In this document: positions 1-64,000 of the stretch, piece after piece | How positions within the stretch are numbered: the first letter of the stretch is position 1 | Layout of the letters: every line of letters begins with the position of its first letter | Made by a program: the position numbers and the translations under genes | Notes under the pieces: model-generated | The model's database searches: none | What the model was told of the DNA's origin: nothing | Seen by the model: the letters and a program-made list of their open reading frames with translations, nothing else | Origin: Alphaproteobacteria bacterium | Lineage (GTDB): Bacteria; Pseudomonadota; Alphaproteobacteria; UBA9219 | Length of the DNA: 64,000 nucleotides | Assembly: GCA_028866275.1 (NCBI GenBank) | Contig: JAGWIK010000009.1 | Coordinates: 8,339-72,338 of the forward strand | Reading direction: 5' to 3'

Positions 1-21
1 CCGTTTCTACCCCTCGGAGCC

Positions 22-366
22 TTGCTTGGCCTACAGCTCTATATGATGTCGCCTTTAAGCTGGGATGCTTTGTATGAGTGTTTGAAACTTGAGCTTTATA
101 TGCCGACAGTGCGCATTATGCTCTACGGGCTTTTCCCGGCTGCCATCGTGTTCTTTGTCATGGAAAAGGCCGCCCCCATACGTTGCTGCTGGGCGGGTAG
201 CATGGCCGCGCTGGCGGTCGCCTGTTTCGGCTATATCCTGCTGCGTCTGACCGATGGTATGGACGACCCCATGCGGGTGGCAATGTGGTATTTTATGCCG
301 GTGGGGCTGATGGCGGTGGTCGGCATGATGGCTGGCGGCATGACCCTGAAAAGGGTTTGGCGATAG
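22..366 (+). CDS. hypothetical polytopic membrane protein, possibly the 3' part of a gene that starts upstream of the window
   Basis: ORF track; hydrophobic Met-rich sequence; the frame is open from the window edge. Confidence 0.3.
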   Translation: MLGLQLYMMSPLSWDALYECLKLELYMPTVRIMLYGLFPAAIVFFVMEKAAPIRCCWAGSMAALAVACFGYILLRLTDGMDDPMRVAMWYFMPVGLMAVVGMMAGGMTLKRVWR

Positions 367-410
367 TCCCCTTTATTCTCTGCATTGCAATTGGCGCAGC
401 CCCATAATGA

Positions 411-968
411 ATGGAACAGTGGATGAAAACAGACATCATCGTGACGCAGTGGCTTAATTCCTTTGCCGGACAATCTGGTATCCTTGATTCTTTGATGATC
501 ATCCTAACCAGTTATGGAGTCGTTCTGCTGGTTGCGTTGATTGCAATGCGTTGGTGGTCAAAACGTGATCGACCAACTGTCCGCTATATGGCTATCTGTT
601 GCGGTATGGCCACGGCGTGCGGCCTCTTTTTAAACCAAATCATTCTTATCTTTCTTCATCGGATACGTCCCTATGATGCGGGGGTGACAAAGCTTCTTAT
701 TGACAAAAGCCACGACCCTTCGTTCCCATCCGATCATGCGACGGTGGTCTTTGCAATTGCCTTTTCGCTGTTACTTCAACGAGATCGCTACACTGGGTTT
801 TTCCTGGCATCTGGAGTCCTCATTGGCCTTTCCCGCATCTATGTTGGAACACACTATGTCTCCGACATTCTGGGTGGTGCATTGACCGCTACCGCCGCCA
901 CTTATCTGGTGGCGCGTCTGTACAAACAGGAATCACCACTTAACCGACTGCTTGTCAGGATATTATAG
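411..968 (+). CDS. PAP2 family phosphatase (undecaprenyl-diphosphatase-like)
   Basis: PAP2 motifs KxxxxxxRP, PSDH and SRIYVGTHYVSD; multiple TM helices. Confidence 0.8.
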   Translation: MEQWMKTDIIVTQWLNSFAGQSGILDSLMIILTSYGVVLLVALIAMRWWSKRDRPTVRYMAICCGMATACGLFLNQIILIFLHRIRPYDAGVTKLLIDKSHDPSFPSDHATVVFAIAFSLLLQRDRYTGFFLASGVLIGLSRIYVGTHYVSDILGGALTATAATYLVARLYKQESPLNRLLVRIL

Positions 969-1020
969 GGAGGGCGAAAATGTGCCCATCCTGTCTCTAA
1001 CGCCATAACACTAGCTCCAA

Positions 1021-1049
1021 TGTAACTTTTGCACGGCCTGAAGCGAATA
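1021..1049 (+). promoter_or_regulatory. ECF-sigma-like promoter motif copy 1 (TGTAAC-N17-CGAATA) upstream of mini-protein A
   Basis: TGTAAC at 1021-1026, 17-nt spacer, CGAATA at 1044-1049, about 60 nt before the ATG at 1110. Same architecture as the copies at 1276, 3396, 12074 and 19360. Confidence 0.5.
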
Positions 1050-1109
1050 GGTCGCATGATAAGCCATGCCTGAAGGCTGGCTTCGATAACCACAATCAGG
1101 AGAATTCTT

Positions 1110-1241
1110 ATGTCGCTCATGTGCAAAATGTCGAATAGCTGCTGTGCCACAAAAGGCATGTGCGTCCATGAAAAAATGATGATGATTATGGTGCTTATTG
1201 CCATGCCGGTGCTCGGACACTTCGTGTTGCGTTGGTTTTAG
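1110..1241 (+). CDS. unannotated 43-aa Cys-rich tail-anchored mini-protein A (MSLMCKMSNSCCATKGMCVHEKMMMIMVLIAMPVLGHFVLRWF)
   Basis: AGGAGA RBS 6 nt upstream of ATG. Four Cys in the N-terminal part, Met-rich C-terminal TM helix. Paralogous to the 51-aa ORF at 3486. Below the ORF-track length cutoff. Confidence 0.45.
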   Translation: MSLMCKMSNSCCATKGMCVHEKMMMIMVLIAMPVLGHFVLRWF

Positions 1242-1275
1242 GGCTGAGAAGGAATCTTTTGTGCGTGGAGTCCTA

Positions 1276-1304
1276 TGTAACTTTTCTGCAGGCTCCATCG
1301 AATA
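1276..1304 (+). promoter_or_regulatory. ECF-sigma-like promoter motif copy 2 upstream of the bufferin precursor gene
   Basis: TGTAAC at 1276-1281, N17, CGAATA at 1299-1304, 64 nt before the ATG at 1369. Confidence 0.5.
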
Positions 1305-1368
1305 GGGTGTCATGGTTCGACTTATCCCTGAGTTGTGACCTTTCATCAAACTAACCAAGGAGATCACG

Positions 1369-1734
1369 ATGAGTAAGATGCTTGAAAAGAACTATGGCTT
1401 AATCAACGCTGGCAAGAACGGCTGTCCGGGCAAACACCCCCATCCACAACCGTCAACTTCTACGGCGAGCAAGGCCGTCCTGTGCGCCGCGCTTGTTGGC
1501 CTGATGGCTGTTGGCGCTGCAGGCCAAGCCTTTGCCGCCGACAATGGCATGATGGCAGGCAAAGAAAAGTGCTACGGCATCGCCAAGGCTGGCAAGAACG
1601 ACTGCAAGTCCATGACCGGTTCGCACTCATGCGCTGGCATGTCCACCAAAGACAATGACCCCAACGACTTCAAGATGGTCAATACCGGCGAATGCGCCAA
1701 GGATGGCGGCACCATCGCGGCCCCCACGAAGTAA
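1369..1734 (+). CDS. bufA: bufferin-type RiPP precursor (DUF2282, BufA-like) with Sec signal peptide and an unusual ~30-aa N-terminal extension
   Basis: AGGAGA RBS. Core EKCYGIAKAGKNDCKS...HSCAG...GECAKDGG is typical of DUF2282. Hydrophobic h-region ends AFA/AD. Followed by DUF692, DUF2063 and DoxX. Confidence 0.7.
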   Translation: MSKMLEKNYGLINAGKNGCPGKHPHPQPSTSTASKAVLCAALVGLMAVGAAGQAFAADNGMMAGKEKCYGIAKAGKNDCKSMTGSHSCAGMSTKDNDPNDFKMVNTGECAKDGGTIAAPTK

Positions 1735-1791
1735 GAAGGCAACCGGGATACGGCCTCTGCGGAGGCCGTATCTTTTTCCTGCAGGGGAGTT

Positions 1792-2655
1792 TTGATGAGT
1801 AATCCATATCCCGATCTTGGTTTTGGCCTAGGCCTTCGTGCGCCTCATTATGAGCAGGTTTTACGCGAGAAACCCAAGGTCGATTTCTTCGAAATCATCT
1901 CCGAAAATTACATCGACGCGCATGAAGGCTATTGGGAGTATCTGGCCGATCTCCGCGCCCATTATCCGATGATCATGCATGGCGTGTCGATGAATATCGG
2001 CAGCGCCGATCCGTTCAACGACGACTATTTCCGTAAACTGAAAAAGCTGATTGACCATTTGCAACCGATCTGGGTGTCAGATCATCTGTGTTTTACAGGC
2101 CTCGGCGGCCACAACACGCATGACCTATTGCCGATCCCTTATGTTCAGGAGTCCTTGCAGCACGTTATTTCCCGTATTCATGAGGCGCAGGAAAAGCTAG
2201 GGCGGACGCTGGTGATCGAGAACCCATCGACCTATCTGGAGTTTCAAGCCTCGGATATTCCCGAATGGGAATTTCTGCGCGAAGTAGCGAAAGCGACTGG
2301 CTGCGGCGTCTTGCTCGACGTGAATAACGTCTATGTCAGCAGCTTCAATCACGGCTATGACCCGAAGCAATATATCGACGCCATCCCCGCCGATGCCATC
2401 GCCCAAATCCATCTGGCCGGACATTTGAATCTCGGCACGCACATCATCGACACGCATGACAATCATGTCATTGACGCGGTGTGGGATTTGTACGCTTACA
2501 CCGTTGCCAATAAAGGTTTGCACAGCACGATGATCGAGTGGGACGACAACATCCCCGCTTTTAATGTCCTTCTGGCTGAAATCAACAAGGCGCGCGATGT
2601 CGCCCTGCGTTCAACAACCAACGATGATGCCCATGTCTTACAACGCCGCGCTTAA
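1792..2655 (+). CDS. bufB: MNIO (DUF692) multinuclear non-heme iron oxidase, BufB-like
   Basis: N-terminus GLGLRAPHY... and overall DUF692/UPF0276 pattern; operon context with DUF2282 and DUF2063. Confidence 0.85.
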   Translation: MMSNPYPDLGFGLGLRAPHYEQVLREKPKVDFFEIISENYIDAHEGYWEYLADLRAHYPMIMHGVSMNIGSADPFNDDYFRKLKKLIDHLQPIWVSDHLCFTGLGGHNTHDLLPIPYVQESLQHVISRIHEAQEKLGRTLVIENPSTYLEFQASDIPEWEFLREVAKATGCGVLLDVNNVYVSSFNHGYDPKQYIDAIPADAIAQIHLAGHLNLGTHIIDTHDNHVIDAVWDLYAYTVANKGLHSTMIEWDDNIPAFNVLLAEINKARDVALRSTTNDDAHVLQRRA

Positions 2656-3400
2656 TCATTTACAGAGCAGCATTCTGCACGGCGATCCAGCCGAAGCCGC
2701 GTCGCTCGTGCGCCCGAAACCGCATTTGTCCGCCGAGAAGCAGTTGGGCGTTTACCTTGAAGGCTATCGGTTGCGACTTGTACAGGCTGTGCGCAATGAT
2801 TATCCCTGCCTTGGCCATTATCTCGGCGCAACGCGCATGAACGATCTGGTCGCGGCTTATGTGGAGGCGACACCTTCGTGCTCCTACAATCTCGATTTTT
2901 ATCCGTTCGGGTTTGGCGCGTTTGTCCGGCAGGCCAGTCAAGACCCGGCGGCACACGATCTCGCCGTACTAGAGCAGGCCATCGCCGAAATCTTCATGGC
3001 GCCTGACAGCAACCCACTGACCGCCGCCGTTTTTGCGCAGCTGGATCCGGAAACGCTGGGCAGTATGGTTTTCTACCCTCGCGCCGCGAACCGCCTGTTG
3101 CGCCTGACGCATGATGTCGAGCGCTACCTTGCGGCATGGAAGAAGGGCGAGCCGGAATTGACCATCGCTCCCGACAGGATTCACCTCTGTGTCTTGCGGC
3201 ACAACAACGAAGTGCAGCGGCATCGGCTGGAGCCGGAGGAATACCATCTGCTGGAAAATCTCGCGGCAGGACAAGTTTTTGGTCAGGCAATTGAGCCACC
3301 ACAGGCCAACCACCCACAAGACAGCGACCTTTTCGCCGCGAAGGTCATGAACTGGCTGCCGCGCTGGGTTGGAGAAGGTTTTTTCAAGCAGTCCATGTAA
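2624..3400 (+). CDS. bufC: DUF2063 MNIO partner protein, BufC-like (start uncertain, 2564-2633)
   Basis: Follows DUF692 with overlap; in-frame ATGs at 2624, 2627 and 2633 near the MNIO stop. Confidence 0.65.
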   Translation: MMPMSYNAALNHLQSSILHGDPAEAASLVRPKPHLSAEKQLGVYLEGYRLRLVQAVRNDYPCLGHYLGATRMNDLVAAYVEATPSCSYNLDFYPFGFGAFVRQASQDPAAHDLAVLEQAIAEIFMAPDSNPLTAAVFAQLDPETLGSMVFYPRAANRLLRLTHDVERYLAAWKKGEPELTIAPDRIHLCVLRHNNEVQRHRLEPEEYHLLENLAAGQVFGQAIEPPQANHPQDSDLFAAKVMNWLPRWVGEGFFKQSM

Positions 3401-3424
3401 CTTTCAGGCTTGTTCCCCCGAAGA
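3396..3424 (+). promoter_or_regulatory. ECF-sigma-like promoter motif copy 3 (TGTAAC-N17-CGAAGA) upstream of mini-protein B
   Basis: TGTAAC at 3396-3401, N17, CGAAGA at 3419-3424, 61 nt before the ATG at 3486; lies in the 3' end of bufC. Confidence 0.45.
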
Positions 3425-3485
3425 CGTTGGCAGAGACCAAAAACACCGTCCCATCGGGGCTAAACGTTATTTGCAGGAGGTTGTC

Positions 3486-3641
3486 ATGTCGGATTTATCC
3501 GAAAATCAAATCAAAGCTCAGGACGGCGAAAGCTGCGCAACCGGGGCCTGCGGCACCGGCATTTGCTCGCCCTGCACGATGATGAAGGTGATCATGATTG
3601 GCATGCTGGCCTTGGCTGGCTTCAAATATCTGGCGGGGTAA
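3486..3641 (+). CDS. 51-aa Cys-rich tail-anchored mini-protein B (MSDLSENQIKAQDGESCATGACGTGICSPCTMMKVIMIGMLALAGFKYLAG)
   Basis: Strong AGGAGG RBS 5 nt upstream of an internal ATG of ORF 3369..3641. Four Cys, then a Met-rich TM helix. Stop is 3 nt before DoxX. Paralogous to the 1110..1241 ORF. Confidence 0.5.
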   Translation: MSDLSENQIKAQDGESCATGACGTGICSPCTMMKVIMIGMLALAGFKYLAG

Positions 3642-3644
3642 GAA

Positions 3645-4127
3645 ATGACCAATCGGCAAACTCACGTGATCGAGAGCGGTTCAACATGCGGTACGATGTG
3701 CAAATGGATGGGGCAAGGCATGCGCGCCTATCTGGCTCTCACGAACTTTCTAAGTCCCTTGGTCTGGCTGGCGGCGCGGTTATGGATTGCGCGGGTGTTC
3801 TTCTATTCTGGATTGACCAAAATCCACGATTGGTCTTCGACGCTGTATCTTTTCGAGAACGAATACCATGTGCCGTTGCTGCCAATCCCTGTGGCGGCGT
3901 TCTCGGCGGCGCTGTTCGAATTAAGCTGTCCCGTGCTGCTCGTGCTGGGGTTCGGAACCCGTCTTGCCGCGCTGCCGCTACTGGCCATGACGGCGGTCAT
4001 CCAGTTCACCTATGACCAGAATATCGAGCATCTCTACTGGGCCTTGCTGCTCGGCCTCTTGCTGACCAACGGGCCGGGAAAACTGTCGGTCGATCATTGG
4101 GTGCGGCGGCGCTGGATGGGGCAATAA
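3645..4127 (+). CDS. bufD: DoxX family membrane protein (BufD-like)
   Basis: DoxX-like 4-TM pattern; operon position after DUF692/DUF2063. Confidence 0.7.
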   Translation: MTNRQTHVIESGSTCGTMCKWMGQGMRAYLALTNFLSPLVWLAARLWIARVFFYSGLTKIHDWSSTLYLFENEYHVPLLPIPVAAFSAALFELSCPVLLVLGFGTRLAALPLLAMTAVIQFTYDQNIEHLYWALLLGLLLTNGPGKLSVDHWVRRRWMGQ

Positions 4128-4128
4128 C

Positions 4129-4983
4129 ATGCCCCGCAACATCATCGATCTCGGCGAGCTTCATGACCGAATTGTCGTGTTTGGCGGTCCCTATAGCAAT
4201 CTTGAAGCGACCGAGGCTCTTCTAAAGACAGTTGACGATCTGGGCGTTCCGCGCAGCCATGTGCTGTGCACAGGCGATATGGTCGCGTATTGCGCCGATC
4301 CTGTCGAAGTGCTCGCCTTGTTGAGGTCGTCTGGGTTCGGCTTGCTGCTCAAGGGCAATTGCGAGGAAGCGCTGGCGAATAATGCGAAAGACTGCGGATG
4401 CGGCTTTGATGAAGGCTCGGCCTGTCATCGCCTGTCGAAGGATTGGTACAGCCACGCGGTGCAAAGCCTCGACGATGAAACAAAGCAATGGTTAGCGGGA
4501 TTGCCCGATCAGGCCGTATTCAACTTTGGGGGCAAGCGCTTCAGTGTCGTGCATGGCGGTGCCCGCCAGAATAATGCTTTCATTTTTGAAACGACGCCGC
4601 ATTCCGTTAAGCGTGAAGAAATAGAATTGGCCGGCAGTGACGCCGTTATCTGTGGCCACAGCGGCCTCTTTTTTACCGAAGTTTTTGGCGAGGCCTGTTG
4701 GCACAATGCCGGCGTTATCGGCATGCCTGCCAATGACGGAACGCCGCGCGTTTGGTACAGTGTCATCGATTCTATTCCTGAAGGCATCCGCTTTTCCCAT
4801 CTTCCTCTGGCTTACGACTTCAAAATAACCCAAGAGAAAATGCGTAAAGCAGGGTTGCCCGAAGGCTACGCTTCTGCCTTGGAGACGGGACTTTGGCCAT
4901 CGTGTGATGTTTTGACGGACGCAGAAAAGCAAAAATGCGGTGTAGAGGCGGTGCCGCGCCAGCACATTTGGAAAACGGTGTGA
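4129..4983 (+). CDS. calcineurin-like metallophosphoesterase
   Basis: VFGGPYSNLEA...GDMV and later GHSG motifs of metallophosphatases; 1-nt gap after DoxX. Confidence 0.55.
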   Translation: MPRNIIDLGELHDRIVVFGGPYSNLEATEALLKTVDDLGVPRSHVLCTGDMVAYCADPVEVLALLRSSGFGLLLKGNCEEALANNAKDCGCGFDEGSACHRLSKDWYSHAVQSLDDETKQWLAGLPDQAVFNFGGKRFSVVHGGARQNNAFIFETTPHSVKREEIELAGSDAVICGHSGLFFTEVFGEACWHNAGVIGMPANDGTPRVWYSVIDSIPEGIRFSHLPLAYDFKITQEKMRKAGLPEGYASALETGLWPSCDVLTDAEKQKCGVEAVPRQHIWKTV

Positions 4984-4998
4984 AGACAGTGCGGGGAA

Positions 4999-5676
4999 TT
5001 GATGAACAAATTTAACTTTAGTCAGCGTCTTATAAGCGAGCTACTCGGCACAGCTTTGTTGCTTGCTGTCGTTGTCGGTTCTGGAATCATGGGGGAGCGG
5101 CTGGCGGGTGGTAATGTTGCTCTTGCGCTGCTTGCCAATACTATTGCGACAGGCGCGGCGCTGGCGGTTCTTATCACAATCTTCGGGCCGATCTCCGGCG
5201 CGCATTTTAACCCCGCCGTGACCTTGGCTTTCTTTCTGAAGCGGGAAATAAATTGCCATACCGTTTTGGTCTATGTCGTAGCGCAGATTGCAGGCGGTGT
5301 GCTTGGCGTCTTTGCCGCGCACATGATGTTTGCCGAACCTGTTTTACAAATCTCGACAAAGCTACGGGACGGGTCGGCCTTGGCTTTTTCTGAATTTGTG
5401 GCGACATTCGGCCTCATGGCAACTATTCTCGGCACGGTACGTTTCAAGCCGGACTTTACGCCTGTTGCTGTTGGGCTTTATATCACCTCAGCCTATTGGT
5501 TTACGGCTTCGACCTCTTTTGCGAATCCCGCCGTGACGATTGCCCGATGCCTGTCTGATACATTCGCGGGAATTGCGCCGTCGTCCGCGCCCGTCTTTAT
5601 CGCGGCGCAGTTCCTGGGCGCGATCGTGGCTACCGCCGTGTTCGGCTGGTTGCTTAGAGAAAGGACTACCTCATGA
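4999..5676 (+). CDS. MIP family channel (aquaglyceroporin-like, possible arsenite channel)
   Basis: Two NPA boxes (HFNPAVT, FANPAVT); six TM helices. Confidence 0.85.
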   Translation: MMNKFNFSQRLISELLGTALLLAVVVGSGIMGERLAGGNVALALLANTIATGAALAVLITIFGPISGAHFNPAVTLAFFLKREINCHTVLVYVVAQIAGGVLGVFAAHMMFAEPVLQISTKLRDGSALAFSEFVATFGLMATILGTVRFKPDFTPVAVGLYITSAYWFTASTSFANPAVTIARCLSDTFAGIAPSSAPVFIAAQFLGAIVATAVFGWLLRERTTS

Positions 5677-6377
5677 CGGCGCGAACTGGACGCTTGCCGT
5701 TTGGCAGAATTATTGTCGTGGCGATCCTGCTGTCGCTGTTTGCGGCGGCATTCGCCTTCGACTTGCCGCATTACCTGACGCTTGATGCTTTGCGGGAACG
5801 GCAAATTGCGCTCAAAGCCTATCAAACGGCTCATCCATCGTTGGTCATAGCTGGGTTTTTTCTGATTTATGTTGCCGCGGCAGCGATGTCTTTCCCCGGT
5901 GCTACCGTGCTGACGTTACTGGGCGGCGCTTTGTTTGGTTTCTGGCAGGGACTTTTCGTGGTTTCTTTTGCCAGCACGATTGGGGCAACGCTGGCTTTTC
6001 TGTTGGCGCGGTATCTGTTGCGCGACTGGATTCAGAAGAAATATTACAAGCAACTTGCGATCCTGAATGCCGGATTTGAAAAGGAAGGCGCGTTTTACCT
6101 GTTCGCTTTGCGGCTCATGCCCGTATTCCCATTCTTTCTGGTCAATATCCTGACCAGCGTGATGCCGATCAAGACCCGCAGCTTCTACGGTGCAAGCCAG
6201 CTTGGCATGCTGCCGGGAACGGCGGTTTATGTTTATGCCGGGACGGAACTGGGTAAACTACAATCCGTGTCAGGTATCGCCTCACCATCGTTGATTGCTG
6301 CCTTTGTGTTGCTGGGGTTGTTTCCCTTGCTTGCTAAAAAAGGCATTTCTTATATTCGTAACCGGAGGCAAGCATGA
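5673..6377 (+). CDS. TVP38/TMEM64 (DedA/SNARE-associated) family membrane protein
   Basis: VTT-domain pattern; overlaps the neighbouring genes. Confidence 0.75.
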   Translation: MTARTGRLPFGRIIVVAILLSLFAAAFAFDLPHYLTLDALRERQIALKAYQTAHPSLVIAGFFLIYVAAAAMSFPGATVLTLLGGALFGFWQGLFVVSFASTIGATLAFLLARYLLRDWIQKKYYKQLAILNAGFEKEGAFYLFALRLMPVFPFFLVNILTSVMPIKTRSFYGASQLGMLPGTAVYVYAGTELGKLQSVSGIASPSLIAAFVLLGLFPLLAKKGISYIRNRRQA

Positions 6378-7813
6378 GCAAATACGACTATAACGTCATC
6401 GTTGTTGGCGCAGGGTCAGCCGGTTTGGTTTCCGCCTACATTGCCGCTACCGTGAAAGCTAAGGTTGCGCTGATTGAAAAGCATAAAATGGGCGGTGACT
6501 GCCTGAACACTGGATGCGTGCCCAGCAAGGCTTTGTTGCGTTCGGCTAAAATGCTGTCTTACGCCAAACGCGCCAAGGAATTCGGCTTTAACCGTACGGA
6601 AGTCGACTTTGACTTCGCCAAAGTGATGGAGCGCGTGCAGTCGGTGATCGCCTCCGTCGCGCCTCACGACTCGGTGGAACGCTATAGCCAACTGGGGGTC
6701 GCATGTATTTCCGGCGAAGCGCAAATTGTCGCGCCGCAAAAAGTGGAAGTGAATGGAAAGACGCTGACAGCGCGGAGCATCATTGTGGCGACGGGAGCAC
6801 GACCTTTGATTCCGCCAATTCCTGGGCTTGATCGGATAGACCATCTGACCAGCGACACGGTGTGGAATCTCCGCGAATTGCCGAAGCGTCTCGTTGTGCT
6901 TGGCGGCGGGCCGATTGGCGCGGAAATGGCGCAAGCTTTTGCGCGCCTTGGTTCCGACGTCACGATTGTCGAAATGGCTTCGCATCTTCTGGTGCGCGAA
7001 GACGCCGAGGTTATTGATCTGATCGCGCAACGTTTCCGCAACGAGGGCCTTACCGTTCTGACCGAACACAAGGCCAAGGCGTTCAGCAACAAGGATGGCC
7101 AGAAGGTTCTGACCTGCGAACACAATGGCAAGGATGTCGAAATTCCTTTCGATCAAATTATCGTCGCCCTAGGACGGCAGGCCAATATCAAGGGATTCGG
7201 CCTGGAGGAATTGGGCGTTAAACTCAGCCCGCGCAAAACCATCGAGGCCGACGCGTTTTTAGAAACCAACATCCCCAATCTTTATGTCTGCGGCGATGTG
7301 ACAGGACCATATCAGTTCACCCATACCGCCGCGCATCAGGCGTGGTACGCTTCCGTGAACGCGCTGTTCTCACCCTTCAAGCGTTTCAAGGTTGATTACG
7401 GCGTCATTCCATGGACGACCTTTACCGATCCGGAAGTCGCGCGTGTCGGCCTCAACGAGAAAGACGCCAAGGCGCAGAACATCCCCTACGAAGTCACGAC
7501 CTACGGCCTCGACGATCTTGACCGCGCCATCGCCGACAGCGAAGCACATGGCTTCGTGAAGGTTCTGACGGTTCAGGGCAAAGACAAAATTTTGGGTGTG
7601 ACCATTGTCGGAACACATGCCGGCGACATTATCCCTGAATTTATCCTTGCGATGAAGCACGGTTTGGGGCTGAACAAGATTCTTGGCACAATCCATATTT
7701 ATCCGACGCTTGGCGAGGCCAACAAATACGCGGCGGGCGCGTGGCGCAAAGCCCATGTTCCAGCCCTTGGATTAGCTGTTCTAAAAGTATTTCATGCATG
7801 GAGAAGGAATTAA
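6374..7813 (+). CDS. FAD-dependent pyridine nucleotide-disulfide oxidoreductase (mercuric reductase / dihydrolipoamide dehydrogenase-like, no NmerA and no C-terminal Cys pair)
   Basis: GAGSAG FAD motif; redox-active CLNTGCVPSK; dimerisation-domain C-terminus. Confidence 0.8.
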   Translation: MSKYDYNVIVVGAGSAGLVSAYIAATVKAKVALIEKHKMGGDCLNTGCVPSKALLRSAKMLSYAKRAKEFGFNRTEVDFDFAKVMERVQSVIASVAPHDSVERYSQLGVACISGEAQIVAPQKVEVNGKTLTARSIIVATGARPLIPPIPGLDRIDHLTSDTVWNLRELPKRLVVLGGGPIGAEMAQAFARLGSDVTIVEMASHLLVREDAEVIDLIAQRFRNEGLTVLTEHKAKAFSNKDGQKVLTCEHNGKDVEIPFDQIIVALGRQANIKGFGLEELGVKLSPRKTIEADAFLETNIPNLYVCGDVTGPYQFTHTAAHQAWYASVNALFSPFKRFKVDYGVIPWTTFTDPEVARVGLNEKDAKAQNIPYEVTTYGLDDLDRAIADSEAHGFVKVLTVQGKDKILGVTIVGTHAGDIIPEFILAMKHGLGLNKILGTIHIYPTLGEANKYAAGAWRKAHVPALGLAVLKVFHAWRRN

Positions 7814-7814
7814 A

Positions 7815-8786
7815 ATGGAAGGAAGCGCATTTATTGCCAGCTTCGGCAAAACGCTAAAAGACCACAACCTCACAATTGAGCGGAAAGCCGTAACGACTCT
7901 ACAAGTCAATATCGGCAAGCTGTGCAATCAGGCTTGCCACCATTGCCATGTCGAGGCGGGCCCCAAACGCACTGAAATCATGGAACGGCGCACCATCGAC
8001 CGTATTCTCGAACTTCTGGCAAACGAACCGCAGATAACGCTGGTGGATATTACCGGCGGTGCACCAGAACTCAATCCGCACTTCCGCGACTTTGTGAAAG
8101 TCCTTCGCAACATGGGTAAAGGCGTGATTGATCGCTGCAATCTTACCGTTCTGTTTGAAGAGGGACAGGAAGACACGGCTGAATTTCTTGCCCAACAGAA
8201 AGTGCAGATCGTCGCCTCGCTGCCCTGTTATCTGGAAGATAATGTTAACAAACAGCGCGGGCAAGGCGTATTCGGCAAAAGCATCGCTGCGCTGGAAAGA
8301 CTGAACGTCTTGGGGTATGGCCGCACGGGAAGCGGATTGGAAATCAATCTTGTTTACAACCCCGTCGGCACGCACCTTCCTCCAGCCCAAGAAAAACTCG
8401 AAGCCGATTATCGCCAGTATCTTTCAGAGAATTACGGCATTACCTTCAATCATCTCTTTACAATCACCAACATGCCGATCAAACGATTTGCCCATATGTT
8501 GGAACGTGATGGTTTTGCTGAGCAATACATGCAGCTTTTGATTGACAATTTTAACGTAGGTGCGGCTCGGCAAGTGATGTGTACGCAGCTTATTTCCATT
8601 GGCTGGGATGGCAAGCTGTATGATTGCGACTTTAACCAGATGCTTGGGATTCCGCTGAATTTCAAATCACGCACACTCTGGGACATTCCCTCGTTCGCGT
8701 CGCTGGATCGCGGTATTGCCTTCGCCGACCATTGCTTCGGATGCACGGCGGGCGCGGGAAGCTCGTGTACCGGTGCCTTGCTTTAA
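7815..8786 (+). CDS. arsS: arsenosugar biosynthesis radical SAM protein ArsS (Cys-containing, not Sec)
   Basis: CNQACHHCH radical-SAM motif; C-terminus CFGCTAGAGSSCTGALL; GGAGAAGG RBS before the ATG at 7815; adjacent to arsM. Confidence 0.8.
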   Translation: MEGSAFIASFGKTLKDHNLTIERKAVTTLQVNIGKLCNQACHHCHVEAGPKRTEIMERRTIDRILELLANEPQITLVDITGGAPELNPHFRDFVKVLRNMGKGVIDRCNLTVLFEEGQEDTAEFLAQQKVQIVASLPCYLEDNVNKQRGQGVFGKSIAALERLNVLGYGRTGSGLEINLVYNPVGTHLPPAQEKLEADYRQYLSENYGITFNHLFTITNMPIKRFAHMLERDGFAEQYMQLLIDNFNVGAARQVMCTQLISIGWDGKLYDCDFNQMLGIPLNFKSRTLWDIPSFASLDRGIAFADHCFGCTAGAGSSCTGALL

Positions 8787-8809
8787 CAATCCGCAACAGG
8801 AGATAAAAC

Positions 8810-9862
8810 ATGACTTCATCCGCCCAAGCCGTACAAAAAGACGTTCAGGAATATTACGGTGAAACACTGCAAAGCAGTGCCGATCTCAAGACCAGCGCCT
8901 GTTGTCCCATCGACAGCATGCCCGTACATTTGCAGCCTTATCTAAAAAAAGTCCACGCGGAAGTGCAGGAGAAATTTTACGGCTGCGGCTCGCCTATTCC
9001 CCAAGCACTGGAAGGCATGACGGTTCTTGATTTGGGGTGCGGCACAGGGCGTGATGTTTATGTTCTATCGCAATTAGTCGGAACAAAAGGCAAGGTGATC
9101 GGTGTGGATATGACCGAAGCGCAGCTCGCTGTTGCGAGGAAACATATCGCCTACCACACGGAAGCCTTTGGTTATCAGAAGCCGAATGTCGAATTTCACC
9201 ATGGCTATATCGAAAATCTCAAGACCATCGGCATTGCCGACACTTCGATTGATATCGTTGTGTCGAACTGCGTTATCAATCTTTCACCAGACAAAGAAGC
9301 TGTGTTCCGCGAGATTTTCCGCGTCCTGAAACCCGGCGGCGAGCTTTATTTCTCCGACGTCTTCACCGGACGGCGCGTGCCGAAAGCCCTGCAACACGAC
9401 AAGGAATTGCTGGGCGAATGCCTCGGCGGCGCGATGTATGTCGAGGATTTCCGGCGCATGTTGCGCAAGATCGGTTGCCTTGATTGCCGGATGATGAGTA
9501 AAGGACGCATTGCGCTCAACGAACCGTCTGTCGAACAGAAGGCCGGTATGATCGACTTTTATTCGATCACCGTTCGCGCCTTCAAATGCGACCTCGAAGA
9601 TATTTGTGAGGATTACGGCCACGTCGTCACTTACAAAGGCACGGTGGCCGAAGCGCCGCATGCCTTCCGGCTTGACGATCATCATCTGTTCAAGACAGGC
9701 ATGCCGGAACGCGTCTGCGGCAATACATGGAAAATGCTGATGGAAACGCGGTTTTCTCCGCACTTTTCTTCCATGGGGGATTTCTCGACCCACTACGGCG
9801 CGTTCGATTGCGCGCCAGCCACAGGAACGGAAAGCAACGCGCCCTCCGGCGCATGCTGCTAA
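8810..9862 (+). CDS. arsM: arsenite S-adenosylmethionine methyltransferase ArsM
   Basis: N-terminal YYGETLQSSADLKTSACCP conserved Cys pair; SAM-binding LDLGCGTG; additional Cys. Confidence 0.8.
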   Translation: MTSSAQAVQKDVQEYYGETLQSSADLKTSACCPIDSMPVHLQPYLKKVHAEVQEKFYGCGSPIPQALEGMTVLDLGCGTGRDVYVLSQLVGTKGKVIGVDMTEAQLAVARKHIAYHTEAFGYQKPNVEFHHGYIENLKTIGIADTSIDIVVSNCVINLSPDKEAVFREIFRVLKPGGELYFSDVFTGRRVPKALQHDKELLGECLGGAMYVEDFRRMLRKIGCLDCRMMSKGRIALNEPSVEQKAGMIDFYSITVRAFKCDLEDICEDYGHVVTYKGTVAEAPHAFRLDDHHLFKTGMPERVCGNTWKMLMETRFSPHFSSMGDFSTHYGAFDCAPATGTESNAPSGACC

Positions 9863-9880
9863 ATAACAACAAGAAGGAAT

Positions 9881-10732
9881 GTGAATATGCTTGGCATTAT
9901 CGGCGGAACCGGATTCTACAAACTCGAAGGGCTTGAGATCATCGAAGAGATGGATGTTTCCACTCCCTATGGCAAACCGTCGGCGCCTTTAGGCAAAGCA
10001 CGTTATGCCGGCAAGGAATTGTTTTTTCTGCCGCGCCACGGCGCGCATCATCAGTTCTTGCCGCATGAAGTCAATTACCGCGCGAATATCTATGCGTTGA
10101 AGCAAGCGGGGGTGCGGCAAATTGTCGGTTTCTCCGCCGTGGGCAGTTTGCGCGAGGAGATAGCACCGGGGGATCTTGCCATTCCCACGCAATATATAGA
10201 TTGGATTAAAGATGGTCGCATCAAGACTTTCTTTGGCAACGGCGTGACGGCGCATGTCTCGACAGCGGAACCCGTCTGCCCGAATCTTGTTAAGGGATTG
10301 GCCGAAGCGGCAGAGCGAATAAATGCAAAGCTTCACACCGGAAAAACATACATCTGCGTCGATGGCCCCCGCCTCGGCACGCGGGCGGAAAGCCATTTCT
10401 TCCGGCAAATCGGCGGCGATCTGGTCGGCATGACGAATGTGCCGGAGGTGTTTCTGGCGCGGGAAGCGCAGATAGCCTACGCGACAGTTGGTATCGCCAC
10501 CGATTACGATTGCTGGAAAGATAACCCCGCCGATCACGCCGACACCGCGACGATCATCGCGCGTTATGGCGCAAGCCTGCAAAAAGCCAACCTGCTGCTC
10601 AGAAACTTTCTTGAGCATGTTTTGCCGGAACCAAGCACGGCAAGCCGCGAGAGCCTGAAAGGTGCAGTGATGACGCCAGATCATGCGCTTTCGGCAAAGG
10701 CAAAAGAACTGCTGGCTGTGTTAAGAGCATGA
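9881..10732 (+). CDS. mtnP: S-methyl-5'-thioadenosine phosphorylase-like (PNP/MTAP family)
   Basis: IIGGTGFY N-terminus and GMTNVPE motif of MTAP. Confidence 0.8.
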   Translation: MNMLGIIGGTGFYKLEGLEIIEEMDVSTPYGKPSAPLGKARYAGKELFFLPRHGAHHQFLPHEVNYRANIYALKQAGVRQIVGFSAVGSLREEIAPGDLAIPTQYIDWIKDGRIKTFFGNGVTAHVSTAEPVCPNLVKGLAEAAERINAKLHTGKTYICVDGPRLGTRAESHFFRQIGGDLVGMTNVPEVFLAREAQIAYATVGIATDYDCWKDNPADHADTATIIARYGASLQKANLLLRNFLEHVLPEPSTASRESLKGAVMTPDHALSAKAKELLAVLRA

Positions 10733-11418
10733 AACTTTCGGTCATCATTCCGTTGGCTGAAGGCGAACAGGCTTGGCGCGATCTGCTGCCCGATCTTGCC
10801 GCCTTGCCTGCGGACAGCGAGGTTATCCTTGCGCTGCCGCAGGATGCCTCTCCACTCGATCTGCCGGCGATCCATTCCTCCCTCACCATACGGCAAGTGC
10901 GCGAAGGCTCCGGACGCGCCCGGCAGATGAACGCGGCGGCGCGCACAGCCCAAGGCGCTCAATTGTGGTTCCTTCACGCGGACTCCCGCCTGCATCCGGA
11001 GACGATACCTGCCTTGTTGCGCAGGCTGGGGGAATATCCCGACTGGCTGCTTTATGCCGATCTTGTCTTTTCCGCAGATGCGCCTTTCCTGATGAAGCTG
11101 AACGAAATGGGGGTTTGGTTTCGCTCCCATGCGCTTGGCATGCCCTTTGGCGATCAGGGGCTGTGCATCAGAAAAAAGACTTTCTATGAACTTGGCGGTT
11201 ACCCTGAAGATGTCGCGTATGGCGAAGACCATGTCTTCGTCTGGCGAGCGCGGCAGCGCGGCATCCGTCTGCGCCCTATGGGTGCACGCCTAACCACAAG
11301 CGCGCGCAAATACTGCGAGCGCGGCTGGCTGAAGACAACGCATTTGCATCTTTGTCTCACTCTGAGGCAGGCATGGCCGGAGTGGCGTAGACTTATGATG
11401 TCGGGTGATAAGGCATGA
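10729..11418 (+). CDS. family 2 glycosyltransferase associated with rSAM/ArsS clusters (TIGR04283-like)
   Basis: GT-A fold signature; position in the ars cluster. Confidence 0.6.
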   Translation: MKLSVIIPLAEGEQAWRDLLPDLAALPADSEVILALPQDASPLDLPAIHSSLTIRQVREGSGRARQMNAAARTAQGAQLWFLHADSRLHPETIPALLRRLGEYPDWLLYADLVFSADAPFLMKLNEMGVWFRSHALGMPFGDQGLCIRKKTFYELGGYPEDVAYGEDHVFVWRARQRGIRLRPMGARLTTSARKYCERGWLKTTHLHLCLTLRQAWPEWRRLMMSGDKA

Positions 11419-12122
11419 CCGGCGCGCTCGCCATCTTCGCTAAAACGCCTGGATTGTCGCCGGTTAAGACGCGACTTGCCACCGCTATCGGCGTTAAAAA
11501 GGCGGAAGAATTCTACCAGCATAGCGCCAAATGCGTCGAGGAACTCGCGCTTGATGCTTCGCGCATGAGCGAAGGCAGTCTTGTTCCTTACTGGGCGGTA
11601 GGCGAGCAAAACGGCCATGATCATCCTTTATGGATGAACATGAATCGTCTTTGGACTGGGCGTGGCGATTTAGGTGACCGGCTGCACCATGTTTACGCTA
11701 CGCTTCTGCAACAGCACGACCACGTTATCCTGATTGGCACCGACAGCCCCCAGCTTCCGGTTTCAGCCGTTCTAACCGCTCATGAGCATTTGAAGCGTAA
11801 AACCGGTCCTGTCATCGGCCCGGCGGATGACGGCGGTTACACTCTTTTCGGAGGGCATGTGCCCCTGCCACAGGCGTTATGGACGTCCGTGACCTACAGC
11901 GTCTCTACGACATGCGCAGATTTTGCAAAAAAGCTGAAGCCTTATGGCCCCATCCTGTTTCTTGAGCAAAGTTACGATATCGACATTCTGGACGATGTGA
12001 CAAAGCTACGAAACGATGAGGCCCGCATGATCGGCAAGGCTCAAAAAGCGCTGCTGGCATGGATTGAGCAGAATGTAACTTTCCGTGCGCATCCGGCGAA
12101 TGAGTACGAAGTCGTCGATTGA
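11415..12122 (+). CDS. DUF2064 / TIGR04282-like transferase associated with ArsS clusters
   Basis: N-terminal AIFAKTPGLSPVKTRL pattern; 4-nt overlaps with neighbours. Confidence 0.55.
   Translation: MTGALAIFAKTPGLSPVKTRLATAIGVKKAEEFYQHSAKCVEELALDASRMSEGSLVPYWAVGEQNGHDHPLWMNMNRLWTGRGDLGDRLHHVYATLLQQHDHVILIGTDSPQLPVSAVLTAHEHLKRKTGPVIGPADDGGYTLFGGHVPLPQALWTSVTYSVSTTCADFAKKLKPYGPILFLEQSYDIDILDDVTKLRNDEARMIGKAQKALLAWIEQNVTFRAHPANEYEVVD
12074..12102 (+). promoter_or_regulatory. ECF-sigma-like promoter motif copy 4 (TGTAAC-N17-CGAATG) internal to the array, upstream of DUF547-P450
   Basis: TGTAAC at 12074-12079, N17, CGAATG at 12097-12102, 34 nt before the ATG at 12137. Confidence 0.45.
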
Positions 12123-12136
12123 CCGGTGGAGTTTTT

Positions 12137-12889
12137 ATGAAAATCAGACTGATTACGTTTTTAACACTTTTGTTGGGCTTGTTTCTTACGGGCACGGCTC
12201 CGGCTTTGGCCTCCGACGACTACCTGACGCCTTATGACGGCTTGCTGGCGCAATATGTGAAGCCCGGCAACAAAGATGGCATTAACGCGGCGCTGGTCGA
12301 TTATCGCGGCTGGGCCAGAGATCCCCGGCATCTTCAGGCCATGGTGTCCTTGCAAAAGGCCAATCCGGAGACGCTTATCTCACGCGAAGAAAAAGCCTTC
12401 TGGATCAACGCTTACAATCTGCTGACCATCGATTTAATCATCCACCACCCCGACATTGCCAGCATCAAAGACCTCGGCAACTTATTGCAAAGTCCGTGGA
12501 AGGCCTATGACTGGAAGATTGGCGGCCACACTTATACGCTCGACGATATTGAGCAGAGGATTCTGCGCAAGCGCAACGATCCGCGCATTCACATGGCCAT
12601 TGTTTGCGCCTCGCTGTCTTGCCCCGATCTTCGTAATGAAGCCTATCGCGCAGATAAACTGGATGCTCAGCTTGACGATCAAGCCAGGAGGTTCCTGTCC
12701 AATCCCGCCAAGGGACTCAAAGTCATGCCTTCAGGCGTCATCCTGTCACCCATTCTGAAATGGTATGCGGAAGACTTTGGCGACGAAAAAGGCGTATTGG
12801 CTTTTGTTGCGCATTATGCCGTTGGTGTGCCGACCGGCGCAACCATTGATGATTATTTTACTTATAACTGGAATTTAAATCGTCCATGA
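12137..12889 (+). CDS. DUF547 domain secreted protein
   Basis: ATG at 12137 with GGTGGAG RBS; signal peptide MKIRLITFLTLLLGLFLTGTAPALA; the ORF-track start at 12119 is a TTG. Confidence 0.55.
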   Translation: MKIRLITFLTLLLGLFLTGTAPALASDDYLTPYDGLLAQYVKPGNKDGINAALVDYRGWARDPRHLQAMVSLQKANPETLISREEKAFWINAYNLLTIDLIIHHPDIASIKDLGNLLQSPWKAYDWKIGGHTYTLDDIEQRILRKRNDPRIHMAIVCASLSCPDLRNEAYRADKLDAQLDDQARRFLSNPAKGLKVMPSGVILSPILKWYAEDFGDEKGVLAFVAHYAVGVPTGATIDDYFTYNWNLNRP

Positions 12890-14373
12890 ATATCGGCACA
12901 AGTTCAAATCTATATGCTCCGTTTACCATTCGAGAATTGTTCAAACTTGGCGCGGCTTATATAGGGCTGCGCTATATGCCGGAGGTTCTTGGCGAATTGG
13001 TTGGACCGCAAACGCGGTATGGCGACCGCCGCCGCATCCGGAATCCCTTGCCCTTCGGCGCCTTCCGTGAAGCCATCCTGCTTGCCAATCCTTTGGATAT
13101 TCAGGCCGTTTTGAAAGACCATGGGGTGGAGCGTCCGGATTGCATACGCCACAGTTTCCAAATGACGAGTAAGAAGGACAATGCCTTCACAGCGCATGGC
13201 GATGTTCGAAAAAGACAGTTGAAGGATTTTTATGACTCCATGGCTCTGAAAACAGGCGTTGCCAATGAAGGAAAGTTGGAAGCTTTCGTTCGGCAGGAGA
13301 TTGCGGGTTGGCCACGATCCATCGACGATCTTGGCGATCAACTGACGATTCTCACGGCACGCACTTTATGCTACACATTCTTTGGCTATGACATGCCGCC
13401 GGACGAGGCCATAGCCATGAATCGCGCTTATAGCGGCGGGCTGCAAAACAACGTCCTGATAGGGTCGTTGATCCGGGCCTTTACCTGCAAAGGCAGTGAA
13501 AGCCTGCCTTTGCTCAACACGCCCCAAGCGGTAAAGGTTTTTCGCCAGATCACGGACAAGATCATTGGCAACGCTTTGGGGGTCGGAAGAGAACATTTTC
13601 CTGATAATTTCCTCAACAAGCTGATGACCAGCACAGGCTATTGGGACAATCCCTGTGACAAAAACGCGCGCGAGGAAGTGGCGGCGCAATTGACCATTCT
13701 CTTGGCCGGAGGCCATGAAGCACCGCGTAGCATGCTGTTCTGGGCGCTTAATCATGTCGCACGCGATAAAGCCGTTCAGGATACATTGAGTGATGAAGCA
13801 CGTATGGCTGCGTCTTCAGAAATGTCCGAGCCTTCCGTCAAGAAACGCCCCTTTGCCGTGAGCGTTCTGCTGGAATCCATGCGGCTCTACCCACCCGCCT
13901 TCGTCCTGTTTAAAACACCGGCCAACGATGTCAGGCTCCCGGACGGTGAAATCATCAGGCCGAAAACCTTGATTATGTTGCCGACAGCAGTCGTTCACCG
14001 CGATTCACGCCATTACGAGGCAGCGGATGAATTTCATCCGTACAATATGGATCATGCGCACATCAAAGCGCGACCAGCCGGGGCCTATCTGACCTTCGGG
14101 CGCGGTCCACACACCTGTCCTGGGCAGGGATTCGCCCTGCAGTTCGGCGCCATCGTCCTCGGTGAAATTCTTAACGAGAATAGGCTTGTTGCTCCCAATC
14201 CGGACATGCCACGCCCATCCAGTAAGGCGGTCATAGGCTCTCCAGCCGGAAGCCGCCTTGTGCTGCAACGGCGTGACAATTCTGGAGAAACGCATGCCCA
14301 CGTTTCTCCCTCACACCCTCAGGAAAACCCTAAAGCGCCCCAATGCCCGTTCAACTGGCATAGGTATTTATAA
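12886..14373 (+). CDS. cytochrome P450
   Basis: Heme-binding loop FGRGPHTCPGQGFA; ExxR present; ATGA overlap with the DUF547 stop. Confidence 0.85.
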   Translation: MNIGTSSNLYAPFTIRELFKLGAAYIGLRYMPEVLGELVGPQTRYGDRRRIRNPLPFGAFREAILLANPLDIQAVLKDHGVERPDCIRHSFQMTSKKDNAFTAHGDVRKRQLKDFYDSMALKTGVANEGKLEAFVRQEIAGWPRSIDDLGDQLTILTARTLCYTFFGYDMPPDEAIAMNRAYSGGLQNNVLIGSLIRAFTCKGSESLPLLNTPQAVKVFRQITDKIIGNALGVGREHFPDNFLNKLMTSTGYWDNPCDKNAREEVAAQLTILLAGGHEAPRSMLFWALNHVARDKAVQDTLSDEARMAASSEMSEPSVKKRPFAVSVLLESMRLYPPAFVLFKTPANDVRLPDGEIIRPKTLIMLPTAVVHRDSRHYEAADEFHPYNMDHAHIKARPAGAYLTFGRGPHTCPGQGFALQFGAIVLGEILNENRLVAPNPDMPRPSSKAVIGSPAGSRLVLQRRDNSGETHAHVSPSHPQENPKAPQCPFNWHRYL

Positions 14374-14405
14374 ATAAACAACCGCAGCGGTTTGACGAAG
14401 AGCGA

Positions 14406-15383
14406 TCATCGTGTCCGCGAATGACTGCGGCGAAGTGCCTCGTCCTCGCTCATACCACAATCGAGGCCGCCACGCTCGACGCCCTCGCGCCCGAAGCCGG
14501 CTTCCGCGACATCATCGCCTGCATTGCCGACTATCCCCTCAAGCAGATCGATCACCTCCTGCCGTGAAACGTCAAGCCCTGCCTCAGTGACCATTGGGAG
14601 GCGCGCATGGCGAAAGGGTTGCGTCAACATTCGATCAATACGCATTTCTTCCTTTTCGCGGAATTGCTCTAGCCCAATCTTCATCCTGTCATGTCCTTGC
14701 TCCGGCTGCGCGCGATAGGTACCGAACAGGCGATCCCATAGGGAGATGTTGAATCCGTAATTGCTGTTGATTTCGGCAACCGCCACTGAATGATGCACAC
14801 GGTGCATATCGGGTGTGACGAGGATGCGACGAAGTCTTTGATCCCATTTCGCCGGAAGCGCGATATTGCCATGATTGAACATGGCGCAGGCGTTTAAAAT
14901 GATTTCGAAAAACAGGACGGCTTCCGGCGGCGCGCCGATTGCGGCTACGGCGGCGAATTTAATAGCCATAGAGATAAGGATTTCAACGGGGTGAAACCGA
15001 AGCGCGGTCGTTACATCAAATTCAATGTCGGCATGATGAACACGGTGCAATCGCCACAAGATAGGAACTTTATGAAAAGTGACATGTTGGAAGTAAATCA
15101 TCAGGTCAAGAAACACCAGAGTCAGAAAGATATTCGCCAAAAAAGGCAGGCCAAAAAGAGGCAGAAAGCCCCACTGATGCTGGTTGACGCTAAGGGCAAA
15201 TCCAGCCAACGATACAGGAAAGACAAGACGCAGCACCGCAATATCCAGAATAACCAGCGCCAGATTGTGCGGCCAACGGTCACGGCGGCGTGTCTGTTGC
15301 GGCCGCCGCGGCCAAAAAGACTCAGCCACGGCCATAATGACGAAGACACCAAGGAAGACCGAAAGACGAAGAATATTTTCCAT
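14406..15383 (-). CDS. fatty acid hydroxylase / sterol desaturase superfamily membrane protein
   Basis: His boxes HRVHHAD and HRVHHS; multi-TM N-terminus. Confidence 0.75.
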   Translation of the reverse strand: MENILRLSVFLGVFVIMAVAESFWPRRPQQTRRRDRWPHNLALVILDIAVLRLVFPVSLAGFALSVNQHQWGFLPLFGLPFLANIFLTLVFLDLMIYFQHVTFHKVPILWRLHRVHHADIEFDVTTALRFHPVEILISMAIKFAAVAAIGAPPEAVLFFEIILNACAMFNHGNIALPAKWDQRLRRILVTPDMHRVHHSVAVAEINSNYGFNISLWDRLFGTYRAQPEQGHDRMKIGLEQFREKEEMRIDRMLTQPFRHARLPMVTEAGLDVSRQEVIDLLEGIVGNAGDDVAEAGFGREGVERGGLDCGMSEDEALRRSHSRTR

Positions 15384-15390
15384 GCCGCTT

Positions 15391-16098
15391 CTATTCAGCC
15401 GTAAAATGCAGATCGCGGTAATAGCCCGTCGCGGGCAACCCGCTATTATCGCAATCGGTCATAATCGCTACACCGTCAATGTTCGTAACGTCCATCCCAA
15501 ATAAGTTTTTGAAATCCTCGCGCACGTTGCGGACTTCGCTGACCCATCGCTCTGGCGTTGCAGGCTGTCCGGAACGCAGCGCGACCATCATGGCTTGATC
15601 CGTAAAGGCGTTCGGCCATGAGCTACCCACTGGCTGGCGGTTCGCCCACACATAATCGATTGCTTTTGTTCGCCACGGCATCAATGCGCTAGGCGCATAA
15701 ACGACATAAACGCGCGCGGCGTAATCGTCTCCGGCTTTGGTGGTATCATCCAAATCAGGATGCACCCCATCCGCGCGCCAGAACCAGCGCAGCACCGGCG
15801 TGCGCGTGAGGTCAACGGACATTCGGCGATACAAAGCCGAAGCCGTATCCTTGCATGTCGCCCGCAAGGTGTCCTGACCGATCAACTGGTAATTCGTATG
15901 CCCTTTGAATGAGCGTTCATCCCAGCTGGCCATTTCGTCATGGCTAAAGGTTCCAATCAACACGTCTTCAGCTAATGCGACGTTAGATTCCCCAGCTGTT
16001 GCCAGAAAGATCAAACCTATGAACAGGACAAACTGGACTTTAGGGTAATGCCTATACAGCCAGTGAGCAACGCGATTGAGCCATGAATTCATCTGCAC
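15391..16098 (-). CDS. DUF3047 family secreted protein
   Basis: Signal-peptide-like N-terminus; domain-pattern recognition only. Confidence 0.45.
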   Translation of the reverse strand: MQMNSWLNRVAHWLYRHYPKVQFVLFIGLIFLATAGESNVALAEDVLIGTFSHDEMASWDERSFKGHTNYQLIGQDTLRATCKDTASALYRRMSVDLTRTPVLRWFWRADGVHPDLDDTTKAGDDYAARVYVVYAPSALMPWRTKAIDYVWANRQPVGSSWPNAFTDQAMMVALRSGQPATPERWVSEVRNVREDFKNLFGMDVTNIDGVAIMTDCDNSGLPATGYYRDLHFTAE

Positions 16099-16113
16099 AT
16101 CCCGAAAATCTCT

Positions 16114-16770
16114 TTAGGCCGCTGTTTTCCAGTGAGGCGGCAATGTTTTAGAAAAATAGGGAAGATTTTCGACCTCCGTTTTCCATGTTTTCAGGTTTTC
16201 GGGCATAGTGGCCAGCAGATCGTAGTTGCTGTTCTTGAGCTTCAATCTTCCCAACATCGCTATCAATGGATAAAAACAAAAATCGACCGCACATGGCGCG
16301 TTGCCGTGAAAGAACTTCCCTTTTATTCCGGTCGCCAGCATTTCAAGATTGCTGGTGACGACATTGCTGGCGGTTTCGACGACCGAGGCATCGAGCAACC
16401 CTTCCGGCTTTATCAGCAGCTCCTCCACCATGCGGCGCACGGGTGGAAAGAGGTAGGCGTCCATCTCATAGATGGTTCGCCGGGCAATGGCGCGGTCTTT
16501 CGGTTCGCACGGCCAGATCGAAGGCGTTTGATCCTGAAAGGTTTCTTCAAGATATTCCAGAATGGCCATTGATTCATAAAGGGCGAAGCCGTCATGGACA
16601 ATCGCCGGCGCTCTGCCGCGCGGATTGATGGCGCGATATTCGGGCGTCTGGAGTTCGCCTTTGTCTCGGCTGAGAACATGCAGCTCGTAAGGAATATTCT
16701 TGTATTCCAATGCAAGCCACACACGCCATGCAAACGGAGAGCCGGAGAGATAGTAAAAGGACAGAGCCAT
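16114..16770 (-). CDS. glutathione S-transferase
   Basis: N-terminal thioredoxin-like GST domain LSFYYLSGSPFAWRVWLALEYKNIPYE. Confidence 0.8.
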   Translation of the reverse strand: MALSFYYLSGSPFAWRVWLALEYKNIPYELHVLSRDKGELQTPEYRAINPRGRAPAIVHDGFALYESMAILEYLEETFQDQTPSIWPCEPKDRAIARRTIYEMDAYLFPPVRRMVEELLIKPEGLLDASVVETASNVVTSNLEMLATGIKGKFFHGNAPCAVDFCFYPLIAMLGRLKLKNSNYDLLATMPENLKTWKTEVENLPYFSKTLPPHWKTAA

Positions 16771-16771
16771 G

Positions 16772-17182
16772 TCACACCGCCATCAGGATGGTATAGGCCA
16801 TAATCATCTGGCAGCCGAAACCCACGGCAAAAGCGATGGTGCGGAAAAACGGAATGCCGAGCATATAAATCACCAGATGCGCGACGCGCGAAGCAAAATA
16901 CACCGCCGCCGCCATGGCGGTTAAGGAATTGGACAGCCCAAGCACATGCACGATGATTGCCAGCGGTGCGAACACGACCAGATTCTCAATCGCGTTGCGA
17001 TGGGCGCTCATACAGCGAAAGGCCCATTTCGCTTCGGGGTGACTGTCCGGTTCGGGATTGCCGAGGGCGCGCCACAGCCCCATTTCAACCATGCGATTGA
17101 GGATATAGGGTACCCAGATCAGTCCCGTTAGCAAAGCGGACAGAGCGGTGTAGCGCAATTCCGGCGAGAGTGCTGTCGTCAT
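16772..17182 (-). CDS. MAPEG family (membrane-associated glutathione-metabolism) protein
   Basis: 4-TM ~135-aa protein adjacent to the GST; MAPEG-like pattern. Confidence 0.55.
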   Translation of the reverse strand: MTTALSPELRYTALSALLTGLIWVPYILNRMVEMGLWRALGNPEPDSHPEAKWAFRCMSAHRNAIENLVVFAPLAIIVHVLGLSNSLTAMAAAVYFASRVAHLVIYMLGIPFFRTIAFAVGFGCQMIMAYTILMAV

Positions 17183-17195
17183 AGTATGGCCTCCT

Positions 17196-17552
17196 TCAAG
17201 CCGCTCGGTGTTTGTTCTCTGTAAAGGCTCGCGATTCCTCTGCCAACGCGACGATGTCCTTGTTGGCTGTCGCCACGATACCCCATTCTTTCATCAACCG
17301 TCCGCGACATTCATAAGAGCCAAGGCAACCGAAATCAATCAATGCCGCAATACGACTGGCCGGAAGTTTCATCACGAGATGGCCGTTGTGCAGCTTGGCG
17401 AATACCTTGCCGTCGACGCGCAGGCAATCAAAGCCGAATAGTTTGACGCGCTCGACATGCGTGTCGGTTGCGCCATAGAACGCTGCCAATTTGGCGAATA
17501 GCTTTTCCCCCGACGATGCGGGAACGGAGGACTTAGGTTTGCGGGCAATCAT
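17196..17552 (-). CDS. TfoX/Sxy N-terminal domain-like protein
   Basis: Size and pattern only. Confidence 0.35.
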   Translation of the reverse strand: MIARKPKSSVPASSGEKLFAKLAAFYGATDTHVERVKLFGFDCLRVDGKVFAKLHNGHLVMKLPASRIAALIDFGCLGSYECRGRLMKEWGIVATANKDIVALAEESRAFTENKHRAA

Positions 17553-18094
17553 CAGGCAACCCTGCGAAATTTTCCACCAGGGCCGCCGAGCTTCTTTTGG
17601 ATATTGGCGAACGCCATATTCAGCATCATCGGCATCATATAAACCGCCATGAAACGCATCAACCCCGGACGCCAGTTGAAATAGGTGCGGAAGACAAGTT
17701 CCGAACCTTTATCGCGGGAACGCACTAGCAGGATCACATAGTGGTTCTCCGTCGGCACCATCATTGTGTTCTCCGGCTGGAAGGCGAAGGCATAGCCTTT
17801 GGGCGGATCCCACCAGATGATGCGTTCGACCACATTGCCCATCATGCCAATAGCGCAGGCTCTTTCCGATCCCACGCCGCACTGTCCGGAGCCGTTTTTG
17901 GAATGGGCGTGATTCATGTTCAACGCCTTCAGCATCGGCACCCATTGGCTGACATTTTGTGGTTCGGAAACATAGGCGAAGAGACGTTCCGGCGAAACGT
18001 CAAAACGCGCCACGCCTTCAAAGCGCAGCGGTACGCCGAGTCGTTTAGCGGCGTCAATCGTGGATAAATCCGAAAATGTCGCGGCGTAGGTCAT
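17552..18094 (-). CDS. SRPBCC (polyketide cyclase/START-like) family protein
   Basis: Pattern-level resemblance only. Confidence 0.4.
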   Translation of the reverse strand: MTYAATFSDLSTIDAAKRLGVPLRFEGVARFDVSPERLFAYVSEPQNVSQWVPMLKALNMNHAHSKNGSGQCGVGSERACAIGMMGNVVERIIWWDPPKGYAFAFQPENTMMVPTENHYVILLVRSRDKGSELVFRTYFNWRPGLMRFMAVYMMPMMLNMAFANIQKKLGGPGGKFRRVA

Positions 18095-18111
18095 GGGTAT
18101 ATCCTTTCGTT

Positions 18112-18528
18112 TCAGCCTTGGGCGATGGCTTCTTTCAATTGTTCATTGGTCATGGCTTGACCGGCAATTCCCCATGCGCCATCGACGGCATGCACGACAT
18201 TGACCCAGATATGGTCTTTGGGATGTTTGCCGCCGGACATCTCGTGGATGATGGCGGTCGCTTCCTCGATATAACCGATCTGAACCTCGCGCGTGGCGAA
18301 GGCGAATGACGGCACTTTCCATTCGATCAGGGCGACCGGAGATTCTTGCAAGCCGGAAAAAGTGCTGTCCTTTGCCAGTACATGAACGGAGCCGATGATG
18401 TTCGGCGTCAGAACCTTGTTTCCGGACAGGCCGTGCCATTTCAGAAAGGCCTCGGACAATTTGGCAAGCGCGGCCTTCTCGCTGCCTTGGGGTAAAACGT
18501 CTTCCGTGAGGGTGAGAGTAAGGGGCAT
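18112..18528 (-). CDS. tautomerase-superfamily-like protein (Pro1 after the initiator Met)
   Basis: MPLTL N-terminus; ~138 aa, two-half organisation. Confidence 0.3.
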   Translation of the reverse strand: MPLTLTLTEDVLPQGSEKAALAKLSEAFLKWHGLSGNKVLTPNIIGSVHVLAKDSTFSGLQESPVALIEWKVPSFAFATREVQIGYIEEATAIIHEMSGGKHPKDHIWVNVVHAVDGAWGIAGQAMTNEQLKEAIAQG

Positions 18529-18642
18529 AGTGGCTCCATTGGTTGGTTGCGCGCATGCGGCGTGAGATCGTGGTTACTCACGGTCAATATCAGAACACTC
18601 GTTCTGGTATTTGTCAAGGCAATCTACAACCACTGCCGAAGG

Positions 18643-19254
18643 TTAACGTTGCTCAAGGGTCTTTAGCGCGACGGATACCATGTTCTCGACGGTTTTACGG
18701 CCACCGCCGGAGCGATTAAGCGCCGATGCGGCATGTACGATCCCGACAAAAAAATCGGCTTCACGCTTAATGTCGAATGAGGGGGGTAATTCGCCCTTGG
18801 CAACGGCGTTACCCAACGCGCGGCGGAAGCTGAAGGAAAGTCTTTTGCGGAAGGCGGCGATCTTTTGCGCCGTTTCCGGCTCATGCGGTGCAACTTCGCT
18901 TGCGCTGTTGCACATCAGGCAGCCGAGTTTGGCTGCGGGTTGGGCTGAAACTTTGACCAGACGAGAGAAAAAGCCCCGAATCTCGGCGAGCGAAGCTTTC
19001 GGGTGTTCAACCGTGCCAAAAATGGATTCGATAATCGTATTCTGATAATGATCCAGCGCCGCTAGAAATAGCCCATGTTTGTTGCCGAACTCTCCATACA
19101 GCCCGTAGCGGCTGACGCCGGTGGCGGCAACCAGATCGTCGATAGACGTATCGAAATACCCCTTTTTCCAAAATACCGACATGGCCTTGGTCAAGGCGTC
19201 CTTGGAATCAAATTCACGCGTGCGCGCCATGGGGGAAAAGCCTTTCTTTAACAA
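18643..19254 (-). CDS. TetR/AcrR family transcriptional regulator
   Basis: N-terminal HTH TSIDDLVAATGVSRYGLYGEFGNK. Confidence 0.8.
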   Translation of the reverse strand: MLKKGFSPMARTREFDSKDALTKAMSVFWKKGYFDTSIDDLVAATGVSRYGLYGEFGNKHGLFLAALDHYQNTIIESIFGTVEHPKASLAEIRGFFSRLVKVSAQPAAKLGCLMCNSASEVAPHEPETAQKIAAFRKRLSFSFRRALGNAVAKGELPPSFDIKREADFFVGIVHAASALNRSGGGRKTVENMVSVALKTLEQR

Positions 19255-19359
19255 AATGCATGTTCTGTCTTTATGCGCTTGGAGTCAAGAAACAAGCCCC
19301 TTTTCATCTGGTTTCTCTTTCTCATGTGAGGGGAGTAGATAAAAAATAGTATTTCTGCC

Positions 19360-19388
19360 TGTAACTGTATGCTCAAACGGGACGAATA
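19360..19388 (+). promoter_or_regulatory. ECF-sigma-like promoter motif copy 5 (TGTAAC-N17-CGAATA) upstream of the AhpD-like gene
   Basis: TGTAAC at 19360-19365, N17, CGAATA at 19383-19388, 43 nt before the ATG at 19432. Confidence 0.45.
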
Positions 19389-19431
19389 AGGTGATGCTTC
19401 TTATCGCTCTCCAGCCTCGAAGGGGTCATAC

Positions 19432-20007
19432 ATGACATATCCAGTTCACACAGAAACAACTGCACCCGAAAACGCGCGCGCCATTCTGGCGCAAGCGAAG
19501 GGAAAATTCGGCTTTATCCCTAATCTTTTGGGGACGATGGCCAACGCGCCGGCTTTACTCAAAAGCTATCTTACCCTGGCGCAAATATTTGAAGAGACTT
19601 CTCTAACTCCAACAGAACAGCAGATTGTTCTGTTGGCGGCCAGTTATTCGAACGGCTGCACCTATTGCATAGCAGCGCACACGGTCATTGCCGGGATGAA
19701 GAATGTGCCAGCCGAAGTCGTAGCTTCGCTACGGAACAATAAGCCGATCAAGGATGCAAAGCTCGAAGCCCTGCGTTTGTTTGCTTTTGATGTTACCGAA
19801 AAGCGTGGGCATCCTTCCGAAGAAAGCCTGAAACGTTTTCTGGCTGCCGGATATACACCAGTGCAAGTACTGGAAGTTGTTCTGGGCGTTGGCTTTAAAA
19901 CCTTGTCCAACTACACCAACCATCTGACAAAAACTCAGCTCGATTCCGCTTTTTCCAACGCAATCTGGACGGAAGCAAAGCAAGAATGCGCGTGTTGCTG
20001 CGCTTAG
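19432..20007 (+). CDS. carboxymuconolactone decarboxylase / AhpD-like protein with Cys-rich C-terminal tail (KQECACCCA)
   Basis: AhpD-core CxxC-type motif CTYCIAAH; C-terminal ECACCCA. Confidence 0.7.
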   Translation: MTYPVHTETTAPENARAILAQAKGKFGFIPNLLGTMANAPALLKSYLTLAQIFEETSLTPTEQQIVLLAASYSNGCTYCIAAHTVIAGMKNVPAEVVASLRNNKPIKDAKLEALRLFAFDVTEKRGHPSEESLKRFLAAGYTPVQVLEVVLGVGFKTLSNYTNHLTKTQLDSAFSNAIWTEAKQECACCCA

Positions 20008-20019
20008 GATGCCGGAGGG

Positions 20020-20721
20020 GTGTATCCCATGAACTGGCTTGCCAGTAACTGGAACGATCTGTTGCCGTCTCCATGGTCGAGCGCGGCTCTGACGCTTGTC
20101 TCCATTTTCTGTGGCGCCATCGTTGGCATCGAGCGCGAGAGAAAGGAGAAATCTGCAGGGCTACGCACGATGATTTTGATTAGCGCAGGCTCAACCGTCT
20201 TTACGCTCGCCTCCTTCGTTTTGGCTGGAAATCAAGGCGATCATGGGCATGTCGCCGCCCAGATCGTCAATGGTATTGGCTTCCTCGGCGCAGGAGCCAT
20301 ATTACGCGGCACCTATGGCGTAAGAGGCATGACGACGGCGGCAACGATCTGGGCTGTCGCTGCGATGGGCATGGTGGTGGGGACCGGCTACGCTGGCGCA
20401 GGACTGGGGTTGGCGGGTCTCATTTTGACCGTATTGGTCAGTGCCACGGCACTGGATAATCGGTATCTAGGCCCCTGCAAACTTGCCCAAGTGCTTGTTT
20501 CCTATGACGCGATGGGCGGGAAGACATCCGTCAAACTTGATCGCATTCTCGACGATCACCGTATCGCGAAACAGGTGCGCAAAACGCAATCCTTGGAAGA
20601 CGGCTCGTTTCAGTTGCGCCTGACCTACTGCAACGTTCACAAACATCACAAAGAATTCTTGCCTCAAATTGCCGAAATGCCTGAAGTGCGTGAGATACGC
20701 AAAGAGGCGCATCCTTCTTAA
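20020..20721 (+). CDS. mgtC: MgtC/SapB family membrane protein
   Basis: N-terminal MgtC signature LVSIFCGAIVGIERE. Confidence 0.8.
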   Translation: MYPMNWLASNWNDLLPSPWSSAALTLVSIFCGAIVGIERERKEKSAGLRTMILISAGSTVFTLASFVLAGNQGDHGHVAAQIVNGIGFLGAGAILRGTYGVRGMTTAATIWAVAAMGMVVGTGYAGAGLGLAGLILTVLVSATALDNRYLGPCKLAQVLVSYDAMGGKTSVKLDRILDDHRIAKQVRKTQSLEDGSFQLRLTYCNVHKHHKEFLPQIAEMPEVREIRKEAHPS

Positions 20722-21089
20722 CAACACCCCGTTGCTTCGACCGGAGCCGATTGACCGCTAACAAAATCTTTGTACGCTTTGAAAGCTTTTAACGCCCACA
20801 TCTCGCCAACGCAGCCGCCCATGACGGAGGCCGTTGCCAAAAATTCACCCAGCTCGTTTTGTGTCGCACCAAGCTGGACGGCCTGTTGCACGTAGAATTT
20901 AAGGCATGGCTCGCAACGGGCGGATATCGACCACAGGATCGCCGATAACGCCTTGAAGCGAGCTGGCACAGCCCCTTCCGTGAAAACAACGTCCTGCCGC
21001 ATCTGATGTATATGTTTGGTTGTGCCGTTTGTGATCTGTCCAAACTCGGCAAGCAACCCTAAGGCTGGATCAATATCTGTTAGAGACAT
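20718..21089 (-). CDS. small carboxymuconolactone decarboxylase (CMD) family protein ending in GCC
   Basis: CEPCLKFY motif of the CMD/AhpD core; immediately downstream of merP on the same strand. Confidence 0.6.
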   Translation of the reverse strand: MSLTDIDPALGLLAEFGQITNGTTKHIHQMRQDVVFTEGAVPARFKALSAILWSISARCEPCLKFYVQQAVQLGATQNELGEFLATASVMGGCVGEMWALKAFKAYKDFVSGQSAPVEATGCC

Positions 21090-21103
21090 GGTGTTTACTC
21101 CCT

Positions 21104-21382
21104 TTATGGTTTCACGGATGATGGATAACCTGCGTTTTCGGTGGCCTGAGTTAACGCCGAAATGGTGGTCTTGGCGTCATCGAAGGTTACAACGGCTTCC
21201 CGATTCTCAAACCTGACCTCGGTTTTTTCGACGCCAGAAACTTTCGAGAGGGCTTTCTTGACCGTGATCGGGCAAGCGGCACACGTCATGCCGGGCACCG
21301 ATAGAGTGACTGTTTGAGGAGCAGCCCATGCGGGGACGCTAAATGTGGCGAGAAGCATGATAAGAATGGCGCGTTTTTTCAT
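21104..21382 (-). CDS. merP: periplasmic mercury-binding protein MerP
   Basis: Signal peptide plus HMA motif GMTCAACP. Confidence 0.85.
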   Translation of the reverse strand: MKKRAILIMLLATFSVPAWAAPQTVTLSVPGMTCAACPITVKKALSKVSGVEKTEVRFENREAVVTFDDAKTTISALTQATENAGYPSSVKP

Positions 21383-21394
21383 GATAACTCCTAT

Positions 21395-21742
21395 TCAGAT
21401 GAACAATGGCAACACGTAGGGAAAGCCGATTGCAATCGCCACAAGAGCAGCCACAATCCAAAAGAGGCCTTTATAAGCTGCCCTGACTTGAGGCACGGCG
21501 CATATTTCACCGGGCTTGCAGGCAGTGATTGGACGGAAAATGCGGCGATAAGCGAGAAAGAGCGCGATGAGAGCTGCCCCAATGAAAATGGGGCGATATG
21601 GCTCCAGAACGGTCAGATTGCCGATCCACGCCCCGCTGAATCCCAGCGTGATGAGAACCAAAGGTCCAAGACAACAGGTGGAGGCCAGAATTGCCGCTAA
21701 CCCTCCGGCAGTCAGCGCGTTTTTTTCGTTTAACAAAGCCAT
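21395..21742 (-). CDS. merT: mercuric transport protein MerT
   Basis: 115 aa, 3 TM, CCLGP motif in the first helix. Confidence 0.8.
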   Translation of the reverse strand: MALLNEKNALTAGGLAAILASTCCLGPLVLITLGFSGAWIGNLTVLEPYRPIFIGAALIALFLAYRRIFRPITACKPGEICAVPQVRAAYKGLFWIVAALVAIAIGFPYVLPLFI

Positions 21743-21771
21743 AATTATTCCTATTTGTTAGCCAGTTCTTA

Positions 21772-21802
21772 TCCTAAACCCTGCACCATGGTGCAGGATC
21801 AA
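21772..21802 (-). promoter_or_regulatory. MerR-type promoter/operator for merTP: -35 TTGATC, 19-bp spacer holding an 18-bp perfect palindrome CCTGCACCATGGTGCAGG (21780-21797), -10 TTAGGA
   Basis: Read directly on the minus strand; the long-spacer architecture with a dyad is the hallmark of MerR-regulated promoters. Confidence 0.55.
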
Positions 21803-21814
21803 GAGGGATTTTAC

Positions 21815-22213
21815 ATGACGGCCACATTGACCATAGGCAGCCTCGCGCAAGCCGCAGGCGTAAACATTGCGACCATCCGTTACTACCAGCGGCGCGGTTT
21901 GCTGGAAGAGCCGGACAGGCCGTTACGTGGTTATCGCCGCTATCCTGTTGACATGGCGAAGCGGGTTCGTTTCATCAAGCGCGCGCAGGCGCTTGGCTTT
22001 ACATTGGAAGAAATCATCGCGTTGATGCGGCTTGAAAAAATGAATTGTTGCGCCGATACCAGAATGCTGGCGACGCACAAGGTAGCCTCTATCAAACAGA
22101 AACTTGCCGATCTTACGGCAATGAAGAAAGCACTGATGCAACTAATAAACCAATGCGATGCCGGAAACCGGCGCGGGAAATGTCCGATTATCGATCTTCT
22201 GGGGCATGACTGA
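21815..22213 (+). CDS. merR: Hg(II)-responsive MerR family regulator
   Basis: N-terminal HTH; Cys residues at the positions of the Tn501 MerR C82/C117/C126 metal-binding site; AAGAGGG RBS; divergent from merT. Confidence 0.85.
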   Translation: MTATLTIGSLAQAAGVNIATIRYYQRRGLLEEPDRPLRGYRRYPVDMAKRVRFIKRAQALGFTLEEIIALMRLEKMNCCADTRMLATHKVASIKQKLADLTAMKKALMQLINQCDAGNRRGKCPIIDLLGHD

Positions 22214-22332
22214 ATAAAGGGAGACAAAATGTGCAAGAAACTCGGCCCAAGCTTCCATGTTAAGCGATCGTAAAGCATGAAGGGGTAAAATCCTGACTTG
22301 TCCGAAAGGGTTAATGGGGTTACCCTAAGCGC

Positions 22333-22725
22333 ATGAGGAAGTCGTTTCTTGCCAGATTTATGGCTCTCTTGTTGAGCTTGTCGCTGGTCATCGGTCAAGG
22401 GCCGTTGAGCATGGCGGTGGCTATGCCTGCGATTAACATGGATCAGATGTCCGTGATGGCAAATATGTCTGGAATGGGCATGACGGCTTCGGCCTCCGAC
22501 GGGACTCAATCCGAAGAAAGAGACTGCTGTTCACAATCGACCAAGGATCGCGCCATGAAAGGCGGCATGTGCGGTGCGTGCTGCGTGGCGATGGCTCAAA
22601 TAGGCATGCTGCCTGCTCAATTCCCAGTGCCCATCCAGTATGGCATCAGCCAGTTTTATGGAATGACGGACACGTCTGCGATCAGCAGAAATACACCACC
22701 GGATCCACCCCGGCCTAAAGTCTAA
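22333..22725 (+). CDS. Met/Cys-rich secreted protein, candidate periplasmic metal-binding protein
   Basis: Signal peptide; Met-rich stretch MDQMSVMANMSGMGM; Cys cluster CCSQ...MCGACCV; immediately upstream of the RND tripartite genes. Confidence 0.45.
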   Translation: MRKSFLARFMALLLSLSLVIGQGPLSMAVAMPAINMDQMSVMANMSGMGMTASASDGTQSEERDCCSQSTKDRAMKGGMCGACCVAMAQIGMLPAQFPVPIQYGISQFYGMTDTSAISRNTPPDPPRPKV

Positions 22726-22862
22726 ATCCCCACAATCGAACGCTGCGAATGCGTTGCCGTTCATTGAGTGATCGGTGCGCTTGTCCGTATGCGCTTCCTT
22801 GATGCTCGACCTTAAACATTGGTGGTCTGCTGGAAACAGATTGCCGCAAAAGGGGGATAACC

Positions 22863-24053
22863 ATGATCCGGATATTCAAATTAGTCCTGCTTGTTTTGTC
22901 GATAACGATCGGCACGGCAAGCGCGCCTGCGGTGGCTGATGACGGAGGTAAAGGCAAGGTTCTCTTTTACCGTGCTCCCATGAGTTCCGATGTCTCGCCA
23001 ACTCCCAAAAAGGACGAAATGGGGATGGATTACATCCCCGTCTATGAAAGTGATGCGAAAGAAAAGGTCGGTACGGTAAAATTAAGTGCCGAACGCATCC
23101 AGAAACTTGGTGTGCGGACAGAAGCCGTTGAACGGCGCGATATAACGCATCCTGTCCACGCGCTTGGAACCATCCAGATTGACGAAACGCGCCAGACGGT
23201 TATCGCGCCGCGCTTTGAAGGATGGATTCAAAAACTCTCGGTCAACGCTACCGGCCAAAAGGTCAAAAAAGGCGATGTGCTGTTTGACTTCTACAGCCCC
23301 CAGTTGCTCCAGATCGAAAACGAGTATCTTGTCTCCCGTTCCGATATGCCAGCCATGAAGAATAGTGGCGGTTCTCTTGAAAAACTGCGAACTCTGGCTG
23401 TTTCAGAAGAAGAAATTCAGCGGTTGCAGCGCGATAAAACCGCCAGCAACAGCATAGCCATTCGCGCTCCTGCCGATGGCACGGTTATGGAAAAAACCGC
23501 CATCGAAGGCATGAAGTTTTCGGCTGGCGATACGCTTTACCGGCTGGCCGATCTCGGCAATGTGTGGGTTGTCGCCAATGTCTTTGAACATGACTTGTCG
23601 AGTATTGTAGTCGGCCAGCCCGTAAAAGTTACGATCCACGCTTATGAAGGTAAGTTCTTTGAAGGCAAAGTTGAGTTTATTTATCCCGATCTTAACAAGG
23701 ACACGCGCGCTGCCAAGGTGCGTATTGAGTTACCTAACGCGGATGAACTGTTTCGAAAGGATATGTTTGTCGATGCGACGATTGATGTGAAAGAAACCGA
23801 TCATGTGCTAGCCGTTCCGGTTTCGGCGGTGCTGAACAGCGGCAAACGGCAGAGCGTTCTGGTTGATTTGGGTGACGGGAAGTTCCAGCCCCAATCCGTC
23901 AAAACCGGCAAACGTGGCGGTGATTATGTTGAAATTCTCGATGGGTTGAAGGAAGGTGATCGCGTCGTTACATCCGCCAACTTCCTGATCGACTCCGAAA
24001 GCAATCTACGCGCTGCTTTGCAAAGCTTTACTGCACCGGAGGTCAAGCCATGA
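22863..24053 (+). CDS. RND efflux periplasmic adaptor (CusB/CzcB family)
   Basis: Signal peptide; HlyD/biotinyl-lipoyl-like and beta-barrel patterns; overlaps the downstream pump gene. Confidence 0.85.
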   Translation: MIRIFKLVLLVLSITIGTASAPAVADDGGKGKVLFYRAPMSSDVSPTPKKDEMGMDYIPVYESDAKEKVGTVKLSAERIQKLGVRTEAVERRDITHPVHALGTIQIDETRQTVIAPRFEGWIQKLSVNATGQKVKKGDVLFDFYSPQLLQIENEYLVSRSDMPAMKNSGGSLEKLRTLAVSEEEIQRLQRDKTASNSIAIRAPADGTVMEKTAIEGMKFSAGDTLYRLADLGNVWVVANVFEHDLSSIVVGQPVKVTIHAYEGKFFEGKVEFIYPDLNKDTRAAKVRIELPNADELFRKDMFVDATIDVKETDHVLAVPVSAVLNSGKRQSVLVDLGDGKFQPQSVKTGKRGGDYVEILDGLKEGDRVVTSANFLIDSESNLRAALQSFTAPEVKP

Positions 24054-27000
24054 TCGCCCGCATCATCCGCTGGTCGGCGGAGAACAAGTTTCTTGTTCTT
24101 TTGGCGACACTCTTTATCACCGCATCCGGTATCTATGGTGTCATTCATGTGTCATTGGACGCTATTCCCGATCTTTCGGACGCGCAGGTTATTATTTACA
24201 CCGAATATCAAGGACAAGCCCCGCAGGTTGTTGAAGATCAGATAACTTACCCCCTCACCAGCGCCCTTATCAGCGTCCCGCATTCCAAGGCTGTGCGTGG
24301 CCTGTCCATGTTCGGCGCATCCTTCGTCTATGTTATTTTCGAGGATGGAACCGATATTTACTGGGCGCGTAGCCGGACGCTTGAATATCTGAACTCCATC
24401 TCCGGTCGCTTGCCGCAAGGCGTTACGCCGTCTTTAGGGCCGGATGCTACGGGCGTTGGTTGGGTTTATCAGTATATCGTTGTCGGAGCCGAAAAAACTT
24501 TGGCCGAATTGCGTGGGTTGCAGGATTGGACGTTGCGTTACGGCCTTGCACGCGCCGAAGGCGTGGCCGAAATTGCCAGCGTTGGCGGTTTCGTTAAGCA
24601 ATATCAAGTTGTCGTTGATCCACTCCGCTTACAAGCCTACGGCATTTCTTTGTCGGCGGTGACGCAAGCCATCAAACAAAGCAATCGCGATGTCGGTGGA
24701 CGCTCCTTGGAAATGACCGAAACCGAATATCTGGTGCGCGGGCGCGGCTATTTGCACGATCAATCCGAGCTGGAACAAATCGCGCTGCGTAGCACCGACG
24801 GCACACCTGTCTTATTGCGCGATGTAGCGAGCATTGAACTTGGCCCCGATGAACGGCGCGGCCTGACCGAATATAACGGCGAAGGCGAAGCGGTTGGCGG
24901 CATTGCGTTGCAACGTTTCGGACAAAATGCGCTTGATGTCATAAAAAATGTCAAGGCCCAGATCGAAACTATAAGACCCAGCCTGCCGGAAGGCGTCAGC
25001 ATCAAACCGGTCTATGATCGTTCCGCTCTCATCTACCGCGCTATTAAGAATCTTGACCGCACGTTGATCGAAGAAAGCATTGTCGTCGCGGTTGTATGTT
25101 TTCTGTTTTTACTGCACGCGCGTAGTGCTCTGGTCGCCATCCTTATGTTGCCGATCGGCGTGTTGCTGGCTTTTGCCGCAATGTATGCGGTGGGGATAGG
25201 CTCCAATATCATGAGTCTCGGCGGCATCGCCATTGCCATCGGCGCGATGGTCGACGCGGCCATCGTTATGATCGAGAACGCCCACAAACATCTTGAACGC
25301 GCCGCGCCGGACGAAAGCAGATTCAAAGTTCTGGTCGATGCGGCGTGCGAGGTCGGGTCATCGCTGTTTTTCAGCCTCCTAATTATTACGGTTTCATTCT
25401 TGCCGATTTTTACGCTTGAAGCGCAGGAAGGGCGGTTGTTCCGGCCTCTGGCTTTGACCAAGACCTTCGCTATGGCTTCAGCAGCCTTGTTGTCGGTGAC
25501 GCTGGTGCCTGTATTGATGACTCTGCTCATTCGCGGACGAATCACGCCGGAAAACAAAAACCCGATCAATCGTGGACTGATACGGATGTATCGGCCTGTC
25601 ATCGCCACGGTTCTACGCTACCGAAAAACGACTATCGCGCTGGCTTTGGCTTTATTGCTGGCTTCGGCCTATCCAGCCACTCAGATCGGTTCTGAGTTTA
25701 TGCCAAACCTCAATGAAGGTACGCTGCTTTTCATGCCGACGATGTTACCGGGGATTTCAATCACCAAGGCGGCTGAGCTGTTACAAACCCAGGACCGCAT
25801 CATCAAGTCGTTTCCCGAAGTCGAAAGCGTGTTCGGCAAATCAGGCCGCGCCGAAACCGCCACAGACCAGGCGCCGACGGAGATGTTCGAAACCAATATC
25901 AATTTGAAGCCGCAGGATGAATGGCCGCAAGGCATGACGCTCGACAAGCTGATTTCCGATATGGACGGGGCGCTGCAGCTTCCCGGTGTCAGCAATGCGT
26001 GGACGCAGCCCATTCGTAACCGTATCGATATGCTTTCGACCGGTATCCGGACGCCTTTGGGCATCAAGGTGTTCGGCAAGGATTTGGCGCAGATCGAAGA
26101 TGCCGCCCGACAGATCGAAAGAGTCCTGCACACAATTTCTGGCACGTCGAGCGCTTATGCCGAGCGTGTGACGGGTGGTTACTATCTTAACATCGACCCC
26201 GACCGCATGGCTCTGGCGCGTTACGGACTGACCATTAGCGATATTCAGGATGTCATCTCAACGGCGCTTGGCGGCGAAATGATTACGACTACCGTTGAAG
26301 GCCGCGAGCGCTATGGCGTTAATGTACGGTATCCGCGTGATTTTCGTTCTGACCCACAAGCGATTGCCGAACAGGTTTTGGTTCCTATCGCCTCCGGGGG
26401 CATGATCCCGTTGGGGCAAGTTGCGCATATATCGTTGTCGCAGGGGCCATCTTCCATCCGTACCGAAAACGCGCAACTGGCTGGCTATATCACCATCGAC
26501 ATTCATGGCCGTGATATTGGCGGCTATGTCGTGGAGGCCAAGAAAGCCCTGCAAGAGAAGGTCAAATTGCCAACCGGCGTTTACCTCGTCTGGAGTGGGC
26601 AGTTCGAATATATGCAGCGCGCGATGGCGAAGCTGGAAATCGTTGTGCCGGTGACGCTGCTCATTATTTTTATGCTGCTTTACCTGAATTTTAGGCGAAT
26701 GACGGAGGCATTGATTGTTTTTATGTCCCTGCCGTTTTCATTAATCGGCGGTCTGTGGCTGATGTACGCGCTACAATTCAACTTTAGCGTTGCCGTTGCC
26801 GTTGGCTTTATCGCGCTCGCTGGCGTAGCGGCGCAAACAGGCGTGGTGATGCTGGTCTATCTCGACCACGCCTATGGGAAAATGCGCCTTGCCCGTCAAG
26901 GCCAGCCGATAACGACCGGCGATCTTTATGCCGCGATCATGGAAGGCGCTGTCGAACGTGTGCGTCCCAAAATGATGACCGTCAGCGCGATCATGGCAGG

Positions 27001-27166
27001 GCTTTTGCCAATTATGTGGAGCAACGGGACGGGTTCGGAAGTCATGCAACGTATTGCTGTGCCGATGCTCGGCGGCATGGTGTCGTCAACCTTGCTGACG
27101 CTGATTGTCATTCCTGCCGTTTATGCGCTCGTAAAACGTCCAAGCGTTACGGAGATAGCCCCATGA
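24050..27166 (+). CDS. heavy-metal efflux RND pump (CusA/CzcA family)
   Basis: 1038 aa, 12-TM RND with two large periplasmic loops; HME-type N-terminus. Confidence 0.9.
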   Translation: MIARIIRWSAENKFLVLLATLFITASGIYGVIHVSLDAIPDLSDAQVIIYTEYQGQAPQVVEDQITYPLTSALISVPHSKAVRGLSMFGASFVYVIFEDGTDIYWARSRTLEYLNSISGRLPQGVTPSLGPDATGVGWVYQYIVVGAEKTLAELRGLQDWTLRYGLARAEGVAEIASVGGFVKQYQVVVDPLRLQAYGISLSAVTQAIKQSNRDVGGRSLEMTETEYLVRGRGYLHDQSELEQIALRSTDGTPVLLRDVASIELGPDERRGLTEYNGEGEAVGGIALQRFGQNALDVIKNVKAQIETIRPSLPEGVSIKPVYDRSALIYRAIKNLDRTLIEESIVVAVVCFLFLLHARSALVAILMLPIGVLLAFAAMYAVGIGSNIMSLGGIAIAIGAMVDAAIVMIENAHKHLERAAPDESRFKVLVDAACEVGSSLFFSLLIITVSFLPIFTLEAQEGRLFRPLALTKTFAMASAALLSVTLVPVLMTLLIRGRITPENKNPINRGLIRMYRPVIATVLRYRKTTIALALALLLASAYPATQIGSEFMPNLNEGTLLFMPTMLPGISITKAAELLQTQDRIIKSFPEVESVFGKSGRAETATDQAPTEMFETNINLKPQDEWPQGMTLDKLISDMDGALQLPGVSNAWTQPIRNRIDMLSTGIRTPLGIKVFGKDLAQIEDAARQIERVLHTISGTSSAYAERVTGGYYLNIDPDRMALARYGLTISDIQDVISTALGGEMITTTVEGRERYGVNVRYPRDFRSDPQAIAEQVLVPIASGGMIPLGQVAHISLSQGPSSIRTENAQLAGYITIDIHGRDIGGYVVEAKKALQEKVKLPTGVYLVWSGQFEYMQRAMAKLEIVVPVTLLIIFMLLYLNFRRMTEALIVFMSLPFSLIGGLWLMYALQFNFSVAVAVGFIALAGVAAQTGVVMLVYLDHAYGKMRLARQGQPITTGDLYAAIMEGAVERVRPKMMTVSAIMAGLLPIMWSNGTGSEVMQRIAVPMLGGMVSSTLLTLIVIPAVYALVKRPSVTEIAP

Positions 27167-28557
27167 AAAAGTCTTGGCACATCATATCACTCATCGGGAT
27201 CACGATTCTTTCCGCCTGTGCGATGGGTTCTGATTATCAGCGTCCATCTATTGAAATCCCCCTCTCTTACAAGGAAGATTACGGCGAATGGCGACAGGCC
27301 GTACCGCAAGATGAAAATGATCGCGGCGCGTGGTGGTCGATCTATCACGACTCCGTTCTTGACGATCTGGAACAACAGCTTGTTCTATCGAACCAAAATC
27401 TAAAAGCTGCCGAGGCCGCCTACCGCCAAGCCAACGCAGTAACAGACGAAACACACAGTGCCTTGTTTCCATCCCTGACGCTGAATTCATCAGCTGGACT
27501 CCAAAAGGGAACGATGCCGACTCCTGTAGCTGCCGATAGTCTCTATGGCTCAGCTTCATGGACACTGGATGTATGGGGACACATCCGGCGTGGGGTCGAA
27601 AGCGACGAAGCCAAAGCACAAGCCAGCAGTGCCGATCTCGCTGCGGCCAAACTGTCGATGCAAGCAGCCTTGGCAACCAATTATTTTGATCTTCGCGCTC
27701 AAGACGAACTGAAACGCCTCTATGACCAGATGGCGGAGGTTAATCACAAAGCCTTGGAACTTGCACAACGGCACTACGACACTGGCATTGGCGATTTGAC
27801 CGCTGTTTTAGCCGCGCAGTCGCAACTTGAAGACGTGCAATCTCAATCCATCAACACCAGCATTCGTCGTGCAAAGCTTGAACACGCCATTGCCGCACTG
27901 GTTGGCAAAACACCTGCTGAATTCTCTTTGCCGCCGGAACAATTTTTCGATGCTGTGCCAGAGATACCTGTGGGCTTGCCCTCGGCATTACTAGAACGCC
28001 GCCCTGATATTGCATCATCCGAACGCATGGTGGCAGCGGCGAATGCCCAGATTGGCGTTGCAAAAGCGGCGTGGTTTCCTGACCTAACGCTTTCAGCATC
28101 ATCTGGTTATACCAGCATGGCGTTGGGTAAATTGCTGCAAATCTCCAACAGTTTCTGGGCGTTTGGCCCGACCTTGGCTGAAACCTTATTCGATGGCGGA
28201 GCGCGTGAAGCCCGCGCAAAAAAGGCCAACGCCGCTTACGATCAAAGCGTTGCCAATTACCGGCAAAGCGTTCTGACTGCTTTCCAGCAGGTAGAGGATA
28301 ATCTTGCTGCCTCACGCATCCTGACCGAACAACAGAAAGTCAAAGAAAAATCCGTTACCCATGCGCGAACCATCGAACGCCTTATGGCGCATCACTATAT
28401 GGACGGGCTTGAATCCTACAGCAACGTCCTGATGGCAAAAATCGCCAGCCTTGAGGCCGAACAATCCCTGTTGTCGATCCGCCGAGAACGTTTGGAGGCC
28501 AGCATAGGGCTTGTTCAGGCTTTGGGCGGCGAGTGGGAGCGTAGCCATAAAGATTGA
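27163..28557 (+). CDS. RND efflux outer-membrane lipoprotein (NodT/CusC family)
   Basis: ATG at 27163 overlaps the cusA stop (ATGA); GGAGA RBS; lipobox LSAC. The ORF-track 5' extension to 27016 overlaps the pump gene. Confidence 0.85.
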   Translation: MKKSWHIISLIGITILSACAMGSDYQRPSIEIPLSYKEDYGEWRQAVPQDENDRGAWWSIYHDSVLDDLEQQLVLSNQNLKAAEAAYRQANAVTDETHSALFPSLTLNSSAGLQKGTMPTPVAADSLYGSASWTLDVWGHIRRGVESDEAKAQASSADLAAAKLSMQAALATNYFDLRAQDELKRLYDQMAEVNHKALELAQRHYDTGIGDLTAVLAAQSQLEDVQSQSINTSIRRAKLEHAIAALVGKTPAEFSLPPEQFFDAVPEIPVGLPSALLERRPDIASSERMVAAANAQIGVAKAAWFPDLTLSASSGYTSMALGKLLQISNSFWAFGPTLAETLFDGGAREARAKKANAAYDQSVANYRQSVLTAFQQVEDNLAASRILTEQQKVKEKSVTHARTIERLMAHHYMDGLESYSNVLMAKIASLEAEQSLLSIRRERLEASIGLVQALGGEWERSHKD

Positions 28558-28575
28558 GTTTTGAACACGCGACAA

Positions 28576-28809
28576 CTACCTGCAGCCTCTCAATTGTTGC
28601 CGAACAATGGCGTAATCCGTAAGCGCGGAAATAGATGCGCTTTTCTCATTCATTTCTTTGATCTCTTCAGCCAACTTTTTTTGGAATTCATGGCTATATT
28701 CTTTAATCGGTGGACACACGCAGGCGAGATCAGAATTTCCCGTCGCGCAGGCTGCCAACAAGCTCGTCGCGAGTACGAGGGGCAGTAAGTGTTGCTTGAA
28801 GTTGGGCAT
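28576..28809 (-). CDS. o-spanin-like lipoprotein (Rz1-like), gene embedded in / overlapping the i-spanin gene
   Basis: GGAGA RBS; MPNFKQHLLPLVLATSLLAAC lipobox; out-of-frame overlap with 28730..28969. Confidence 0.45.
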   Translation of the reverse strand: MPNFKQHLLPLVLATSLLAACATGNSDLACVCPPIKEYSHEFQKKLAEEIKEMNEKSASISALTDYAIVRQQLRGCR

Positions 28810-28969
28810 TTTTGATCTCCATGGCTTTTTGAAGTTGGTCGTAGCGTTCGGCGTTGCGGCCTTCTTGGCGGGCACCGAGCAGGATGGCGGTGACGGAAGC
28901 CGCGATAGCGCCCCATCCGATGAGGCGCATCGCGTTGCTGGAAAGCCAGCCGGTGAGGATGGCAAACAT
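28730..28969 (-). CDS. i-spanin-like protein (Rz-like): N-terminal TM plus coiled-coil
   Basis: N-terminal TM LIGWGAIAASVTAILLGA followed by a charged helical region; start overlaps the stop of the upstream lysis gene. Confidence 0.45.
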   Translation of the reverse strand: MFAILTGWLSSNAMRLIGWGAIAASVTAILLGARQEGRNAERYDQLQKAMEIKNAQLQATLTAPRTRDELVGSLRDGKF

Positions 28970-29631
28970 CAGCGCAACCCTTTCCGGCGGTCGTCAATCC
29001 GCGCCCAGATCATGACGCCGATGCCGATCAGCGTGACGGATAGAAGCAGCCATTTTACGCCATCGAGATACGGCGCGATGCTGAGCAACGCGTCGCGCGC
29101 GGGATCGACGCTTTCGCGTACCGCTTCCAGAACGCCGACACCAACCGTGGCAGCCGTCGCGGTTTGACCGCCTTTGACGGTGCGGCTTTGCTGCAGATTT
29201 TGCACTGGTGGTTCGACACCGGCCAGCACCAACGCCTTGTCGATTTGCGCGTCGGTGTAAGGCTGCTGGCCGTTTTCCTGAAGGATGATGGCTTTGACCA
29301 CCGGCTTCAGGTCGGTATAACTATGCATGTTGACGCTTTGGCTGGCGGTAAAGCCTGTTTTGGCCACCACTTCGGCGACATAGGCGTTGGTTTGGTTCTC
29401 ATTTGGCGGCGCCCACCGTCCGATCAGGTCGTTGACGGTCTGAAGCCCGTATTTGTCCTGATAGGTGATCAGCGTACGGGCGATGGCGCGGATGCCGTAG
29501 ATCGGGCTTTGGAAGACGAAGAAATCGGCATCCGTTTGCTGCTCCGCCAATCCTTGCCACGGATCCTTGGATTTGCGGATATTGCCGGGGTTGTTGTTGC
29601 GCATGCCGCGCGATGGGATGGTCGTGGTCAT
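28969..29631 (-). CDS. lysis-module protein, putative endolysin-like with C-terminal TM anchor
   Basis: Position between tail fibers and spanins; NNPGNIR motif; C-terminal TM WLLLSVTLIGIGVMIW. Catalytic family not identified. Confidence 0.35.
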   Translation of the reverse strand: MTTTIPSRGMRNNNPGNIRKSKDPWQGLAEQQTDADFFVFQSPIYGIRAIARTLITYQDKYGLQTVNDLIGRWAPPNENQTNAYVAEVVAKTGFTASQSVNMHSYTDLKPVVKAIILQENGQQPYTDAQIDKALVLAGVEPPVQNLQQSRTVKGGQTATAATVGVGVLEAVRESVDPARDALLSIAPYLDGVKWLLLSVTLIGIGVMIWARIDDRRKGLR

Positions 29632-29711
29632 AAACTTCTCCTGTTGCTGGACAAAGAAAAAGGCCGCCTTGTCAGGGGCGGCCCACCAAAAAACCTGATA
29701 CGATCAGGTGT

Positions 29712-29948
29712 TCAACGTGGCGCGAACCACCGCAAAAGATTGTCGAGCGCGAAACCACCGATCGCGCCGAGTGCAAGAATGACGGCGAAACCGCCTTTCC
29801 ATCGGCTGGCGGTGCGGTCGAGATCGGCCAGTTTGGTATCCATGCCATCGAGCTTGGTCTTGAGTTCGCTCACGGCGGTGGTCAGGGCGGCGACTTGCGC
29901 CTCCAGCCTGCCAATGCTGCGGAAATACTCGATGTCATTGGGATTCAT
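29712..29948 (-). CDS. small coiled-coil protein with C-terminal TM helix (putative holin-like)
   Basis: Internal Met start MNPNDIEYF; TM GGFAVILALGAIGGFAL; lysis-module position. Confidence 0.3.
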   Translation of the reverse strand: MNPNDIEYFRSIGRLEAQVAALTTAVSELKTKLDGMDTKLADLDRTASRWKGGFAVILALGAIGGFALDNLLRWFAPR

Positions 29949-29989
29949 GTCGGGTTCCTCTGGTTCCGGCGGATTGCATCTTGAAGAGA

Positions 29990-30298
29990 TCATGTTCCGA
30001 CCACCGTGACGAATGTTTGTGCTGCGCTGGTTTTACCCGTTCCATTGCCGACGGCGGCAATAGCGGTTTGGGCGATGTCGGCAATACCGGAGCCGTTGCC
30101 AACGGTGACGAGGCTGGTTTGTTCAATGCTGGCGATGCCAGACCCGTTTCCCACCGTGGTGACGGTGCCTGCGGCAACGCTGACGCGCCGCGCCCCATCG
30201 CCCACGGTGACGAGGGCGATTTGCTCGACATCGGCAACCGTGGACATCAAGCGGATTCCAGACCGAGCTGGCAGAGATTGACGGCGGACGGTGTCCAT
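29990..30298 (-). CDS. tandem-repeat (3 x ~20 aa VTVGNGSGIA-I-QT) beta-rich protein, tail-fiber associated
   Basis: ~60-bp DNA periodicity at 30010-30240; repeats visible in the translation. Confidence 0.3.
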   Translation of the reverse strand: MDTVRRQSLPARSGIRLMSTVADVEQIALVTVGDGARRVSVAAGTVTTVGNGSGIASIEQTSLVTVGNGSGIADIAQTAIAAVGNGTGKTSAAQTFVTVVGT

Positions 30299-31329
30299 GC
30301 CCCACCGCCCGGCGCTTGCGGAAATGTGGCCGAGAGGTACCAGAACGCCGCGCCTGTGGTCAGGACAAAGGACGATGAGACATCATCGACGCCGTTCACA
30401 CGGGCATGCAGTTTCAAATTCCGTGAACCGGAATCCTCCTTACGGGCGCAAGCTGTGACGACGACCCCGTCGATAACGGTGGGAGAACCTGGCAGATCGG
30501 TGATGTTGTAATAGTCAAAGGTGCCTGTCTGGCTCGTGGAGTTGTAGGTGGTGGTCTGATAAGCCTGCCCATCGACCGCGGCCCAGTTGGCGACTGCGCC
30601 ACCGACGCGCGACCATTGGGTCTGGTCGCCCACCGCGTTGGGCAGACTTGTCCAGACCGAACGCGGTGGCACCAAAGTGGTGGCCGTGTCAGTGCCATCG
30701 CTGGTGTAGGACACCAGATCGTCGATAACGATATTCTGACCGGAGGACTGATATCCAGCTGAAGTCATCGTGATGTACTGGAGCGCAAAATTAATCCCCA
30801 GCGTGGCTGTAATAATCATGCTGCCATTCAAGGCCAGCGTCAGCCAGCCGGAATGGGGATTGCAGGAAACGGAAAGCCAGTATTGAGTATTTCCGCTGAC
30901 AACATAGGCTGACGATGTCACCAGCACCGCATTGTTTGAATTCTGCCGGATGCGGAATGTACCCGTATTATCGAGGGTGACACGAAACCCGTCAGCGCCT
31001 TGGCCACCCGCTTGGGGTGGCGGTGTCACGGTGAATTGGAAGAGATTGCCTTCACCGGCAGGGAGCGAGGGCAAGAACCAGCCCATGCCCAGATAGCGTG
31101 TACCGATATTCGGCACTGCCCAAATCACGCCGCTGTTGACAAAGTTGCCGAGATTAAGAGCCTTCGAGGTTACGCCGCTGCCCTGCAACGAGCGCACGCC
31201 CGTTGTGGTGGAGATGCTCATGAAGTTGCCGTTGGAGAGCTGAGCCGTCCACGGTTGGGATATCTGGGCCAGATCGTTGACGGCGCCGAATTGCTCGAAG
31301 CCGCAGGCCCATTCAAGGGTAAGCGTCAT
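30247..31329 (-). CDS. phage tail fiber protein
   Basis: Gly/Ser/Thr-rich beta-rich composition; position after the host-specificity gene. Confidence 0.5.
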   Translation of the reverse strand: MTLTLEWACGFEQFGAVNDLAQISQPWTAQLSNGNFMSISTTTGVRSLQGSGVTSKALNLGNFVNSGVIWAVPNIGTRYLGMGWFLPSLPAGEGNLFQFTVTPPPQAGGQGADGFRVTLDNTGTFRIRQNSNNAVLVTSSAYVVSGNTQYWLSVSCNPHSGWLTLALNGSMIITATLGINFALQYITMTSAGYQSSGQNIVIDDLVSYTSDGTDTATTLVPPRSVWTSLPNAVGDQTQWSRVGGAVANWAAVDGQAYQTTTYNSTSQTGTFDYYNITDLPGSPTVIDGVVVTACARKEDSGSRNLKLHARVNGVDDVSSSFVLTTGAAFWYLSATFPQAPGGGAWTPSAVNLCQLGLESA

Positions 31330-31339
31330 GGTGTCTTTC

Positions 31340-32095
31340 TCATCCTACGTAGAGACCGCTGAACCGGAAATTCGTAGACGCAGCATAGGTCGCCGTCAGG
31401 GAATTCGCGGTTGCACCCGTCGATGTCGGCGTCAGATGATAGCCCGTGATGGCTTTGTTGGCGGTAGCGTTGTTGGCCTGCGCGTCCGTCGTGCCGGGGA
31501 TTGATGAGGGATAGGTTGTCGCACTTTCGGTCATGATCGCGCCGATAATCAGGCCGGTGGTCGCCAAGGCATAGGCCGAAAGCGTGGCGGTCGTGTTGGT
31601 TCCGTCATAAAACCAACCAAGCGGCATGAGCATGGCTCCAGGTGAGAGTTCGAAAATCACGAGTGCCGCATTGCCTGCGGAGATAGGGTTTTGCGTCGCG
31701 CTTTCGCCTGTGCCTGCGATTTTCATGAACATATCTGTCCATGTAGAGCCACCGCTGTCGATAAACGAGTTTTTTATCCAGCCGCTTCCCGCGTTGAAGC
31801 TCCCACCGCCCGTGATGGCAACCAAAAGATTGCCGGATGTCGGCGCGGCGCCGAAGGTTGCCCCTGTGATCGATGATCCTGCGGCAGCCGCGCTCTGCAC
31901 AACGCTTGCGGCACCAGGCGTAGAGGAACTCGACGGATTGACTTGCACCCATGCGGTACCGCTCCAGACAAAGGTATTGCCGGTGTCGGTTTCATAATAG
32001 AAGGATGTGGCACCCGACGGTATGTTGGGCGTCGTCGGACGCGCGGCATGCGTCCCGCGCCCGAAATAATCGGTGATCATGGTCGAAGCGGTCAT
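31340..32095 (-). CDS. phage tail fiber-like protein
   Basis: Composition and position. Confidence 0.4.
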   Translation of the reverse strand: MTASTMITDYFGRGTHAARPTTPNIPSGATSFYYETDTGNTFVWSGTAWVQVNPSSSSTPGAASVVQSAAAAGSSITGATFGAAPTSGNLLVAITGGGSFNAGSGWIKNSFIDSGGSTWTDMFMKIAGTGESATQNPISAGNAALVIFELSPGAMLMPLGWFYDGTNTTATLSAYALATTGLIIGAIMTESATTYPSSIPGTTDAQANNATANKAITGYHLTPTSTGATANSLTATYAASTNFRFSGLYVG

Positions 32096-32102
32096 GTTTT
32101 CC

Positions 32103-34922
32103 TCAATTTACGGAGATATAGGCCGATCCTGTCCAGAGATAGAGCTTGCCGTTATCGGCGGCCATGTAACAGGCGATGCCGATGCTGGCTGGCGTAAGAG
32201 AGGTAGGACGATTGGCAAGCGTTCCGGATTGGAACAATTGTTTGTAGGCAGAATTGCCGTCAAAGGTGCCGATGGTGTGTCCATGGTCGTCGGCGATCAA
32301 GGCAGCGGTGCCGGAAGCCTCGCCGGTCACCAGCGGCAGCCCATAGCCGTAACTATTGCCGATCCCGCCGCCGACGGCGCTGATGACGCCGCCCGACGCC
32401 GTGATCGTGGTTCCGTCCACCTTGACGATGCCGAAGGCGCTGGCGCTGCCGATCTGAACCGCAGGTGCCGCGTCCGACCGCATATAGGTGGTGGCCGAAC
32501 CGTTAATCGCCGCGCTTCCTGCCGTTGCCGTGGGATTGCCCGCCGTTCCCCCTGAACCGCCCGATGCCGCCACGGTTGAAAGACCCGTCACGCGACCTGC
32601 GACATCCACCGTGACGACCGGAATGGCGCTGGCACTGCCATAGGTGCCAGCGGTCACACCCGAACCAGGCAAATCCGCCGCCACCAACGCCCGAAAAGCC
32701 GGAGCCGCCGCAGACCCCGATATGGGGCTGGCATAAACAAGATTGGCAGCCTGATTGGCCTTCGCCACCGTAAGCGTGCCGGAGCTTGTGACCGGCGAAC
32801 CTGATACGGAGAACTCGCTGGGCATACTCAAGCCGACGCTCGTCACCATGCCGGAATTTGTGGCGGCGGTGACTTGGCCGGAGGCGTTGACGGTGATGCC
32901 ACCGTAAGTCCCCGCCGAAGCCAGCAACGGAAATCCTGTCCCCACCGGAGCATAGGTATAAGCGGTACAGGTTGATAAATCCTGCACACCATTGCCCCAG
33001 ATATTGAAGCTCTGCAGCTTCACATAAAGTGTCTGTCCGACATAGGCTTGCGGCAGGTTGTATTGAAACACAGTGCCATCTAGCCGGACGAACGATGCGC
33101 CTGTCGCATGAACGCCCGCCGTGGTGCCGTAGAGGCCGCGATAAAGCGGGTTGAGATTGTATTTGCCGGTCGCCGTCAGTGTCGCATTCTCATAGGCCAA
33201 CAACTCGCCGTCGCAGTAGCAAAGTGTGCGCCCCGCCGCAGCATCGGCAGCACTGCCGGATGATAACGTACCACCGCTTTCGTTGAGATCGACGGAGAGC
33301 GTGTCGGTGCTGTCTGGATTGGTGCCAGAGAATGACGACAGCGCAGCGGTTAGCATGCCCATGCGCGCTGGCCCGTTGATGGCGCCAACCATCTGGTAAT
33401 TGACGTTGTCTACCGAAATCCAGACGTTGCAACCACCCCAATTGGGATCGGCGACATCGGCAACACCGCCTGACGCGGCGATCCAAACCTGAGCCACGCC
33501 GCCGGTCAATGTTGCGGCCGGTTCGAAAATCACTGGCGTATTGACGGAAGCCGGAACAACGGCGGGGTTCAGCGTCAGGCCGTTGCTGTTGGTCTGCGCG
33601 GGATAGGCGGTAGCCGTCGCGGTGCCGGACGGAAACTCCTCGGCAACGATGGTGAGGATGCCTTGATCATCCTCTTCAATCGACGTGATGCGCACAGGAA
33701 CCTTGCTCATCCCCATGCCGCTGTCGGTCAGCGTCACCAAATCCATCGGCTCCAAGAGGAAATATTCCCACGACAGCTTGAAGGTGTAGGTGTTGCGGAT
33801 ATTGACCGAGCGCTGGACGATCAGGTTTGCAGCGATGTTGGCAACAGCGGTCGAGGTAAATTCATGGGCGGTGACCTGACTGCCCACGCGTAGACCAAAA
33901 CCCTCGATGCTGGCCTGGTCGCGCGCTTCCACGATATTGGAGGCATAGCGTACCGTCCGGTCGGCATATTCGAGGCGATAGCAATTATAGGCATCGGCAG
34001 GGTCGGAACGGATCAGCTGCACCGGATCGGCGTTGTCCGGCACTACATAATCGCTGTCGGACAGGTCATAGATCGGCGTGACGTTGGGGACAAAGACATA
34101 GCCGTTGCCGCTGACCGGCGCGTCACCATAGGGAATGGCTTTCAGCACCGACCCCGACCAGACCGGTGCGGTGTTGGTGATCTGGAACCACCGCGCCAGC
34201 ACATCATTGGCTTTTTCCACCGAGTCCAGCACCGGCGAAAAGTCGAGGCCAAGCGCGCGGCAATAGGTCTGCCACGACGCATCGCCTGTGGTCTGGGCGT
34301 TGGAGCCGGAGAACCATGACGTATTGTCGATCGTAGCGGACGGTAAGCCAACACCATGCAGACCGGTAAGATAATCCAACCCCACCGAAGGAATGTCGGC
34401 ATCGCCCTGAGCGTTAATGCCTGTGTTGTAAAGCGCGCCCATTACCTCGACGCGCAAGTTCGGCAGGGAGTCGTTGCTTCCGAGGTTAAAATTCGCCGCT
34501 GCGAGATAGGCGGTATAGGGATAGGCGATCGCCTGAGACGAATTGTAGGATTGCAACCACGACCACGGCGTCTGTGTGGCGCTGCCGGTATAGCCGGTAA
34601 AGCCGAGATTGGAATCGGTGATGCCGGTATAGCGGTCTTTTTGCTTCCAGACTTGGCCGAAGCCGTTGATCGGCCCCGCGCAGACCCCAAGTTCCAAACT
34701 GGCCGAATAGGTATAGCTGGTGGTGGCGCTCTTGCCGCCCTTGCCAACCTTTTGGCGCTGCGGATGCGCCTGAAAGTTTCCGTACCAAATGATATTGAGG
34801 CCGCCAGCCGACTTGCCCCAGATCAACGGCACCGGCAGCGAGGCTGTCGAAGTGTTGACGCGCAGCTGGGTAAACTCCGGTCTAACGTTGGGCGTCTTGG
34901 CGCCACCGAACAGGCCGCTCAT
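32103..34922 (-). CDS. phage host-specificity / central tail fiber protein (GTA gp15 / lambda J-like)
   Basis: 939 aa; follows the NlpC/P60, DUF2163 and DUF2460 trio as in GTA-like tail modules. Confidence 0.7.
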   Translation of the reverse strand: MSGLFGGAKTPNVRPEFTQLRVNTSTASLPVPLIWGKSAGGLNIIWYGNFQAHPQRQKVGKGGKSATTSYTYSASLELGVCAGPINGFGQVWKQKDRYTGITDSNLGFTGYTGSATQTPWSWLQSYNSSQAIAYPYTAYLAAANFNLGSNDSLPNLRVEVMGALYNTGINAQGDADIPSVGLDYLTGLHGVGLPSATIDNTSWFSGSNAQTTGDASWQTYCRALGLDFSPVLDSVEKANDVLARWFQITNTAPVWSGSVLKAIPYGDAPVSGNGYVFVPNVTPIYDLSDSDYVVPDNADPVQLIRSDPADAYNCYRLEYADRTVRYASNIVEARDQASIEGFGLRVGSQVTAHEFTSTAVANIAANLIVQRSVNIRNTYTFKLSWEYFLLEPMDLVTLTDSGMGMSKVPVRITSIEEDDQGILTIVAEEFPSGTATATAYPAQTNSNGLTLNPAVVPASVNTPVIFEPAATLTGGVAQVWIAASGGVADVADPNWGGCNVWISVDNVNYQMVGAINGPARMGMLTAALSSFSGTNPDSTDTLSVDLNESGGTLSSGSAADAAAGRTLCYCDGELLAYENATLTATGKYNLNPLYRGLYGTTAGVHATGASFVRLDGTVFQYNLPQAYVGQTLYVKLQSFNIWGNGVQDLSTCTAYTYAPVGTGFPLLASAGTYGGITVNASGQVTAATNSGMVTSVGLSMPSEFSVSGSPVTSSGTLTVAKANQAANLVYASPISGSAAAPAFRALVAADLPGSGVTAGTYGSASAIPVVTVDVAGRVTGLSTVAASGGSGGTAGNPTATAGSAAINGSATTYMRSDAAPAVQIGSASAFGIVKVDGTTITASGGVISAVGGGIGNSYGYGLPLVTGEASGTAALIADDHGHTIGTFDGNSAYKQLFQSGTLANRPTSLTPASIGIACYMAADNGKLYLWTGSAYISVN

Positions 34923-35371
34923 GCCGCACCTTCCCGAAATGGGTCAAAGAATTTGAGATGCCTATTGGCGGAAAGCGGACTGGACAGGGAAAGATCACTT
35001 TCCACCACCATGCCTTCGGGCTGATAGGCATGCACCACAAGACACGGCGACAGGCCGACGACAATACCGCCATGCGAATAAGCGCGGCCAATGCGCCAGA
35101 TTGCGACATCGCCAAGCTGTGGCGTTTCGACTTCATGCCCATAGGTGGCAAGGAACCCCAGATAGCGTTCATCATCACGGTGCAGATGCCACTCGTCCGG
35201 ATAGGGGCGCGGGTCAAAGGGCAGCACGATGCCGCAATCCACATAGACCCGTACCAGCAGCATGCCGCAGTCGACGCCAGCACCCAGTACATCCGCCTGA
35301 TGGTGATAGGGCGTGCCGATCCAGCGCCGTGCTTCGGCAGCCACGGCGGCGCGTTGTTCCAGAACGGTCAT
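34919..35371 (-). CDS. phage NlpC/P60 family cell-wall peptidase (tail-associated)
   Basis: Cys-His peptidase pattern; conserved position. Confidence 0.65.
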   Translation of the reverse strand: MTVLEQRAAVAAEARRWIGTPYHHQADVLGAGVDCGMLLVRVYVDCGIVLPFDPRPYPDEWHLHRDDERYLGFLATYGHEVETPQLGDVAIWRIGRAYSHGGIVVGLSPCLVVHAYQPEGMVVESDLSLSSPLSANRHLKFFDPFREGAA

Positions 35372-35379
35372 GGACAGGC

Positions 35380-36258
35380 CTACATTAAGGCCATTTCGGG
35401 CGGTGGCACGAAGGGATAGCCACGGAAATGGGCGAGATTGTTAAACCGGCTCTGGCAAGTCGCCATGGTCTTGTCGCAGCCCTTGTAGACAACGAAACTA
35501 TCGCCCGCCGTTGGCAGGTAATCGAGTGGACGCATCAACGTTAGTCCAGAGCTTGTCGATTGCCGCACCGTGCGCGACACGCCGACATTCGCACCGCTTT
35601 CGAAGGTGATCGTGCCTTGGTCGTAAGTATCCAGCGTCGATCCTGACCACGGGATGAAGGTTAGGGTCGGGGTTGCGCCCACCGTACCAGATGCGCCATT
35701 GGCGGATTTGAGAATAGCGCAAAGCCCGTCATACAGCGTGTTGAGACAACCCGGTTGCCAGATATCACGCGGCATATCGATTGCCAGCTTGTTGAGCATC
35801 GACTTGACCGTCATCTTGCAGCTCAACCGCCCGATATTGTCGACCGTAGCAATAAGCCCATGAAACATGACGATGGCTGCGCTGCCTATCACCGACCCGC
35901 CGGGAGCAGTTAGCACCGCGCGCGCCCGTTCAAAGGTCGCCCCGTCAAACCTTCCTTCGCGCACGGCGATTGGCCACGGCAATCCAGCGATGGTCGAGGT
36001 CGGCTTGAACGAAATATCCAACGACTGTTCGTCGATATCGACGCCGCAGGTTTGTTTCAGCTTAAGTCCGTCGATCAGAACGTCGCCTGCGACATAGACC
36101 AGCGCTGGGCCACCGGAGACGGGGATCGTCACCGTGTATTGCGCGTTCGTGTAACGGGCGACGGTGCCATCGGCCAGCGTGAGGGTAAAACAATCTGCAA
36201 AGGTCAATTCGCGGTTGGTCTGAAGGGCGGCGATGACGGCGGTAGGGGCGGATTTCAT
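35380..36258 (-). CDS. phage conserved protein (DUF2163, BR0599-like)
   Basis: Position and size in a GTA-like tail module. Confidence 0.55.
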   Translation of the reverse strand: MKSAPTAVIAALQTNRELTFADCFTLTLADGTVARYTNAQYTVTIPVSGGPALVYVAGDVLIDGLKLKQTCGVDIDEQSLDISFKPTSTIAGLPWPIAVREGRFDGATFERARAVLTAPGGSVIGSAAIVMFHGLIATVDNIGRLSCKMTVKSMLNKLAIDMPRDIWQPGCLNTLYDGLCAILKSANGASGTVGATPTLTFIPWSGSTLDTYDQGTITFESGANVGVSRTVRQSTSSGLTLMRPLDYLPTAGDSFVVYKGCDKTMATCQSRFNNLAHFRGYPFVPPPEMALM

Positions 36259-37088
36259 GGGAGCACCGTCACCAGTTTGAGTTCATGCAGCGTCCACAGA
36301 TTGGCCATGAATTCCTCGAAATCCTGAGCGTCAGCGGCAAAACGGCAGACAAAATAGTAACGGAACGATGCCGTGATCTGACTGCCGGTCGTCGGAGCCG
36401 TATTGAAAGTCAGCGTGTTGGGCGAAGCGAACGAATAGCTGGTCGGATCTTGCAAAACGCCCGCGACATAGACGCCCGCGAGATCGGCGGAAAAGACATA
36501 CCCCACCGGTTCCGCCGCTTCGCCCACCGTGCGTATCAGCGTAAAGACAGTGGTTGTGCCGTCGCCTGTGCCTTGTGCGCCCATCGTCACATGACTGTCG
36601 GCTGTGTTCTGCGTGACCGCGCCAAGATCGAGCAGAAACGTGTCGTATTGCCCTCGACGCGCCATAAAGAAGCCCATCAGGGTCTGGATCTCCTGTGTGG
36701 CGTCGCCGCGCAGGACTTCGAAGGTCAGTGTCAGGTCGTAAATGGCATATTGCTGCCACGCTGTGCGGATTTCGCGTCCGGACACATGATCGGCGACGCG
36801 CGTCTTGAATTTCGGCGCGACATGGACGCTCCAGCCCAGACCAGGGGGCAATGGGAATTTTTCTGTATTCACAGTCGGCGGACTCCCGATCAGAATAAGG
36901 GATTCGATAGCGACAAAGGCAAGCCGTAACGGCGCATCGCCCTTGGCGGCGCTTTCGGCATAAATGGCGTTCAAGCGCAACGGCGATGTGGTTTTGGCTG
37001 GAACCTCCACCGCCGTGTAATTGACGCGTGCAGGCGCAGAGCCTTTCGCCGCTGTTTCAGCGACGACAAGATTAAGACGTGCGACCAT
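36255..37088 (-). CDS. phage conserved tail protein (DUF2460, TIGR02217-like)
   Basis: Position and size. Confidence 0.55.
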   Translation of the reverse strand: MVARLNLVVAETAAKGSAPARVNYTAVEVPAKTTSPLRLNAIYAESAAKGDAPLRLAFVAIESLILIGSPPTVNTEKFPLPPGLGWSVHVAPKFKTRVADHVSGREIRTAWQQYAIYDLTLTFEVLRGDATQEIQTLMGFFMARRGQYDTFLLDLGAVTQNTADSHVTMGAQGTGDGTTTVFTLIRTVGEAAEPVGYVFSADLAGVYVAGVLQDPTSYSFASPNTLTFNTAPTTGSQITASFRYYFVCRFAADAQDFEEFMANLWTLHELKLVTVLP

Positions 37089-38069
37089 TTACGAGATGAG
37101 TTTCGCGCCAACCTGCAGTGCATTCACCGCCGCATATGTCCAGCTACCACCCGTGTTGGGATCGGTGGCAAAAATATCGGTATGAGCCGCATAGGAGGCG
37201 TTGGTGTTGACCACCGCACCCACCGCTTGAACAGCACCCGACTGGATGACGGATTTAACCTGACGCTGACCGGAATCGTCCTGCCGCGCAACGACGATGC
37301 TCTGCACAGCGAGGATTTGCGGCGCATTGGCAACAGGCGACAGCGTATAAAGGTCGATATCGCCCGCCGTGGCGCAAGACACATAGGAGCTGTCATCCAT
37401 GTATGGATTGCTGGCCAGTTGCCAATTGGACGATGCCGAACCGGTCGGCGTCCATTGCGTTGAAACTCCGGCTCCACTCGGCACTTGTGCAGGAACGCGG
37501 GTGTTGCCGATGAAATTGTTCAGTGATGCACCGGTGTTATCACAGATGTAGAAGTCATCGACGATAGCGTTGCCGAGCGATCCAAAATCAAGCTGATCAA
37601 CGCCTGTCGATCCGTTGTTCTGCGTATTGGCAGAGACAAGCGATAGAACGATGGTTTCATTGACCCGCACTGTGACCGCACCTCCCGTGGCGGCGATGAC
37701 GCCATAGACTTCGATATATTGCCAGACCGCGCCAGGGATCACTGCCATCGGCGGCGACGATACGGGATTGCTTGAATATTGCGGCGTGCAGGTGATTGCG
37801 CCCGCCGAGGTGAATTTGAGGCTGAAATTTGTGCCCTTGGTCGAGTCATTGAAATTGACCGTGACGCCCGACGTGTTTTCGATCGCAAAGCCACAGTAAA
37901 AAGTACCGAGCCGCGCCGGAAGATTAATCTGCCCCAGCTTGGCGCAACCGCCACCAGCGCGGCCTTGCCCGGGCAGGATGGTGGCGTTGGTAAAACCAAG
38001 ACTTGCCAACGCCGACGCGGGAGCCAGCGTCGTTAGATAATCGAAGCCTGCGCATTTGATGAGAGCCAT
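37089..38069 (-). CDS. extra phage structural protein of unknown function between tape measure and distal tail genes
   Basis: 326 aa Ser/Thr/Gly/Asn-rich; not part of the canonical GTA-like gene order. Confidence 0.35.
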   Translation of the reverse strand: MALIKCAGFDYLTTLAPASALASLGFTNATILPGQGRAGGGCAKLGQINLPARLGTFYCGFAIENTSGVTVNFNDSTKGTNFSLKFTSAGAITCTPQYSSNPVSSPPMAVIPGAVWQYIEVYGVIAATGGAVTVRVNETIVLSLVSANTQNNGSTGVDQLDFGSLGNAIVDDFYICDNTGASLNNFIGNTRVPAQVPSGAGVSTQWTPTGSASSNWQLASNPYMDDSSYVSCATAGDIDLYTLSPVANAPQILAVQSIVVARQDDSGQRQVKSVIQSGAVQAVGAVVNTNASYAAHTDIFATDPNTGGSWTYAAVNALQVGAKLIS

Positions 38070-38140
38070 AGTTTTTTCGCCTGATTTTTGTTATGCAGGA
38101 TCGAGTGGCGCAATTTTCAACCAGAAACCCATGGTGCATC

Positions 38141-38341
38141 ATGAGCAGCAAAGACATCACGATTTCCCTGACAAAACCGCAGGCAAAAGCTTTGTCCCGG
38201 ATTATCCAATTCTGGACAAATACTGTCTCGCCCGTTGAAGAAGGGACAAAATGCAAGAAATGGATCGAGCAAGATTTGGCGCATGGCAGAAACATTGCCG
38301 AACAGATTGTCTCGATTCTTCCCGAAGCGGCGGTCTACTAA
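38141..38341 (+). CDS. opposite-strand small ORF (66 aa) in the 277-bp gap inside the tail operon; possible moron
   Basis: Only plus-strand ORF in the structural module; charged amphipathic sequence; no strong RBS. Confidence 0.25.
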   Translation: MSSKDITISLTKPQAKALSRIIQFWTNTVSPVEEGTKCKKWIEQDLAHGRNIAEQIVSILPEAAVY

Positions 38342-38346
38342 TCGCC

Positions 38347-41300
38347 TTACGTTCGAAAAGCCCCATTGCGCGCCTGATTGGAAAGCCACCGCCGCATCGA
38401 CGATCCTTGTTGCGTTAGCACGGAATGAAGATCGACATTGCTTCCAGCGTTGATCGTAGGAGAGTAGTGAAAGTTGGTATCGCCGGATGCGCGTGCATTA
38501 TAGGTGTTGCCGCCCACCGATGCCGGAGCCCCGTTCGAATTGGCAAACCTCATGTTTTCGGCAACTCCTTGTGGCAACGCCATGCTTTTGTTGTCGCCGT
38601 AGCCAAGCATGGATTTACCTGATCGGATATTGGCGGCTTGTGCGGCAGGAACGATGATTTCGCCTTTATGAATTTGTGCCACCATGTCGCGTGGCACGCT
38701 ATCCGTGCCAGTATCGAACATCGCCATCATACCAAGAAGGCTTCCGAGACCGCCGCCACCACCGGATGCTGACTCCGTTGAAAGAGCCGCCGTGTTCGCC
38801 GTGACCGCGCTGGTGTTGATATCGGTCTGAACGGTGTTGCCGAGCAGATTGGTCGTCTGCGATGCGGTGTTGCCAGTCGTCGCGGCGGTTCCGGCTGTGG
38901 TCGCCGTGGTATTGGCGGTGACAAGCGCACCGTGACCCGTGAGCGATGCCGTCAGCGAGGTCAAAGCTGCTGTGTTGGTGGTAATTGCAGTCGTTTGCGC
39001 TGTCTGGCCACCGATACCCGCCGCGTTGCCGCCGAGACCGAGCAATGACCCTGCGCCGCGTCCAGCACCGCCGCCACCGAACATCGGCGCGGTGAGGCTG
39101 GACATCTCTTTCGCCAGCCCAGAAAAAGCCTGCTTGATGCCGGACTGGATAAAACTCAACACCATCGACTGGGCGAGTTTCCGCATACCTGCCTGCAGCG
39201 TTTGCGTGCCGCGCAACATGCCTTCGATCGAGGAGTCGAACGCGTGTTCGATAGGGGCGAAGGTACTTTCCCACGCCTGTGTGACCTGCTGCGCCGCCTG
39301 TTTGTTCAGATTGGCGGTATCCAGCGCGTATTGCTCGGAGGCCGCTGCCAGCTTGGCTTGCGCCTCGGCGATTTGCACGGGCGTGCTGTTGCCGTCATTG
39401 ATGGTGTCGTTAAATTCCGCCTGTTTGGCAACAAACTCCGCCTTCAGCGCGTCCATGCGGCGGTCGAGGTCGGCCTTGGCGCCTTCGCCGCTGATATCGC
39501 CAAACAGCGTATCGATGATACTACCGTCTTTCTTGCCTTTCGGCGCGGGCGCGCCTGCGAGGTCGATCTTGGCGATTTCTGCTTTGCTCGCCAGCGCGAT
39601 CTGGCGGATTTTGCGGTCGTCTTGGATTTGCTGTTGCAAGAGGCGCGTCTTTTCGTCGAGCGCGGTCTTGTAGTTTTTGATGTCGTTGCCGTAGAGATCT
39701 TGTCCTTTCTGCACCCACTGGTCGGCAAGGGCGATTTGCTGGGCGACATTGCTTTTCGACGCCTCAATCTTGAGACGCATGGTTTCGGAAAAATTCTGCC
39801 ACTCGTCGGTCAGCGATTTGGTGTCGAGTTCATGCTGATCGGCGGCGATCTGCTTGCGGATTTGGATTTCCGCTTTTGATCCAGCTTGCACCTGGTCGAG
39901 ATGCTCTCGCCAGAATTGCAGCTCGTATTGCTTTTCCTGATCGCCCGAAAGGCGACGGGCGACTAGTTCCTCTTCAAGCTGATCGCGCAGCCCCTGCATC
40001 TGACCGGCGCCGACGCGGTTGTTCACTTCTCGCTTCTGGCGTTGCAGAAGGGCGATGTTGTCCTGAATAATCTCTGCTTCGCCGCCAGTCGCGGTTTTCA
40101 GAGCTTCTTCGTCGCGCGCCAGTTCCTGTTTAATGCGCCCGCGTTCGGCATCGTCGGCCTTGAGTTTCAGGTTCTCGTCCTGAATCTCACGTAAGATACG
40201 CAGCTGCTCGCCACCGGATGTTGGCGTGCCAACCGACGGCACGGTAGCACTGGCCGAAAGACTTGTGACAGCCTGTTTGGCGCTGTGGAAGCCATTGATC
40301 AGATAGGCCACGCCCTCAAGCACATGGGCGACACCGGCATTGAAGGCGTTCGCCCAGCTGCTGTCGCCAATAGCGCGGGTGAGATTCTGCCATGCGTTCT
40401 TGAGGTCGTTGGTGCTGTTCTGCAGTGGCGTCAGACCGTCATTGACCAACGGGCCAAACTTCGCCTGCAGGGCATCGATGGCGACCTTGTAGGCTTGCGC
40501 TTTCTGGCCGCTTTCGTTGAAGTCGTGAATGGCTTGCGCCTGCGCGACCGACAGGAATGAAAATCGCTGGTCGAGCTTGGTGATGCTGTCATAGCCGCCA
40601 TTCAGCGTCGAAATCAGCTCCTCGGTCGCCTTCGGCACATCGCTGCCTGTGACGCGGGCATAACCAACGGCGGCTTGGCTCAACGCAACATAAGAACCAG
40701 TGCCGATATCCCGCTGCCGCGCAAACATCTCGACCATCTGGGTGGCGGTCTCGGTGTTGGCACCATGAAGCTGACGGATCGTGTCGATATAAGAGGCGAT
40801 CTGACCTTTGCTCGTGCCAAAATTCGCGCCTGTCGCGTCCATAGCGGCTTGAATCTGGCCGAAGGATTCCGCCCATTGTTCCGCCACGCGCAAAGCGCCG
40901 ATAAAGGCGCCCGTTACGGCTACGACAGCGCCAACGACCAGCGTGGTCGGCGTTACCAAGGTACGAAAGGCTCCGGCAAGCCCGCCCGTGCGCTCGGACA
41001 GGACGATGATCGACCCTGCGGCGCGTTTATAGGAACCAATCAGGGTTTCATGGGCGAGAACCAGCTTTTCGCGGAAAATCTGGGCATTGTGTTCGCCCGC
41101 GCCGGATAGCTCATCCATCGGGCCGCGCGCTTGTTGAAGTTGAGCGCGGAGTTTCGCAACGCTGCTCTGCGCAGAAGATGCCGCCGTCGCCGCTTGCGCC
41201 AGTCCGGCCTTCAACTGATCGGAGGCCGATGAACCAGCTTCGCGCATCTGTGCCGCCATATTCCGCAACTCGGCGGTCGTGGCCGATAGATCGGCCTTGG

Positions 41301-41367
41301 CGACCGCGAGCTTGGCGGTCAGGCCGGTGACGTCGGCGGTGATCGATACGGCGATGTTAGAGGACAT
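38347..41367 (-). CDS. phage tail tape measure protein
   Basis: 1006 aa, Ala/Gln-rich coiled-coil, Gly-rich segments. Confidence 0.85.
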   Translation of the reverse strand: MSSNIAVSITADVTGLTAKLAVAKADLSATTAELRNMAAQMREAGSSASDQLKAGLAQAATAASSAQSSVAKLRAQLQQARGPMDELSGAGEHNAQIFREKLVLAHETLIGSYKRAAGSIIVLSERTGGLAGAFRTLVTPTTLVVGAVVAVTGAFIGALRVAEQWAESFGQIQAAMDATGANFGTSKGQIASYIDTIRQLHGANTETATQMVEMFARQRDIGTGSYVALSQAAVGYARVTGSDVPKATEELISTLNGGYDSITKLDQRFSFLSVAQAQAIHDFNESGQKAQAYKVAIDALQAKFGPLVNDGLTPLQNSTNDLKNAWQNLTRAIGDSSWANAFNAGVAHVLEGVAYLINGFHSAKQAVTSLSASATVPSVGTPTSGGEQLRILREIQDENLKLKADDAERGRIKQELARDEEALKTATGGEAEIIQDNIALLQRQKREVNNRVGAGQMQGLRDQLEEELVARRLSGDQEKQYELQFWREHLDQVQAGSKAEIQIRKQIAADQHELDTKSLTDEWQNFSETMRLKIEASKSNVAQQIALADQWVQKGQDLYGNDIKNYKTALDEKTRLLQQQIQDDRKIRQIALASKAEIAKIDLAGAPAPKGKKDGSIIDTLFGDISGEGAKADLDRRMDALKAEFVAKQAEFNDTINDGNSTPVQIAEAQAKLAAASEQYALDTANLNKQAAQQVTQAWESTFAPIEHAFDSSIEGMLRGTQTLQAGMRKLAQSMVLSFIQSGIKQAFSGLAKEMSSLTAPMFGGGGAGRGAGSLLGLGGNAAGIGGQTAQTTAITTNTAALTSLTASLTGHGALVTANTTATTAGTAATTGNTASQTTNLLGNTVQTDINTSAVTANTAALSTESASGGGGGLGSLLGMMAMFDTGTDSVPRDMVAQIHKGEIIVPAAQAANIRSGKSMLGYGDNKSMALPQGVAENMRFANSNGAPASVGGNTYNARASGDTNFHYSPTINAGSNVDLHSVLTQQGSSMRRWLSNQARNGAFRT

Positions 41368-41648
41368 GGCTCATGAGTCTCTTGAATTATTCCTGCCGAA
41401 GCTTCATGCTCTGCGCCTACATAATGGTCGGGGATGCGTGATCGGATGTCCAAGACGCAAGTCCAAAGGTTCGCGCACCCTTGTCGTAGAGTGGGTTTTG
41501 TTCCCCGATCGCCCTTATGATTTGTATCCGACAAACCACTTCAGCAGCATGTGCGCGGGCGGATTCTTGCGCCAATAGGCAAGCAGATCGAGATAAACAG
41601 GAAACGGTAGCGCATCGATTTCGGACGGCGTGTAACCGCATGCCGTCA

Positions 41649-42023
41649 TCAGGCTTCCGTAGATTTCGACCCAGTCGAGGTCGTTGAGGTTGCCGGCTCC
41701 ACCGGCTGCGCTTCCCCCGGTTCGATCGCCCGCATTTCGACGCCCATCAGCTTGGCGATTTTCTCTACCGCCACTCTCAGTTCAGGAAAGGTCACGCCGA
41801 CAATGGCATCGACGTCTGCCGCCGTAACGGCGGAATTTGCCGCATGCATGGCGAGATAAAGGATAGTCGTCTGCGCCCCCATGCCTTCGGGACTGTCGAT
41901 GCCGATGCGGGTGAAAGCGGGACCAGCTTGGCGTAATTGTCCCAAGGTTAGCGGCGCGATAGGAAAATTCTGGCCGCCCAGCGTGATGCTGCGTTCGTCG
42001 GACATAGTGCTTGTTCCTTTCAT
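41649..42023 (-). CDS. phage tail assembly chaperone-like protein
   Basis: Position between the major tail and tape measure genes. Confidence 0.45.
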   Translation of the reverse strand: MKGTSTMSDERSITLGGQNFPIAPLTLGQLRQAGPAFTRIGIDSPEGMGAQTTILYLAMHAANSAVTAADVDAIVGVTFPELRVAVEKIAKLMGVEMRAIEPGEAQPVEPATSTTSTGSKSTEA

Positions 42024-42034
42024 GTTGGAGAAGA

Positions 42035-42832
42035 TTAAACTTGGTCGCTCGACCAGTCGAAGACGCGACCAAGGCTGTCGGCGAAGGCCGAGAATTCAAA
42101 ATCGGGGATGGTGAAATCCTCGTTCTTGAAATTCCATGTGGTCTTGGTGGGAATGCATTGGTAAAGGGTCAACGCTAGCTTGTTGCCTTGGAAGCTGTTG
42201 CCGAGATTGAGCCGGAAAATCGGCGACGATCCCATCAGCTGGTTATAAGCAGTGATGCGCGCGCCGGTCGTCGTCTGGAAATACGCGTAGGAAATCACGA
42301 CCCTGACTCCCGCAAGCTGATCGGCACTGCTGAAGGTATAAGTGCCAGTCGTCATATCGACGCTGTACTGTCCCGCCGTCGGTGCCGATGCGACGCGCGT
42401 CAGCTGAATTCCCGTAGAGGCGTTGAACACGCCCAGATCGACGCCAGGGTTGCCCGACGACATGGCCGAGCCATTGACGACGACGATTTGGTAGGGGGTC
42501 GCTGGAATGGGGGTGCCAGCGGGGCCGCCTTCATCGACCACCTGAATCTGCTCGCCGGTGGTGAGGTTTTGTCCGAAGAAGGCGTCGTTAAGCGAACGGG
42601 CGTTGATCTTGGCGAATTTGGATTTGCCGGTGATCTTCATCTTGCCGCGAGCAACGGCGACGGGCGCTTGGTATTGCCCCGTCAGTTCCTTGGCGTCGAA
42701 GGACATATCGACGCTGACGTCTTGCAAAGTGCCGATGCGCGTGGGCGTCGGCGTTGCGATATCGGTGCGCACAAGAAACAGGGTTCCGGCACCGAAGCTG
42801 TATTGTTCAAGAGGCATGGGTGGCTCCATCAA
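42035..42832 (-). CDS. phage major tail protein
   Basis: Position and size. Confidence 0.55.
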   Translation of the reverse strand: MMEPPMPLEQYSFGAGTLFLVRTDIATPTPTRIGTLQDVSVDMSFDAKELTGQYQAPVAVARGKMKITGKSKFAKINARSLNDAFFGQNLTTGEQIQVVDEGGPAGTPIPATPYQIVVVNGSAMSSGNPGVDLGVFNASTGIQLTRVASAPTAGQYSVDMTTGTYTFSSADQLAGVRVVISYAYFQTTTGARITAYNQLMGSSPIFRLNLGNSFQGNKLALTLYQCIPTKTTWNFKNEDFTIPDFEFSAFADSLGRVFDWSSDQV

Positions 42833-42910
42833 AGGGATGCGCCGTCATCACGACGGTGCGGATGCCTTGCCGAAGGGCATGTCGGCGTTCCACAGATTGA
42901 GGCTGTGGAA

Positions 42911-43333
42911 TTACGGAATGAGGATTTTCACGGGGATGATCGCTTTGGCGATGCCGTCCAGCACGCCGGGGAATTGTTCGATATTGCCTTCAATCCACGC
43001 ATGCGAGACAAGCCCGCCAAGGGTCTGCACGCCGCTGACGATGTTCGGCACCAGCGCCGCCTCGATTGCGTCGATGATGTCGTTAAGCCCTTGCTCCGGA
43101 TTGGCGTTCGGGTCTTTGCCGACATCCGTGTAAACCCAAAGTTCAGCCGTGATCGTGCGTTTGGGCGGCAGGCCGCGTACCTCGCGTGGCGGGTAATGCG
43201 TGCCCGTCGACTGAACGAACAAGGCAGGAAACGACGCGACCTTGCTCCATAATTGCAGACGGCGACCGCTGGTGTTGAAGGTTGTCGCTGTCAGCGCGAG
43301 ATTGAACAAGGCGGTTATGATTTCCTCGCGCAT
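42911..43333 (-). CDS. phage tail completion / DUF3168-like protein
   Basis: Position and size. Confidence 0.35.
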   Translation of the reverse strand: MREEIITALFNLALTATTFNTSGRRLQLWSKVASFPALFVQSTGTHYPPREVRGLPPKRTITAELWVYTDVGKDPNANPEQGLNDIIDAIEAALVPNIVSGVQTLGGLVSHAWIEGNIEQFPGVLDGIAKAIIPVKILIP

Positions 43334-43336
43334 GCG

Positions 43337-43825
43337 CTAATCCTTAACCCGTTCGTTCATCGCTGCCGTCAGTTCCGTTACCGCCTCCGATTCCACTTCG
43401 GCGAGGCCGCCGCGCAGGTAAAAGCGTTCTTCAAGATCGACATCGCGCGGATGCGCGCTGACATTGATGCGCGTCGGCGAAATATCGCGCCCGAAGGCTT
43501 CCGTGATTGTCCGGCTGTGTTGGCGAAGTTTGACGGCGCGATGCACGCCATATTCCAACGCGCCAGCCTTGATATATTCGGCGCGCGAAAGATTGCCTTC
43601 CAGCGTCACCAGCCCTTTGATCTTTTCCGGATTGTCAAAGACCTTGGAGATGATTTCATCTTTGAGTTTGCCCGTCCGCTCCGGCGCCAGCGCGCGCACC
43701 CGACCATAAAGCTCGTCGGTCAGTTTCTGGATACGGGTTAGCAGCGTGTCATGGATTTCCTTCGGCCATTCGGCAAAACGCGCTTCAACGGCGCGGTCAC
43801 CGGAAATAACAGCGTCAAAATCCAT
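43337..43825 (-). CDS. HK97 gp10-like head-tail joining protein
   Basis: Position; pattern-level. Confidence 0.45.
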   Translation of the reverse strand: MDFDAVISGDRAVEARFAEWPKEIHDTLLTRIQKLTDELYGRVRALAPERTGKLKDEIISKVFDNPEKIKGLVTLEGNLSRAEYIKAGALEYGVHRAVKLRQHSRTITEAFGRDISPTRINVSAHPRDVDLEERFYLRGGLAEVESEAVTELTAAMNERVKD

Positions 43826-43827
43826 GG

Positions 43828-44514
43828 TTAGATCGCCAGCGGTACGCGATATTTTTCAAGAACGGCGGCAATATCGGGCGGGAATGGCCCCGTTTGACCA
43901 GGCAAAGCACCGATCCAATATTGCTCATTGCCAACACCAGGCTCGCCTTGGCTGCGCAGGAACGGATCACGGCCACGGGCTTTGAAACGGGCGGTGACCA
44001 AACGCAACACGGCCATTTCGAGATCGGCGGGCGGCGTACCCGATCCGGCCTCAAAATACCCCGCCTGATACCGGACGGTGTATTGATCGGGTGACCAGCC
44101 GGTCGGATAGCCCGTGTTTGGATCAATCTTCGTCAGCCACCCATCGGCGGTATCGACAATAAAATCGGTGCCTTCCGTCAGGGCGTTGGTCACACCCACC
44201 GCCACCGTATCCGTGACCGAGGTCACAGACACAATCGGCCAGCGCGAAAGCTGCAATTCCGACAACATGCCCGTCACCTGATAGGGGTATGGGTCACGGT
44301 CGGGATAAATGACGTCCTGCACCGTCTCAATTGGAAACGCGCGATTGCAATATTGCGCCACCAACGCCGACTGCTCGGTGATAAAGCGCGCCAGCGTGGC
44401 ATCGCTGGAGGTGTCGGTCGATGGGATCGCCAAATCGTCCTTGATGTTTGCCAGCGTTGTCAGGTCATAACTCGACGCTGGTGTCAGAACGGTTGTGACG
44501 ATCCGAACCGCCAT
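43828..44514 (-). CDS. phage gp6-like head-tail connector protein
   Basis: N-terminal DLAIP...ITEQSALVAQYCNRAF resembles the connector family. Confidence 0.45.
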   Translation of the reverse strand: MAVRIVTTVLTPASSYDLTTLANIKDDLAIPSTDTSSDATLARFITEQSALVAQYCNRAFPIETVQDVIYPDRDPYPYQVTGMLSELQLSRWPIVSVTSVTDTVAVGVTNALTEGTDFIVDTADGWLTKIDPNTGYPTGWSPDQYTVRYQAGYFEAGSGTPPADLEMAVLRLVTARFKARGRDPFLRSQGEPGVGNEQYWIGALPGQTGPFPPDIAAVLEKYRVPLAI

Positions 44515-44515
44515 G

Positions 44516-44746
44516 TTAGCTCCGCTTGCGGGTTTTGTAGGATTGACCGGTGACAGGCTTTACAGGGCTTTCCGCTGCCGGTTGGCTCTGTTCTCCGGCT
44601 GTTTGCGTCTGTGCTTTGTCAAAGACGCTTTTGCAAAGCTTCGCCTTGCCGTCCGCGATCAGCTTGTCTGCGACCACGTCCGGCACAACCCGCTTTTCAC
44701 CCGCGCGATGCGGACGCATGTCGCGGGTGAATTCGACCATCTTCAT
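44516..44746 (-). CDS. small phage protein (head module)
   Basis: ORF between the connector and capsid-associated genes. Confidence 0.25.
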   Translation of the reverse strand: MKMVEFTRDMRPHRAGEKRVVPDVVADKLIADGKAKLCKSVFDKAQTQTAGEQSQPAAESPVKPVTGQSYKTRKRS

Positions 44747-44749
44747 GGC

Positions 44750-45187
44750 TTACACCGCCGCCAGTTCGCGTTCACCGCCGAGGATAATGTCGGCTGCGAC
44801 CAGAATCGCAGGCGACGTACCACCGGTAAAGGCGACAGCCGTCACCGCGCGGATAAACCGAGCCGCCCCCGTAAGGTCGATGGCGGCGGTATTCTCGCTG
44901 TTGGCCGCCGTCAGGGCTGCCGTTTGCTGCACAGCGCTGCCGATTTGGTAATTGCTCCAAGTGGCGTTGTCAGGCGAATGCTGCAGCGTGGTTTGCACAG
45001 ATGTGGTAGTGGGGGCGCCACTTTCCGCACCGACCACCTGATGCAACACGCAGGATCCCGCCAGATTATGCAACGCTCGGTCGATGCTGGCGCCGTTGAT
45101 GGTACCAGCGGCTGCACTTTCGGGAAACACGCTGGTGACGGGAACGACAAGCGACCCGATATTGCGTTGGATGACGATATCAGACAT
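44750..45187 (-). CDS. phage head-associated protein (unknown; possibly a decoration protein)
   Basis: Position directly downstream of the major capsid gene. Confidence 0.3.
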   Translation of the reverse strand: MSDIVIQRNIGSLVVPVTSVFPESAAAGTINGASIDRALHNLAGSCVLHQVVGAESGAPTTTSVQTTLQHSPDNATWSNYQIGSAVQQTAALTAANSENTAAIDLTGAARFIRAVTAVAFTGGTSPAILVAADIILGGERELAAV

Positions 45188-45229
45188 AGGGATTCTCCAT
45201 GGTTAGGTGGTGGTTGATTGAACGGCTGT

Positions 45230-46660
45230 TTACTGAACCGCAGGCGCCCAGCGAACGAACTGCAGCACGGCGCAACCGGAGTCGTGCCGCAGCTGGAAGT
45301 CGTGTTCGGTGATGGCGCGGATCAGCGTCTGGTCGTACTGGAAGGCCGACACCGTATTGCCGCCGGCATCGGTGTAAGTGCCTTCGCGCGACACGGCGAG
45401 TTCGAGGCTCATCGAGTCGAGGATCATGGCTTCGGTCATCTCGGCCAGAATGATGAACGAGCAATCCTTGTTCGTGCCGGTCGGATCCCAGATATTGATT
45501 GGAATCTGGGTCGTTTTCTTGAACGAATAGCCGTAGAGCGTGCCCTTCGACAATTCGTCGCGGAAGACGTACAAGCCAAGCGAGTTCAGCAAGCCGAACA
45601 GGTAATTGTACGTCCGCTGATGCATGAACCAGACGCGCTTGCGATCCGGCACGTTGGCGACATCGAGACGGTTGATCAGGCCGGTCAACTCGTTCACCAC
45701 CGTCGTTTCCGTGTAGGTCTCGTTTGAGGTGATGAAGTTGCCGCCGTTCTGGCCTAGCAGCGGATTGCCTGCCGAACCATTAACGGCTGCCGTCGAGTCA
45801 GAAGTCGAACTCCACACACCCGCCGTGCCGCCTTGCGAGGCAGCCCATGCGTTGGCGAAGCCGGTAAAGCCCATTGGAGCCGCCTGTGTGCCATCGCCGA
45901 GCAGGAAGGCCAAGTCTTCACGAAGCGCGATAACCTCGACCAGATCGTCGCGCACCATGGCGTCAATCGCCGGATCGGCGTAACGCATCAAGTCGTTCGA
46001 GATCGGCACCAGCGCCGTCAGTTTCTTGAAGCTGGCGACAATCTGCTTCAAGGTCTGCTGCGAGGTGGCAATCTGCGAGTTTTCTGTGCCGTAGCTCGCC
46101 GTTGCAGGGCTGGCCTGACCTGGCAAGGTCATCGTGCCGCGAGGCATAGGGATGACACGCGGATTGGAACCGCGCACCACCGCCGCCGGACGCAGAAGCT
46201 CGATAACCTCATTCATGTAATCCGGAGGCACGATGAAGCCGCCCGCCGGGCCGGTCGACGCGACCAGAGCGCGGGTGACAGGATGGCTTTCACCGTAGAC
46301 TTCGTGCGATGCCTGACGGGCGCTGAACAGATTGCCCCCGCCATAGGCCATCATCTTGGCCGCTGCACCGATGACAAGACTGCGTTCCTTGACGTAACGG
46401 TCAGTCTCTACCGACGCTGGTGCCTTGTTGATGTGATTGACTTGCCCTGCAACCGGCTGGGCAGTTTCTGCGGAAAGCGCCTGTGCTTCCTTGGCGCGGA
46501 CGATTTGCGCGTCAAGATCGGTGACGGCACGTTTCTTTGTCTCATAGTCGGCCTGTTCGGCTTCGGTGAGGATCGGTTTTTCGGCAAGCGTCTTAAAATC
46601 ATCGAAGGCGCGCGCGCGTTGTTGCAACAGTTCTGCGATTTTAGTCATAGGGGGCTCCAT
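45230..46660 (-). CDS. HK97-family major capsid protein with N-terminal coiled-coil delta domain
   Basis: 476 aa; N-terminal coiled-coil; position after the protease. Confidence 0.75.
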   Translation of the reverse strand: MEPPMTKIAELLQQRARAFDDFKTLAEKPILTEAEQADYETKKRAVTDLDAQIVRAKEAQALSAETAQPVAGQVNHINKAPASVETDRYVKERSLVIGAAAKMMAYGGGNLFSARQASHEVYGESHPVTRALVASTGPAGGFIVPPDYMNEVIELLRPAAVVRGSNPRVIPMPRGTMTLPGQASPATASYGTENSQIATSQQTLKQIVASFKKLTALVPISNDLMRYADPAIDAMVRDDLVEVIALREDLAFLLGDGTQAAPMGFTGFANAWAASQGGTAGVWSSTSDSTAAVNGSAGNPLLGQNGGNFITSNETYTETTVVNELTGLINRLDVANVPDRKRVWFMHQRTYNYLFGLLNSLGLYVFRDELSKGTLYGYSFKKTTQIPINIWDPTGTNKDCSFIILAEMTEAMILDSMSLELAVSREGTYTDAGGNTVSAFQYDQTLIRAITEHDFQLRHDSGCAVLQFVRWAPAVQ

Positions 46661-46747
46661 CTGAGGGAAAGGCCGTCATCACGACGGTCTAATGCGCCTT
46701 GCCCAAGGGCGGGTGGGGCGTCGACCGGCAACGTGCCGGTCGAAAGG

Positions 46748-47644
46748 TCAATGCTTTTGCGTCAGGGCTTGAATATCCGCTTTGCGACGGCGCAGGTCGG
46801 CACTTCGCGCATCGTCCTGTCCGGCAGCGTCATCCTCGTCACCGTCATCATTGGCGGCATCGGCATTATCTTCGCCGTCACCGGCATCCTGCTGCTTGTT
46901 CTTGAGTGCCGTGCGCAGGCAACGCTGGGCAGCCTTTAGGGAACGGCCCAGCGCGCGATGTGTGTCGCTGGCATCTTCATGCAGGTCGGACAGATCGGCG
47001 CTGTTATTGCTGTTGCAGTCATTCTGTTCCTCGATATTGTCCATTTGGTCGCCGAGGCTCTTGTGCCGTTCCATGGCGCGCTGCAAATGATCGGCGACAT
47101 CGTTGAGTTGCTTTTTGGTCGTGGCGGATAGTTTCTTGCCGGCGCGTGTCTGGGTATTGGTCATGGTTCGGTTCTCCTGAGGTTGCGCTCGTGCCGTCAC
47201 TGCCGCGCCGGGGTCGGCAGGCACCGAGCAAAAGGAACATTCCAGCAATTCCCATTTGGTGAAGCGCTGCCCACCATATGGTTTCTTGGGATCAAGCGGT
47301 TCGCTTTCGGATACGTCGAACCCGACGGACACGCCCGATACAATCCCATTTTTGACAAGACCGCGCACCTCATCGGCCTTGGGAGAGATGCCCATAGGCG
47401 CGAAAGTAATGCGCGCGCGAATTTTGTCGCCCTCGATCGCCAGATCAGCCGCGCGTCCTACCGGCACATCGGGATTGTGCTGCCAAAGGACGATGGGGTT
47501 AGCGAGGTAATTGGTCATGTCGCAGCCGGACGGCACGAGGATATGGCCGTCACGCGCCAAGGCTGAGGTCGAAATAATCACCTCGACTTCGTTTTCGCCA
47601 AGCGCGTTAATTTGCGCGGCAACTGCTGCACGCATCATTGTCAT
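46748..47644 (-). CDS. HK97-family prohead protease with acidic C-terminal extension
   Basis: N-terminal half matches the prohead peptidase pattern; acidic tail. Confidence 0.7.
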   Translation of the reverse strand: MTMMRAAVAAQINALGENEVEVIISTSALARDGHILVPSGCDMTNYLANPIVLWQHNPDVPVGRAADLAIEGDKIRARITFAPMGISPKADEVRGLVKNGIVSGVSVGFDVSESEPLDPKKPYGGQRFTKWELLECSFCSVPADPGAAVTARAQPQENRTMTNTQTRAGKKLSATTKKQLNDVADHLQRAMERHKSLGDQMDNIEEQNDCNSNNSADLSDLHEDASDTHRALGRSLKAAQRCLRTALKNKQQDAGDGEDNADAANDDGDEDDAAGQDDARSADLRRRKADIQALTQKH

Positions 47645-47662
47645 GTCTTTTCTCCAAGTTGT

Positions 47663-49012
47663 TTAAAGTTCGCCTTGCGGATCAAGCTGCGGGTCGGGAT
47701 CGCCGCTTGTGGGCACGCCAGGTTTCGGCAAGTTTCCGCTTTCCGGTCGTCCGGCTCCGTCTGGCGCCGTGCCCGTCATGTCGGAACCCAGCGCCGCCGT
47801 GTTGGCTGGCACCATGAGTTTGTCGCCGCCATCCACGGGCGGCAGGCCTTCGGAGCGGCGCACTTCGTTCGGCGTCAGGATTCCGGTCAGCACGCCGAGA
47901 CGCGCCGCGTTGTAGCGGGTCATGATGTCGGCGCGGAGCAGCTGCCCTTCGTCAAAATCAACTTCGATACCTTCCTTGTCGAGGCCGAAAACCTGTTCAA
48001 ATTTCTGCTCGGCGATGACCAGATCGGGCATCACCGTGTGATTGACATAGGCCTGTTCTTCCTCGGCGGGCGTGATTTTGCTCGACGCGCTGCCGACGAC
48101 ACCAAGGCGGCTTAAGGGCACGTCGTAGTAACGGGCGATGTCGGCGATTTGCAGATTACGCTGTTGAATAAATTCCAGATCGACGGAGGTCAGCTGAACG
48201 GCTTGCCATTCGACACCTTCCTCCAGCACCGCCGTTTGCCCGACATTCTGCAAGCCGCCTGTGAAGGCCTGCCATTGCTGCTTCAACCGTAAGGCGGCTT
48301 GTTCCGACAGGCGGGTTTTGGCTTTCAAGACACCGGATGGACGCGCGCCGTTACCGACCCAGCGCGACGCCTGTTGTTCAAGCCCCATTGCCAACCCGAT
48401 AGCGTCACGCGCTAGCCCAATCGTCGACACGCCGACCAGCGTGTTAAAACTGATGCCCCGCATATGGAACATATCCTCTTCGGGAACCGCCACCGGCATA
48501 TCCCGCAGCATAGCGATCTGCCAGAGGCCGATGCGGTTGACGTTGTAAAAGATCGAGCCGTCCGACGCTTCCAGAACCATAACGGCGTCGGGGTTGATAG
48601 GGATCAGCTCGACCGGATTCCCACGGCGATCGCGCAAAATCGCGGCATAAGCGTTGCCGCGCAGCAAATAACCGATCATCATCTGTTGCCAGAATTCAAA
48701 CCATGTTTGCTGCCGGTTCGGTCGTGCGAACAGTTTGGCGACGATATGGTCTTTAACCGGATCGCGCCCGCCGTCCTTGTTTGGGACGAACAAACGCGGT
48801 GTGCAGCGCGCGACATCTTTGGCGCGGATGGCGACACAGGCATAGACAGCGCTGACCGCCATCGCAGTTGCCTGCGAAATCATCAGCCCTGACGCGCTCG
48901 GCACTGAACCAAGCGGCGGGATCATGCCATAGGACGGCACACCCGCCGACGCGCGGCTTTGCTTCGGCGTGAAGGCACGCCCAATTGCAGTGAAGATTGC
49001 AGGAAGCTTCAT
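47663..49012 (-). CDS. phage portal protein (HK97 family)
   Basis: 449 aa; position between terminase and protease. Confidence 0.8.
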   Translation of the reverse strand: MKLPAIFTAIGRAFTPKQSRASAGVPSYGMIPPLGSVPSASGLMISQATAMAVSAVYACVAIRAKDVARCTPRLFVPNKDGGRDPVKDHIVAKLFARPNRQQTWFEFWQQMMIGYLLRGNAYAAILRDRRGNPVELIPINPDAVMVLEASDGSIFYNVNRIGLWQIAMLRDMPVAVPEEDMFHMRGISFNTLVGVSTIGLARDAIGLAMGLEQQASRWVGNGARPSGVLKAKTRLSEQAALRLKQQWQAFTGGLQNVGQTAVLEEGVEWQAVQLTSVDLEFIQQRNLQIADIARYYDVPLSRLGVVGSASSKITPAEEEQAYVNHTVMPDLVIAEQKFEQVFGLDKEGIEVDFDEGQLLRADIMTRYNAARLGVLTGILTPNEVRRSEGLPPVDGGDKLMVPANTAALGSDMTGTAPDGAGRPESGNLPKPGVPTSGDPDPQLDPQGEL

Positions 49013-49086
49013 CGCAGCAAAACTGACCTTTCAAGAAAAATGTGCATGCAGAGCCGCCAAATCAGATGCCAGCGGCGGCTCGCCGC

Positions 49087-50778
49087 TCATATCATCAGCA
49101 GTCCGCGTTCTTCGTAAACTGAGCCACCTTGCGCGGTCTGTAATCTTCCAATCGCCATAACGGCGGCGACAATCGCGTCAATGCGCTCGGTCGAGCGTTC
49201 TTTGTCCGGCTTTTCGTTACCGGCTGGATCGCGGCGCACGGTGACGTTCGACGCGCACCATGTGGCGACGGGGTTGTTGCCGTGCTGCAGCAAGCGTCCG
49301 ATCAACAAGCGCATAAATTCTGCTGCCGCTGGCCCCATGCTGATGAAGCCCTGACCAAATTCGACCATACTTATCCCTTCGTCCTGAAGGTTGCGTACCA
49401 ACTCGCCCGCGAAAGTGCGGTCGTAGGCAATTTCAAGAATGTTGAATCGTGTCGCCAGTTCCAGAATCTCGGCTTCGAGAAACTGAAAATCCGTCGTGTT
49501 GCCTTCGGTTGCGATCAAGTAACCCTGATCGCGCCAATGGGTGTAGGGCGCGCGGTCGCGCCTGACGCGCCGCAAAATGTCTTCCTGCGGGCACCAATGC
49601 CGCCAGATGATCTTCGTCTTTTCATTCGGTCGCTCCGGTGGAAAGACCAGCGCCAGCGACGACAAATCGTTGACGCGAGCCAAATCAAGACCACCGTAAC
49701 AAGTTCTGCCGACCAATTCATCCTCGTTAAAGGAGGTGGAACCGTCAGCCCACACGCCCATATCGATCCAGCGCGTGGCCTGTTCCGTCCATTCGTTGAG
49801 GCGCAGCCGCCGAATGGCGTTTTGCTGCGCGGGCATCTCGCGCGCTTCCTCAACCTGTCGTTTCAAATCCTCCGTTTTCACGGTAACGCCAAGGCTTGGA
49901 TTGGCCTTGATCCAGACGGCGGGGTTCGTCCAATCATCGCCATCGTCGATGGTAGCGATATAGGCAAACCAGCTATCGGCGGTTTCTGCCGATATCGATC
50001 CTTCCAGCGCCTTGACCGAAAACTCATGATGTTGCCAGCAAACTGACTGACGGTCATGACCTGCGGTCGTGATCTCGAATATCAGCGGCTGGCGCCGCGC
50101 GCCGGTCGCCGTGTTGAGTTTCTGAATGATTTCCGCATTCGGGTGCTCATGAACCTCGTCCACCGCCGCAAAATGCACATTAAGACCGTCCATCTTCGTG
50201 GCATCAGCCGACAGAGGCCGGAACCAGCTTGAGGTTGGCAGCACCGCCAGATTGTTGACGGTACGCGCAACCCGTGCGCGCAACGCCGGACTGGCGCTGA
50301 CCATGCGCTCGGCCTCGCCGAAGATGATCCGCGCCTGATCGCGGGTTGTGGCAGCGGCATAGACATGAGAGCCAAGCTCGCCGTCTGCCACCAGCGCATA
50401 GAGCGCGGTGCCAGCCAACAAAACCGACTTGCCGTTTTTGCGCGCCACCTCGACATAGGCCGTGCGGAAGCGCCGCAGCCCGTTCTTGCGCTTCCAGCCA
50501 TAGAGCGATCCAATGACAAAAGCCTGCCAAAGCTGAAGCTCGAACGGCTGTTCCGCCCATTCGCCAGTTGAATGGCGGAGGTGGCTGAAGAACGCGATGG
50601 CGTGCCGCGCCGCATCGCCGTCCCAGACCAACCCACGTTTCTTCCCATGGATCAGATCATCAAGATGCCGCTGGCAAGCCAGCCTGACCAGCTTTCCGGC
50701 GACGATCTTGCCGTCGATAACAGCGCGGGCGTAAGCCTCGACCGGACATGCCTTGGGCTTACGTCTCTTTACCGCCAT
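49087..50778 (-). CDS. terminase large subunit
   Basis: 563 aa; ATPase Walker A-like region near the N-terminus and a nuclease C-terminus. Confidence 0.85.
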   Translation of the reverse strand: MAVKRRKPKACPVEAYARAVIDGKIVAGKLVRLACQRHLDDLIHGKKRGLVWDGDAARHAIAFFSHLRHSTGEWAEQPFELQLWQAFVIGSLYGWKRKNGLRRFRTAYVEVARKNGKSVLLAGTALYALVADGELGSHVYAAATTRDQARIIFGEAERMVSASPALRARVARTVNNLAVLPTSSWFRPLSADATKMDGLNVHFAAVDEVHEHPNAEIIQKLNTATGARRQPLIFEITTAGHDRQSVCWQHHEFSVKALEGSISAETADSWFAYIATIDDGDDWTNPAVWIKANPSLGVTVKTEDLKRQVEEAREMPAQQNAIRRLRLNEWTEQATRWIDMGVWADGSTSFNEDELVGRTCYGGLDLARVNDLSSLALVFPPERPNEKTKIIWRHWCPQEDILRRVRRDRAPYTHWRDQGYLIATEGNTTDFQFLEAEILELATRFNILEIAYDRTFAGELVRNLQDEGISMVEFGQGFISMGPAAAEFMRLLIGRLLQHGNNPVATWCASNVTVRRDPAGNEKPDKERSTERIDAIVAAVMAIGRLQTAQGGSVYEERGLLMI

Positions 50779-51226
50779 TCAGATATTCCTCGAACGGGTC
50801 AACGGTTTCGGATGGTGCCTCCATACGGATACGCGACCGCGACGAAGGCGTCAGGCCGAATTCGCCTTCGATCTGCGCCATCTGCAGCAGGCATTTGTTC
50901 GCCACCGCCAAAAACGGGTTCTGGATGATGTTGTCGCTGGTGGTCTTAACGACGGGGCCGCGCTTTTTGATCTCGGCCTCGGCGTCGACCCATCGGCACC
51001 ACACCACCGCATAGCGGGCGAGCGCGCCGGCATCGAGTTCCGTCATCACACCGTAACGCGCCAGCGTTTTTGCCAGCTCCGTGAACTTGGCTTTGGCACG
51101 GTCATCGAGATGCGACGGCGGTTCGGGGATGGTTACCGGCGGCTTTGGTTCTTTCTTGTTCAACCGACCAGGCCGCGCCGTTCCCTTGACCAGCTTGAGA
51201 TGCGTGGGCAACGGTTTTCCCACCAT
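50759..51226 (-). CDS. terminase small subunit, P27 family
   Basis: N-terminus GKPLPTHLKLVKGTARPGRLNKKEP; overlaps TerL. Confidence 0.7.
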   Translation of the reverse strand: MVGKPLPTHLKLVKGTARPGRLNKKEPKPPVTIPEPPSHLDDRAKAKFTELAKTLARYGVMTELDAGALARYAVVWCRWVDAEAEIKKRGPVVKTTSDNIIQNPFLAVANKCLLQMAQIEGEFGLTPSSRSRIRMEAPSETVDPFEEYLNGGKET

Positions 51227-51241
51227 GATGAACTCCTGCGG

Positions 51242-52456
51242 CTATGTATCCAATTTAGCCTCCTTGCCCGTGAACTCTTCCCAGCGCTTGACGATGACGT
51301 CGCAATATTTGGGATCGAGTTCGATCAATCGCGCCTGCCGATCCGCTTTTTCACAGGCGATCAGCGTGGTTCCAGAACCGCCAAAGCAGTCCAGAACGAT
51401 GTCGCGGCTCTTGCTGCTGTTGCGGACGGAGCGTTCGACCAGCTCGACCGGCTTCATGGTTGGGTGCAGATCGTTGACACGCGGTTTGTTGACGAACCAG
51501 ACGTCGCCCTGATCGCGCGCGCCGCACCAGAAACGGTCAATGCCTTGCTTCCAGCCGTAGAGGATGGGTTCGTACTGCCGCTGATAATCGGCGCGCCCCA
51601 GCGTGAAGGTGTTTTTCGCCCAAATGACGAAGGTCGACCATTTGCCGCCAGCCTCAACAAATGCCTTCTGCAGCGTGTGAAGCTCGCTCGACGACATGCA
51701 AACATAGATCGCGCCTTTGCAGACGGCGAGCATATTGACGCAGACATCGTACAGAAACTGCTCAAACCCGTCGCCGAGATTATCATTCAGGATGGCGCGG
51801 TTCTTGCCGCGCATCTTGTCTTTGGGCGTATTGGCGTAATTGACGTTATATGGCGGGTCGGTAAAGACCATGTCCGCCAACGCGCCATCAAGGACTTTCT
51901 CGACATTCGCCAACACCGTGCTGTCGCCGCAGAGCAGACGATGATTGCCGAGGATGTAAACATCGCCTGGCTTTGTTTTGGGTTCCACCGGAGCTTCGGG
52001 AACCGCATCCTCGTCGGTCAGGCCGTCGGATTCATCTTCCGTCAGGCTTTTCAGCTCGTCGGCGCTGAAGCCCGTCAGACCGAGGTCGAAACCAGCGTCT
52101 TTCAGTTCACCCAATTCGAGGGCGAGCAATTCATCATTCCAACCGGCGTTCAACGCCAGTTTGTTATCGGCGATGACATAGGCCTGTTTTTGAAGCGGCG
52201 TCAGGTGAGCCAAGGCGATCACGGGCACTCTGGTTATACCGAGTTTGTGGGCGGCGAGAATGCGGCCATGCCCAGCGATAACGCCGCCGTCGCCGTCCAC
52301 GAGGATCGGGTTCGTCCATCCGAATTCCTTCATACTCTCCGCGATTTGTTCGACCTGCGCGTCCGTGTGGGTTCGGGCATTCCGCGCATAGGCGACAAGG
52401 CTGTCGATCGGGCGATATTCGACCGCCAGATCGCGTAACTTGGCGTCTTCCGCCAT
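51242..52456 (-). CDS. ParB-like nuclease domain fused to a DNA N6-adenine / N4-cytosine methyltransferase
   Basis: N-terminal ParB-N pattern (GHGRILAAHKLG); DPPYNVNY motif IV. Confidence 0.8.
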   Translation of the reverse strand: MAEDAKLRDLAVEYRPIDSLVAYARNARTHTDAQVEQIAESMKEFGWTNPILVDGDGGVIAGHGRILAAHKLGITRVPVIALAHLTPLQKQAYVIADNKLALNAGWNDELLALELGELKDAGFDLGLTGFSADELKSLTEDESDGLTDEDAVPEAPVEPKTKPGDVYILGNHRLLCGDSTVLANVEKVLDGALADMVFTDPPYNVNYANTPKDKMRGKNRAILNDNLGDGFEQFLYDVCVNMLAVCKGAIYVCMSSSELHTLQKAFVEAGGKWSTFVIWAKNTFTLGRADYQRQYEPILYGWKQGIDRFWCGARDQGDVWFVNKPRVNDLHPTMKPVELVERSVRNSSKSRDIVLDCFGGSGTTLIACEKADRQARLIELDPKYCDVIVKRWEEFTGKEAKLDT

Positions 52457-52458
52457 CG

Positions 52459-52467
52459 CCCCCCCCC
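52459..52467. repeat. 9-nt homopolymeric C/G tract 2 nt upstream of the ParB-methylase start codon (RBS region)
   Basis: mRNA reads AAGGGGGGGGGCG-AUG; candidate slipped-strand phase-variation site. Confidence 0.6.
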
Positions 52468-52548
52468 TTCGTCATTCTGGCTGTGGATACGAAAAACCCA
52501 AAATCGGTCGCATCATCAAAAGGTGGCCAGGTTTTAACCGCCCCCCGT

Positions 52549-52830
52549 CTAATGACGTCCGCGTCCGTGAATTTTGTTGTGGCAGCCGCGATGTACGGCT
52601 GCGAGATTGCTTGGATCGTCCGTGCCACCATGCCGCTTCTCGACAAGGTGGTGCGCCGTGTCGGCGCCGGGCTGGCCGCAGACATGACAGACGCCACCGT
52701 CCCGCGCGATCACCGATGCCGCTAGCTTGCGCCACGCCTGCGTGCCGTAGGCACGGTCGATGCCGTCGCGGCGGACGCGCTTTGCCGGCGCCCAGCCGTG
52801 CGGACGGTGGACGGGCGGCTTCCATGGCAT
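52549..52830 (-). CDS. HNH endonuclease
   Basis: CHVC...HHLVEKRHGG...HRGCHNKIH zinc-finger HNH motif; near the terminase as in cos-packaging phages. Confidence 0.8.
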   Translation of the reverse strand: MPWKPPVHRPHGWAPAKRVRRDGIDRAYGTQAWRKLAASVIARDGGVCHVCGQPGADTAHHLVEKRHGGTDDPSNLAAVHRGCHNKIHGRGRH

Positions 52831-52836
52831 GTTTGT

Positions 52837-53340
52837 TTAATCGGCGCGGTGGATCAGCTTGGCGCGTCCGGCCATCATCCCCAGCAGGCGGTCGACGACA
52901 TCGGCGCTGTGGCCGCCGATGTGCCATTCGCGTACCGCCGTGATCTCTGGGTACTTGTCGGCATAGGCGTGGCTGTTCTTGTAATTGTAAATCGTGATGA
53001 CCGACTTGCCTGCGGGGCGGATGACCCATTCGGCTTCGGTTTTGTAGCCGTCACCTTTGGCTGGTTCGCCCCAAACCTCGACAAGGTCTTGGTAGCTGGC
53101 TTCAATGGTGGCGCGGTAGCTCGTGTCCTTCTTGCCAGCCTCGATAACGCGCGGCTTCGTCCGCGCCGCCTTGCGTCCGGCCTCGAAGGCGCAGAGCAAG
53201 GCGGTGCGCAAGCCCCAGACACTGACGTCGTGGAAGTCGAGGCTGTCGGCGTTGCGCGTTTCCAGCGTTTCTATCCGCAGTTGTTTCTTGGCGATCTCGG
53301 CGATGATGGCGTCGGCGTCGGTCATGGCTGCCTCCCTCAA
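52837..53340 (-). CDS. hypothetical phage protein
   Basis: ORF only. Confidence 0.3.
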   Translation of the reverse strand: MREAAMTDADAIIAEIAKKQLRIETLETRNADSLDFHDVSVWGLRTALLCAFEAGRKAARTKPRVIEAGKKDTSYRATIEASYQDLVEVWGEPAKGDGYKTEAEWVIRPAGKSVITIYNYKNSHAYADKYPEITAVREWHIGGHSADVVDRLLGMMAGRAKLIHRAD

Positions 53341-53567
53341 ACCGAACCGCGATGCATCAGCAGCGCGGTTTTGAACAAGGCCTCGATTTCTGGGATCTGG
53401 CTTTCAAAGCCAAGTACCGTACCGATGGCTAAATTCTGTTCGCCTTGCTCCATGGCAGCACTGGCTTCCTTGGCCAGTTGTGCCATCTCGGTCAGGCGTT
53501 GGGTTAGGCCTTCAAGATTGGCAGCGATGACCGTCTTGGTAACGCTTGCTTTGTCGGTGTTTTTCAT
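53337..53567 (-). CDS. small hypothetical phage protein
   Basis: ORF only; 4-nt overlap with the downstream gene. Confidence 0.25.
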   Translation of the reverse strand: MKNTDKASVTKTVIAANLEGLTQRLTEMAQLAKEASAAMEQGEQNLAIGTVLGFESQIPEIEALFKTALLMHRGSV

Positions 53568-53669
53568 GGCGTCCTCCGTTTGTTTACGACACCATGAACG
53601 CTCTTCTTCCGCTGATTATCAACGAAAGAAGCGATTGTTTCATTGCTAAGAATGGAGGCAGCGAGACCA

Positions 53670-54083
53670 TCAATGATCGCTCTGTGCTGGCGCAGCAATC
53701 TTATAGACCCGTTTTCCAAATTCAGGTTTGTTGGAAACGACGGAGTATCCGTTGGCCGGTTTTTCGGAAACGATTTGGTAACCACGTTTCTTAGCCAGCG
53801 CGTGCGAGAGCGCGGCGCGCACCGTATGTTTTTGCCAACCCGTCACGCCGATGATGTCGTCGATCGTCGCGCCTTCAGGGCGTTTCAGTAATTCGACAAT
53901 GGCTTCCAACTTGCTGACCTTGCCCACCGGCATCGTGGCGACCGCCTCCAGCGCCGCCTTCATCGGCACGCTCATTTCCGTATCGGGATGCTTGCCGTTG
54001 CTGGCGGGTTTGGCTTTTTTCGGGGCCGCCTTCGCTTTGGGGGCGGAAGGCTTTTTCGTTTTGTTCGTTTTCGGTTTGCTCAT
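53670..54083 (-). CDS. DUF3489-like protein with Lys/Pro/Ala-rich N-terminus
   Basis: Pattern WQKHTVRAALS and basic AKPK-rich N-terminus. Confidence 0.4.
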   Translation of the reverse strand: MSKPKTNKTKKPSAPKAKAAPKKAKPASNGKHPDTEMSVPMKAALEAVATMPVGKVSKLEAIVELLKRPEGATIDDIIGVTGWQKHTVRAALSHALAKKRGYQIVSEKPANGYSVVSNKPEFGKRVYKIAAPAQSDH

Positions 54084-54106
54084 GACGGTTTCCTTTCTGT
54101 TCATCC

Positions 54107-54643
54107 TCAGGCGCAATCGAACCAGCGCATGCATGTCGCCAGCAGATGGTTGTAATCGCCTGCGGAAGCCTCGCTCATGAAGGCTTTAATCTCATCGGCT
54201 GGCACGCCAGCCTTGCGCGCCGTGCCTTGGCAGCGACCGAGAATGTAAAAAGCGTTGCCGTCCTTTCCCGTCAGTTGCACATGGACGTGCGGGTATTTTG
54301 TGGTCTGTTCCTGCGGTTCAACGCGGATGCCCACATAACGCGCGTAACTGTGGCCTTCCGGATTGACGTAGAGCGGTTCGCGTCCAGGCGCGGTGATTTC
54401 AATCGCCATAATCAAGCCGTTTCGTGAGCCACCTTTGCCGTCGAGCCAGTCGCGGCTGGCGTAAAAATCCTGCGCAAAGGCATCGTATTCTTCCGCGCTC
54501 ATCGCCTTGGTTTCGACGATTGTCGTGTCCAGCGGGTCAAGCCCGAAGGAACTTTCCTTGACATCGTCGATGCATGACGGCTTGCGGGCGTATCCGACTT
54601 TGATTGTTCCGTTCATGGATGCCTCTTTGCTAATCACGCACAC
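54107..54643 (-). CDS. hypothetical phage protein
   Basis: ORF only. Confidence 0.3.
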   Translation of the reverse strand: MCVISKEASMNGTIKVGYARKPSCIDDVKESSFGLDPLDTTIVETKAMSAEEYDAFAQDFYASRDWLDGKGGSRNGLIMAIEITAPGREPLYVNPEGHSYARYVGIRVEPQEQTTKYPHVHVQLTGKDGNAFYILGRCQGTARKAGVPADEIKAFMSEASAGDYNHLLATCMRWFDCA

Positions 54644-54870
54644 ATGAACGCTTCATTCGCGGAGATTATCCACTCAATTAGCGAGCAATCTTATGGCTTT
54701 CTGCAGTGCGCGCCGATCCTCCTCGGACAAATCAGCTTTTGCTGGCCGGTCATTGTTTTCATGGTCGGATCATGTCGAACAGTATGACCATGTATCGGCA
54801 AATTCGGCATTCATGGTCGAACATGTTCACAGTATCCGACAGTGAAAATCATACGAACAAATCCCCATGC

Positions 54871-56331
54871 TCACTCGTCACGGGCTGCAGCAGCCGTGAG
54901 AGTTCGGAACGCATAAGCTGCAGCCAGCGGCACAACCCCGTTGCCGCAGACGCGCAATCTGTCCACCCGATAGGCCATCCCATCAGCCATTCGACAAACG
55001 GCGGGTTTAAGGTGAGAGGGAACGCGCTCCCATTCGTCATGCTCCGAGGGGCCTGGCGGCCAAGCAGGCAATTCGTCTCCACATCCGCCGTCGCCGTCCC
55101 GTCCTTCCAGTCGCGCGTCGTCGGCGTCGCCCATGCCTCCACAATTTCCGTCCGGTTCATCCCGCTCGACCGTTTGCCCGAACAGGCGCGCGGTGTCGGC
55201 CATGTCTTGCTGGCCTCCGTCAGGCTGATGCCGTGATCCGAGCTTGTGCTGCCCGGTTCCTGCGCTCGTGGCGTCGGCCATTGCGCTCTTGCTACGCGAT
55301 AACGTCCGCCGCTTTTTGCCTTTGCCAGATCCTGTTTGGTGTAGGGGAAGCCTTGCGGTTGAAGAACCGTCTCGGCAAGGCTCGGTGTACGCAGGACATT
55401 TCTCCCGTCCTTGCGGATCATCTTTTCTGGAGGCCGTGCGCGTTGCACCAGAGAATCCGTCGCTGTCGCCGTCGGCCACAAGGCCGTCTGCGCCGTAAGT
55501 GATCCGAAGCATCGATCCGTCCGGTCGCCGTTGCGCTTTATGAAACTGTCCTGCTTCTCGGTCGTTTCCTGCGCGCGCGGAGTCAGCCAAAGCTGGGCGC
55601 TGACTTCCAGCCGTCCCTTCGGATTCCCAGCCAAAATCTCTCTGCGTGAAGCCTCGTTCGCCGAAGACACCCGCGCGGTAGGCCAGGATGAACAGTCGTT
55701 CGCGTTTGTGGGACGCACCGACTTCTGCCGCTGTAAACAAGCCAGCCTTAACGCGGTAACCCATTGATCGAAGGTCATCATGGACTTGTTCGAAGCCCAA
55801 TCGTAGATGTCCGCCGACATTTTCGAAGAAGCAGATCGGCGGTTTGATTGCACGGACGATGCGGGCGATGTGCGGCCAGAGGTGGCGCGGGTCTTTGTCG
55901 CCGAGCTTGCGCCCCGCGACGCTGAATGGCTGGCACGGATAGCCGCCATGGATGATATCCACCGCTTTGCGCCACGCTTTGCCGTCAAAGGATTTAACGT
56001 CGTCCCAGAGAGGCGCGCGATCCAGGGTCGCGTTTTCCATCCGTGCCACGAGAGTGGCCGCGGCATAGGCGTCCCGCTCGACGTAACAAACAGTTCGATA
56101 GTTTGGGATGGCGATGTGAAGGCCGAGGTCGAGGCCACCGACGCCCGCGCAGAGCGAGATCCCGCGCAAGCTCCGCCCGCCATCAGTTGCGTCAACGCAT
56201 CCGGCGGTAGATAGAGCCATGCCATTCAAACCATACTCCTGAATTTCATTTGTGGTCGAGAATAAAACACGCGATGTGACGGCCCGTGCCTTTGCCCTGG
56301 GATCCATCTTCGATGGCGCACCAGCGGACAT
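54871..56331 (-). CDS. DNA cytosine-5 methyltransferase
   Basis: Motif I LCAGVGG, motif IV GGYPCQPFS, motif VI ENVGG. Confidence 0.85.
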   Translation of the reverse strand: MSAGAPSKMDPRAKARAVTSRVLFSTTNEIQEYGLNGMALSTAGCVDATDGGRSLRGISLCAGVGGLDLGLHIAIPNYRTVCYVERDAYAAATLVARMENATLDRAPLWDDVKSFDGKAWRKAVDIIHGGYPCQPFSVAGRKLGDKDPRHLWPHIARIVRAIKPPICFFENVGGHLRLGFEQVHDDLRSMGYRVKAGLFTAAEVGASHKRERLFILAYRAGVFGERGFTQRDFGWESEGTAGSQRPALADSARAGNDREAGQFHKAQRRPDGSMLRITYGADGLVADGDSDGFSGATRTASRKDDPQGREKCPAYTEPCRDGSSTARLPLHQTGSGKGKKRRTLSRSKSAMADATSAGTGQHKLGSRHQPDGGQQDMADTARLFGQTVERDEPDGNCGGMGDADDARLEGRDGDGGCGDELPAWPPGPSEHDEWERVPSHLKPAVCRMADGMAYRVDRLRVCGNGVVPLAAAYAFRTLTAAAARDE

Positions 56332-56370
56332 CGCCGAGATTACGAACCGTTGCGCCAGCGGCGAGCATCA

Positions 56371-56673
56371 TCAGAACCCATTTGTCGATGGGATAAACCA
56401 TGACAACTCGCTTGCCTTTGAGATGCTCTTCAATGCATTTGCGCGCCCAGGCGGTCGCGCCTTTGCGTTTACCGTTATGTAGAACGGTAAACGCAAAGGC
56501 GGATTGACGTAATTGGATTCACCCCATTCGGCATCAAGCCCGTCGAAATCATCGGGTTTTGGAAACGGGCAAGGATCAAACGTGAAACCAAACTCGGCCT
56601 GCAACTGCGACATCAGATCGGGCGGTGTCAGCCAATAATGCTTGCCATCGCCATTTCCGTTTTCGAATCCCAT
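56371..56673 (-). pseudogene. truncated/disrupted phage Dam-like N6-adenine methyltransferase (pfam05869-like)
   Basis: WLTPP...[10 protein letters not shown] and NPP motifs. The frame runs through an 18-bp perfect inverted repeat and ends after only 100 aa. Confidence 0.4.
56459..56500. repeat. perfect 18-bp-stem hairpin (GCCTTTGCGTTTACCGTT-ATGTAG-AACGGTAAACGCAAAGGC) inside the Dam-like ORF
   Basis: Read directly from the sequence. Confidence 0.7.
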
Positions 56674-56754
56674 GTTGTCGCCATTGAAACGCTTGTTGCG
56701 AAAGGTCTGAGCCGCGATCGCACGACCCAGACCCCATCCGCAACGGACGTATGC

Positions 56755-57219
56755 TTAGTTGCTTGCAGGCAGATACGGTTTGACCGCGTCAAACTTGCTG
56801 TCTTCCTGCTGGCCGAGAGCGTCCAGTTCCTGCTTGAACCCAGCGACCGCTTGCGCCGAGGCTGTCAGCGCGGACTGCGCGGCGGTGAAGGCGGCAAGCT
56901 TCGTGTTGAAATCTGTCAACGCGTTCTCATAGCTCTGCACGACCTGATCGAGCGTGGGAGCGGTGCCGGTTCCGGCGTTTTGGCCGCTGGCATTGGGATC
57001 GGTGGTCCCAGTGCCAGTGCTGCCAGCTTGGGCGTTAGGATCGGTCGTGTTGGTGGGATCAGTCATACTTGTCTCCATTTGTTGGGTTGTTGAGGATAAG
57101 ACTTGAGGTATTGCGTTGCGCACCCGCGCGGCCCAAGCCGCGAAAGTGTGCAGGCAATCTCTGGATACGGTCAGAAGGTTCATGGCTTCTCCGTGAATGG
57201 GGGTGCGCGCCGTCGGCAA
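56755..57219 (-). CDS. small Thr/Gly/Asp/Pro-repeat protein (TDPN-x-GSTGTGT repeats) with helical C-terminus
   Basis: DNA repeats at 57000-57070; the start may be the internal Met (METSMTDP). Confidence 0.3.
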   Translation of the reverse strand: MPTARTPIHGEAMNLLTVSRDCLHTFAAWAARVRNAIPQVLSSTTQQMETSMTDPTNTTDPNAQAGSTGTGTTDPNASGQNAGTGTAPTLDQVVQSYENALTDFNTKLAAFTAAQSALTASAQAVAGFKQELDALGQQEDSKFDAVKPYLPASN

Positions 57220-57540
57220 ACGAACATGTGCGCGATACTGTTTGATGATGTGTGATGATGTCCGACAGTGTCAGATGGTGTCGGACGGAACGGGCAATTT
57301 ATGAGGCGATTTCATCGCCAAATTGTCCTTAAATTGCCGCGATCAGGCGATCATGTCCGCGTCATGGTCGGATGATGTCTTGAAAATGCGGATACTGTGC
57401 GAAGGTGTGGGGAAGTGTGGGGTACTGTTCGATAATGTGCGCGCCGACATGCGTGGTGCACGTAATTCCCCAATCCTGCCGACGACTATGGCAAAAAATG
57501 TTGCATTTGTTGAGAACAAAAATGTTGCATTTGCATTTTT

Positions 57541-57936
57541 TTACGACCCGCCATCCCGCTCGTTCAGGAAGGTTGCGATTTTGGCGAGCGCAAAGACCCA
57601 TTGCCGCCACGCCGTGCTACGGTCGCATCCCAATTCCATGCATATTCTCTTCCACCGCACCTTGGCCGCGCGTTTCCAGACCAGCTTGCGTTCGTCGACT
57701 TCAATGTAGCCCATCCATGTGAAGGTTTCTTCGAGGCGCGTGATTTCTTCCGTGCGCGGGCGAAGCTTGAGCGGCGGTTGGTCTTGCTGCAAAACCTCCA
57801 GCTCGGTGTATTTGATCTTCGGCCACAGGTTGAAATACCCCTGAACCACCACCGGTGGTAGCTTTCTTAAGGTCGCCACCGCATCCTCCAATTGATCGGC
57901 GACAAGGCTCGGTGTCCAGCGTTCAGGTTTTTTCAT
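57541..57936 (-). CDS. hypothetical phage early protein
   Basis: Internal Met start MKKPERW; overlaps the upstream small gene. Confidence 0.3.
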   Translation of the reverse strand: MKKPERWTPSLVADQLEDAVATLRKLPPVVVQGYFNLWPKIKYTELEVLQQDQPPLKLRPRTEEITRLEETFTWMGYIEVDERKLVWKRAAKVRWKRICMELGCDRSTAWRQWVFALAKIATFLNERDGGS

Positions 57937-58138
57937 GTTCGTGCCTTTGTTTGGGGACGGGGATGTCGGTTTTGCCGTAAAGCTTCTCGCCGATCTGGCA
58001 GAGCAGTTCTTTTTCCGGCCATGTGAGGCGGCTGTCCGCGATGGAGACGACAAGGATTCCTTGTTCGCGCCAGCCATCGCGTTTGATGTCTTCGACAGGG
58101 GTGCGCTCCCCATCGCAGGAATAGGGAAACGACCTCAT
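57923..58138 (-). CDS. small hypothetical phage protein, translationally coupled (ATGA overlap) to the upstream gene
   Basis: ATGA overlap at 58135-58138. Confidence 0.3.
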   Translation of the reverse strand: MRSFPYSCDGERTPVEDIKRDGWREQGILVVSIADSRLTWPEKELLCQIGEKLYGKTDIPVPKQRHEHEKT

Positions 58139-58662
58139 GCGTTGCCTCGCGCCTTGTAATGCAAAGCCCAGTCGAGAACCGCCAGCGCACCCACCGTCTC
58201 CCGATCGACGCCGATGAAGCCCTTGCGCCGCAGGGCGTCGAGCAAGCTTTGCTGGTCGATGCCGTTGCCACCGGTGACGAGCTTGTGGACATCAGGCATC
58301 GCCACGCCGATATAGGGGATCTGCCGCCAGTCGCACCAGCCAGTGAGATGCCCCAAGAACCCACCGTAAACGATGGCGCTTTGCATGCTGGAATGATGCG
58401 GAACGTCGGCAAAGACCACCGCGTCGAAGGCACCGTATTTTTTAGAAATCTCGTCGAGCCAATAGCGGAAGCGCACGAACTTCATGCCTTCGCCTTCATA
58501 TTCGGATGAGCGGAAGAATTTGTGGTTGAAGCTGATATCGCCGTCGCGTTCATGCACCGCCCAGCCGGTTTGAAGACCGAGCGTGATGGCAAGCAAGGAA
58601 CAATTGCGGACGGACGAAAATGCGAGAGCGGTTCTGTTGAGGGGAACGGGTAGCGCGGACAT
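58135..58662 (-). CDS. RuvC-like / Holliday-junction-resolvase-like fold protein (putative)
   Basis: LLAITLGLQTGWAV resembles a RuvC/YqgF N-terminal strand but lacks the first catalytic Asp; GAGG RBS at the internal Met. Confidence 0.3.
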   Translation of the reverse strand: MSALPVPLNRTALAFSSVRNCSLLAITLGLQTGWAVHERDGDISFNHKFFRSSEYEGEGMKFVRFRYWLDEISKKYGAFDAVVFADVPHHSSMQSAIVYGGFLGHLTGWCDWRQIPYIGVAMPDVHKLVTGGNGIDQQSLLDALRRKGFIGVDRETVGALAVLDWALHYKARGNA

Positions 58663-58741
58663 GATAAACCTCTGTTTCAAAAATTGCGGATTGGGTGAAA
58701 ACGGCGGGGCGCATGGTGGTGCACGCGCCTTGCGCATGAAT

Positions 58742-59761
58742 TCAGTTCGTCGCGCCATAGGCAGCCTCCCTTGGCTTGACGAGAAATTTGAAACTCCGTC
58801 CCAGCGTGCGCGTCAGCGCGTCGCCGTAATGATTTTCGAGATAGCTGGCGTGAAAGCCGGTGGGCGCGAAAATGATGCCACCGTCGATGTCGAAGACGCA
58901 CGGCTCCAACCACCGCCGGATCGCGCTTGCATTGAAGGCGTAATGGCGTTTGAGTTTTTCGAGCAACGCGTCAGGCAAAGGCGGATAGTCCGGCAAAACG
59001 ACAGGAGCATCCGTTTTGCCGCCCACCGTCGCCGCATCGGGATGAAACCGCAGTTCGCGATCCAGCCAATTCAACCACGCCTGCCGCCAGCCTTTTTCGC
59101 TACGCCGTATGCCGCTACCTTTGCCAAAACCAAAATACTGCTTGAACCGCATCGCCTGCTGTTCGATGGCAGCGTCCGACCAGCCGCGCGTTTTGGCGAC
59201 CTCCCGCCAATCCTCGGACAGCGACCAATCGGTTGTGATCGCGCAGACCTCGGTTTTCGGCTTAGCGGTTTTCGCTGGGGGGCTTACAGGGGGTATAGAT
59301 TCTGGCTTATGGACTCTGGACTCTGGCTTCTGGGGCTCGGAACCTTGCTCAGATGGTTGCTCGGCATTTTGCTCGGTAAGCGCAAAAATTCCTTTGCTAT
59401 TCAAGAAGCTGGCTTGCCCTCCTTTCGCGCCGTTCTGACGCAGTTTTTGACGTTTGCGATTGTCGCGCACCATGCGGCGGCAATAAATGCGACCCTGCGA
59501 GTCGCGGGAAAAAACACCGTTCCGTGAAAGCTCGCCGAGTAGCGATTCAACCTCCTGTTCAGAAACACCGCTCAAGCGCGCGATGTCCGTCGAGGAACAA
59601 GGTCGTCCTGCCACGGCTACGAAGCCGGTCGGGTTGGATTTTGCCGCGAGGCAGAGAAGCCGCATCCAGAATCCCTGTGCCGCGAAAGAGCACAGGCGAA
59701 GCGATGGATCGTTTTCCCAATCGTTCCAGAAAAACTTGCTCCACGGGTTCGCTACGTTCAT
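58742..59761 (-). CDS. DUF1376 (YdaU-like) phage replication-associated protein with low-complexity PE/SP repeats
   Basis: N-terminus WSKFFWNDWENDPSL...AQGFWMRLLCLAA. Confidence 0.55.
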   Translation of the reverse strand: MNVANPWSKFFWNDWENDPSLRLCSFAAQGFWMRLLCLAAKSNPTGFVAVAGRPCSSTDIARLSGVSEQEVESLLGELSRNGVFSRDSQGRIYCRRMVRDNRKRQKLRQNGAKGGQASFLNSKGIFALTEQNAEQPSEQGSEPQKPESRVHKPESIPPVSPPAKTAKPKTEVCAITTDWSLSEDWREVAKTRGWSDAAIEQQAMRFKQYFGFGKGSGIRRSEKGWRQAWLNWLDRELRFHPDAATVGGKTDAPVVLPDYPPLPDALLEKLKRHYAFNASAIRRWLEPCVFDIDGGIIFAPTGFHASYLENHYGDALTRTLGRSFKFLVKPREAAYGATN

Positions 59762-59820
59762 GCGGCGACTCCTGAGGGCAAACAGGGTATGGCGGCTGGC
59801 GCAATGGACACGATAAAGGA

Positions 59821-60051
59821 TCAGGCTGCGCGCGCGGCGGTATGGCTCAGCGGAACGCCGGGATCCTTGTCCGTGATCTGATGGAGTTGTTGCTGCTCGT
59901 AGGCGTCAATGTCGCTTAAGCGGTAAAGTACATGGCCACCAATTTTGAGGAAAAGGGGGCCGCAGCCGCGCTGCCTCCAACGATCCAGTGTTTTGGGATT
60001 AAGTCCCCACCGTTTCGACAGTTGATAAACATTGAGATGACGTTCTTCCAT
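59821..60051 (-). CDS. HTH_17/AlpA-excisionase-like DNA-binding protein
   Basis: YQLSKRWGLNPKTLDRWRQRGCGP pattern. Confidence 0.6.
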   Translation of the reverse strand: MEERHLNVYQLSKRWGLNPKTLDRWRQRGCGPLFLKIGGHVLYRLSDIDAYEQQQLHQITDKDPGVPLSHTAARAA

Positions 60052-60127
60052 TGAGGTCTCCGCGAAAAAGTTGCGTGAGACCCTTCAATGTTCACATCCT
60101 TGAGACTCGAAAAAGGCTCCAAAATAC

Positions 60128-60413
60128 GACCGAAATTATTTTTTATCTGCTTGTCCCCATTGGGTAAAAACGTTGTGACCAAAATATCCGGACGTTTCGG
60201 TCGTAATTTTGGTCGATTCCATGCGAATCAATTTGTCTGTGGAGCCATTTCATCATCGTGGGTGCTCTCATGGCACAAGTTTATCTTTTTGGGAGTCAGG
60301 ATTGCGCTGGTTGGGCAGGCATGAACGACTGAAATGATGACCGAAATTCTCTCTTTAGGCGTTTGGTTTTTATGGAGAAAATGAACCGACCGAAATTGGC
60401 ACATATTTCGGTC
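60128..60413. promoter_or_regulatory. array of at least 6 direct and inverted GACCGAAAT(T) repeats, including the perfect IR GACCGAAAT-N8-ATTTCGGTC; putative operator/immunity region
   Basis: Copies at 60128, 60177 (one mismatch), 60195 (reverse), 60205 (reverse), 60339, 60388 and 60405 (reverse). Confidence 0.5.
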
Positions 60414-60436
60414 ATTATATCAGTTCAAAAGAAGAA

Positions 60437-61132
60437 TTAACGGCTGTTCTTTTTCTGTGCGGTGTAGTGAGGGCGCAAATTATTGACGATGGTTTGATAG
60501 GCTGGGGTGCGCACGTCCTTCATTTCCTTTTGCGCCCATGCCCGGAGGAAACGGGCCTCTGCCGCAAGAGAGGACTCGATTTCCCCGCGAGCAAGGCGTT
60601 GCCGGTATTGTTCGATAATGCCAGTCATGACGCTTGGTCTGCCTGCAGACGGTGAGGTAAAGCCAGTCTTGTTTGCGGGAAGGATGCGCTGTTTCAGATT
60701 ATGCTCGGCTTCAAATCTGTCGCGTTCGGTTATGCTGATTTCCAAAGTTCCAACGGTGAGCAGGCACCCCTTGGCATTGTAGGGGGTGGCGTACATTTTC
60801 TGTTGATCCAACGACAGGAACCTTCGGACTTCCACGGGTTGCTCTGTGCGAAAAACTTTCCGCAGCTCCACTGGCTCTACAACGTAGTAGCCAGTGAGAC
60901 TGTCCATATCGACTTGCACCGGAACGGTTTCGCCATCTGCTGTTTTCTTTGGAACGTAAACAGCAACCACCGCATCGCTGAGCCATGTGTGAACTCCTAA
61001 AAGGCCACGCTCAACGAAATATCCGAGGTCTTGAATGGAGAGTCGCCAACGATTAGCAATCTCATCAAAACTGTAGTGATCCTTTTTTGTCCAGGGCATA
61101 GGCAACCCACACAATGCATTAAAATTACACAA
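60437..61132 (-). CDS. hypothetical protein at an integrase-proximal moron/regulator position
   Basis: ORF only; no recognisable domain. Confidence 0.3.
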   Translation of the reverse strand: MCNFNALCGLPMPWTKKDHYSFDEIANRWRLSIQDLGYFVERGLLGVHTWLSDAVVAVYVPKKTADGETVPVQVDMDSLTGYYVVEPVELRKVFRTEQPVEVRRFLSLDQQKMYATPYNAKGCLLTVGTLEISITERDRFEAEHNLKQRILPANKTGFTSPSAGRPSVMTGIIEQYRQRLARGEIESSLAAEARFLRAWAQKEMKDVRTPAYQTIVNNLRPHYTAQKKNSR

Positions 61133-61292
61133 TGTTAGCAGAACGTTTGTTCTGATTACAAATCAATACAATCTTGAGTGGACATCATTCAACATAAATG
61201 TTCTTCGGGTTGTGTTTTTTGACGTGGATAGCAGCCATTTTGTGGGATTTTCCTACCCAAAAATCAGACCATTATGGTTAACGTCGTTCTTT

Positions 61293-61685
61293 TTATCCGG
61301 CCTGAAATCCAAACCGCGTTCGCTGTTCATGCCACAGCAAGGGAAAAGGCTTGAGAAGATCGAGAACACGCAGGCCTTTTGGCTGCTGTCCATCGAGGAT
61401 CGCCAGCTTGATGTCGGGAGCAAGAAGGGCAAGCCGCAGAACGCGACACACATATGTGTGCGAGATTTTCATCTGAGTGGCCAGTTCTTCGGCTGATTTC
61501 ATTTTTCCTAAAAAGAGAAGTTTTTGCCATGCATGAGCGCGCGCCAAGACAAGGATCAGGTGATCATTTTCTTCCGGCTCGATTTGTGGCAGTGAGGTTG
61601 CATTCGGCAGAATAATGCGCGTGCGACCGCTCTTGCGCGTTAGGTTGATGGGAATATGCACGGTGAGCGGCGATTGTTTCTTCAT
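61293..61685 (-). CDS. small protein co-transcribed downstream of the serine recombinase (ATGA overlap)
   Basis: Overlap 61682-61685. Confidence 0.3.
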   Translation of the reverse strand: MKKQSPLTVHIPINLTRKSGRTRIILPNATSLPQIEPEENDHLILVLARAHAWQKLLFLGKMKSAEELATQMKISHTYVCRVLRLALLAPDIKLAILDGQQPKGLRVLDLLKPFPLLWHEQRTRFGFQAG

Positions 61686-63076
61686 GCGGCAGCCGATGGT
61701 TGCCTGGAAGCCGACAGGTCACGTGCCAGCCCTTCAAATCCGGCGTTGCGAAACTTGACGTCAATGCCGTCCTCTTTGATCGTGATGCGTTCAATCAGCA
61801 AATTGACGATGCGCGCCTGTTCGGACGGAAATAGTTCGTTCCAAACAGGATCGATGTCACGCAGGGCTTGGCGCACTTCCTTTTCCGTGATTTTTTCATC
61901 ATACGCCTTTGCCGCCGCCCATGTTTTGACCACCATGTCAGGCTTGGCGAACAACTCGCGTATTTGGGCAAAAACGATGCCCTCCAACTCTCCAGCCGCC
62001 ACGCTGCCTATAGAGCATTCGTCGCTCCCACCGCGCAGTTGTTGGCTTGGCCTGTAATAACGATATTTTTTGCCATTGCGGAGCGTATGCACTGGGGTCA
62101 TCGGCAAGTTGCATTGGCCACAATACACCAGCCCTTTGAGCAGGGCTGTTTCTACCGTGACGCTTCTATGGCGACGCGTCCGTGGACTTTCGCCTACCGA
62201 GGTATGCACACGATCCCACGTCTCTTGATCGATGATAGCTTCGTGCTGGCCTGGATAAAAATTTCCCTTGTGATGTACCTTGCCGAGATAAATTTGATTT
62301 TCGAGGATGCGGTAAATCTGGACTTTGCACAGCGGAGAGCCATAACGATGCCTGCCAGTCTGTGTGATATACGTCTTGCCAGTTATGCCCTGCAGGCGCA
62401 ATTCCCGTTCCAGCTGCGTGACCGATCTCAGTTCGATGAAGCGTTGGAAGACAAATTGAACGATTTTGGTTTCCTTGGGATTTATAATCAGCTTGCGATC
62501 GGCGACATCGTAACCAAGCGGTGGGCAGCCGCCCATCCACATGCCCTTCTTTTTACTGGCGGCGACCTTGTCGCGGATACGTTCACCGGTCAGCTCGCGT
62601 TCAAATTGGGCGAAGGACAGCAGGATATTCAGGATCAGACGTCCCATCGGCGTGGTGGTGTTAAATTGCTGCGTGACGGAAACAAAGCTGACATTGTGTT
62701 TGTCAAACAGGCCGATCAGTTGGGCGAAATCGAGCAATGAGCGTGTCAGGCGGTCGATTTTGTAGACGACAACGACGTCAATTTTGCCGCCCTGTATGTC
62801 GGACAGAAGATGCTTCAACCCCGGACGGTTCATGTTGCCGCCCGAAAACCCACCGTCATCATAAAGATTGTGAACAAGAACCCAGCCTTCATGGCGTTGT
62901 GACGCGATGTAGGACTCGCAGGCGTCTCGCTGGGCATCAAGGCTGTTGTATTCCTGTTCCAGCCCTTCATCTGATGATTTGCGGGTGTAGATGGCGCAGC
63001 GGGTACGAGGTTTGGCGGCGGCGTTCATCATTTCTCCTTCCTCACGATCAATCCGAAGAAGGCTGGCCCCGACCAT
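61682..63076 (-). CDS. large serine recombinase (phage integrase)
   Basis: N-terminal resolvase domain with YTRKSS catalytic Ser context; recombinase domain and Cys-containing zinc-ribbon-like C-terminus. Confidence 0.85.
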   Translation of the reverse strand: MVGASLLRIDREEGEMMNAAAKPRTRCAIYTRKSSDEGLEQEYNSLDAQRDACESYIASQRHEGWVLVHNLYDDGGFSGGNMNRPGLKHLLSDIQGGKIDVVVVYKIDRLTRSLLDFAQLIGLFDKHNVSFVSVTQQFNTTTPMGRLILNILLSFAQFERELTGERIRDKVAASKKKGMWMGGCPPLGYDVADRKLIINPKETKIVQFVFQRFIELRSVTQLERELRLQGITGKTYITQTGRHRYGSPLCKVQIYRILENQIYLGKVHHKGNFYPGQHEAIIDQETWDRVHTSVGESPRTRRHRSVTVETALLKGLVYCGQCNLPMTPVHTLRNGKKYRYYRPSQQLRGGSDECSIGSVAAGELEGIVFAQIRELFAKPDMVVKTWAAAKAYDEKITEKEVRQALRDIDPVWNELFPSEQARIVNLLIERITIKEDGIDVKFRNAGFEGLARDLSASRQPSAAA

Positions 63077-63474
63077 GTCTTGCCGGTGATGATCTGCGCG
63101 ATGCGCGAAAGGCTCTGATATTTACGGCCATCGAAGGCAAAGCCATCGTTCAGCACCGTCACCTGATATTCGATGCCCCGATAGACCCGGCTAAGGCGTG
63201 TTCCCACCAGAGGGCGCTGGATGACATTTCTGCGTTTTCCGTTCAGGTTTTTCCTGATACGGGTATTGGCGATCGCCTCCAGACGTTGCTCCAGAGTTCC
63301 TGTTTCGCCGTCCCACGCCAGTTCCTGAATGCGATAGGTCAGTTGATTAATCGCCCAAGTCCGGTTGGGCCGCTCCGGCAGCTCTGCCTTGTAAAGCTCG
63401 CGCCAAAGCTTTCTCAACTGTGTGAAAGGCGCGGTCTGCAGGGCAGTAATCTGGGCTAAAACATCATTATTCAT
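63028..63474 (-). CDS. DUF2924-like protein commonly paired with serine recombinases
   Basis: C-terminal KYQSLSRIAQIITGKTWSGPAFFG pattern; the start may be at the internal Met. Confidence 0.35.
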   Translation of the reverse strand: MNNDVLAQITALQTAPFTQLRKLWRELYKAELPERPNRTWAINQLTYRIQELAWDGETGTLEQRLEAIANTRIRKNLNGKRRNVIQRPLVGTRLSRVYRGIEYQVTVLNDGFAFDGRKYQSLSRIAQIITGKTWSGPAFFGLIVRKEK

Positions 63475-63649
63475 TGTCCTGCTCCTGCATGACATGAATG
63501 CTTCCGTTAAGCCTGAAGTCCAGAGCTTTCCACGCCATAAGCGCTTTATTATCCGCATTTATTCGTTGCTTTTGACGTAAGACGCCAAGAGCCAAAATGG
63601 AGGCAATTTCGGTCTTGGTACGATCATCGGGGGCAGGACGTTTTTTCAT
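63467..63649 (-). CDS. small hypothetical protein at the prophage edge
   Basis: ORF only. Confidence 0.2.
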   Translation of the reverse strand: MKKRPAPDDRTKTEIASILALGVLRQKQRINADNKALMAWKALDFRLNGSIHVMQEQDNE

Positions 63650-63790
63650 GCCGCAATGATAATCGGCGCCGGCGCGCCCTCAACGAATCCGATGACGATG
63701 GTTGGTGTTCTTTTGGTCGTTTTGCAAAAAATCGCACAGGGAATGCGATTAAAAACCGGTAAAAAATAAATCGAACAAAATCATGTGGTT

Positions 63791-63902
63791 AATCTCTGCA
63801 CATGACGCGGAGAAGTGCAGGACTCTCTTCAGGAAAAACGCCGTTTCAGGACAAAAAGGGGACAATAAGGGGTAGTGAAGTGCTTCGTCATGTGCAGAGA
63901 TT
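63791..63902. repeat. 17-bp perfect inverted repeat AATCTCTGCACATGACG ... CGTCATGTGCAGAGATT separated by ~78 bp, just outside the last prophage gene
   Basis: Arms at 63791-63807 and 63886-63902. Confidence 0.6.
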
Positions 63903-64000
63903 TTTGCAAAAAGACCTGCGAAATAAGGCCGAAATCATGATGGACGGATTGGTGCTAAAAAGTTTTTTCTGTAAGAACTGGCGGAAGGGATGAGATTCGA

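Follow-up and report, generated by a model that had tools for sequence, protein, structure and literature searches.

Which chemistry is encoded by a compact run of arsenic genes that begins where a bufferin operon ends, and do the two sets of genes belong together? The question is raised by a 64-kb stretch of DNA (the window, meaning the whole stretch that was analysed) in which every gene from 4129 to 14373 lies on the plus strand, the largest internal gap being 23 nt, with six 4-nt overlaps (ATGA at 5673, 6374, 10729, 11415 and 12886; TTGA at 12119). The ORF list and junction table reproduce the gene order, metallophosphoesterase through P450, that an earlier note had claimed for this region, and searches of Pfam and NCBIfam returned all of its family assignments. 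Minus-strand genes for an FA_hydroxylase and a DUF3047 protein converge on the P450 end. On balance we favor the reading that this is a metal(loid)-stress island which, to judge from its sequence, probably holds the genes for every step from inorganic arsenic to a 5-dimethylarsinoyl-riboside, an arsenosugar that may be attached to a lipid, and which is apparently controlled, along with the bufferin operon, by a sigma-F/NrsF system. The cluster comprises:

4129..4983, plus strand: metallophosphoesterase (Pfam/NCBIfam), recurring in related loci L004, L074, L082, L083 and L169
4999..5676, plus strand: MIP-family channel with two NPA boxes
5673..6377, plus strand: DedA/VTT-domain membrane protein
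6374..7813, plus strand: FAD/NAD(P)H disulfide reductase
7794..8786 (likelier start 7815), plus strand: ArsS radical SAM enzyme (TIGR04167)
8810..9862, plus strand: ArsM, As(III) SAM methyltransferase (match to solved ArsM structures)
9881..10732 (likelier start 9887), plus strand: MTAP-family nucleoside phosphorylase of the GPRLGT subclade
10729..11418, plus strand: GT2 glycosyltransferase, TIGR04283-like
11415..12122, plus strand: DUF2064/TIGR04282-like protein with a GT-A/CofC-like nucleotidyltransferase fold
12119..12889 (alternative start 12137), plus strand: DUF547 protein bearing a signal peptide and a CxxxxC motif that is invariant
12886..14373, plus strand: cytochrome P450 (PF00067), a near-orphan
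14406..15383, minus strand: FA_hydroxylase-family membrane di-iron enzyme, convergent
15391..16098, minus strand: DUF3047 protein, conserved partner of the FA_hydroxylase

About 90 loci elsewhere in bacteria – spanning Alpha-, Beta- and Gammaproteobacteria, Bdellovibrionota and others – repeat DedA, the FAD disulfide reductase, ArsS, ArsM, the MTAP-like protein, the TIGR04283 GT2 and TIGR04282/DUF2064 in varying gene orders, with DUF547, FA-hydroxylase and DUF3047 as frequent extras. When ORFs were clustered without bias across 83 ArsS loci, the most recurrent neighbors proved to be exactly the genes of the window: FAD reductase and ArsM (22 each), TIGR04282 and TIGR04283 (17 each), MTAP and DedA (10 each), FA-hydroxylase and DUF547 (8 each) and DUF3047 (5). 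Tight gene order combined with conservation in many genomes argues that the arrangement is not due to chance. The conserved neighborhood described in the earlier note is thus real for the MTAP-like, the two GT-like, the DUF547, the FA-hydroxylase and the DUF3047 genes, all of which turn up again beside ArsS in numerous genomes that are not related. The last two accompany the cluster as conserved partners; the FA-hydroxylase gene is convergent in L081, L082, L165 and L168, while L001, L002, L005 and L169 have it in line. The P450, which had been counted as a member, has to be removed: it is missing from all of the approximately 170 related loci, and among 1.84 billion representative proteins it has a single relative of more than 30% identity, a 178-aa fragment. 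Its heme-thiolate loop (FxxGxxxCxG) is present as FGRGPHTCPG and its ExxR as ESMR (PF00067, 6e-31); the I-helix acid-alcohol pair (D/E-T/S) is absent, the segment reading AGGHEA, where Ala replaces Thr. With no counterpart in any of the related loci that were inspected, the P450 is accessory, and is by its distribution a private, lineage-specific addition.

The identities of ArsS and ArsM, judged by profile and motif, are solid. ArsS reaches 447.5 bits (equivalog cutoff, 300), carries a DUF3641 domain (PF12345, 2e-54), and in 21 sequences retains without exception both the CX3CX2C radical SAM motif (C44, C48, C51) and the C-terminal HCxGCTAGxGSSCGG motif. ArsM matches solved ArsM structures (5evj, 1e-106; 4fr0, 7e-93) and keeps the Cys motifs, with SACC, GCG, SNCV and GECL all aligning. 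These scores bear out the description of the cluster as one of arsenosugar type. ArsM lies below the curated NCBIfam cutoffs (PRK11873, 196 vs 263; arsenosugar-type NF038099, 115 vs 400) and is on these scores a member of the ArsM superfamily outside the cyanobacterial arsenosugar subtype. An arsenosugar pathway of ArsM plus ArsS was reportedly described in Synechocystis by Xue et al. in 2019. The likeness to that pathway extends to the first two enzymes, ArsM followed by the radical SAM enzyme ArsS, which lead to dimethylarsinoyl-adenosine; the differences are that the present host is a heterotroph of the Alphaproteobacteria (MAGs of that class give the best hits), that its ArsM is not of the 'AsSugarArsM' type, and that some ten more conserved genes are present, to which the literature searched assigns no roles. 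The cyanobacterial pathway of ArsM and ArsS is also attributed to Cheng et al. 2021, as cited in PMC12159101, and conversion of DMAs(III) to DDMAA by ArsS is on record (PMC13598754; PMC12159101). For steps after ArsS the literature searched makes no assignment, in agreement with the earlier remark that the end product in heterotrophs is not established.

The conserved genes suggest how the route might continue. As(III) would enter through the MIP protein, presumably an As(III)/glycerol channel, whose slot in relatives is filled by MIP (L168) or by a PHO4 arsenate/phosphate carrier (L081, L002). By the established activities of their families, ArsM would then produce dimethylarsenite, and ArsS would attach the 5'-deoxyadenosyl group from SAM, yielding 5'-deoxy-5'-dimethylarsinoyl-adenosine. 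From the conserved linkage, the Leu-Gly MTAP paralog would be expected to phosphorolyse adenine from this compound, leaving 5-dimethylarsinoyl-alpha-ribose-1-phosphate; more tentatively, the CofC-like TIGR04282 protein could turn arsenoribose-1-phosphate into an NDP-sugar, from which the inverting TIGR04283-like GT2 may move arsenoribose to a glycerol or lipid acceptor, forming a beta-riboside as in natural arsenosugars.

The last two of these proteins are best matches to families that NCBIfam calls 'arsenosugar biosynthesis glycosyltransferase', and their genes are sited beside ArsS, although both score just under the curated cutoffs: the GT2 protein reaches 167 vs 182 bits for TIGR04283, with the GT2 Pfam domain present and synteny as for the family, and the DUF2064 protein reaches 121 vs 134 for TIGR04282 and passes PF09837 (64.6 vs 25.8). 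The names of both families rest on co-occurrence; no biochemical test was found in the literature searched. Compared with the PDB, the TIGR04282 profile finds the uncharacterised 3cgx (9e-43) and then the CofC/FbiD guanylyltransferases 2i5e (0.03) and 6bwg (0.2), which hints weakly that CofC-type guanylyltransferases are its nearest characterised relatives. KTRL and DxD motifs are invariant among TIGR04282-like proteins, and the family seems closer to CofC-type nucleotidyltransferases than to glycosyltransferases.

The MTAP-like protein shares with the MTAP/MtnP of methionine salvage its fold and its phosphate-, ribose- and adenine-binding motifs (RHG, GMT and TDYDCW are kept), passes TIGR01694 (289.5 vs a cutoff of 274.85), and is 39% identical to human MTAP. 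It departs from salvage enzymes in that Leu-Gly aligns with human F177/S178, the Phe-Ser pair lining the base/5'-substituent site; the canonical pair is absent. Every in-line ArsS-linked MTAP has GPRLG(T/S) at this place (GPRLGT in the window), whereas canonical MTAPs have GP(Q/R)FS(T/S), and the gene here is set between arsM and the GT genes, not amid salvage genes. In a metagenome scan, genes of ArsS clusters adjoined 8 of 12 Leu-Gly MTAPs vs 5 of 41 Phe-Ser MTAPs (Fisher p = 5e-4, a value that ignores phylogeny); the remaining 4 of the 12 had no ars genes nearby. By its signature residues the ArsS-clustered group is a distinct Leu-Gly subclade, and such a subclade fits adenine phosphorolysis from dimethylarsinoyl-adenosine. 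It could instead be a housekeeping or salvage enzyme that disposes of MTA, or of the 5'-deoxyadenosine left by abortive turnover of ArsS, and relieves product inhibition, with no role in building an arsenosugar. MTAP-family enzymes process 5'-deoxyadenosine, the equivalog cutoff is passed with all catalytic motifs kept, no second MTAP was seen in the 64-kb window, and Phe-Ser-type MTAPs now and then adjoin ArsS (L074, L107, L134, L145). However, productive ArsS turnover uses up the adenosyl radical and releases no 5'-deoxyadenosine (PMC13598754), the Leu-Gly subclade is enriched beside ars genes, and the gene is nearly always directly 5' of the GT2 and DUF2064 genes, a placement suggesting that a ribose-1-phosphate product is handed on. 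A pure salvage role is in our view improbable. Since MTAP lies within 10 kb in only 7 of 80 GTDB ArsS loci, the phosphorolytic step is either not universal or often encoded elsewhere.

A second alternative concerns the product itself: ArsS, ArsM and their partners might use another substrate, or make something other than an arsenosugar or arsenolipid (for example an exported small organoarsenical), or the DedA, reductase and DUF547 proteins might serve selenium, tellurium or general membrane repair. DedA and the disulfide reductase are paired in 22 ArsS loci, a DedA::DUF547 fusion protein exists (P0379), and the reductase has a redox-active CLNTGC motif together with a His-Glu dyad and is without the MerA-type C-terminal Cys pair; we propose that DedA, reductase and DUF547 constitute a membrane/redox module of their own. 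In keeping with the alternative, this module occurs with a CDP-alcohol transferase and without ArsS in L167, in L057 ArsS follows a bufferin operon as the only ars gene within 10 kb, the GT-like proteins fall under their family cutoffs, and the literature searched contains no measured product for heterotroph clusters of this kind. Against it, ArsS is a high-scoring equivalog of a characterised enzyme, ArsM retains the As(III)-binding cysteines, and the linkage of a phosphorylase, a nucleotidyltransferase-like protein and an inverting GT2 fits riboside formation specifically. We regard another product as unlikely and retain the arsenosugar route. A CDP-alcohol phosphatidyltransferase encoded between DUF2064 and DUF547 in the close relatives L081 and L168 points to an arsenosugar phospholipid; its gene also lies 3' of the DedA::DUF547 fusion in L167, and is absent from the 64-kb window.

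Upstream, the bufferin genes and the putative promoters are arranged as follows:

1022..1047, plus strand: sigma-F-type motif GTAACT-N16-CGAA, 63 nt before the 43-aa ORF
1110..1241, plus strand: Cys-rich ORF (43 aa), transmembrane helix at the C terminus, no known family
1277..1302, plus strand: sigma-F-type motif, 67 nt before bufA
1369..1734, plus strand: BufA1-type bufferin precursor (DUF2282; PF10048, 5e-24)
1792..2655, plus strand: BufB, MNIO bufferin maturase (NF050167, 362 bits vs a cutoff of 310)
2564..3400 (true start probably ~2624-2633), plus strand: BufC, DUF2063 partner protein
3397..3422, plus strand: sigma-F-type motif in an 85-nt gap, predicted start of a small ORF-DoxX-ars transcription unit
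3486..3641, plus strand: Cys-rich ORF (51 aa), transmembrane helix, GGAGG Shine-Dalgarno, no known family
3645..4127, plus strand: DoxX, BufD/HvfX-like membrane protein
12075..12100, plus strand: internal sigma-F-type motif, ahead of DUF547-P450

DUF2282 precursor, MNIO BufB, DUF2063 partner and DoxX follow one another in the order of a Buf1 cluster. Gaps of 0-25 nt had been claimed from 1369 onward; the claim holds within 4129-14373 but breaks down at bufA-bufB (57 nt) and at DUF2063-DoxX (244 nt), the latter stretch containing the previously unlisted Cys-rich ORF at 3486-3641 with the 85-nt gap ahead of it. The window holds five GTAACY-N16-CGAA motifs of ECF sigma-F type where 0.13 are expected, all on the plus strand and 19-67 nt before start codons; they match the Caulobacter consensus (the motif is defined in PMC3511200) and are putative promoters read from sequence. 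The serial motifs at 1277, 3397 and 12075 argue against a single obligatory transcript and for common regulation from more than one start site: the bufferin and arsenic genes appear to form a single regulon served by several promoters, and need not share a transcript. SigF and NrsF genes gave no tblastn hit within the 64-kb window. In relatives, SigF-NrsF and the motif lie directly 5' of the ars cluster (L002), ahead of an operon that runs into it (L169), or divergent from bufA1 (L081, L168), and the ars/bufferin block appears to be under a regulator of the ECF sigma-F/NrsF type. The heavy-metal regulon of Caulobacter sigma-F/NrsF, with its buf1ABCD (PMC3511200, PMC11626156), has the same bufA-bufB-bufC-doxX order and a motif 5' of bufA (GTAACC-N16-CGAA there, GTAACT-N16-CGAA here); it differs in that the regulon of the window, L002, L081, L168 and L169 appears to take in an arsenic-biotransformation pathway, and in that the sigma and anti-sigma genes are absent from this window. 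What appears new is that sigma-F-type motifs tie bufferin to arsenic genes, a link not mentioned in the surveyed bufferin papers ('arsen' occurs in them 0 times).

That the two gene sets are merely unrelated neighbors in a metal-resistance island, their adjacency having no regulatory or functional meaning, would accord with the rarity of BufB (1 of 80) and DoxX (3 of 80) in an unbiased GTDB set of ArsS loci, with the lack of bufferin genes in the close relatives L082 and L165, with the MNIO survey paper, which reports no arsenic association, and with a CusCBA-type RND system close to the cluster, as expected for such an island. Yet the adjacency arose in at least three arrangements, namely the alphaproteobacterial one of the window, L081 and L168, that of L057 (Arenicellales; BufABCD-ArsS with a 12-nt gap) and that of L107; DoxX is directly 5' of ArsS in L030, L051 and L057. 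With the sigma-F-type motif common to the regions upstream of bufA and of the DoxX-ars block, and with SigF-NrsF directly preceding the ars cluster of L002 and the operon leading into that of L169, where bufferin genes are lacking, mere coincidence is very unlikely.

The island thus read, the ars cluster appears, from its promoter motifs, to share an activating metal-stress sigma factor with the neighboring genes for copper-binding peptides (bufferins), and it offers conserved candidate genes for the later steps of the arsenosugar pathway. More speculatively, and with distinctly less confidence, a heavy-metal-sensing ECF sigma-F/NrsF regulon of heterotrophs might import arsenic and convert it to arsenosugar phospholipids by way of the Leu-Gly MTAP paralog, the CofC-like TIGR04282 protein and the inverting GT2 TIGR04283, with bufferin/DoxX cooperating. 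If true, the role of bufferin/DoxX would extend beyond copper to the arsenic route, where it might, for instance, buffer thiophilic As(III) in the periplasm or act as its redox partner.

The uninterrupted plus-strand array that the earlier note claimed for positions 4129-14373 is evident from an ORF map and a table of gene junctions, which place its largest gap at 23 nt:

4129-14373, plus strand, in order: metallophosphoesterase, MIP channel, DedA/VTT protein, FAD disulfide reductase, ArsS, ArsM, MTAP-like phosphorylase, GT2, DUF2064 protein, DUF547 protein, P450

The ATGA overlap claimed at 12886 is present – with others at 5673, 6374, 10729 and 11415, and a TTGA overlap at 12119 – and genes for a fatty-acid hydroxylase (FA_hydroxylase, FAH) and DUF3047 do converge from the minus strand. 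The gaps of 0-25 nt claimed for the upstream genes proved inexact: bufA and bufB lie 57 nt apart, and 244 nt separate the DUF2063 gene from DoxX; in this space, after an 85-nt gap, lies a Cys-rich ORF of 51 aa (3486-3641) whose Shine-Dalgarno sequence is GGAGG. Judging by alignments of homologs, ArsS and MTAP probably start a little further downstream, at 7815 and 9887. A scan for sigma-70 promoters and intrinsic terminators gave as many sites as expected from shuffled sequence, and searching 1-20000 with Rfam revealed neither riboswitches nor other families (a single chance match fell far under its gathering score). Between bufA and bufB a weak hairpin is followed by a T-run (1758-1770), which might attenuate read-through.

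Every family assignment was reproduced with Pfam and NCBIfam. ArsS reaches 447.5 bits with TIGR04167, whose cutoff is 300, and shows both the CX3CX2C motif and the Cys-rich C-terminus; ArsM aligns with arsenite methyltransferases of solved structure (5evj, 1e-106; CmArsM, 7e-93), keeps the cysteine motifs, and falls under the NCBIfam cutoffs, including that of the cyanobacterial arsenosugar-ArsM model (115 vs 400). The phosphorylase lies above the MTAP equivalog cutoff (289.5 vs 274.85). The two GT-like proteins are best matches to TIGR04283 (the GT2) and TIGR04282 (the DUF2064 protein), both slightly below cutoff; NCBI already names these families 'arsenosugar biosynthesis glycosyltransferase'. 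The flavoprotein combines the CLNTGC redox disulfide with the His-Glu dyad typical of disulfide reductases and lacks the C-terminal Cys pair of MerA. It is therefore a disulfide reductase, and a MerA-like role in metal reduction was rejected.

Comparison loci from other genomes (L-numbers) comprised the best 80 of more than 600 ArsS loci on GTDB one-genome-per-species contigs, taken without phylogenetic weighting, together with seven close relatives (from exact-protein look-up), L167 (a locus with a DedA::DUF547 fusion) and 80 metagenome MTAP loci. Unbiased all-against-all ORF clustering around 83 ArsS loci of this sample shows that the commonest neighbours of ArsS are precisely the window's own genes: reductase and ArsM (22 each), TIGR04282 and TIGR04283 (17 each), MTAP and DedA (10 each), FAH and DUF547 (8 each), DUF3047 (5) and metallophosphoesterase (4). 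Because gene order varies – ArsS-FAH-MTAP in L001, L002 and L005, ArsS-MTAP in L004 and L007, ArsS-ArsM-MTAP in the alphaproteobacterial clade – the linkage is more than shared ancestry. Alphaproteobacterial relatives, whose ArsS is 77-82% identical to that of the window, have in common the core DedA-reductase-ArsS-ArsM-MTAP-GT-DUF2064 and the convergent FAH-DUF3047 pair. Accessory genes differ: upstream are MsrB, MsrA and metallophosphoesterase (L082), or a bufferin operon plus PHO4 or MIP (L081 and L168); downstream are CDP-alcohol phosphatidyltransferase, LMW phosphatase or DUF547. Elsewhere the MIP slot of the window is filled by phosphate-type uptake proteins (Porin_O_P, PHO4):

L169, 4273-5655: phosphate-type uptake protein
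L002, 6797-7906: phosphate-type uptake protein
L081, 6777-7877: phosphate-type uptake protein

The occupants of this slot suggest deliberate intake of arsenate or arsenite, or a link to phosphate limitation.

The MTAP-like phosphorylase carries a distinguishing motif. All in-line ArsS-linked copies read GPRLG(T/S); the corresponding motif is GP(Q/R)FS(T/S) in solved MTAPs and in the majority of metagenomic homologs. The Leu-Gly pair aligns with F177/S178 of human MTAP, which border the pocket for the purine and the 5'-substituent. When the metagenomic homologs were limited to those flanked by 3 kb or more, ArsS-cluster genes lay beside eight of 12 Leu-Gly MTAPs vs five of 41 Phe-Ser MTAPs (Fisher p = 5e-4, a value that ignores phylogeny). 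Such an enzyme could merely salvage a by-product of ArsS, but a productive ArsS reaction uses up the adenosyl radical, and the MTAP gene is nearly always followed by GT2 and DUF2064 genes: salvage is thus the less likely explanation, and a biosynthetic role – phosphorolysis of dimethylarsinoyl-adenosine – appears more likely.

All steps beyond ArsS we infer from linkage, motifs and weak homology. The TIGR04282 profile matches 3cgx, an uncharacterised GT-A-like structure, followed by weak matches to CofC/FbiD guanylyltransferases (0.03 and 0.2); KTRL and DxD are invariant in TIGR04282 proteins. MTAP-type enzymes yield alpha-ribose-1-phosphates, a nucleotidyltransferase would keep the alpha configuration, GT2 enzymes are inverting, and natural arsenosugars are beta-ribofuranosides. 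Given an alpha product, retention and then inversion, the three genes – MTAP-like, TIGR04282 nucleotidyltransferase-like, GT2 – would specify a stereochemically coherent route to a beta-riboside. A literature search on arsenosugars with MTAP, phosphorylase or glycosyltransferase returned no relevant paper, which is weak evidence since few subscription journals were covered. Hints of a phospholipid end product come from the CDP-alcohol phosphatidyltransferase genes of L081 and L168 and from the one that follows the fusion in L167; neither this enzyme nor the LMW phosphatase of L081 was found in the 64-kb window.

DUF547 carries a signal peptide, and its CxxxxC motif is invariant. It accompanies DedA and the reductase also at loci without ArsS (L046, L065, L087, L167); a 100% identical protein is on record from an Alphaproteobacteria MAG, and its confident predicted model matched no solved structural relative. 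In L167 the two proteins are naturally fused (P0379, DedA::DUF547, 3170-4396). The neighbours of the fusion gene encode a frameshifted disulfide reductase and a CDP-alcohol phosphatidyltransferase, ArsS being absent from the vicinity: 'Rosetta-stone' evidence that DedA, reductase and DUF547 would act as a single module connected to lipids. The earlier note had included the P450 in a conserved neighbourhood. Recurrence holds for the core genes and fails for the P450, which is absent from every related locus; of 1.84 billion representative proteins just one, a 178-aa fragment from a contig of 751 bp, is more than 30% identical to it. Its heme loop is normal and the ExxR motif present, with the I-helix Thr replaced by Ala. 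Judged by sequence, the P450 is real and translationally coupled and, being a near-orphan without counterpart in related loci, private to the window's lineage. The minus-strand array at 14406-19254 (TetR, 138-aa ORF, SRPBCC, 118-aa ORF, MAPEG, GST, DUF3047, FAH) is tight, with a largest gap of 114 nt; only its last genes, FAH and DUF3047, are kept in relatives. Any bearing of the GST/MAPEG pair on thiol-dependent reduction of pentavalent methylarsenicals is speculative.

In Caulobacter, sigma-F recognises GTAACC-N16-CGAA (PMC3511200). GTAACY-N16-CGAA occurs five times in the window, compared with 0.13 expected, and none of 100 shuffles held more than one match. All five matches to the Caulobacter consensus, which we regard as predicted promoters, are on the plus strand, each followed by a start codon 19-67 nt further on:

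Plus strand, consensus match: before the 43-aa Cys-rich ORF (1110)
1277, plus strand, consensus match: before bufA (1369)
3397, plus strand, consensus match: in the 85-nt gap that precedes the 51-aa ORF and the DoxX-ars genes
12075, plus strand, consensus match: within the 3' end of the DUF2064 gene, ahead of DUF547-P450
19361, plus strand, consensus match: before the CMD-MgtC pair

A PAP2-family gene (lipid phosphate phosphatase type; 411-968, plus strand) lies just upstream of the first motif. The last precedes genes of the carboxymuconolactone-decarboxylase (AhpD-like; 19432-20007) and MgtC (20020-20721) families, a span of 19361-20721, which suggests that these are further members of the predicted regulon. 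No ECF sigma or NrsF anti-sigma gene was found in the 64-kb window; such pairs occur at other loci. In L002 (Methylophilaceae) SigF-NrsF and a motif precede PHO4-DedA-reductase-ArsS onward, bufferin genes being absent; L169 reads motif-SigF-NrsF-motif-small Cys-rich ORF-porin-phosphoesterase, onward to ArsS; and in L081 and L168 the pair is divergent from bufA1, with motifs GTAACC-N15-CGTA. Sigma-F-type regulation of the window's ars genes, a new point of this analysis, would place bufferin and arsenic genes in one ECF regulon, and shared membership would explain their juxtaposition. The description 'transcriptionally contiguous' can be refined accordingly in wording: the genes appear co-regulated from serial promoters, with read-through probable.

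This juxtaposition has arisen more than once: L057 (Arenicellales) has BufA-BufB-BufC-DoxX-ArsS with a 12-nt gap, L030 and L051 have DoxX-ArsS, and in L107 BufB-BufC adjoins a divergent ArsM/ArsS pair. Arsenic goes unmentioned in the bufferin survey papers. Small ORFs with a Cys-rich N-terminal part (window 1110-1241, 43 aa, and 3486-3641, 51 aa; L169 3722-3847, 41 aa) each lie directly downstream of a sigma-F-type motif, and the window's two also have a C-terminal hydrophobic helix. No Pfam or NCBIfam family matched any of the three, which could encode peptides that bind metals or RiPP precursors so far unrecognised. The BufC-DoxX slot, filled in the window by the 51-aa ORF, holds in L081 (5871-6308) and L168 (6324-6761) an unrelated membrane protein of 145 aa whose metal-binding domain is of the GDCCVxC type (NF041374, 9e-29). 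The window's BufA (1369-1734) has 121 aa vs 86-88 aa in relatives, the roughly 35 extra N-terminal residues, ahead of the signal peptide, including a Cys residue and a stretch rich in His and Pro. Downstream, an RND efflux system of CusB/CusA/outer-membrane-factor type (HlyD_D23, ACR_tran, OEP; 22863-28557) is consistent with a metal-resistance island.

Arsenosugars and arsenolipids dominate arsenic in marine food webs. A preprint (10.1101/2021.03.22.436501) puts forward bacteria as a source of ocean arsenolipids that has been overlooked. The cluster bears on how dimethylarsinoyl-adenosine is converted to such compounds and on which bacteria make them: it is a compact, conserved candidate gene set, testable by cloning five to seven genes, and GPRLGT offers a sequence signature for spotting the dedicated phosphorylase in genomes. 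The data further suggest that arsenic biotransformation belongs to a sigma-F/NrsF metal-stress regulon beside the bufferins, which would give both systems a broader scope than is known at present.

Follow-up and report, generated by a model that had tools for sequence, protein, structure and literature searches.

A Met- and Cys-rich exported ORF at the head of a cusBAC operon: most likely a metal-sensing leader peptide and not a chaperone

What is the role of a small secreted protein whose gene stands first in an operon for a copper/silver-type efflux pump? Such a gene lies at positions 22333..22725 (+ strand) of the window, by which we mean the whole stretch of 64,000 nucleotides of contig JAGWIK010000009.1 analysed here. 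The ORF starts with ATG and encodes 130 aa, beginning MRKSFLARFMALLLSLSLVIGQGPLSMAVAMPAINMDQMSVMANMSGMGMTASASDGTQSEERDCCSQSTKDRAMKGGMCGACCVAMAQIG and ending NTPPDPPRPKV, with 15 Met and 5 Cys residues. The original prediction had read a signal peptide, a Met-rich run and a cysteine cluster in this product, and all of them are there: a predicted signal peptide in the form of an N-terminal hydrophobic helix (residues ~1-30), the Met-rich run MDQMSVMANMSGMGM (residues 36-50, 22438-22482, +), a CC pair (residues 65-66, 22525-22530, +) and C80-G-A-C-C84, a CxxxC motif (residues 80-84, 22570-22584, +). The protein closes with the polyproline tail P122-P-D-P-P-R-P128-K-V (22696-22722, +), followed by the stop codon UAA (22723-22725, +). 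Our answer is that the gene most likely encodes not a metal chaperone but a metal-sensing secreted leader peptide. More specifically, and by analogy, we propose a leader peptide of the CutF/CruR (DUF2946-like) type that is exported during its own translation, acts in cis and serves as the metal sensor for cusBAC, with a probability of roughly 0.55.

The domain matches and coordinates of the downstream genes agree with the predicted order of adaptor, pump and outer-membrane lipoprotein. The CusB-like periplasmic adaptor (22863..24053, +; 396 aa) matches PF16576 HlyD_D23 at 4.8e-71 and NF007303 CusB at 2.5e-52, the latter under its cut-off; Met40, Met53 and Met55 lie near the N-terminus, in the first segment of the adaptor. 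The next gene encodes an HME-RND pump (24050..27166, +; 1038 aa; TIGR00914 CusA/CzcA, 1240 bits at a cut-off of 701). Among solved relatives E. coli CusA scored best (1231 bits; ZneA 572), and the Met triad M562/M612/M661 aligns with M573/M623/M672 of E. coli CusA, so the pump is CusA-like and not CzcA-like. This is the triad of a Cu(I)/Ag(I) pump, in line with the assignment of the operon, and a Cu(I)/Ag(I) signal would fit with it. The third gene codes for a NodT-family outer-membrane factor (OMF) lipoprotein (27163..28557, +; 464 aa; TIGR01845, 386 bits at a cut-off of 210; PF02321), with its true start at ATG 27163 and the lipobox LSAC. Adaptor and pump genes overlap by 4 nt (24050-24053), as do pump and OMF genes (27163-27166), which is consistent with translational coupling. 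From 28.6 to 63 kb the window is occupied by a prophage.

How may such an operon be regulated? A scan of 30 ORFs from 3.6 to 28.6 kb detected neither a two-component protein (response regulator or histidine kinase) nor an ECF sigma factor nor a CusF domain; the absence of adjacent cusRS and cusF was thus confirmed, and the suggested control by an ECF-like system found no ECF to rest on. The other proposed regulator, the upstream MerR, fares no better, since merR adjoins the leader gene in the window only, and two related loci (L001, L002) have different upstream neighbours. Most loci seem to have a promoter of their own. In the window a putative sigma-70-type promoter lies at 22298..22326 (+), with -35 TTGTCC (22298-22303), a 17-nt spacer and -10 TACCCT (22321-22326) ending 6 nt 5' of the leader ATG. 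A scan with a stricter promoter consensus found nothing, and the pattern TTGnnn-N17(18)-TAnnnT-N6-8-ATG is present in 13 of the 15 family loci, compared with a background rate of 0.3% (p ~2e-31). About 75 nt 5' of the ATG are as well conserved as the coding sequence among the window, L001 and L002. A -10 element abutting the ATG implies an mRNA with little or no 5' leader, and the promoter at the ATG together with non-conserved upstream neighbours suggests that the regulatory unit travels with the operon.

The leader family is rare: out of 1.8 billion representatives it accounts for ~24 clusters at 50% identity, and every one comes from metagenomes or MAGs. At every locus with a readable neighbour the ORF is the first gene of a CusB/CusA operon, standing either directly before CusB and CusA or separated from them by a YtkA-like gene; the predicted conservation upstream of orthologous pump operons has therefore been found. 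Could the ORF be spurious and the conserved unit only an RNA element, an untranslated leader 5' of the cus genes? The public record has a shorter call of 117 aa named 'hypothetical protein', and the protein has no Pfam or NCBIfam match, including no CusF or other chaperone domain. Against this, conservation of the protein reaches down to 31-40% identity with Cys and Pro residues invariant while codons vary. The reading frame is open in 28/28 members with a fixed C-terminal length, and differences between the ORF and its closest relative fall 20/14/32 by codon position, the third being highest. We regard a spurious ORF as very improbable: this is no chance ORF and it is conserved as a protein.

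The pattern of conservation is also informative about function. Signal peptide and CxxxC motif are common to the family; in the family alignment P123, P126 and P128 are invariant and C65, C80 and C84 nearly so. The polyproline tail is likewise invariant, as PPDPPRPKV in the window and PDxPPPKA in relatives. The N-terminal halves of the 28 members differ in length and the distance between the final Cys and the C-terminus is kept, at 45-47 aa in most (range 42-47). The most conserved elements are the tail, the Cys spacing and the flanking non-coding elements; conservation is lowest in the Met-rich region.

This distribution bears on the 'periplasmic metallochaperone' of the original prediction, which we spell out as a mature peptide of ~100 aa that would be a Met/Cys-rich periplasmic sponge or chaperone for Cu(I)/Ag(I) (or Hg) feeding CusB/CusA, in the manner of CusF, SilE or PcoE. 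SilE and PcoE are Met-rich periplasmic proteins encoded with Cu/Ag efflux genes, and together with CusF of E. coli cusCFBA they share these features with the leader. The 15 Met and 5 Cys, the export signal, the position beside CusB and the lack of a nearby CusF gene all speak for such a role, which could coexist, as short-lived metal buffering, with that of a leader peptide. CusF, however, is a folded beta-barrel (PF11604) with neither Cys cluster nor polyproline tail. The AlphaFold model of the leader protein (mean pLDDT 57.6, pTM 0.26) has helices only at 3-21 (the signal peptide) and 77-91, a short one, with no confident fold beyond these two. Furthermore, a chaperone needs neither a fixed distance from Cys to stop codon nor an anti-Shine-Dalgarno (anti-SD) element at the stop, and the analogue CutF, for which experiments have been done, is rapidly degraded after export and active in cis only (PMC9973294). 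We consider a chaperone improbable, and this half of the earlier alternative is unsupported; its other half, 'sensor', is probably the right word.

What then supports a sensor that acts during its own translation? The polyproline tail and fixed Cys spacing are hallmarks of CutF and CruR and not of folded chaperones. The leader always comes first in its operon, before CusB and CusA with or without a YtkA-like gene; non-coding sequence such as the C-tract behind the stop is conserved; and neither chaperone domain nor confident fold is predicted. For these reasons we favour an arrest peptide. Every feature in the rule-based definition of CutF-like genes (PMC9973294) is found here: the protein is 130 aa long, starts with a hydrophobic helix, has conserved Cys and carries PP among its last 15 residues, and the next gene lies 137 nt away on the same strand. 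The class was described by Ozturk et al. 2023 (PMC9973294) and in a 2025 preprint (10.1101/2025.02.05.636593), and its commonest neighbours are OEP, ACR_tran and HlyD_D23 (PMC9973294). The spacing of 45-47 aa matches the 45 aa seen in CutF (PMC9973294) and the ~45 residues from CxxC to RAPP conserved in >2000 DUF2946 proteins (PMC9426467), and we count it for the arrest-peptide reading.

CutF of Rhodobacter capsulatus (cutFOG) is, like the window leader, a small (<150 aa) Sec-exported ORF placed first in a metal-homeostasis operon, with CxxxC and an upstream Cys, a polyproline arrest motif ~45 residues past the Cys motif, an SD-complementary sequence before the next gene and the same expected polarity, metal turning a detoxifying function on. 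The likeness is one of architecture, sequence homology not being demonstrated. Weak matches to PF19650 DUF6153 occur in 11/25 family members (best 2.2e-5) and to PF11162 DUF2946 in 6/25 (best 6.9e-4); the window protein is below threshold for PF11162 (12.3 vs 23.7 bits, E = 0.29). In hhalign comparisons with other PDxPPPKA-tailed proteins only the signal peptide aligned. SecM, VemP and MifM differ from the leader in monitoring secretion activity rather than metal and in having other arrest sequences.

Small exported ORFs also lie 5' of cusCBA, silCBA and czcCBA in Cupriavidus metallidurans (CusD, SilD and CzcI), where the gene order is C-B-A as against B-A-C in the window; CusD and SilD were placed in the CutF-like network (PMC9973294). 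CzcI suggests another role, that of a periplasmic protein which quenches or gates the assembled pump post-translationally against over-export. It is small and periplasmic, its gene lies directly 5' of czcCBA, it is a reported quencher of CzcCBA for Zn/Co (PMC10127602), and it was grouped with CutF-like proteins (PMC9973294). However, CzcI and CzcI2 have no C-terminal proline motif (PMC9973294), which is invariant in the leader family, and the leader protein has no predicted fold, so we hold this role to be quite improbable.

The intergenic region between leader and cusB (22726..22862, +; 137 nt) contains internal hairpins, including CUGGAAACAG at ~22831-22840. Its length is 85-153 nt across all family loci, and that of the window is 74.5% identical to that of L001. 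Here an Rfam search gave no match and no intrinsic terminator was predicted. The stop codon and the C-tract behind it, UAA-AUCCCC (22723..22731, +), form a putative anti-SD element; the family consensus directly 3' of the stop is U-C-C-C-C-C-A-A-A-A, position-specific, and at least 4 C among the first 7 nt occur in 10/13 loci versus 6.5% of other intergenic windows (naive p = 3e-10). The cusB SD, GGGGGAU at 22852-22858 in the window (start region 22852..22871, +; AUG 22863), reads GGGGAU(W)A in most family loci. Of 166 ten-nt windows the C-tract is the best for pairing with this SD (-11.2 kcal/mol), and the minimum-free-energy fold joins it to 22853-22858. In addition, GAUCCGG at 22865-22871 is complementary to CCGGAUC at 22699-22705, the Pro-Asp-Pro codons; this helix and that of the C-tract are present in the minimum-free-energy fold of the window and in its centroid fold alike. 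Ranked as an anti-SD among ~165 windows, the C-tract comes first or close to it (rank 0-5) at 6 of 14 loci and in the top 10% at 4 further ones; at 3 others the PPP codons supply the strongest anti-SD instead, and at several loci the complementarity takes in the leader stop codon.

RNA folding supports an SD switch weakly. The whole-region fold of the window is not more stable than shuffles (z = -0.24), SD pairing with the leader 3' zone is not above dinucleotide shuffles of that C-rich zone, and RNAalifold gave no consensus structure across the whole family. Under an in silico ribosome-footprint mask the mean paired probability of the SD fell only from 0.71 to 0.63-0.65, so that it was not clearly freed; in the window it rose from 0.66 to 0.72-0.78. 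This unconvincing unmasking leaves some room for a transcriptional read-out as in CruR, with the stalled ribosome keeping Rho off the C-rich beginning of the intergenic stretch and a metal-prolonged stall blocking termination before cusB. The lack of an intrinsic terminator, the conserved C-rich, G-free tract starting at the leader stop codon and the long intergenic region fit this, the last resembling that of cruR-bfrG, which measures 162 nt and has demonstrated Rho-dependent termination (PMC9426467). CruR (Bp2923 of Bordetella pertussis; DUF2946, PF11162) also shares with the leader an export signal, a Cys motif, a proline-containing arrest motif and the ~45-residue spacing (PMC9426467), its own motifs being CxxC and RAPP; it too is the first ORF of copper-related operons with a long intergenic region. 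On the other hand, the intergenic interior has no excess of C (0.275) over G (0.271), and thus no obvious rut region past ~6 nt, and the complementarity of the C-tract is specific to the SD of the next gene. CruR serves a TonB-dependent importer, its signal peptide and EF-P are dispensable, and copper relieves stalling and so brings Rho-dependent termination, an off switch with the wrong polarity for an efflux pump. A Rho-based read-out therefore appears unlikely.

A metal-sensing arrest peptide with control at the cusB ribosome-binding site would work as follows. The sigma-70-type promoter that belongs to the operon would yield a leaderless mRNA, and the signal peptide would send the nascent chain to the Sec translocon. 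With the ribosome at PPDPPRP-KV-stop, C80xxxC84 would be ~42-48 residues from the peptidyl-transferase centre and, on the CutF analogy, would have just cleared both the ribosome tunnel and SecY and so face the periplasm, with the CC pair and Met-rich segment lying still further out. Without metal, pulling by the translocon, folding or disulfide formation and EF-P would let the ribosome complete synthesis and depart, and UAA-AUCCCC with the CCN-rich proline codons would then keep the cusB site (GGGGAU...AUG-AUCCGG) paired. Cu(I)/Ag(I) bound by thiolate and thioether ligands may prolong arrest at the polyproline or stop site; the stalled ribosome would cover or unwind the anti-SD, cusB would be translated, and cusA and the OMF gene would follow by coupling via overlapping stop and start codons. 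The released peptide is probably short-lived and no structural chaperone.

Two further observations count against this arrest peptide: the tail PPDPPRP departs from the PPP of most relatives and CutF, and the 137-nt intergenic region exceeds the under-100 nt typical of CutF-like genes, being nearer to CruR. CutF differs from the window system further in its downstream gene (a multicopper oxidase instead of a CusB/CusA/OMF pump), in lacking the extra Met-rich segment and CC pair, and in its compact stem-loop, where the candidate anti-SD here spans the stop codon; a promoter abutting the ATG we have not found reported for CutF. As a kind, the gene is not novel as once supposed, since ORFs of this sort, small, exported, rich in Cys and ending in a Pro tail, have been described before, as CutF-like proteins, at the head of cus/czc/sil-type RND operons (PMC9973294). 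Within that kind, the leader family looks like a rare, unannotated subfamily of CutF/CruR-type control.

The ORF at the head of the operon (22333..22725, plus strand) codes for 130 aa. As the original prediction described, it has a Met run at residues 36-50 (MDQMSVMANMSGMGM), CC at positions 65-66 and CGACC at 80-84, and it stands directly ahead of the adaptor, pump and lipoprotein genes. Its N-terminus is basic and hydrophobic (MRKSFLARF, then MALLLSLSLVIG, then ...AVA|MP at the putative cleavage point), and a Sec (SPI) signal peptide is predicted there, modeled by AlphaFold as a helix at residues 3-21 with pLDDT ~85. The C-terminal end reads T-P-P-D-P-P-R-P-K-V-stop. In the public record the gene (KGI37_05045, 117 aa) begins 13 codons 3′ of the family-supported ATG (22333-22371), and a protein with this start lacks the n-region of the signal peptide with its positive charges.

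The family of this protein came into view only with an exhaustive profile search over 1.84 billion cluster representatives. The k-mer-seeded search alone was too insensitive to show it and returned three proteins, one of which was the record itself (KGI37_05045, from a MAG labelled Alphaproteobacteria bacterium). The profile search gave 24 representatives, 16 of them at E <= 1e-10, which come only from metagenomes or MAGs labelled Proteobacteria or Alphaproteobacteria and are 96-148 aa long. Further loci, numbered here with the prefix L, were collected from genome contigs by matching a degenerate DNA pattern of the PDxPPPK[AV]-stop tail and filtering by hmmsearch; a related-loci search of JGI metagenomes with one family alignment found nothing. 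The alignment begins with the signal-peptide segment, which is kept across the family and ends in GQG, and continues through a variable Met-rich stretch, CC(P)xxSxK and C-x3-C followed by AA..Q..LP to the tail LPPDxPPPKA. C65, C80 and C84 are almost invariant, while P123, P126 and P128 are invariant in all 25 of the aligned sequences. Nucleotide differences between the window and its closest relative peak at third codon positions, which marks the region as coding. The triplets PPD and DPP rank with the stronger EF-P-dependent stallers; if this holds, the PPDPP of the window could plausibly stand in for the PPP found in its relatives.

The three genes that follow lie on the same strand and code for a CusB-like adaptor (22863-24053; PF16576, 4.8e-71), a CusA/CzcA-family RND pump (24050-27166; TIGR00914, 1240 bits against a cut-off of 701) and a NodT-family lipoprotein (27163-28557; TIGR01845, 386 bits against a cut-off of 210). 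The adaptor scored 178 with the CusB equivalog-level model, which is under its cut-off of 390. Adjacent coding regions share 4 nt, an overlap that fits translational coupling. The best solved relative of the pump is E. coli CusA (1231 bits vs 572 for ZneA), and in the alignment to its chain 3t51_A the triad Met573/Met623/Met672 corresponds to M562, M612 and M661; we assign the pump to the Cu(I)/Ag(I) type. The N-terminal segment of the adaptor carries Met40, Met53 and Met55, which we presume to resemble the metal-receiving methionines of E. coli CusB. CusF and CusRS, which are adjacent in E. coli, were found nowhere among the ORFs scanned between 3.6 and 28.6 kb, in agreement with the original prediction.

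We checked conservation upstream of orthologous RND operons, and the ORF is kept there, so that the original prediction withstands its own refuting condition on this point. At every locus with readable neighbours the family ORF is first in its operon and the first gene on its strand. In five loci (L003, L004, L010, L052, and L057) it is followed by a YtkA-like gene (~135 aa), a CusB-like adaptor and a CusA-like pump, and in the window, L076, L107, L121 and L032 the adaptor and pump follow directly. In L006 the YtkA-like gene is followed by adaptor and pump fused in one ORF of 1506 aa (2516-7036), with HlyD_D23 at residues 108-311 and ACR_tran at 413-1476; a true fusion and a frameshift in the assembly are the two possible explanations. 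The contigs of L001, L007 and L011 stop shortly after a small ORF of ~135 aa; in L001 this ORF is YtkA-like, and in the two others Pfam gave no match for it. The gap to the next gene is 137 nt in the window, to cusB, and 85-153 nt in the family, to the YtkA-like gene or to CusB.

Most relatives have between the leader ORF and cusB a YtkA-like gene that the window does not have. The first 20 residues of the window CusB (MIRIFKLVLLVLSITIGTAS; 22863-22922) match the signal peptide of the L001 YtkA-like protein (1281-1340) with 11 of 20 identical, and the intergenic regions of the two loci share 74.5% identity. The sequences suggest that in the window a deletion fused the leader/intergenic/signal-peptide module to cusB.

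Is this protein a metallochaperone or a sensor? The original prediction had left both roles open, and the comparison of proteins speaks for the second. The leader ORF alone had no match in Pfam and NCBIfam at E <= 0.1, CusF (PF11604) included. The AlphaFold model, built on a shallow alignment of 25 sequences, has a mean pLDDT of 57.6 and a pTM of 0.26, with no helices except the signal peptide and residues 77-91 and with no strands. It lends no support to a folded metallochaperone, and neither a CusF domain nor a beta-barrel appeared in Pfam, NCBIfam or the model. The distance from the last Cys to the C-terminus is 45-47 aa in most of 28 members (range 42-47), and it stays constant although their N-terminal halves differ by tens of residues; in the window ORF 38-41 residues lie between the Cys motif and the PP pairs, and 46 between this motif and the C-terminus. 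Such a fixed Cys-to-stop distance is hard to explain for a chaperone and is required by an arrest model, which favours the arrest-peptide reading.

The arrest model comes from small exported upstream ORFs with a Cys motif and, ~45 residues on, a proline-containing motif for arrest at the C-terminus; their nascent chains respond to copper, and they act in cis on the gene that follows (PMC9426467, PMC9973294). Two of these, CruR of B. pertussis (PMC9426467) and CutF of R. capsulatus (PMC9973294; preprint 10.1101/2025.02.05.636593), belong to the family DUF2946. For CutF, copper prolongs a polyproline stall, which melts a stem-loop hiding the cutO SD (PMC9973294; 10.1101/2025.02.05.636593), while for CruR the stall is relieved by copper and Rho-dependent termination is allowed (PMC9426467). 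The commonest downstream neighbours in the published survey are the RND components OEP, ACR_tran and HlyD_D23 (PMC9973294). CusD, SilD and CzcI, which have the same genomic position as the leader ORF, were named there as relatives of CutF-like proteins (PMC9973294).

All of the features by which CutF-like proteins were defined (PMC9973294) are present in the leader ORF, namely a length under 150 aa, a predicted signal peptide, PP within the last 15 residues, a same-strand downstream neighbour (cusB, 137 nt away) and a CxxxC ~45 residues from the C-terminal motif, here C80-x3-C84, which reads also as CxxCC. The design is similar to that of DUF2946, but the motifs are not literally equal, with CxxxC here and a tail PPDPPRP-KV rather than RAPP. 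The window protein scored 12.3 bits (E = 0.29) with PF11162 DUF2946, under the gathering threshold of 23.7 bits. When its relatives were scanned singly, 11 of 25 had weak matches to PF19650 DUF6153 (best 2.2e-5) and 6 of 25 to DUF2946 (best 6.9e-4). With this score under the threshold, and with weak results from indirect tests of a relationship to CutF, we call the protein CutF-like by architecture and not a proven DUF2946 member. In hhalign its signal-peptide segment pairs with the signal peptides of other CutF-like ORFs. In the cited papers on CutF and CruR we found no report of a promoter abutting the ATG, a stop-codon-embedded anti-SD, a Met-rich segment or a YtkA-like partner. By these features of sequence and layout the leader-ORF group is a distinct, rare subfamily of an already described kind of control.

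By analogy with CutF, whose mode of working we propose also here, the leader ORF would be a cis-acting exported arrest peptide. With the ribosome positioned at the polyproline tail or the stop codon, its Cys ligands, and probably also Met, would sense Cu(I)/Ag(I) in the periplasm, and the signal from the nascent peptide would be converted into cusBAC expression with a polarity that we infer.

Transcription of the operon seems to begin immediately ahead of this ORF. Of 15 loci, 13 have a motif TTGnnn-N17(18)-TAnnnT whose end lies 6-8 nt upstream of the ATG, compared with a background rate of 0.3% (naive p ~2e-31). In the window this family-wide motif gives a putative promoter on the plus strand with TTGTCC at 22298-22303, TACCCT at 22321-22326 and a 17-nt spacer, so the operon probably has its own promoter. 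There is no SD ahead of the leader-ORF ATG in the window, and since the promoter abuts this ATG the mRNA is probably leaderless. In the three closest loci the degree of conservation over ~75 nt 5′ of the ATG equals that of the coding sequence and drops further out; an additional protein-binding site in this stretch is possible. The block 5′ of the -35 element (22258-22297, GTTAAGCGATCGTAAAGCATGA..GGGTAAAATCCTGAC) hardly varies between the window, L001 and L002. It may serve as an UP element or as the binding site of a regulator, and as a regulatory site it would mean that the operon is not purely under post-transcriptional control.

The original prediction had looked for the regulator in the upstream MerR or in an ECF-like system. 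Neither proposal held. The merR gene (21815-22213; TIGR02051 above cut-off) lies immediately upstream on the same strand, and MerR-activated promoters typically have a spacer of 19-20 nt, unlike the 17 nt found here. A perfect 7-4-7 palindrome of the MerR type, CCTGCAC-CATG-GTGCAGG (21780-21797), is located in the merR-merT promoter region and not 5′ of the leader ORF. Upstream neighbours vary in the family (a phosphoribosyltransferase-like gene in L001, a P1B-ATPase in L002), so the merR adjacency is specific to this genome, and we rejected MerR control of the pump. No ECF sigma factor and no two-component system were found among the ORFs scanned around the operon.

Divergent from merR lie merT (21395-21742), merP (21104-21382) and a gene for an AhpD/CMD-family protein ending in GCC (20718-21089); together with merR they form a mer-like module (20718-22213) without merA. 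It is adjoined by an MgtC-family gene (20020-20721) and by a gene for a second CMD/peroxidase-related protein, which ends in CACCCA (19432-20007). The C-terminal Cys pairs of the two CMD proteins are reminiscent of the Cys/Sec pairs that handle metal in NCBIfam selenoprotein models, to which there were weak matches. Detoxification genes are located further upstream (TetR regulator, GST, MAPEG, P450, fatty-acid hydroxylase). An arsenic-type cluster (4999-10732) includes genes of a MIP channel, VTT/DedA, pyridine-nucleotide disulfide oxidoreductase, radical-SAM plus DUF3641 (the domain pair of arsenosugar biosynthesis), SAM methyltransferase and PNP-family phosphorylase, and is followed by GT2, DUF2064, DUF547, P450 and fatty-acid hydroxylase genes. 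The oxidoreductase (6374-7813) was considered as MerA and rejected, having no C-terminal Cys pair. On the other side, a prophage (28576-63076) abuts the 3′ end of the pump operon, with genes for endolysin, tail, tape-measure, major head protein, portal, large terminase, two DNA methyltransferases and a large serine integrase (61682-63076). GC rises from ~0.53 to ~0.59 across it.

If the ribosome pauses at the end of the leader ORF, then we can ask: How could this reach the next gene? Directly 3′ of the stop codon the loci share the consensus U-C-C-C-C-C-A-A-A-A, and at least 4 C within the first 7 nt were found in 10 of 13 loci, compared to 6.5% of other intergenic windows. The downstream SD is GGGGAU(W)A in most loci and is complementary to the stop codon plus the C-tract, for instance as the anti-SD/SD pair AUCCCC/GGGGAU in the window and UAAUCCC/GGGAUUA in both L004 and L057. 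When duplexes were scored in a sliding window, the position at the stop codon came first or nearly first as an anti-SD (rank 0-5 of ~165) in six loci and fell in the top 10% in four further ones; three other loci had a better anti-SD in the PPP codons, 17-20 nt upstream. Both the minimum-free-energy and the centroid fold of the window pair 22726-22731 with 22853-22858, and the Pro-Asp-Pro codons at 22699-22705 with 22865-22871 (the G of AUG plus AUCCGG). The register of anti-SD and SD is shifted by indels between loci.

The energetics lend no support to an SD switch. Taken as a whole, the region in the window does not fold better than its shuffles (z = -0.24), and dinucleotide shuffles of the 3′ zone of the leader ORF pair with the G-rich SD almost as well, because proline codons are by nature rich in C. 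When a stretch the size of a ribosome footprint was kept unpaired in silico, the SD was not clearly freed. RNAalifold gave no consensus structure for 14 divergent intergenic regions, and Rfam gave no match. The case for SD unmasking is therefore drawn from positional conservation and analogy, not from energetics. A Rho-dependent read-out, as in CruR, is a serious alternative, and at 85-153 nt the intergenic regions are on the long side for CutF-type ORFs; however, the rut-like C-over-G skew that we looked for in the intergenic region was not seen. With SD unmasking taken as the read-out, the complete picture would be a self-contained metal switch of ~530 nt that works without a transcription factor. 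A constitutive promoter would give a leaderless mRNA, an exported Met/Cys-rich arrest peptide would read periplasmic Cu(I)/Ag(I) and perhaps Hg(II), and the stop-codon anti-SD would gate translation of the RND pump, the whole module travelling with cusBA in uncultured Alphaproteobacteria. This picture is tentative, and we give it roughly three chances in ten. Sensing of Hg(II) is conceivable because the mer module is adjacent in this genome.

It is of interest to trace the tail beyond the family. Many small Cys/His-rich ORFs in distant phyla, predicted to be exported and otherwise unlike each other, end in exactly PDxPPPKA-stop, and so do cytoplasmic-looking DUF3579 proteins of Variovorax and Acidovorax. 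Loci with this tail are L014, L019, L060, L070, L096 and L105 (Acidobacteriota and others), L061, L091, L101 and L115 (Novosphingobium), L089, L073, L068-L072, L081 and L100. In hhalign the alignment of the leader ORF with other ORFs bearing this tail was confined to the signal peptide, and a promoter abutting the ATG was found in 4 of 16 of the exported ones. The recurrence of the tail may indicate a widely reused arrest module. A tblastn search of plasmids gave one marginal match (26.6% identity, E = 10) on the Roseibium aggregatum plasmid NZ_CP045619.1 (L132). Here an unannotated ORF (5929-6357) of similar layout, with a predicted export signal, CC.H.SK, KCGADC and the tail ENRPPRSY, sits between a heavy-metal P-type ATPase gene and an L,D-transpeptidase gene 63 nt downstream.

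Such ORFs remain unannotated or are given a wrong start, and are easily taken for metallochaperones, which is a lesson for annotation. The elements of the proposed switch are compact and testable (the promoter at the ATG, CxxxC, the 46-residue spacer, the polyproline tail and the post-stop anti-SD), and the locus offers a clean case for testing this mode of control on RND pumps. If the proposal is true, this would be the first tripartite efflux pump shown to be under CutF-type control, with a distinct design that combines a leaderless mRNA and a stop-codon-embedded anti-SD, so that translation of the pump would be gated directly by whether the ribosome terminates or arrests at the stop codon of the leader peptide. 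It would explain how a Cu/Ag pump can respond to periplasmic metal without CusRS, the nascent leader peptide being the sensor. Translational sensing of the CutF/CruR kind across the membrane, so far found for one oxidase and one importer, would then extend to RND pumps.
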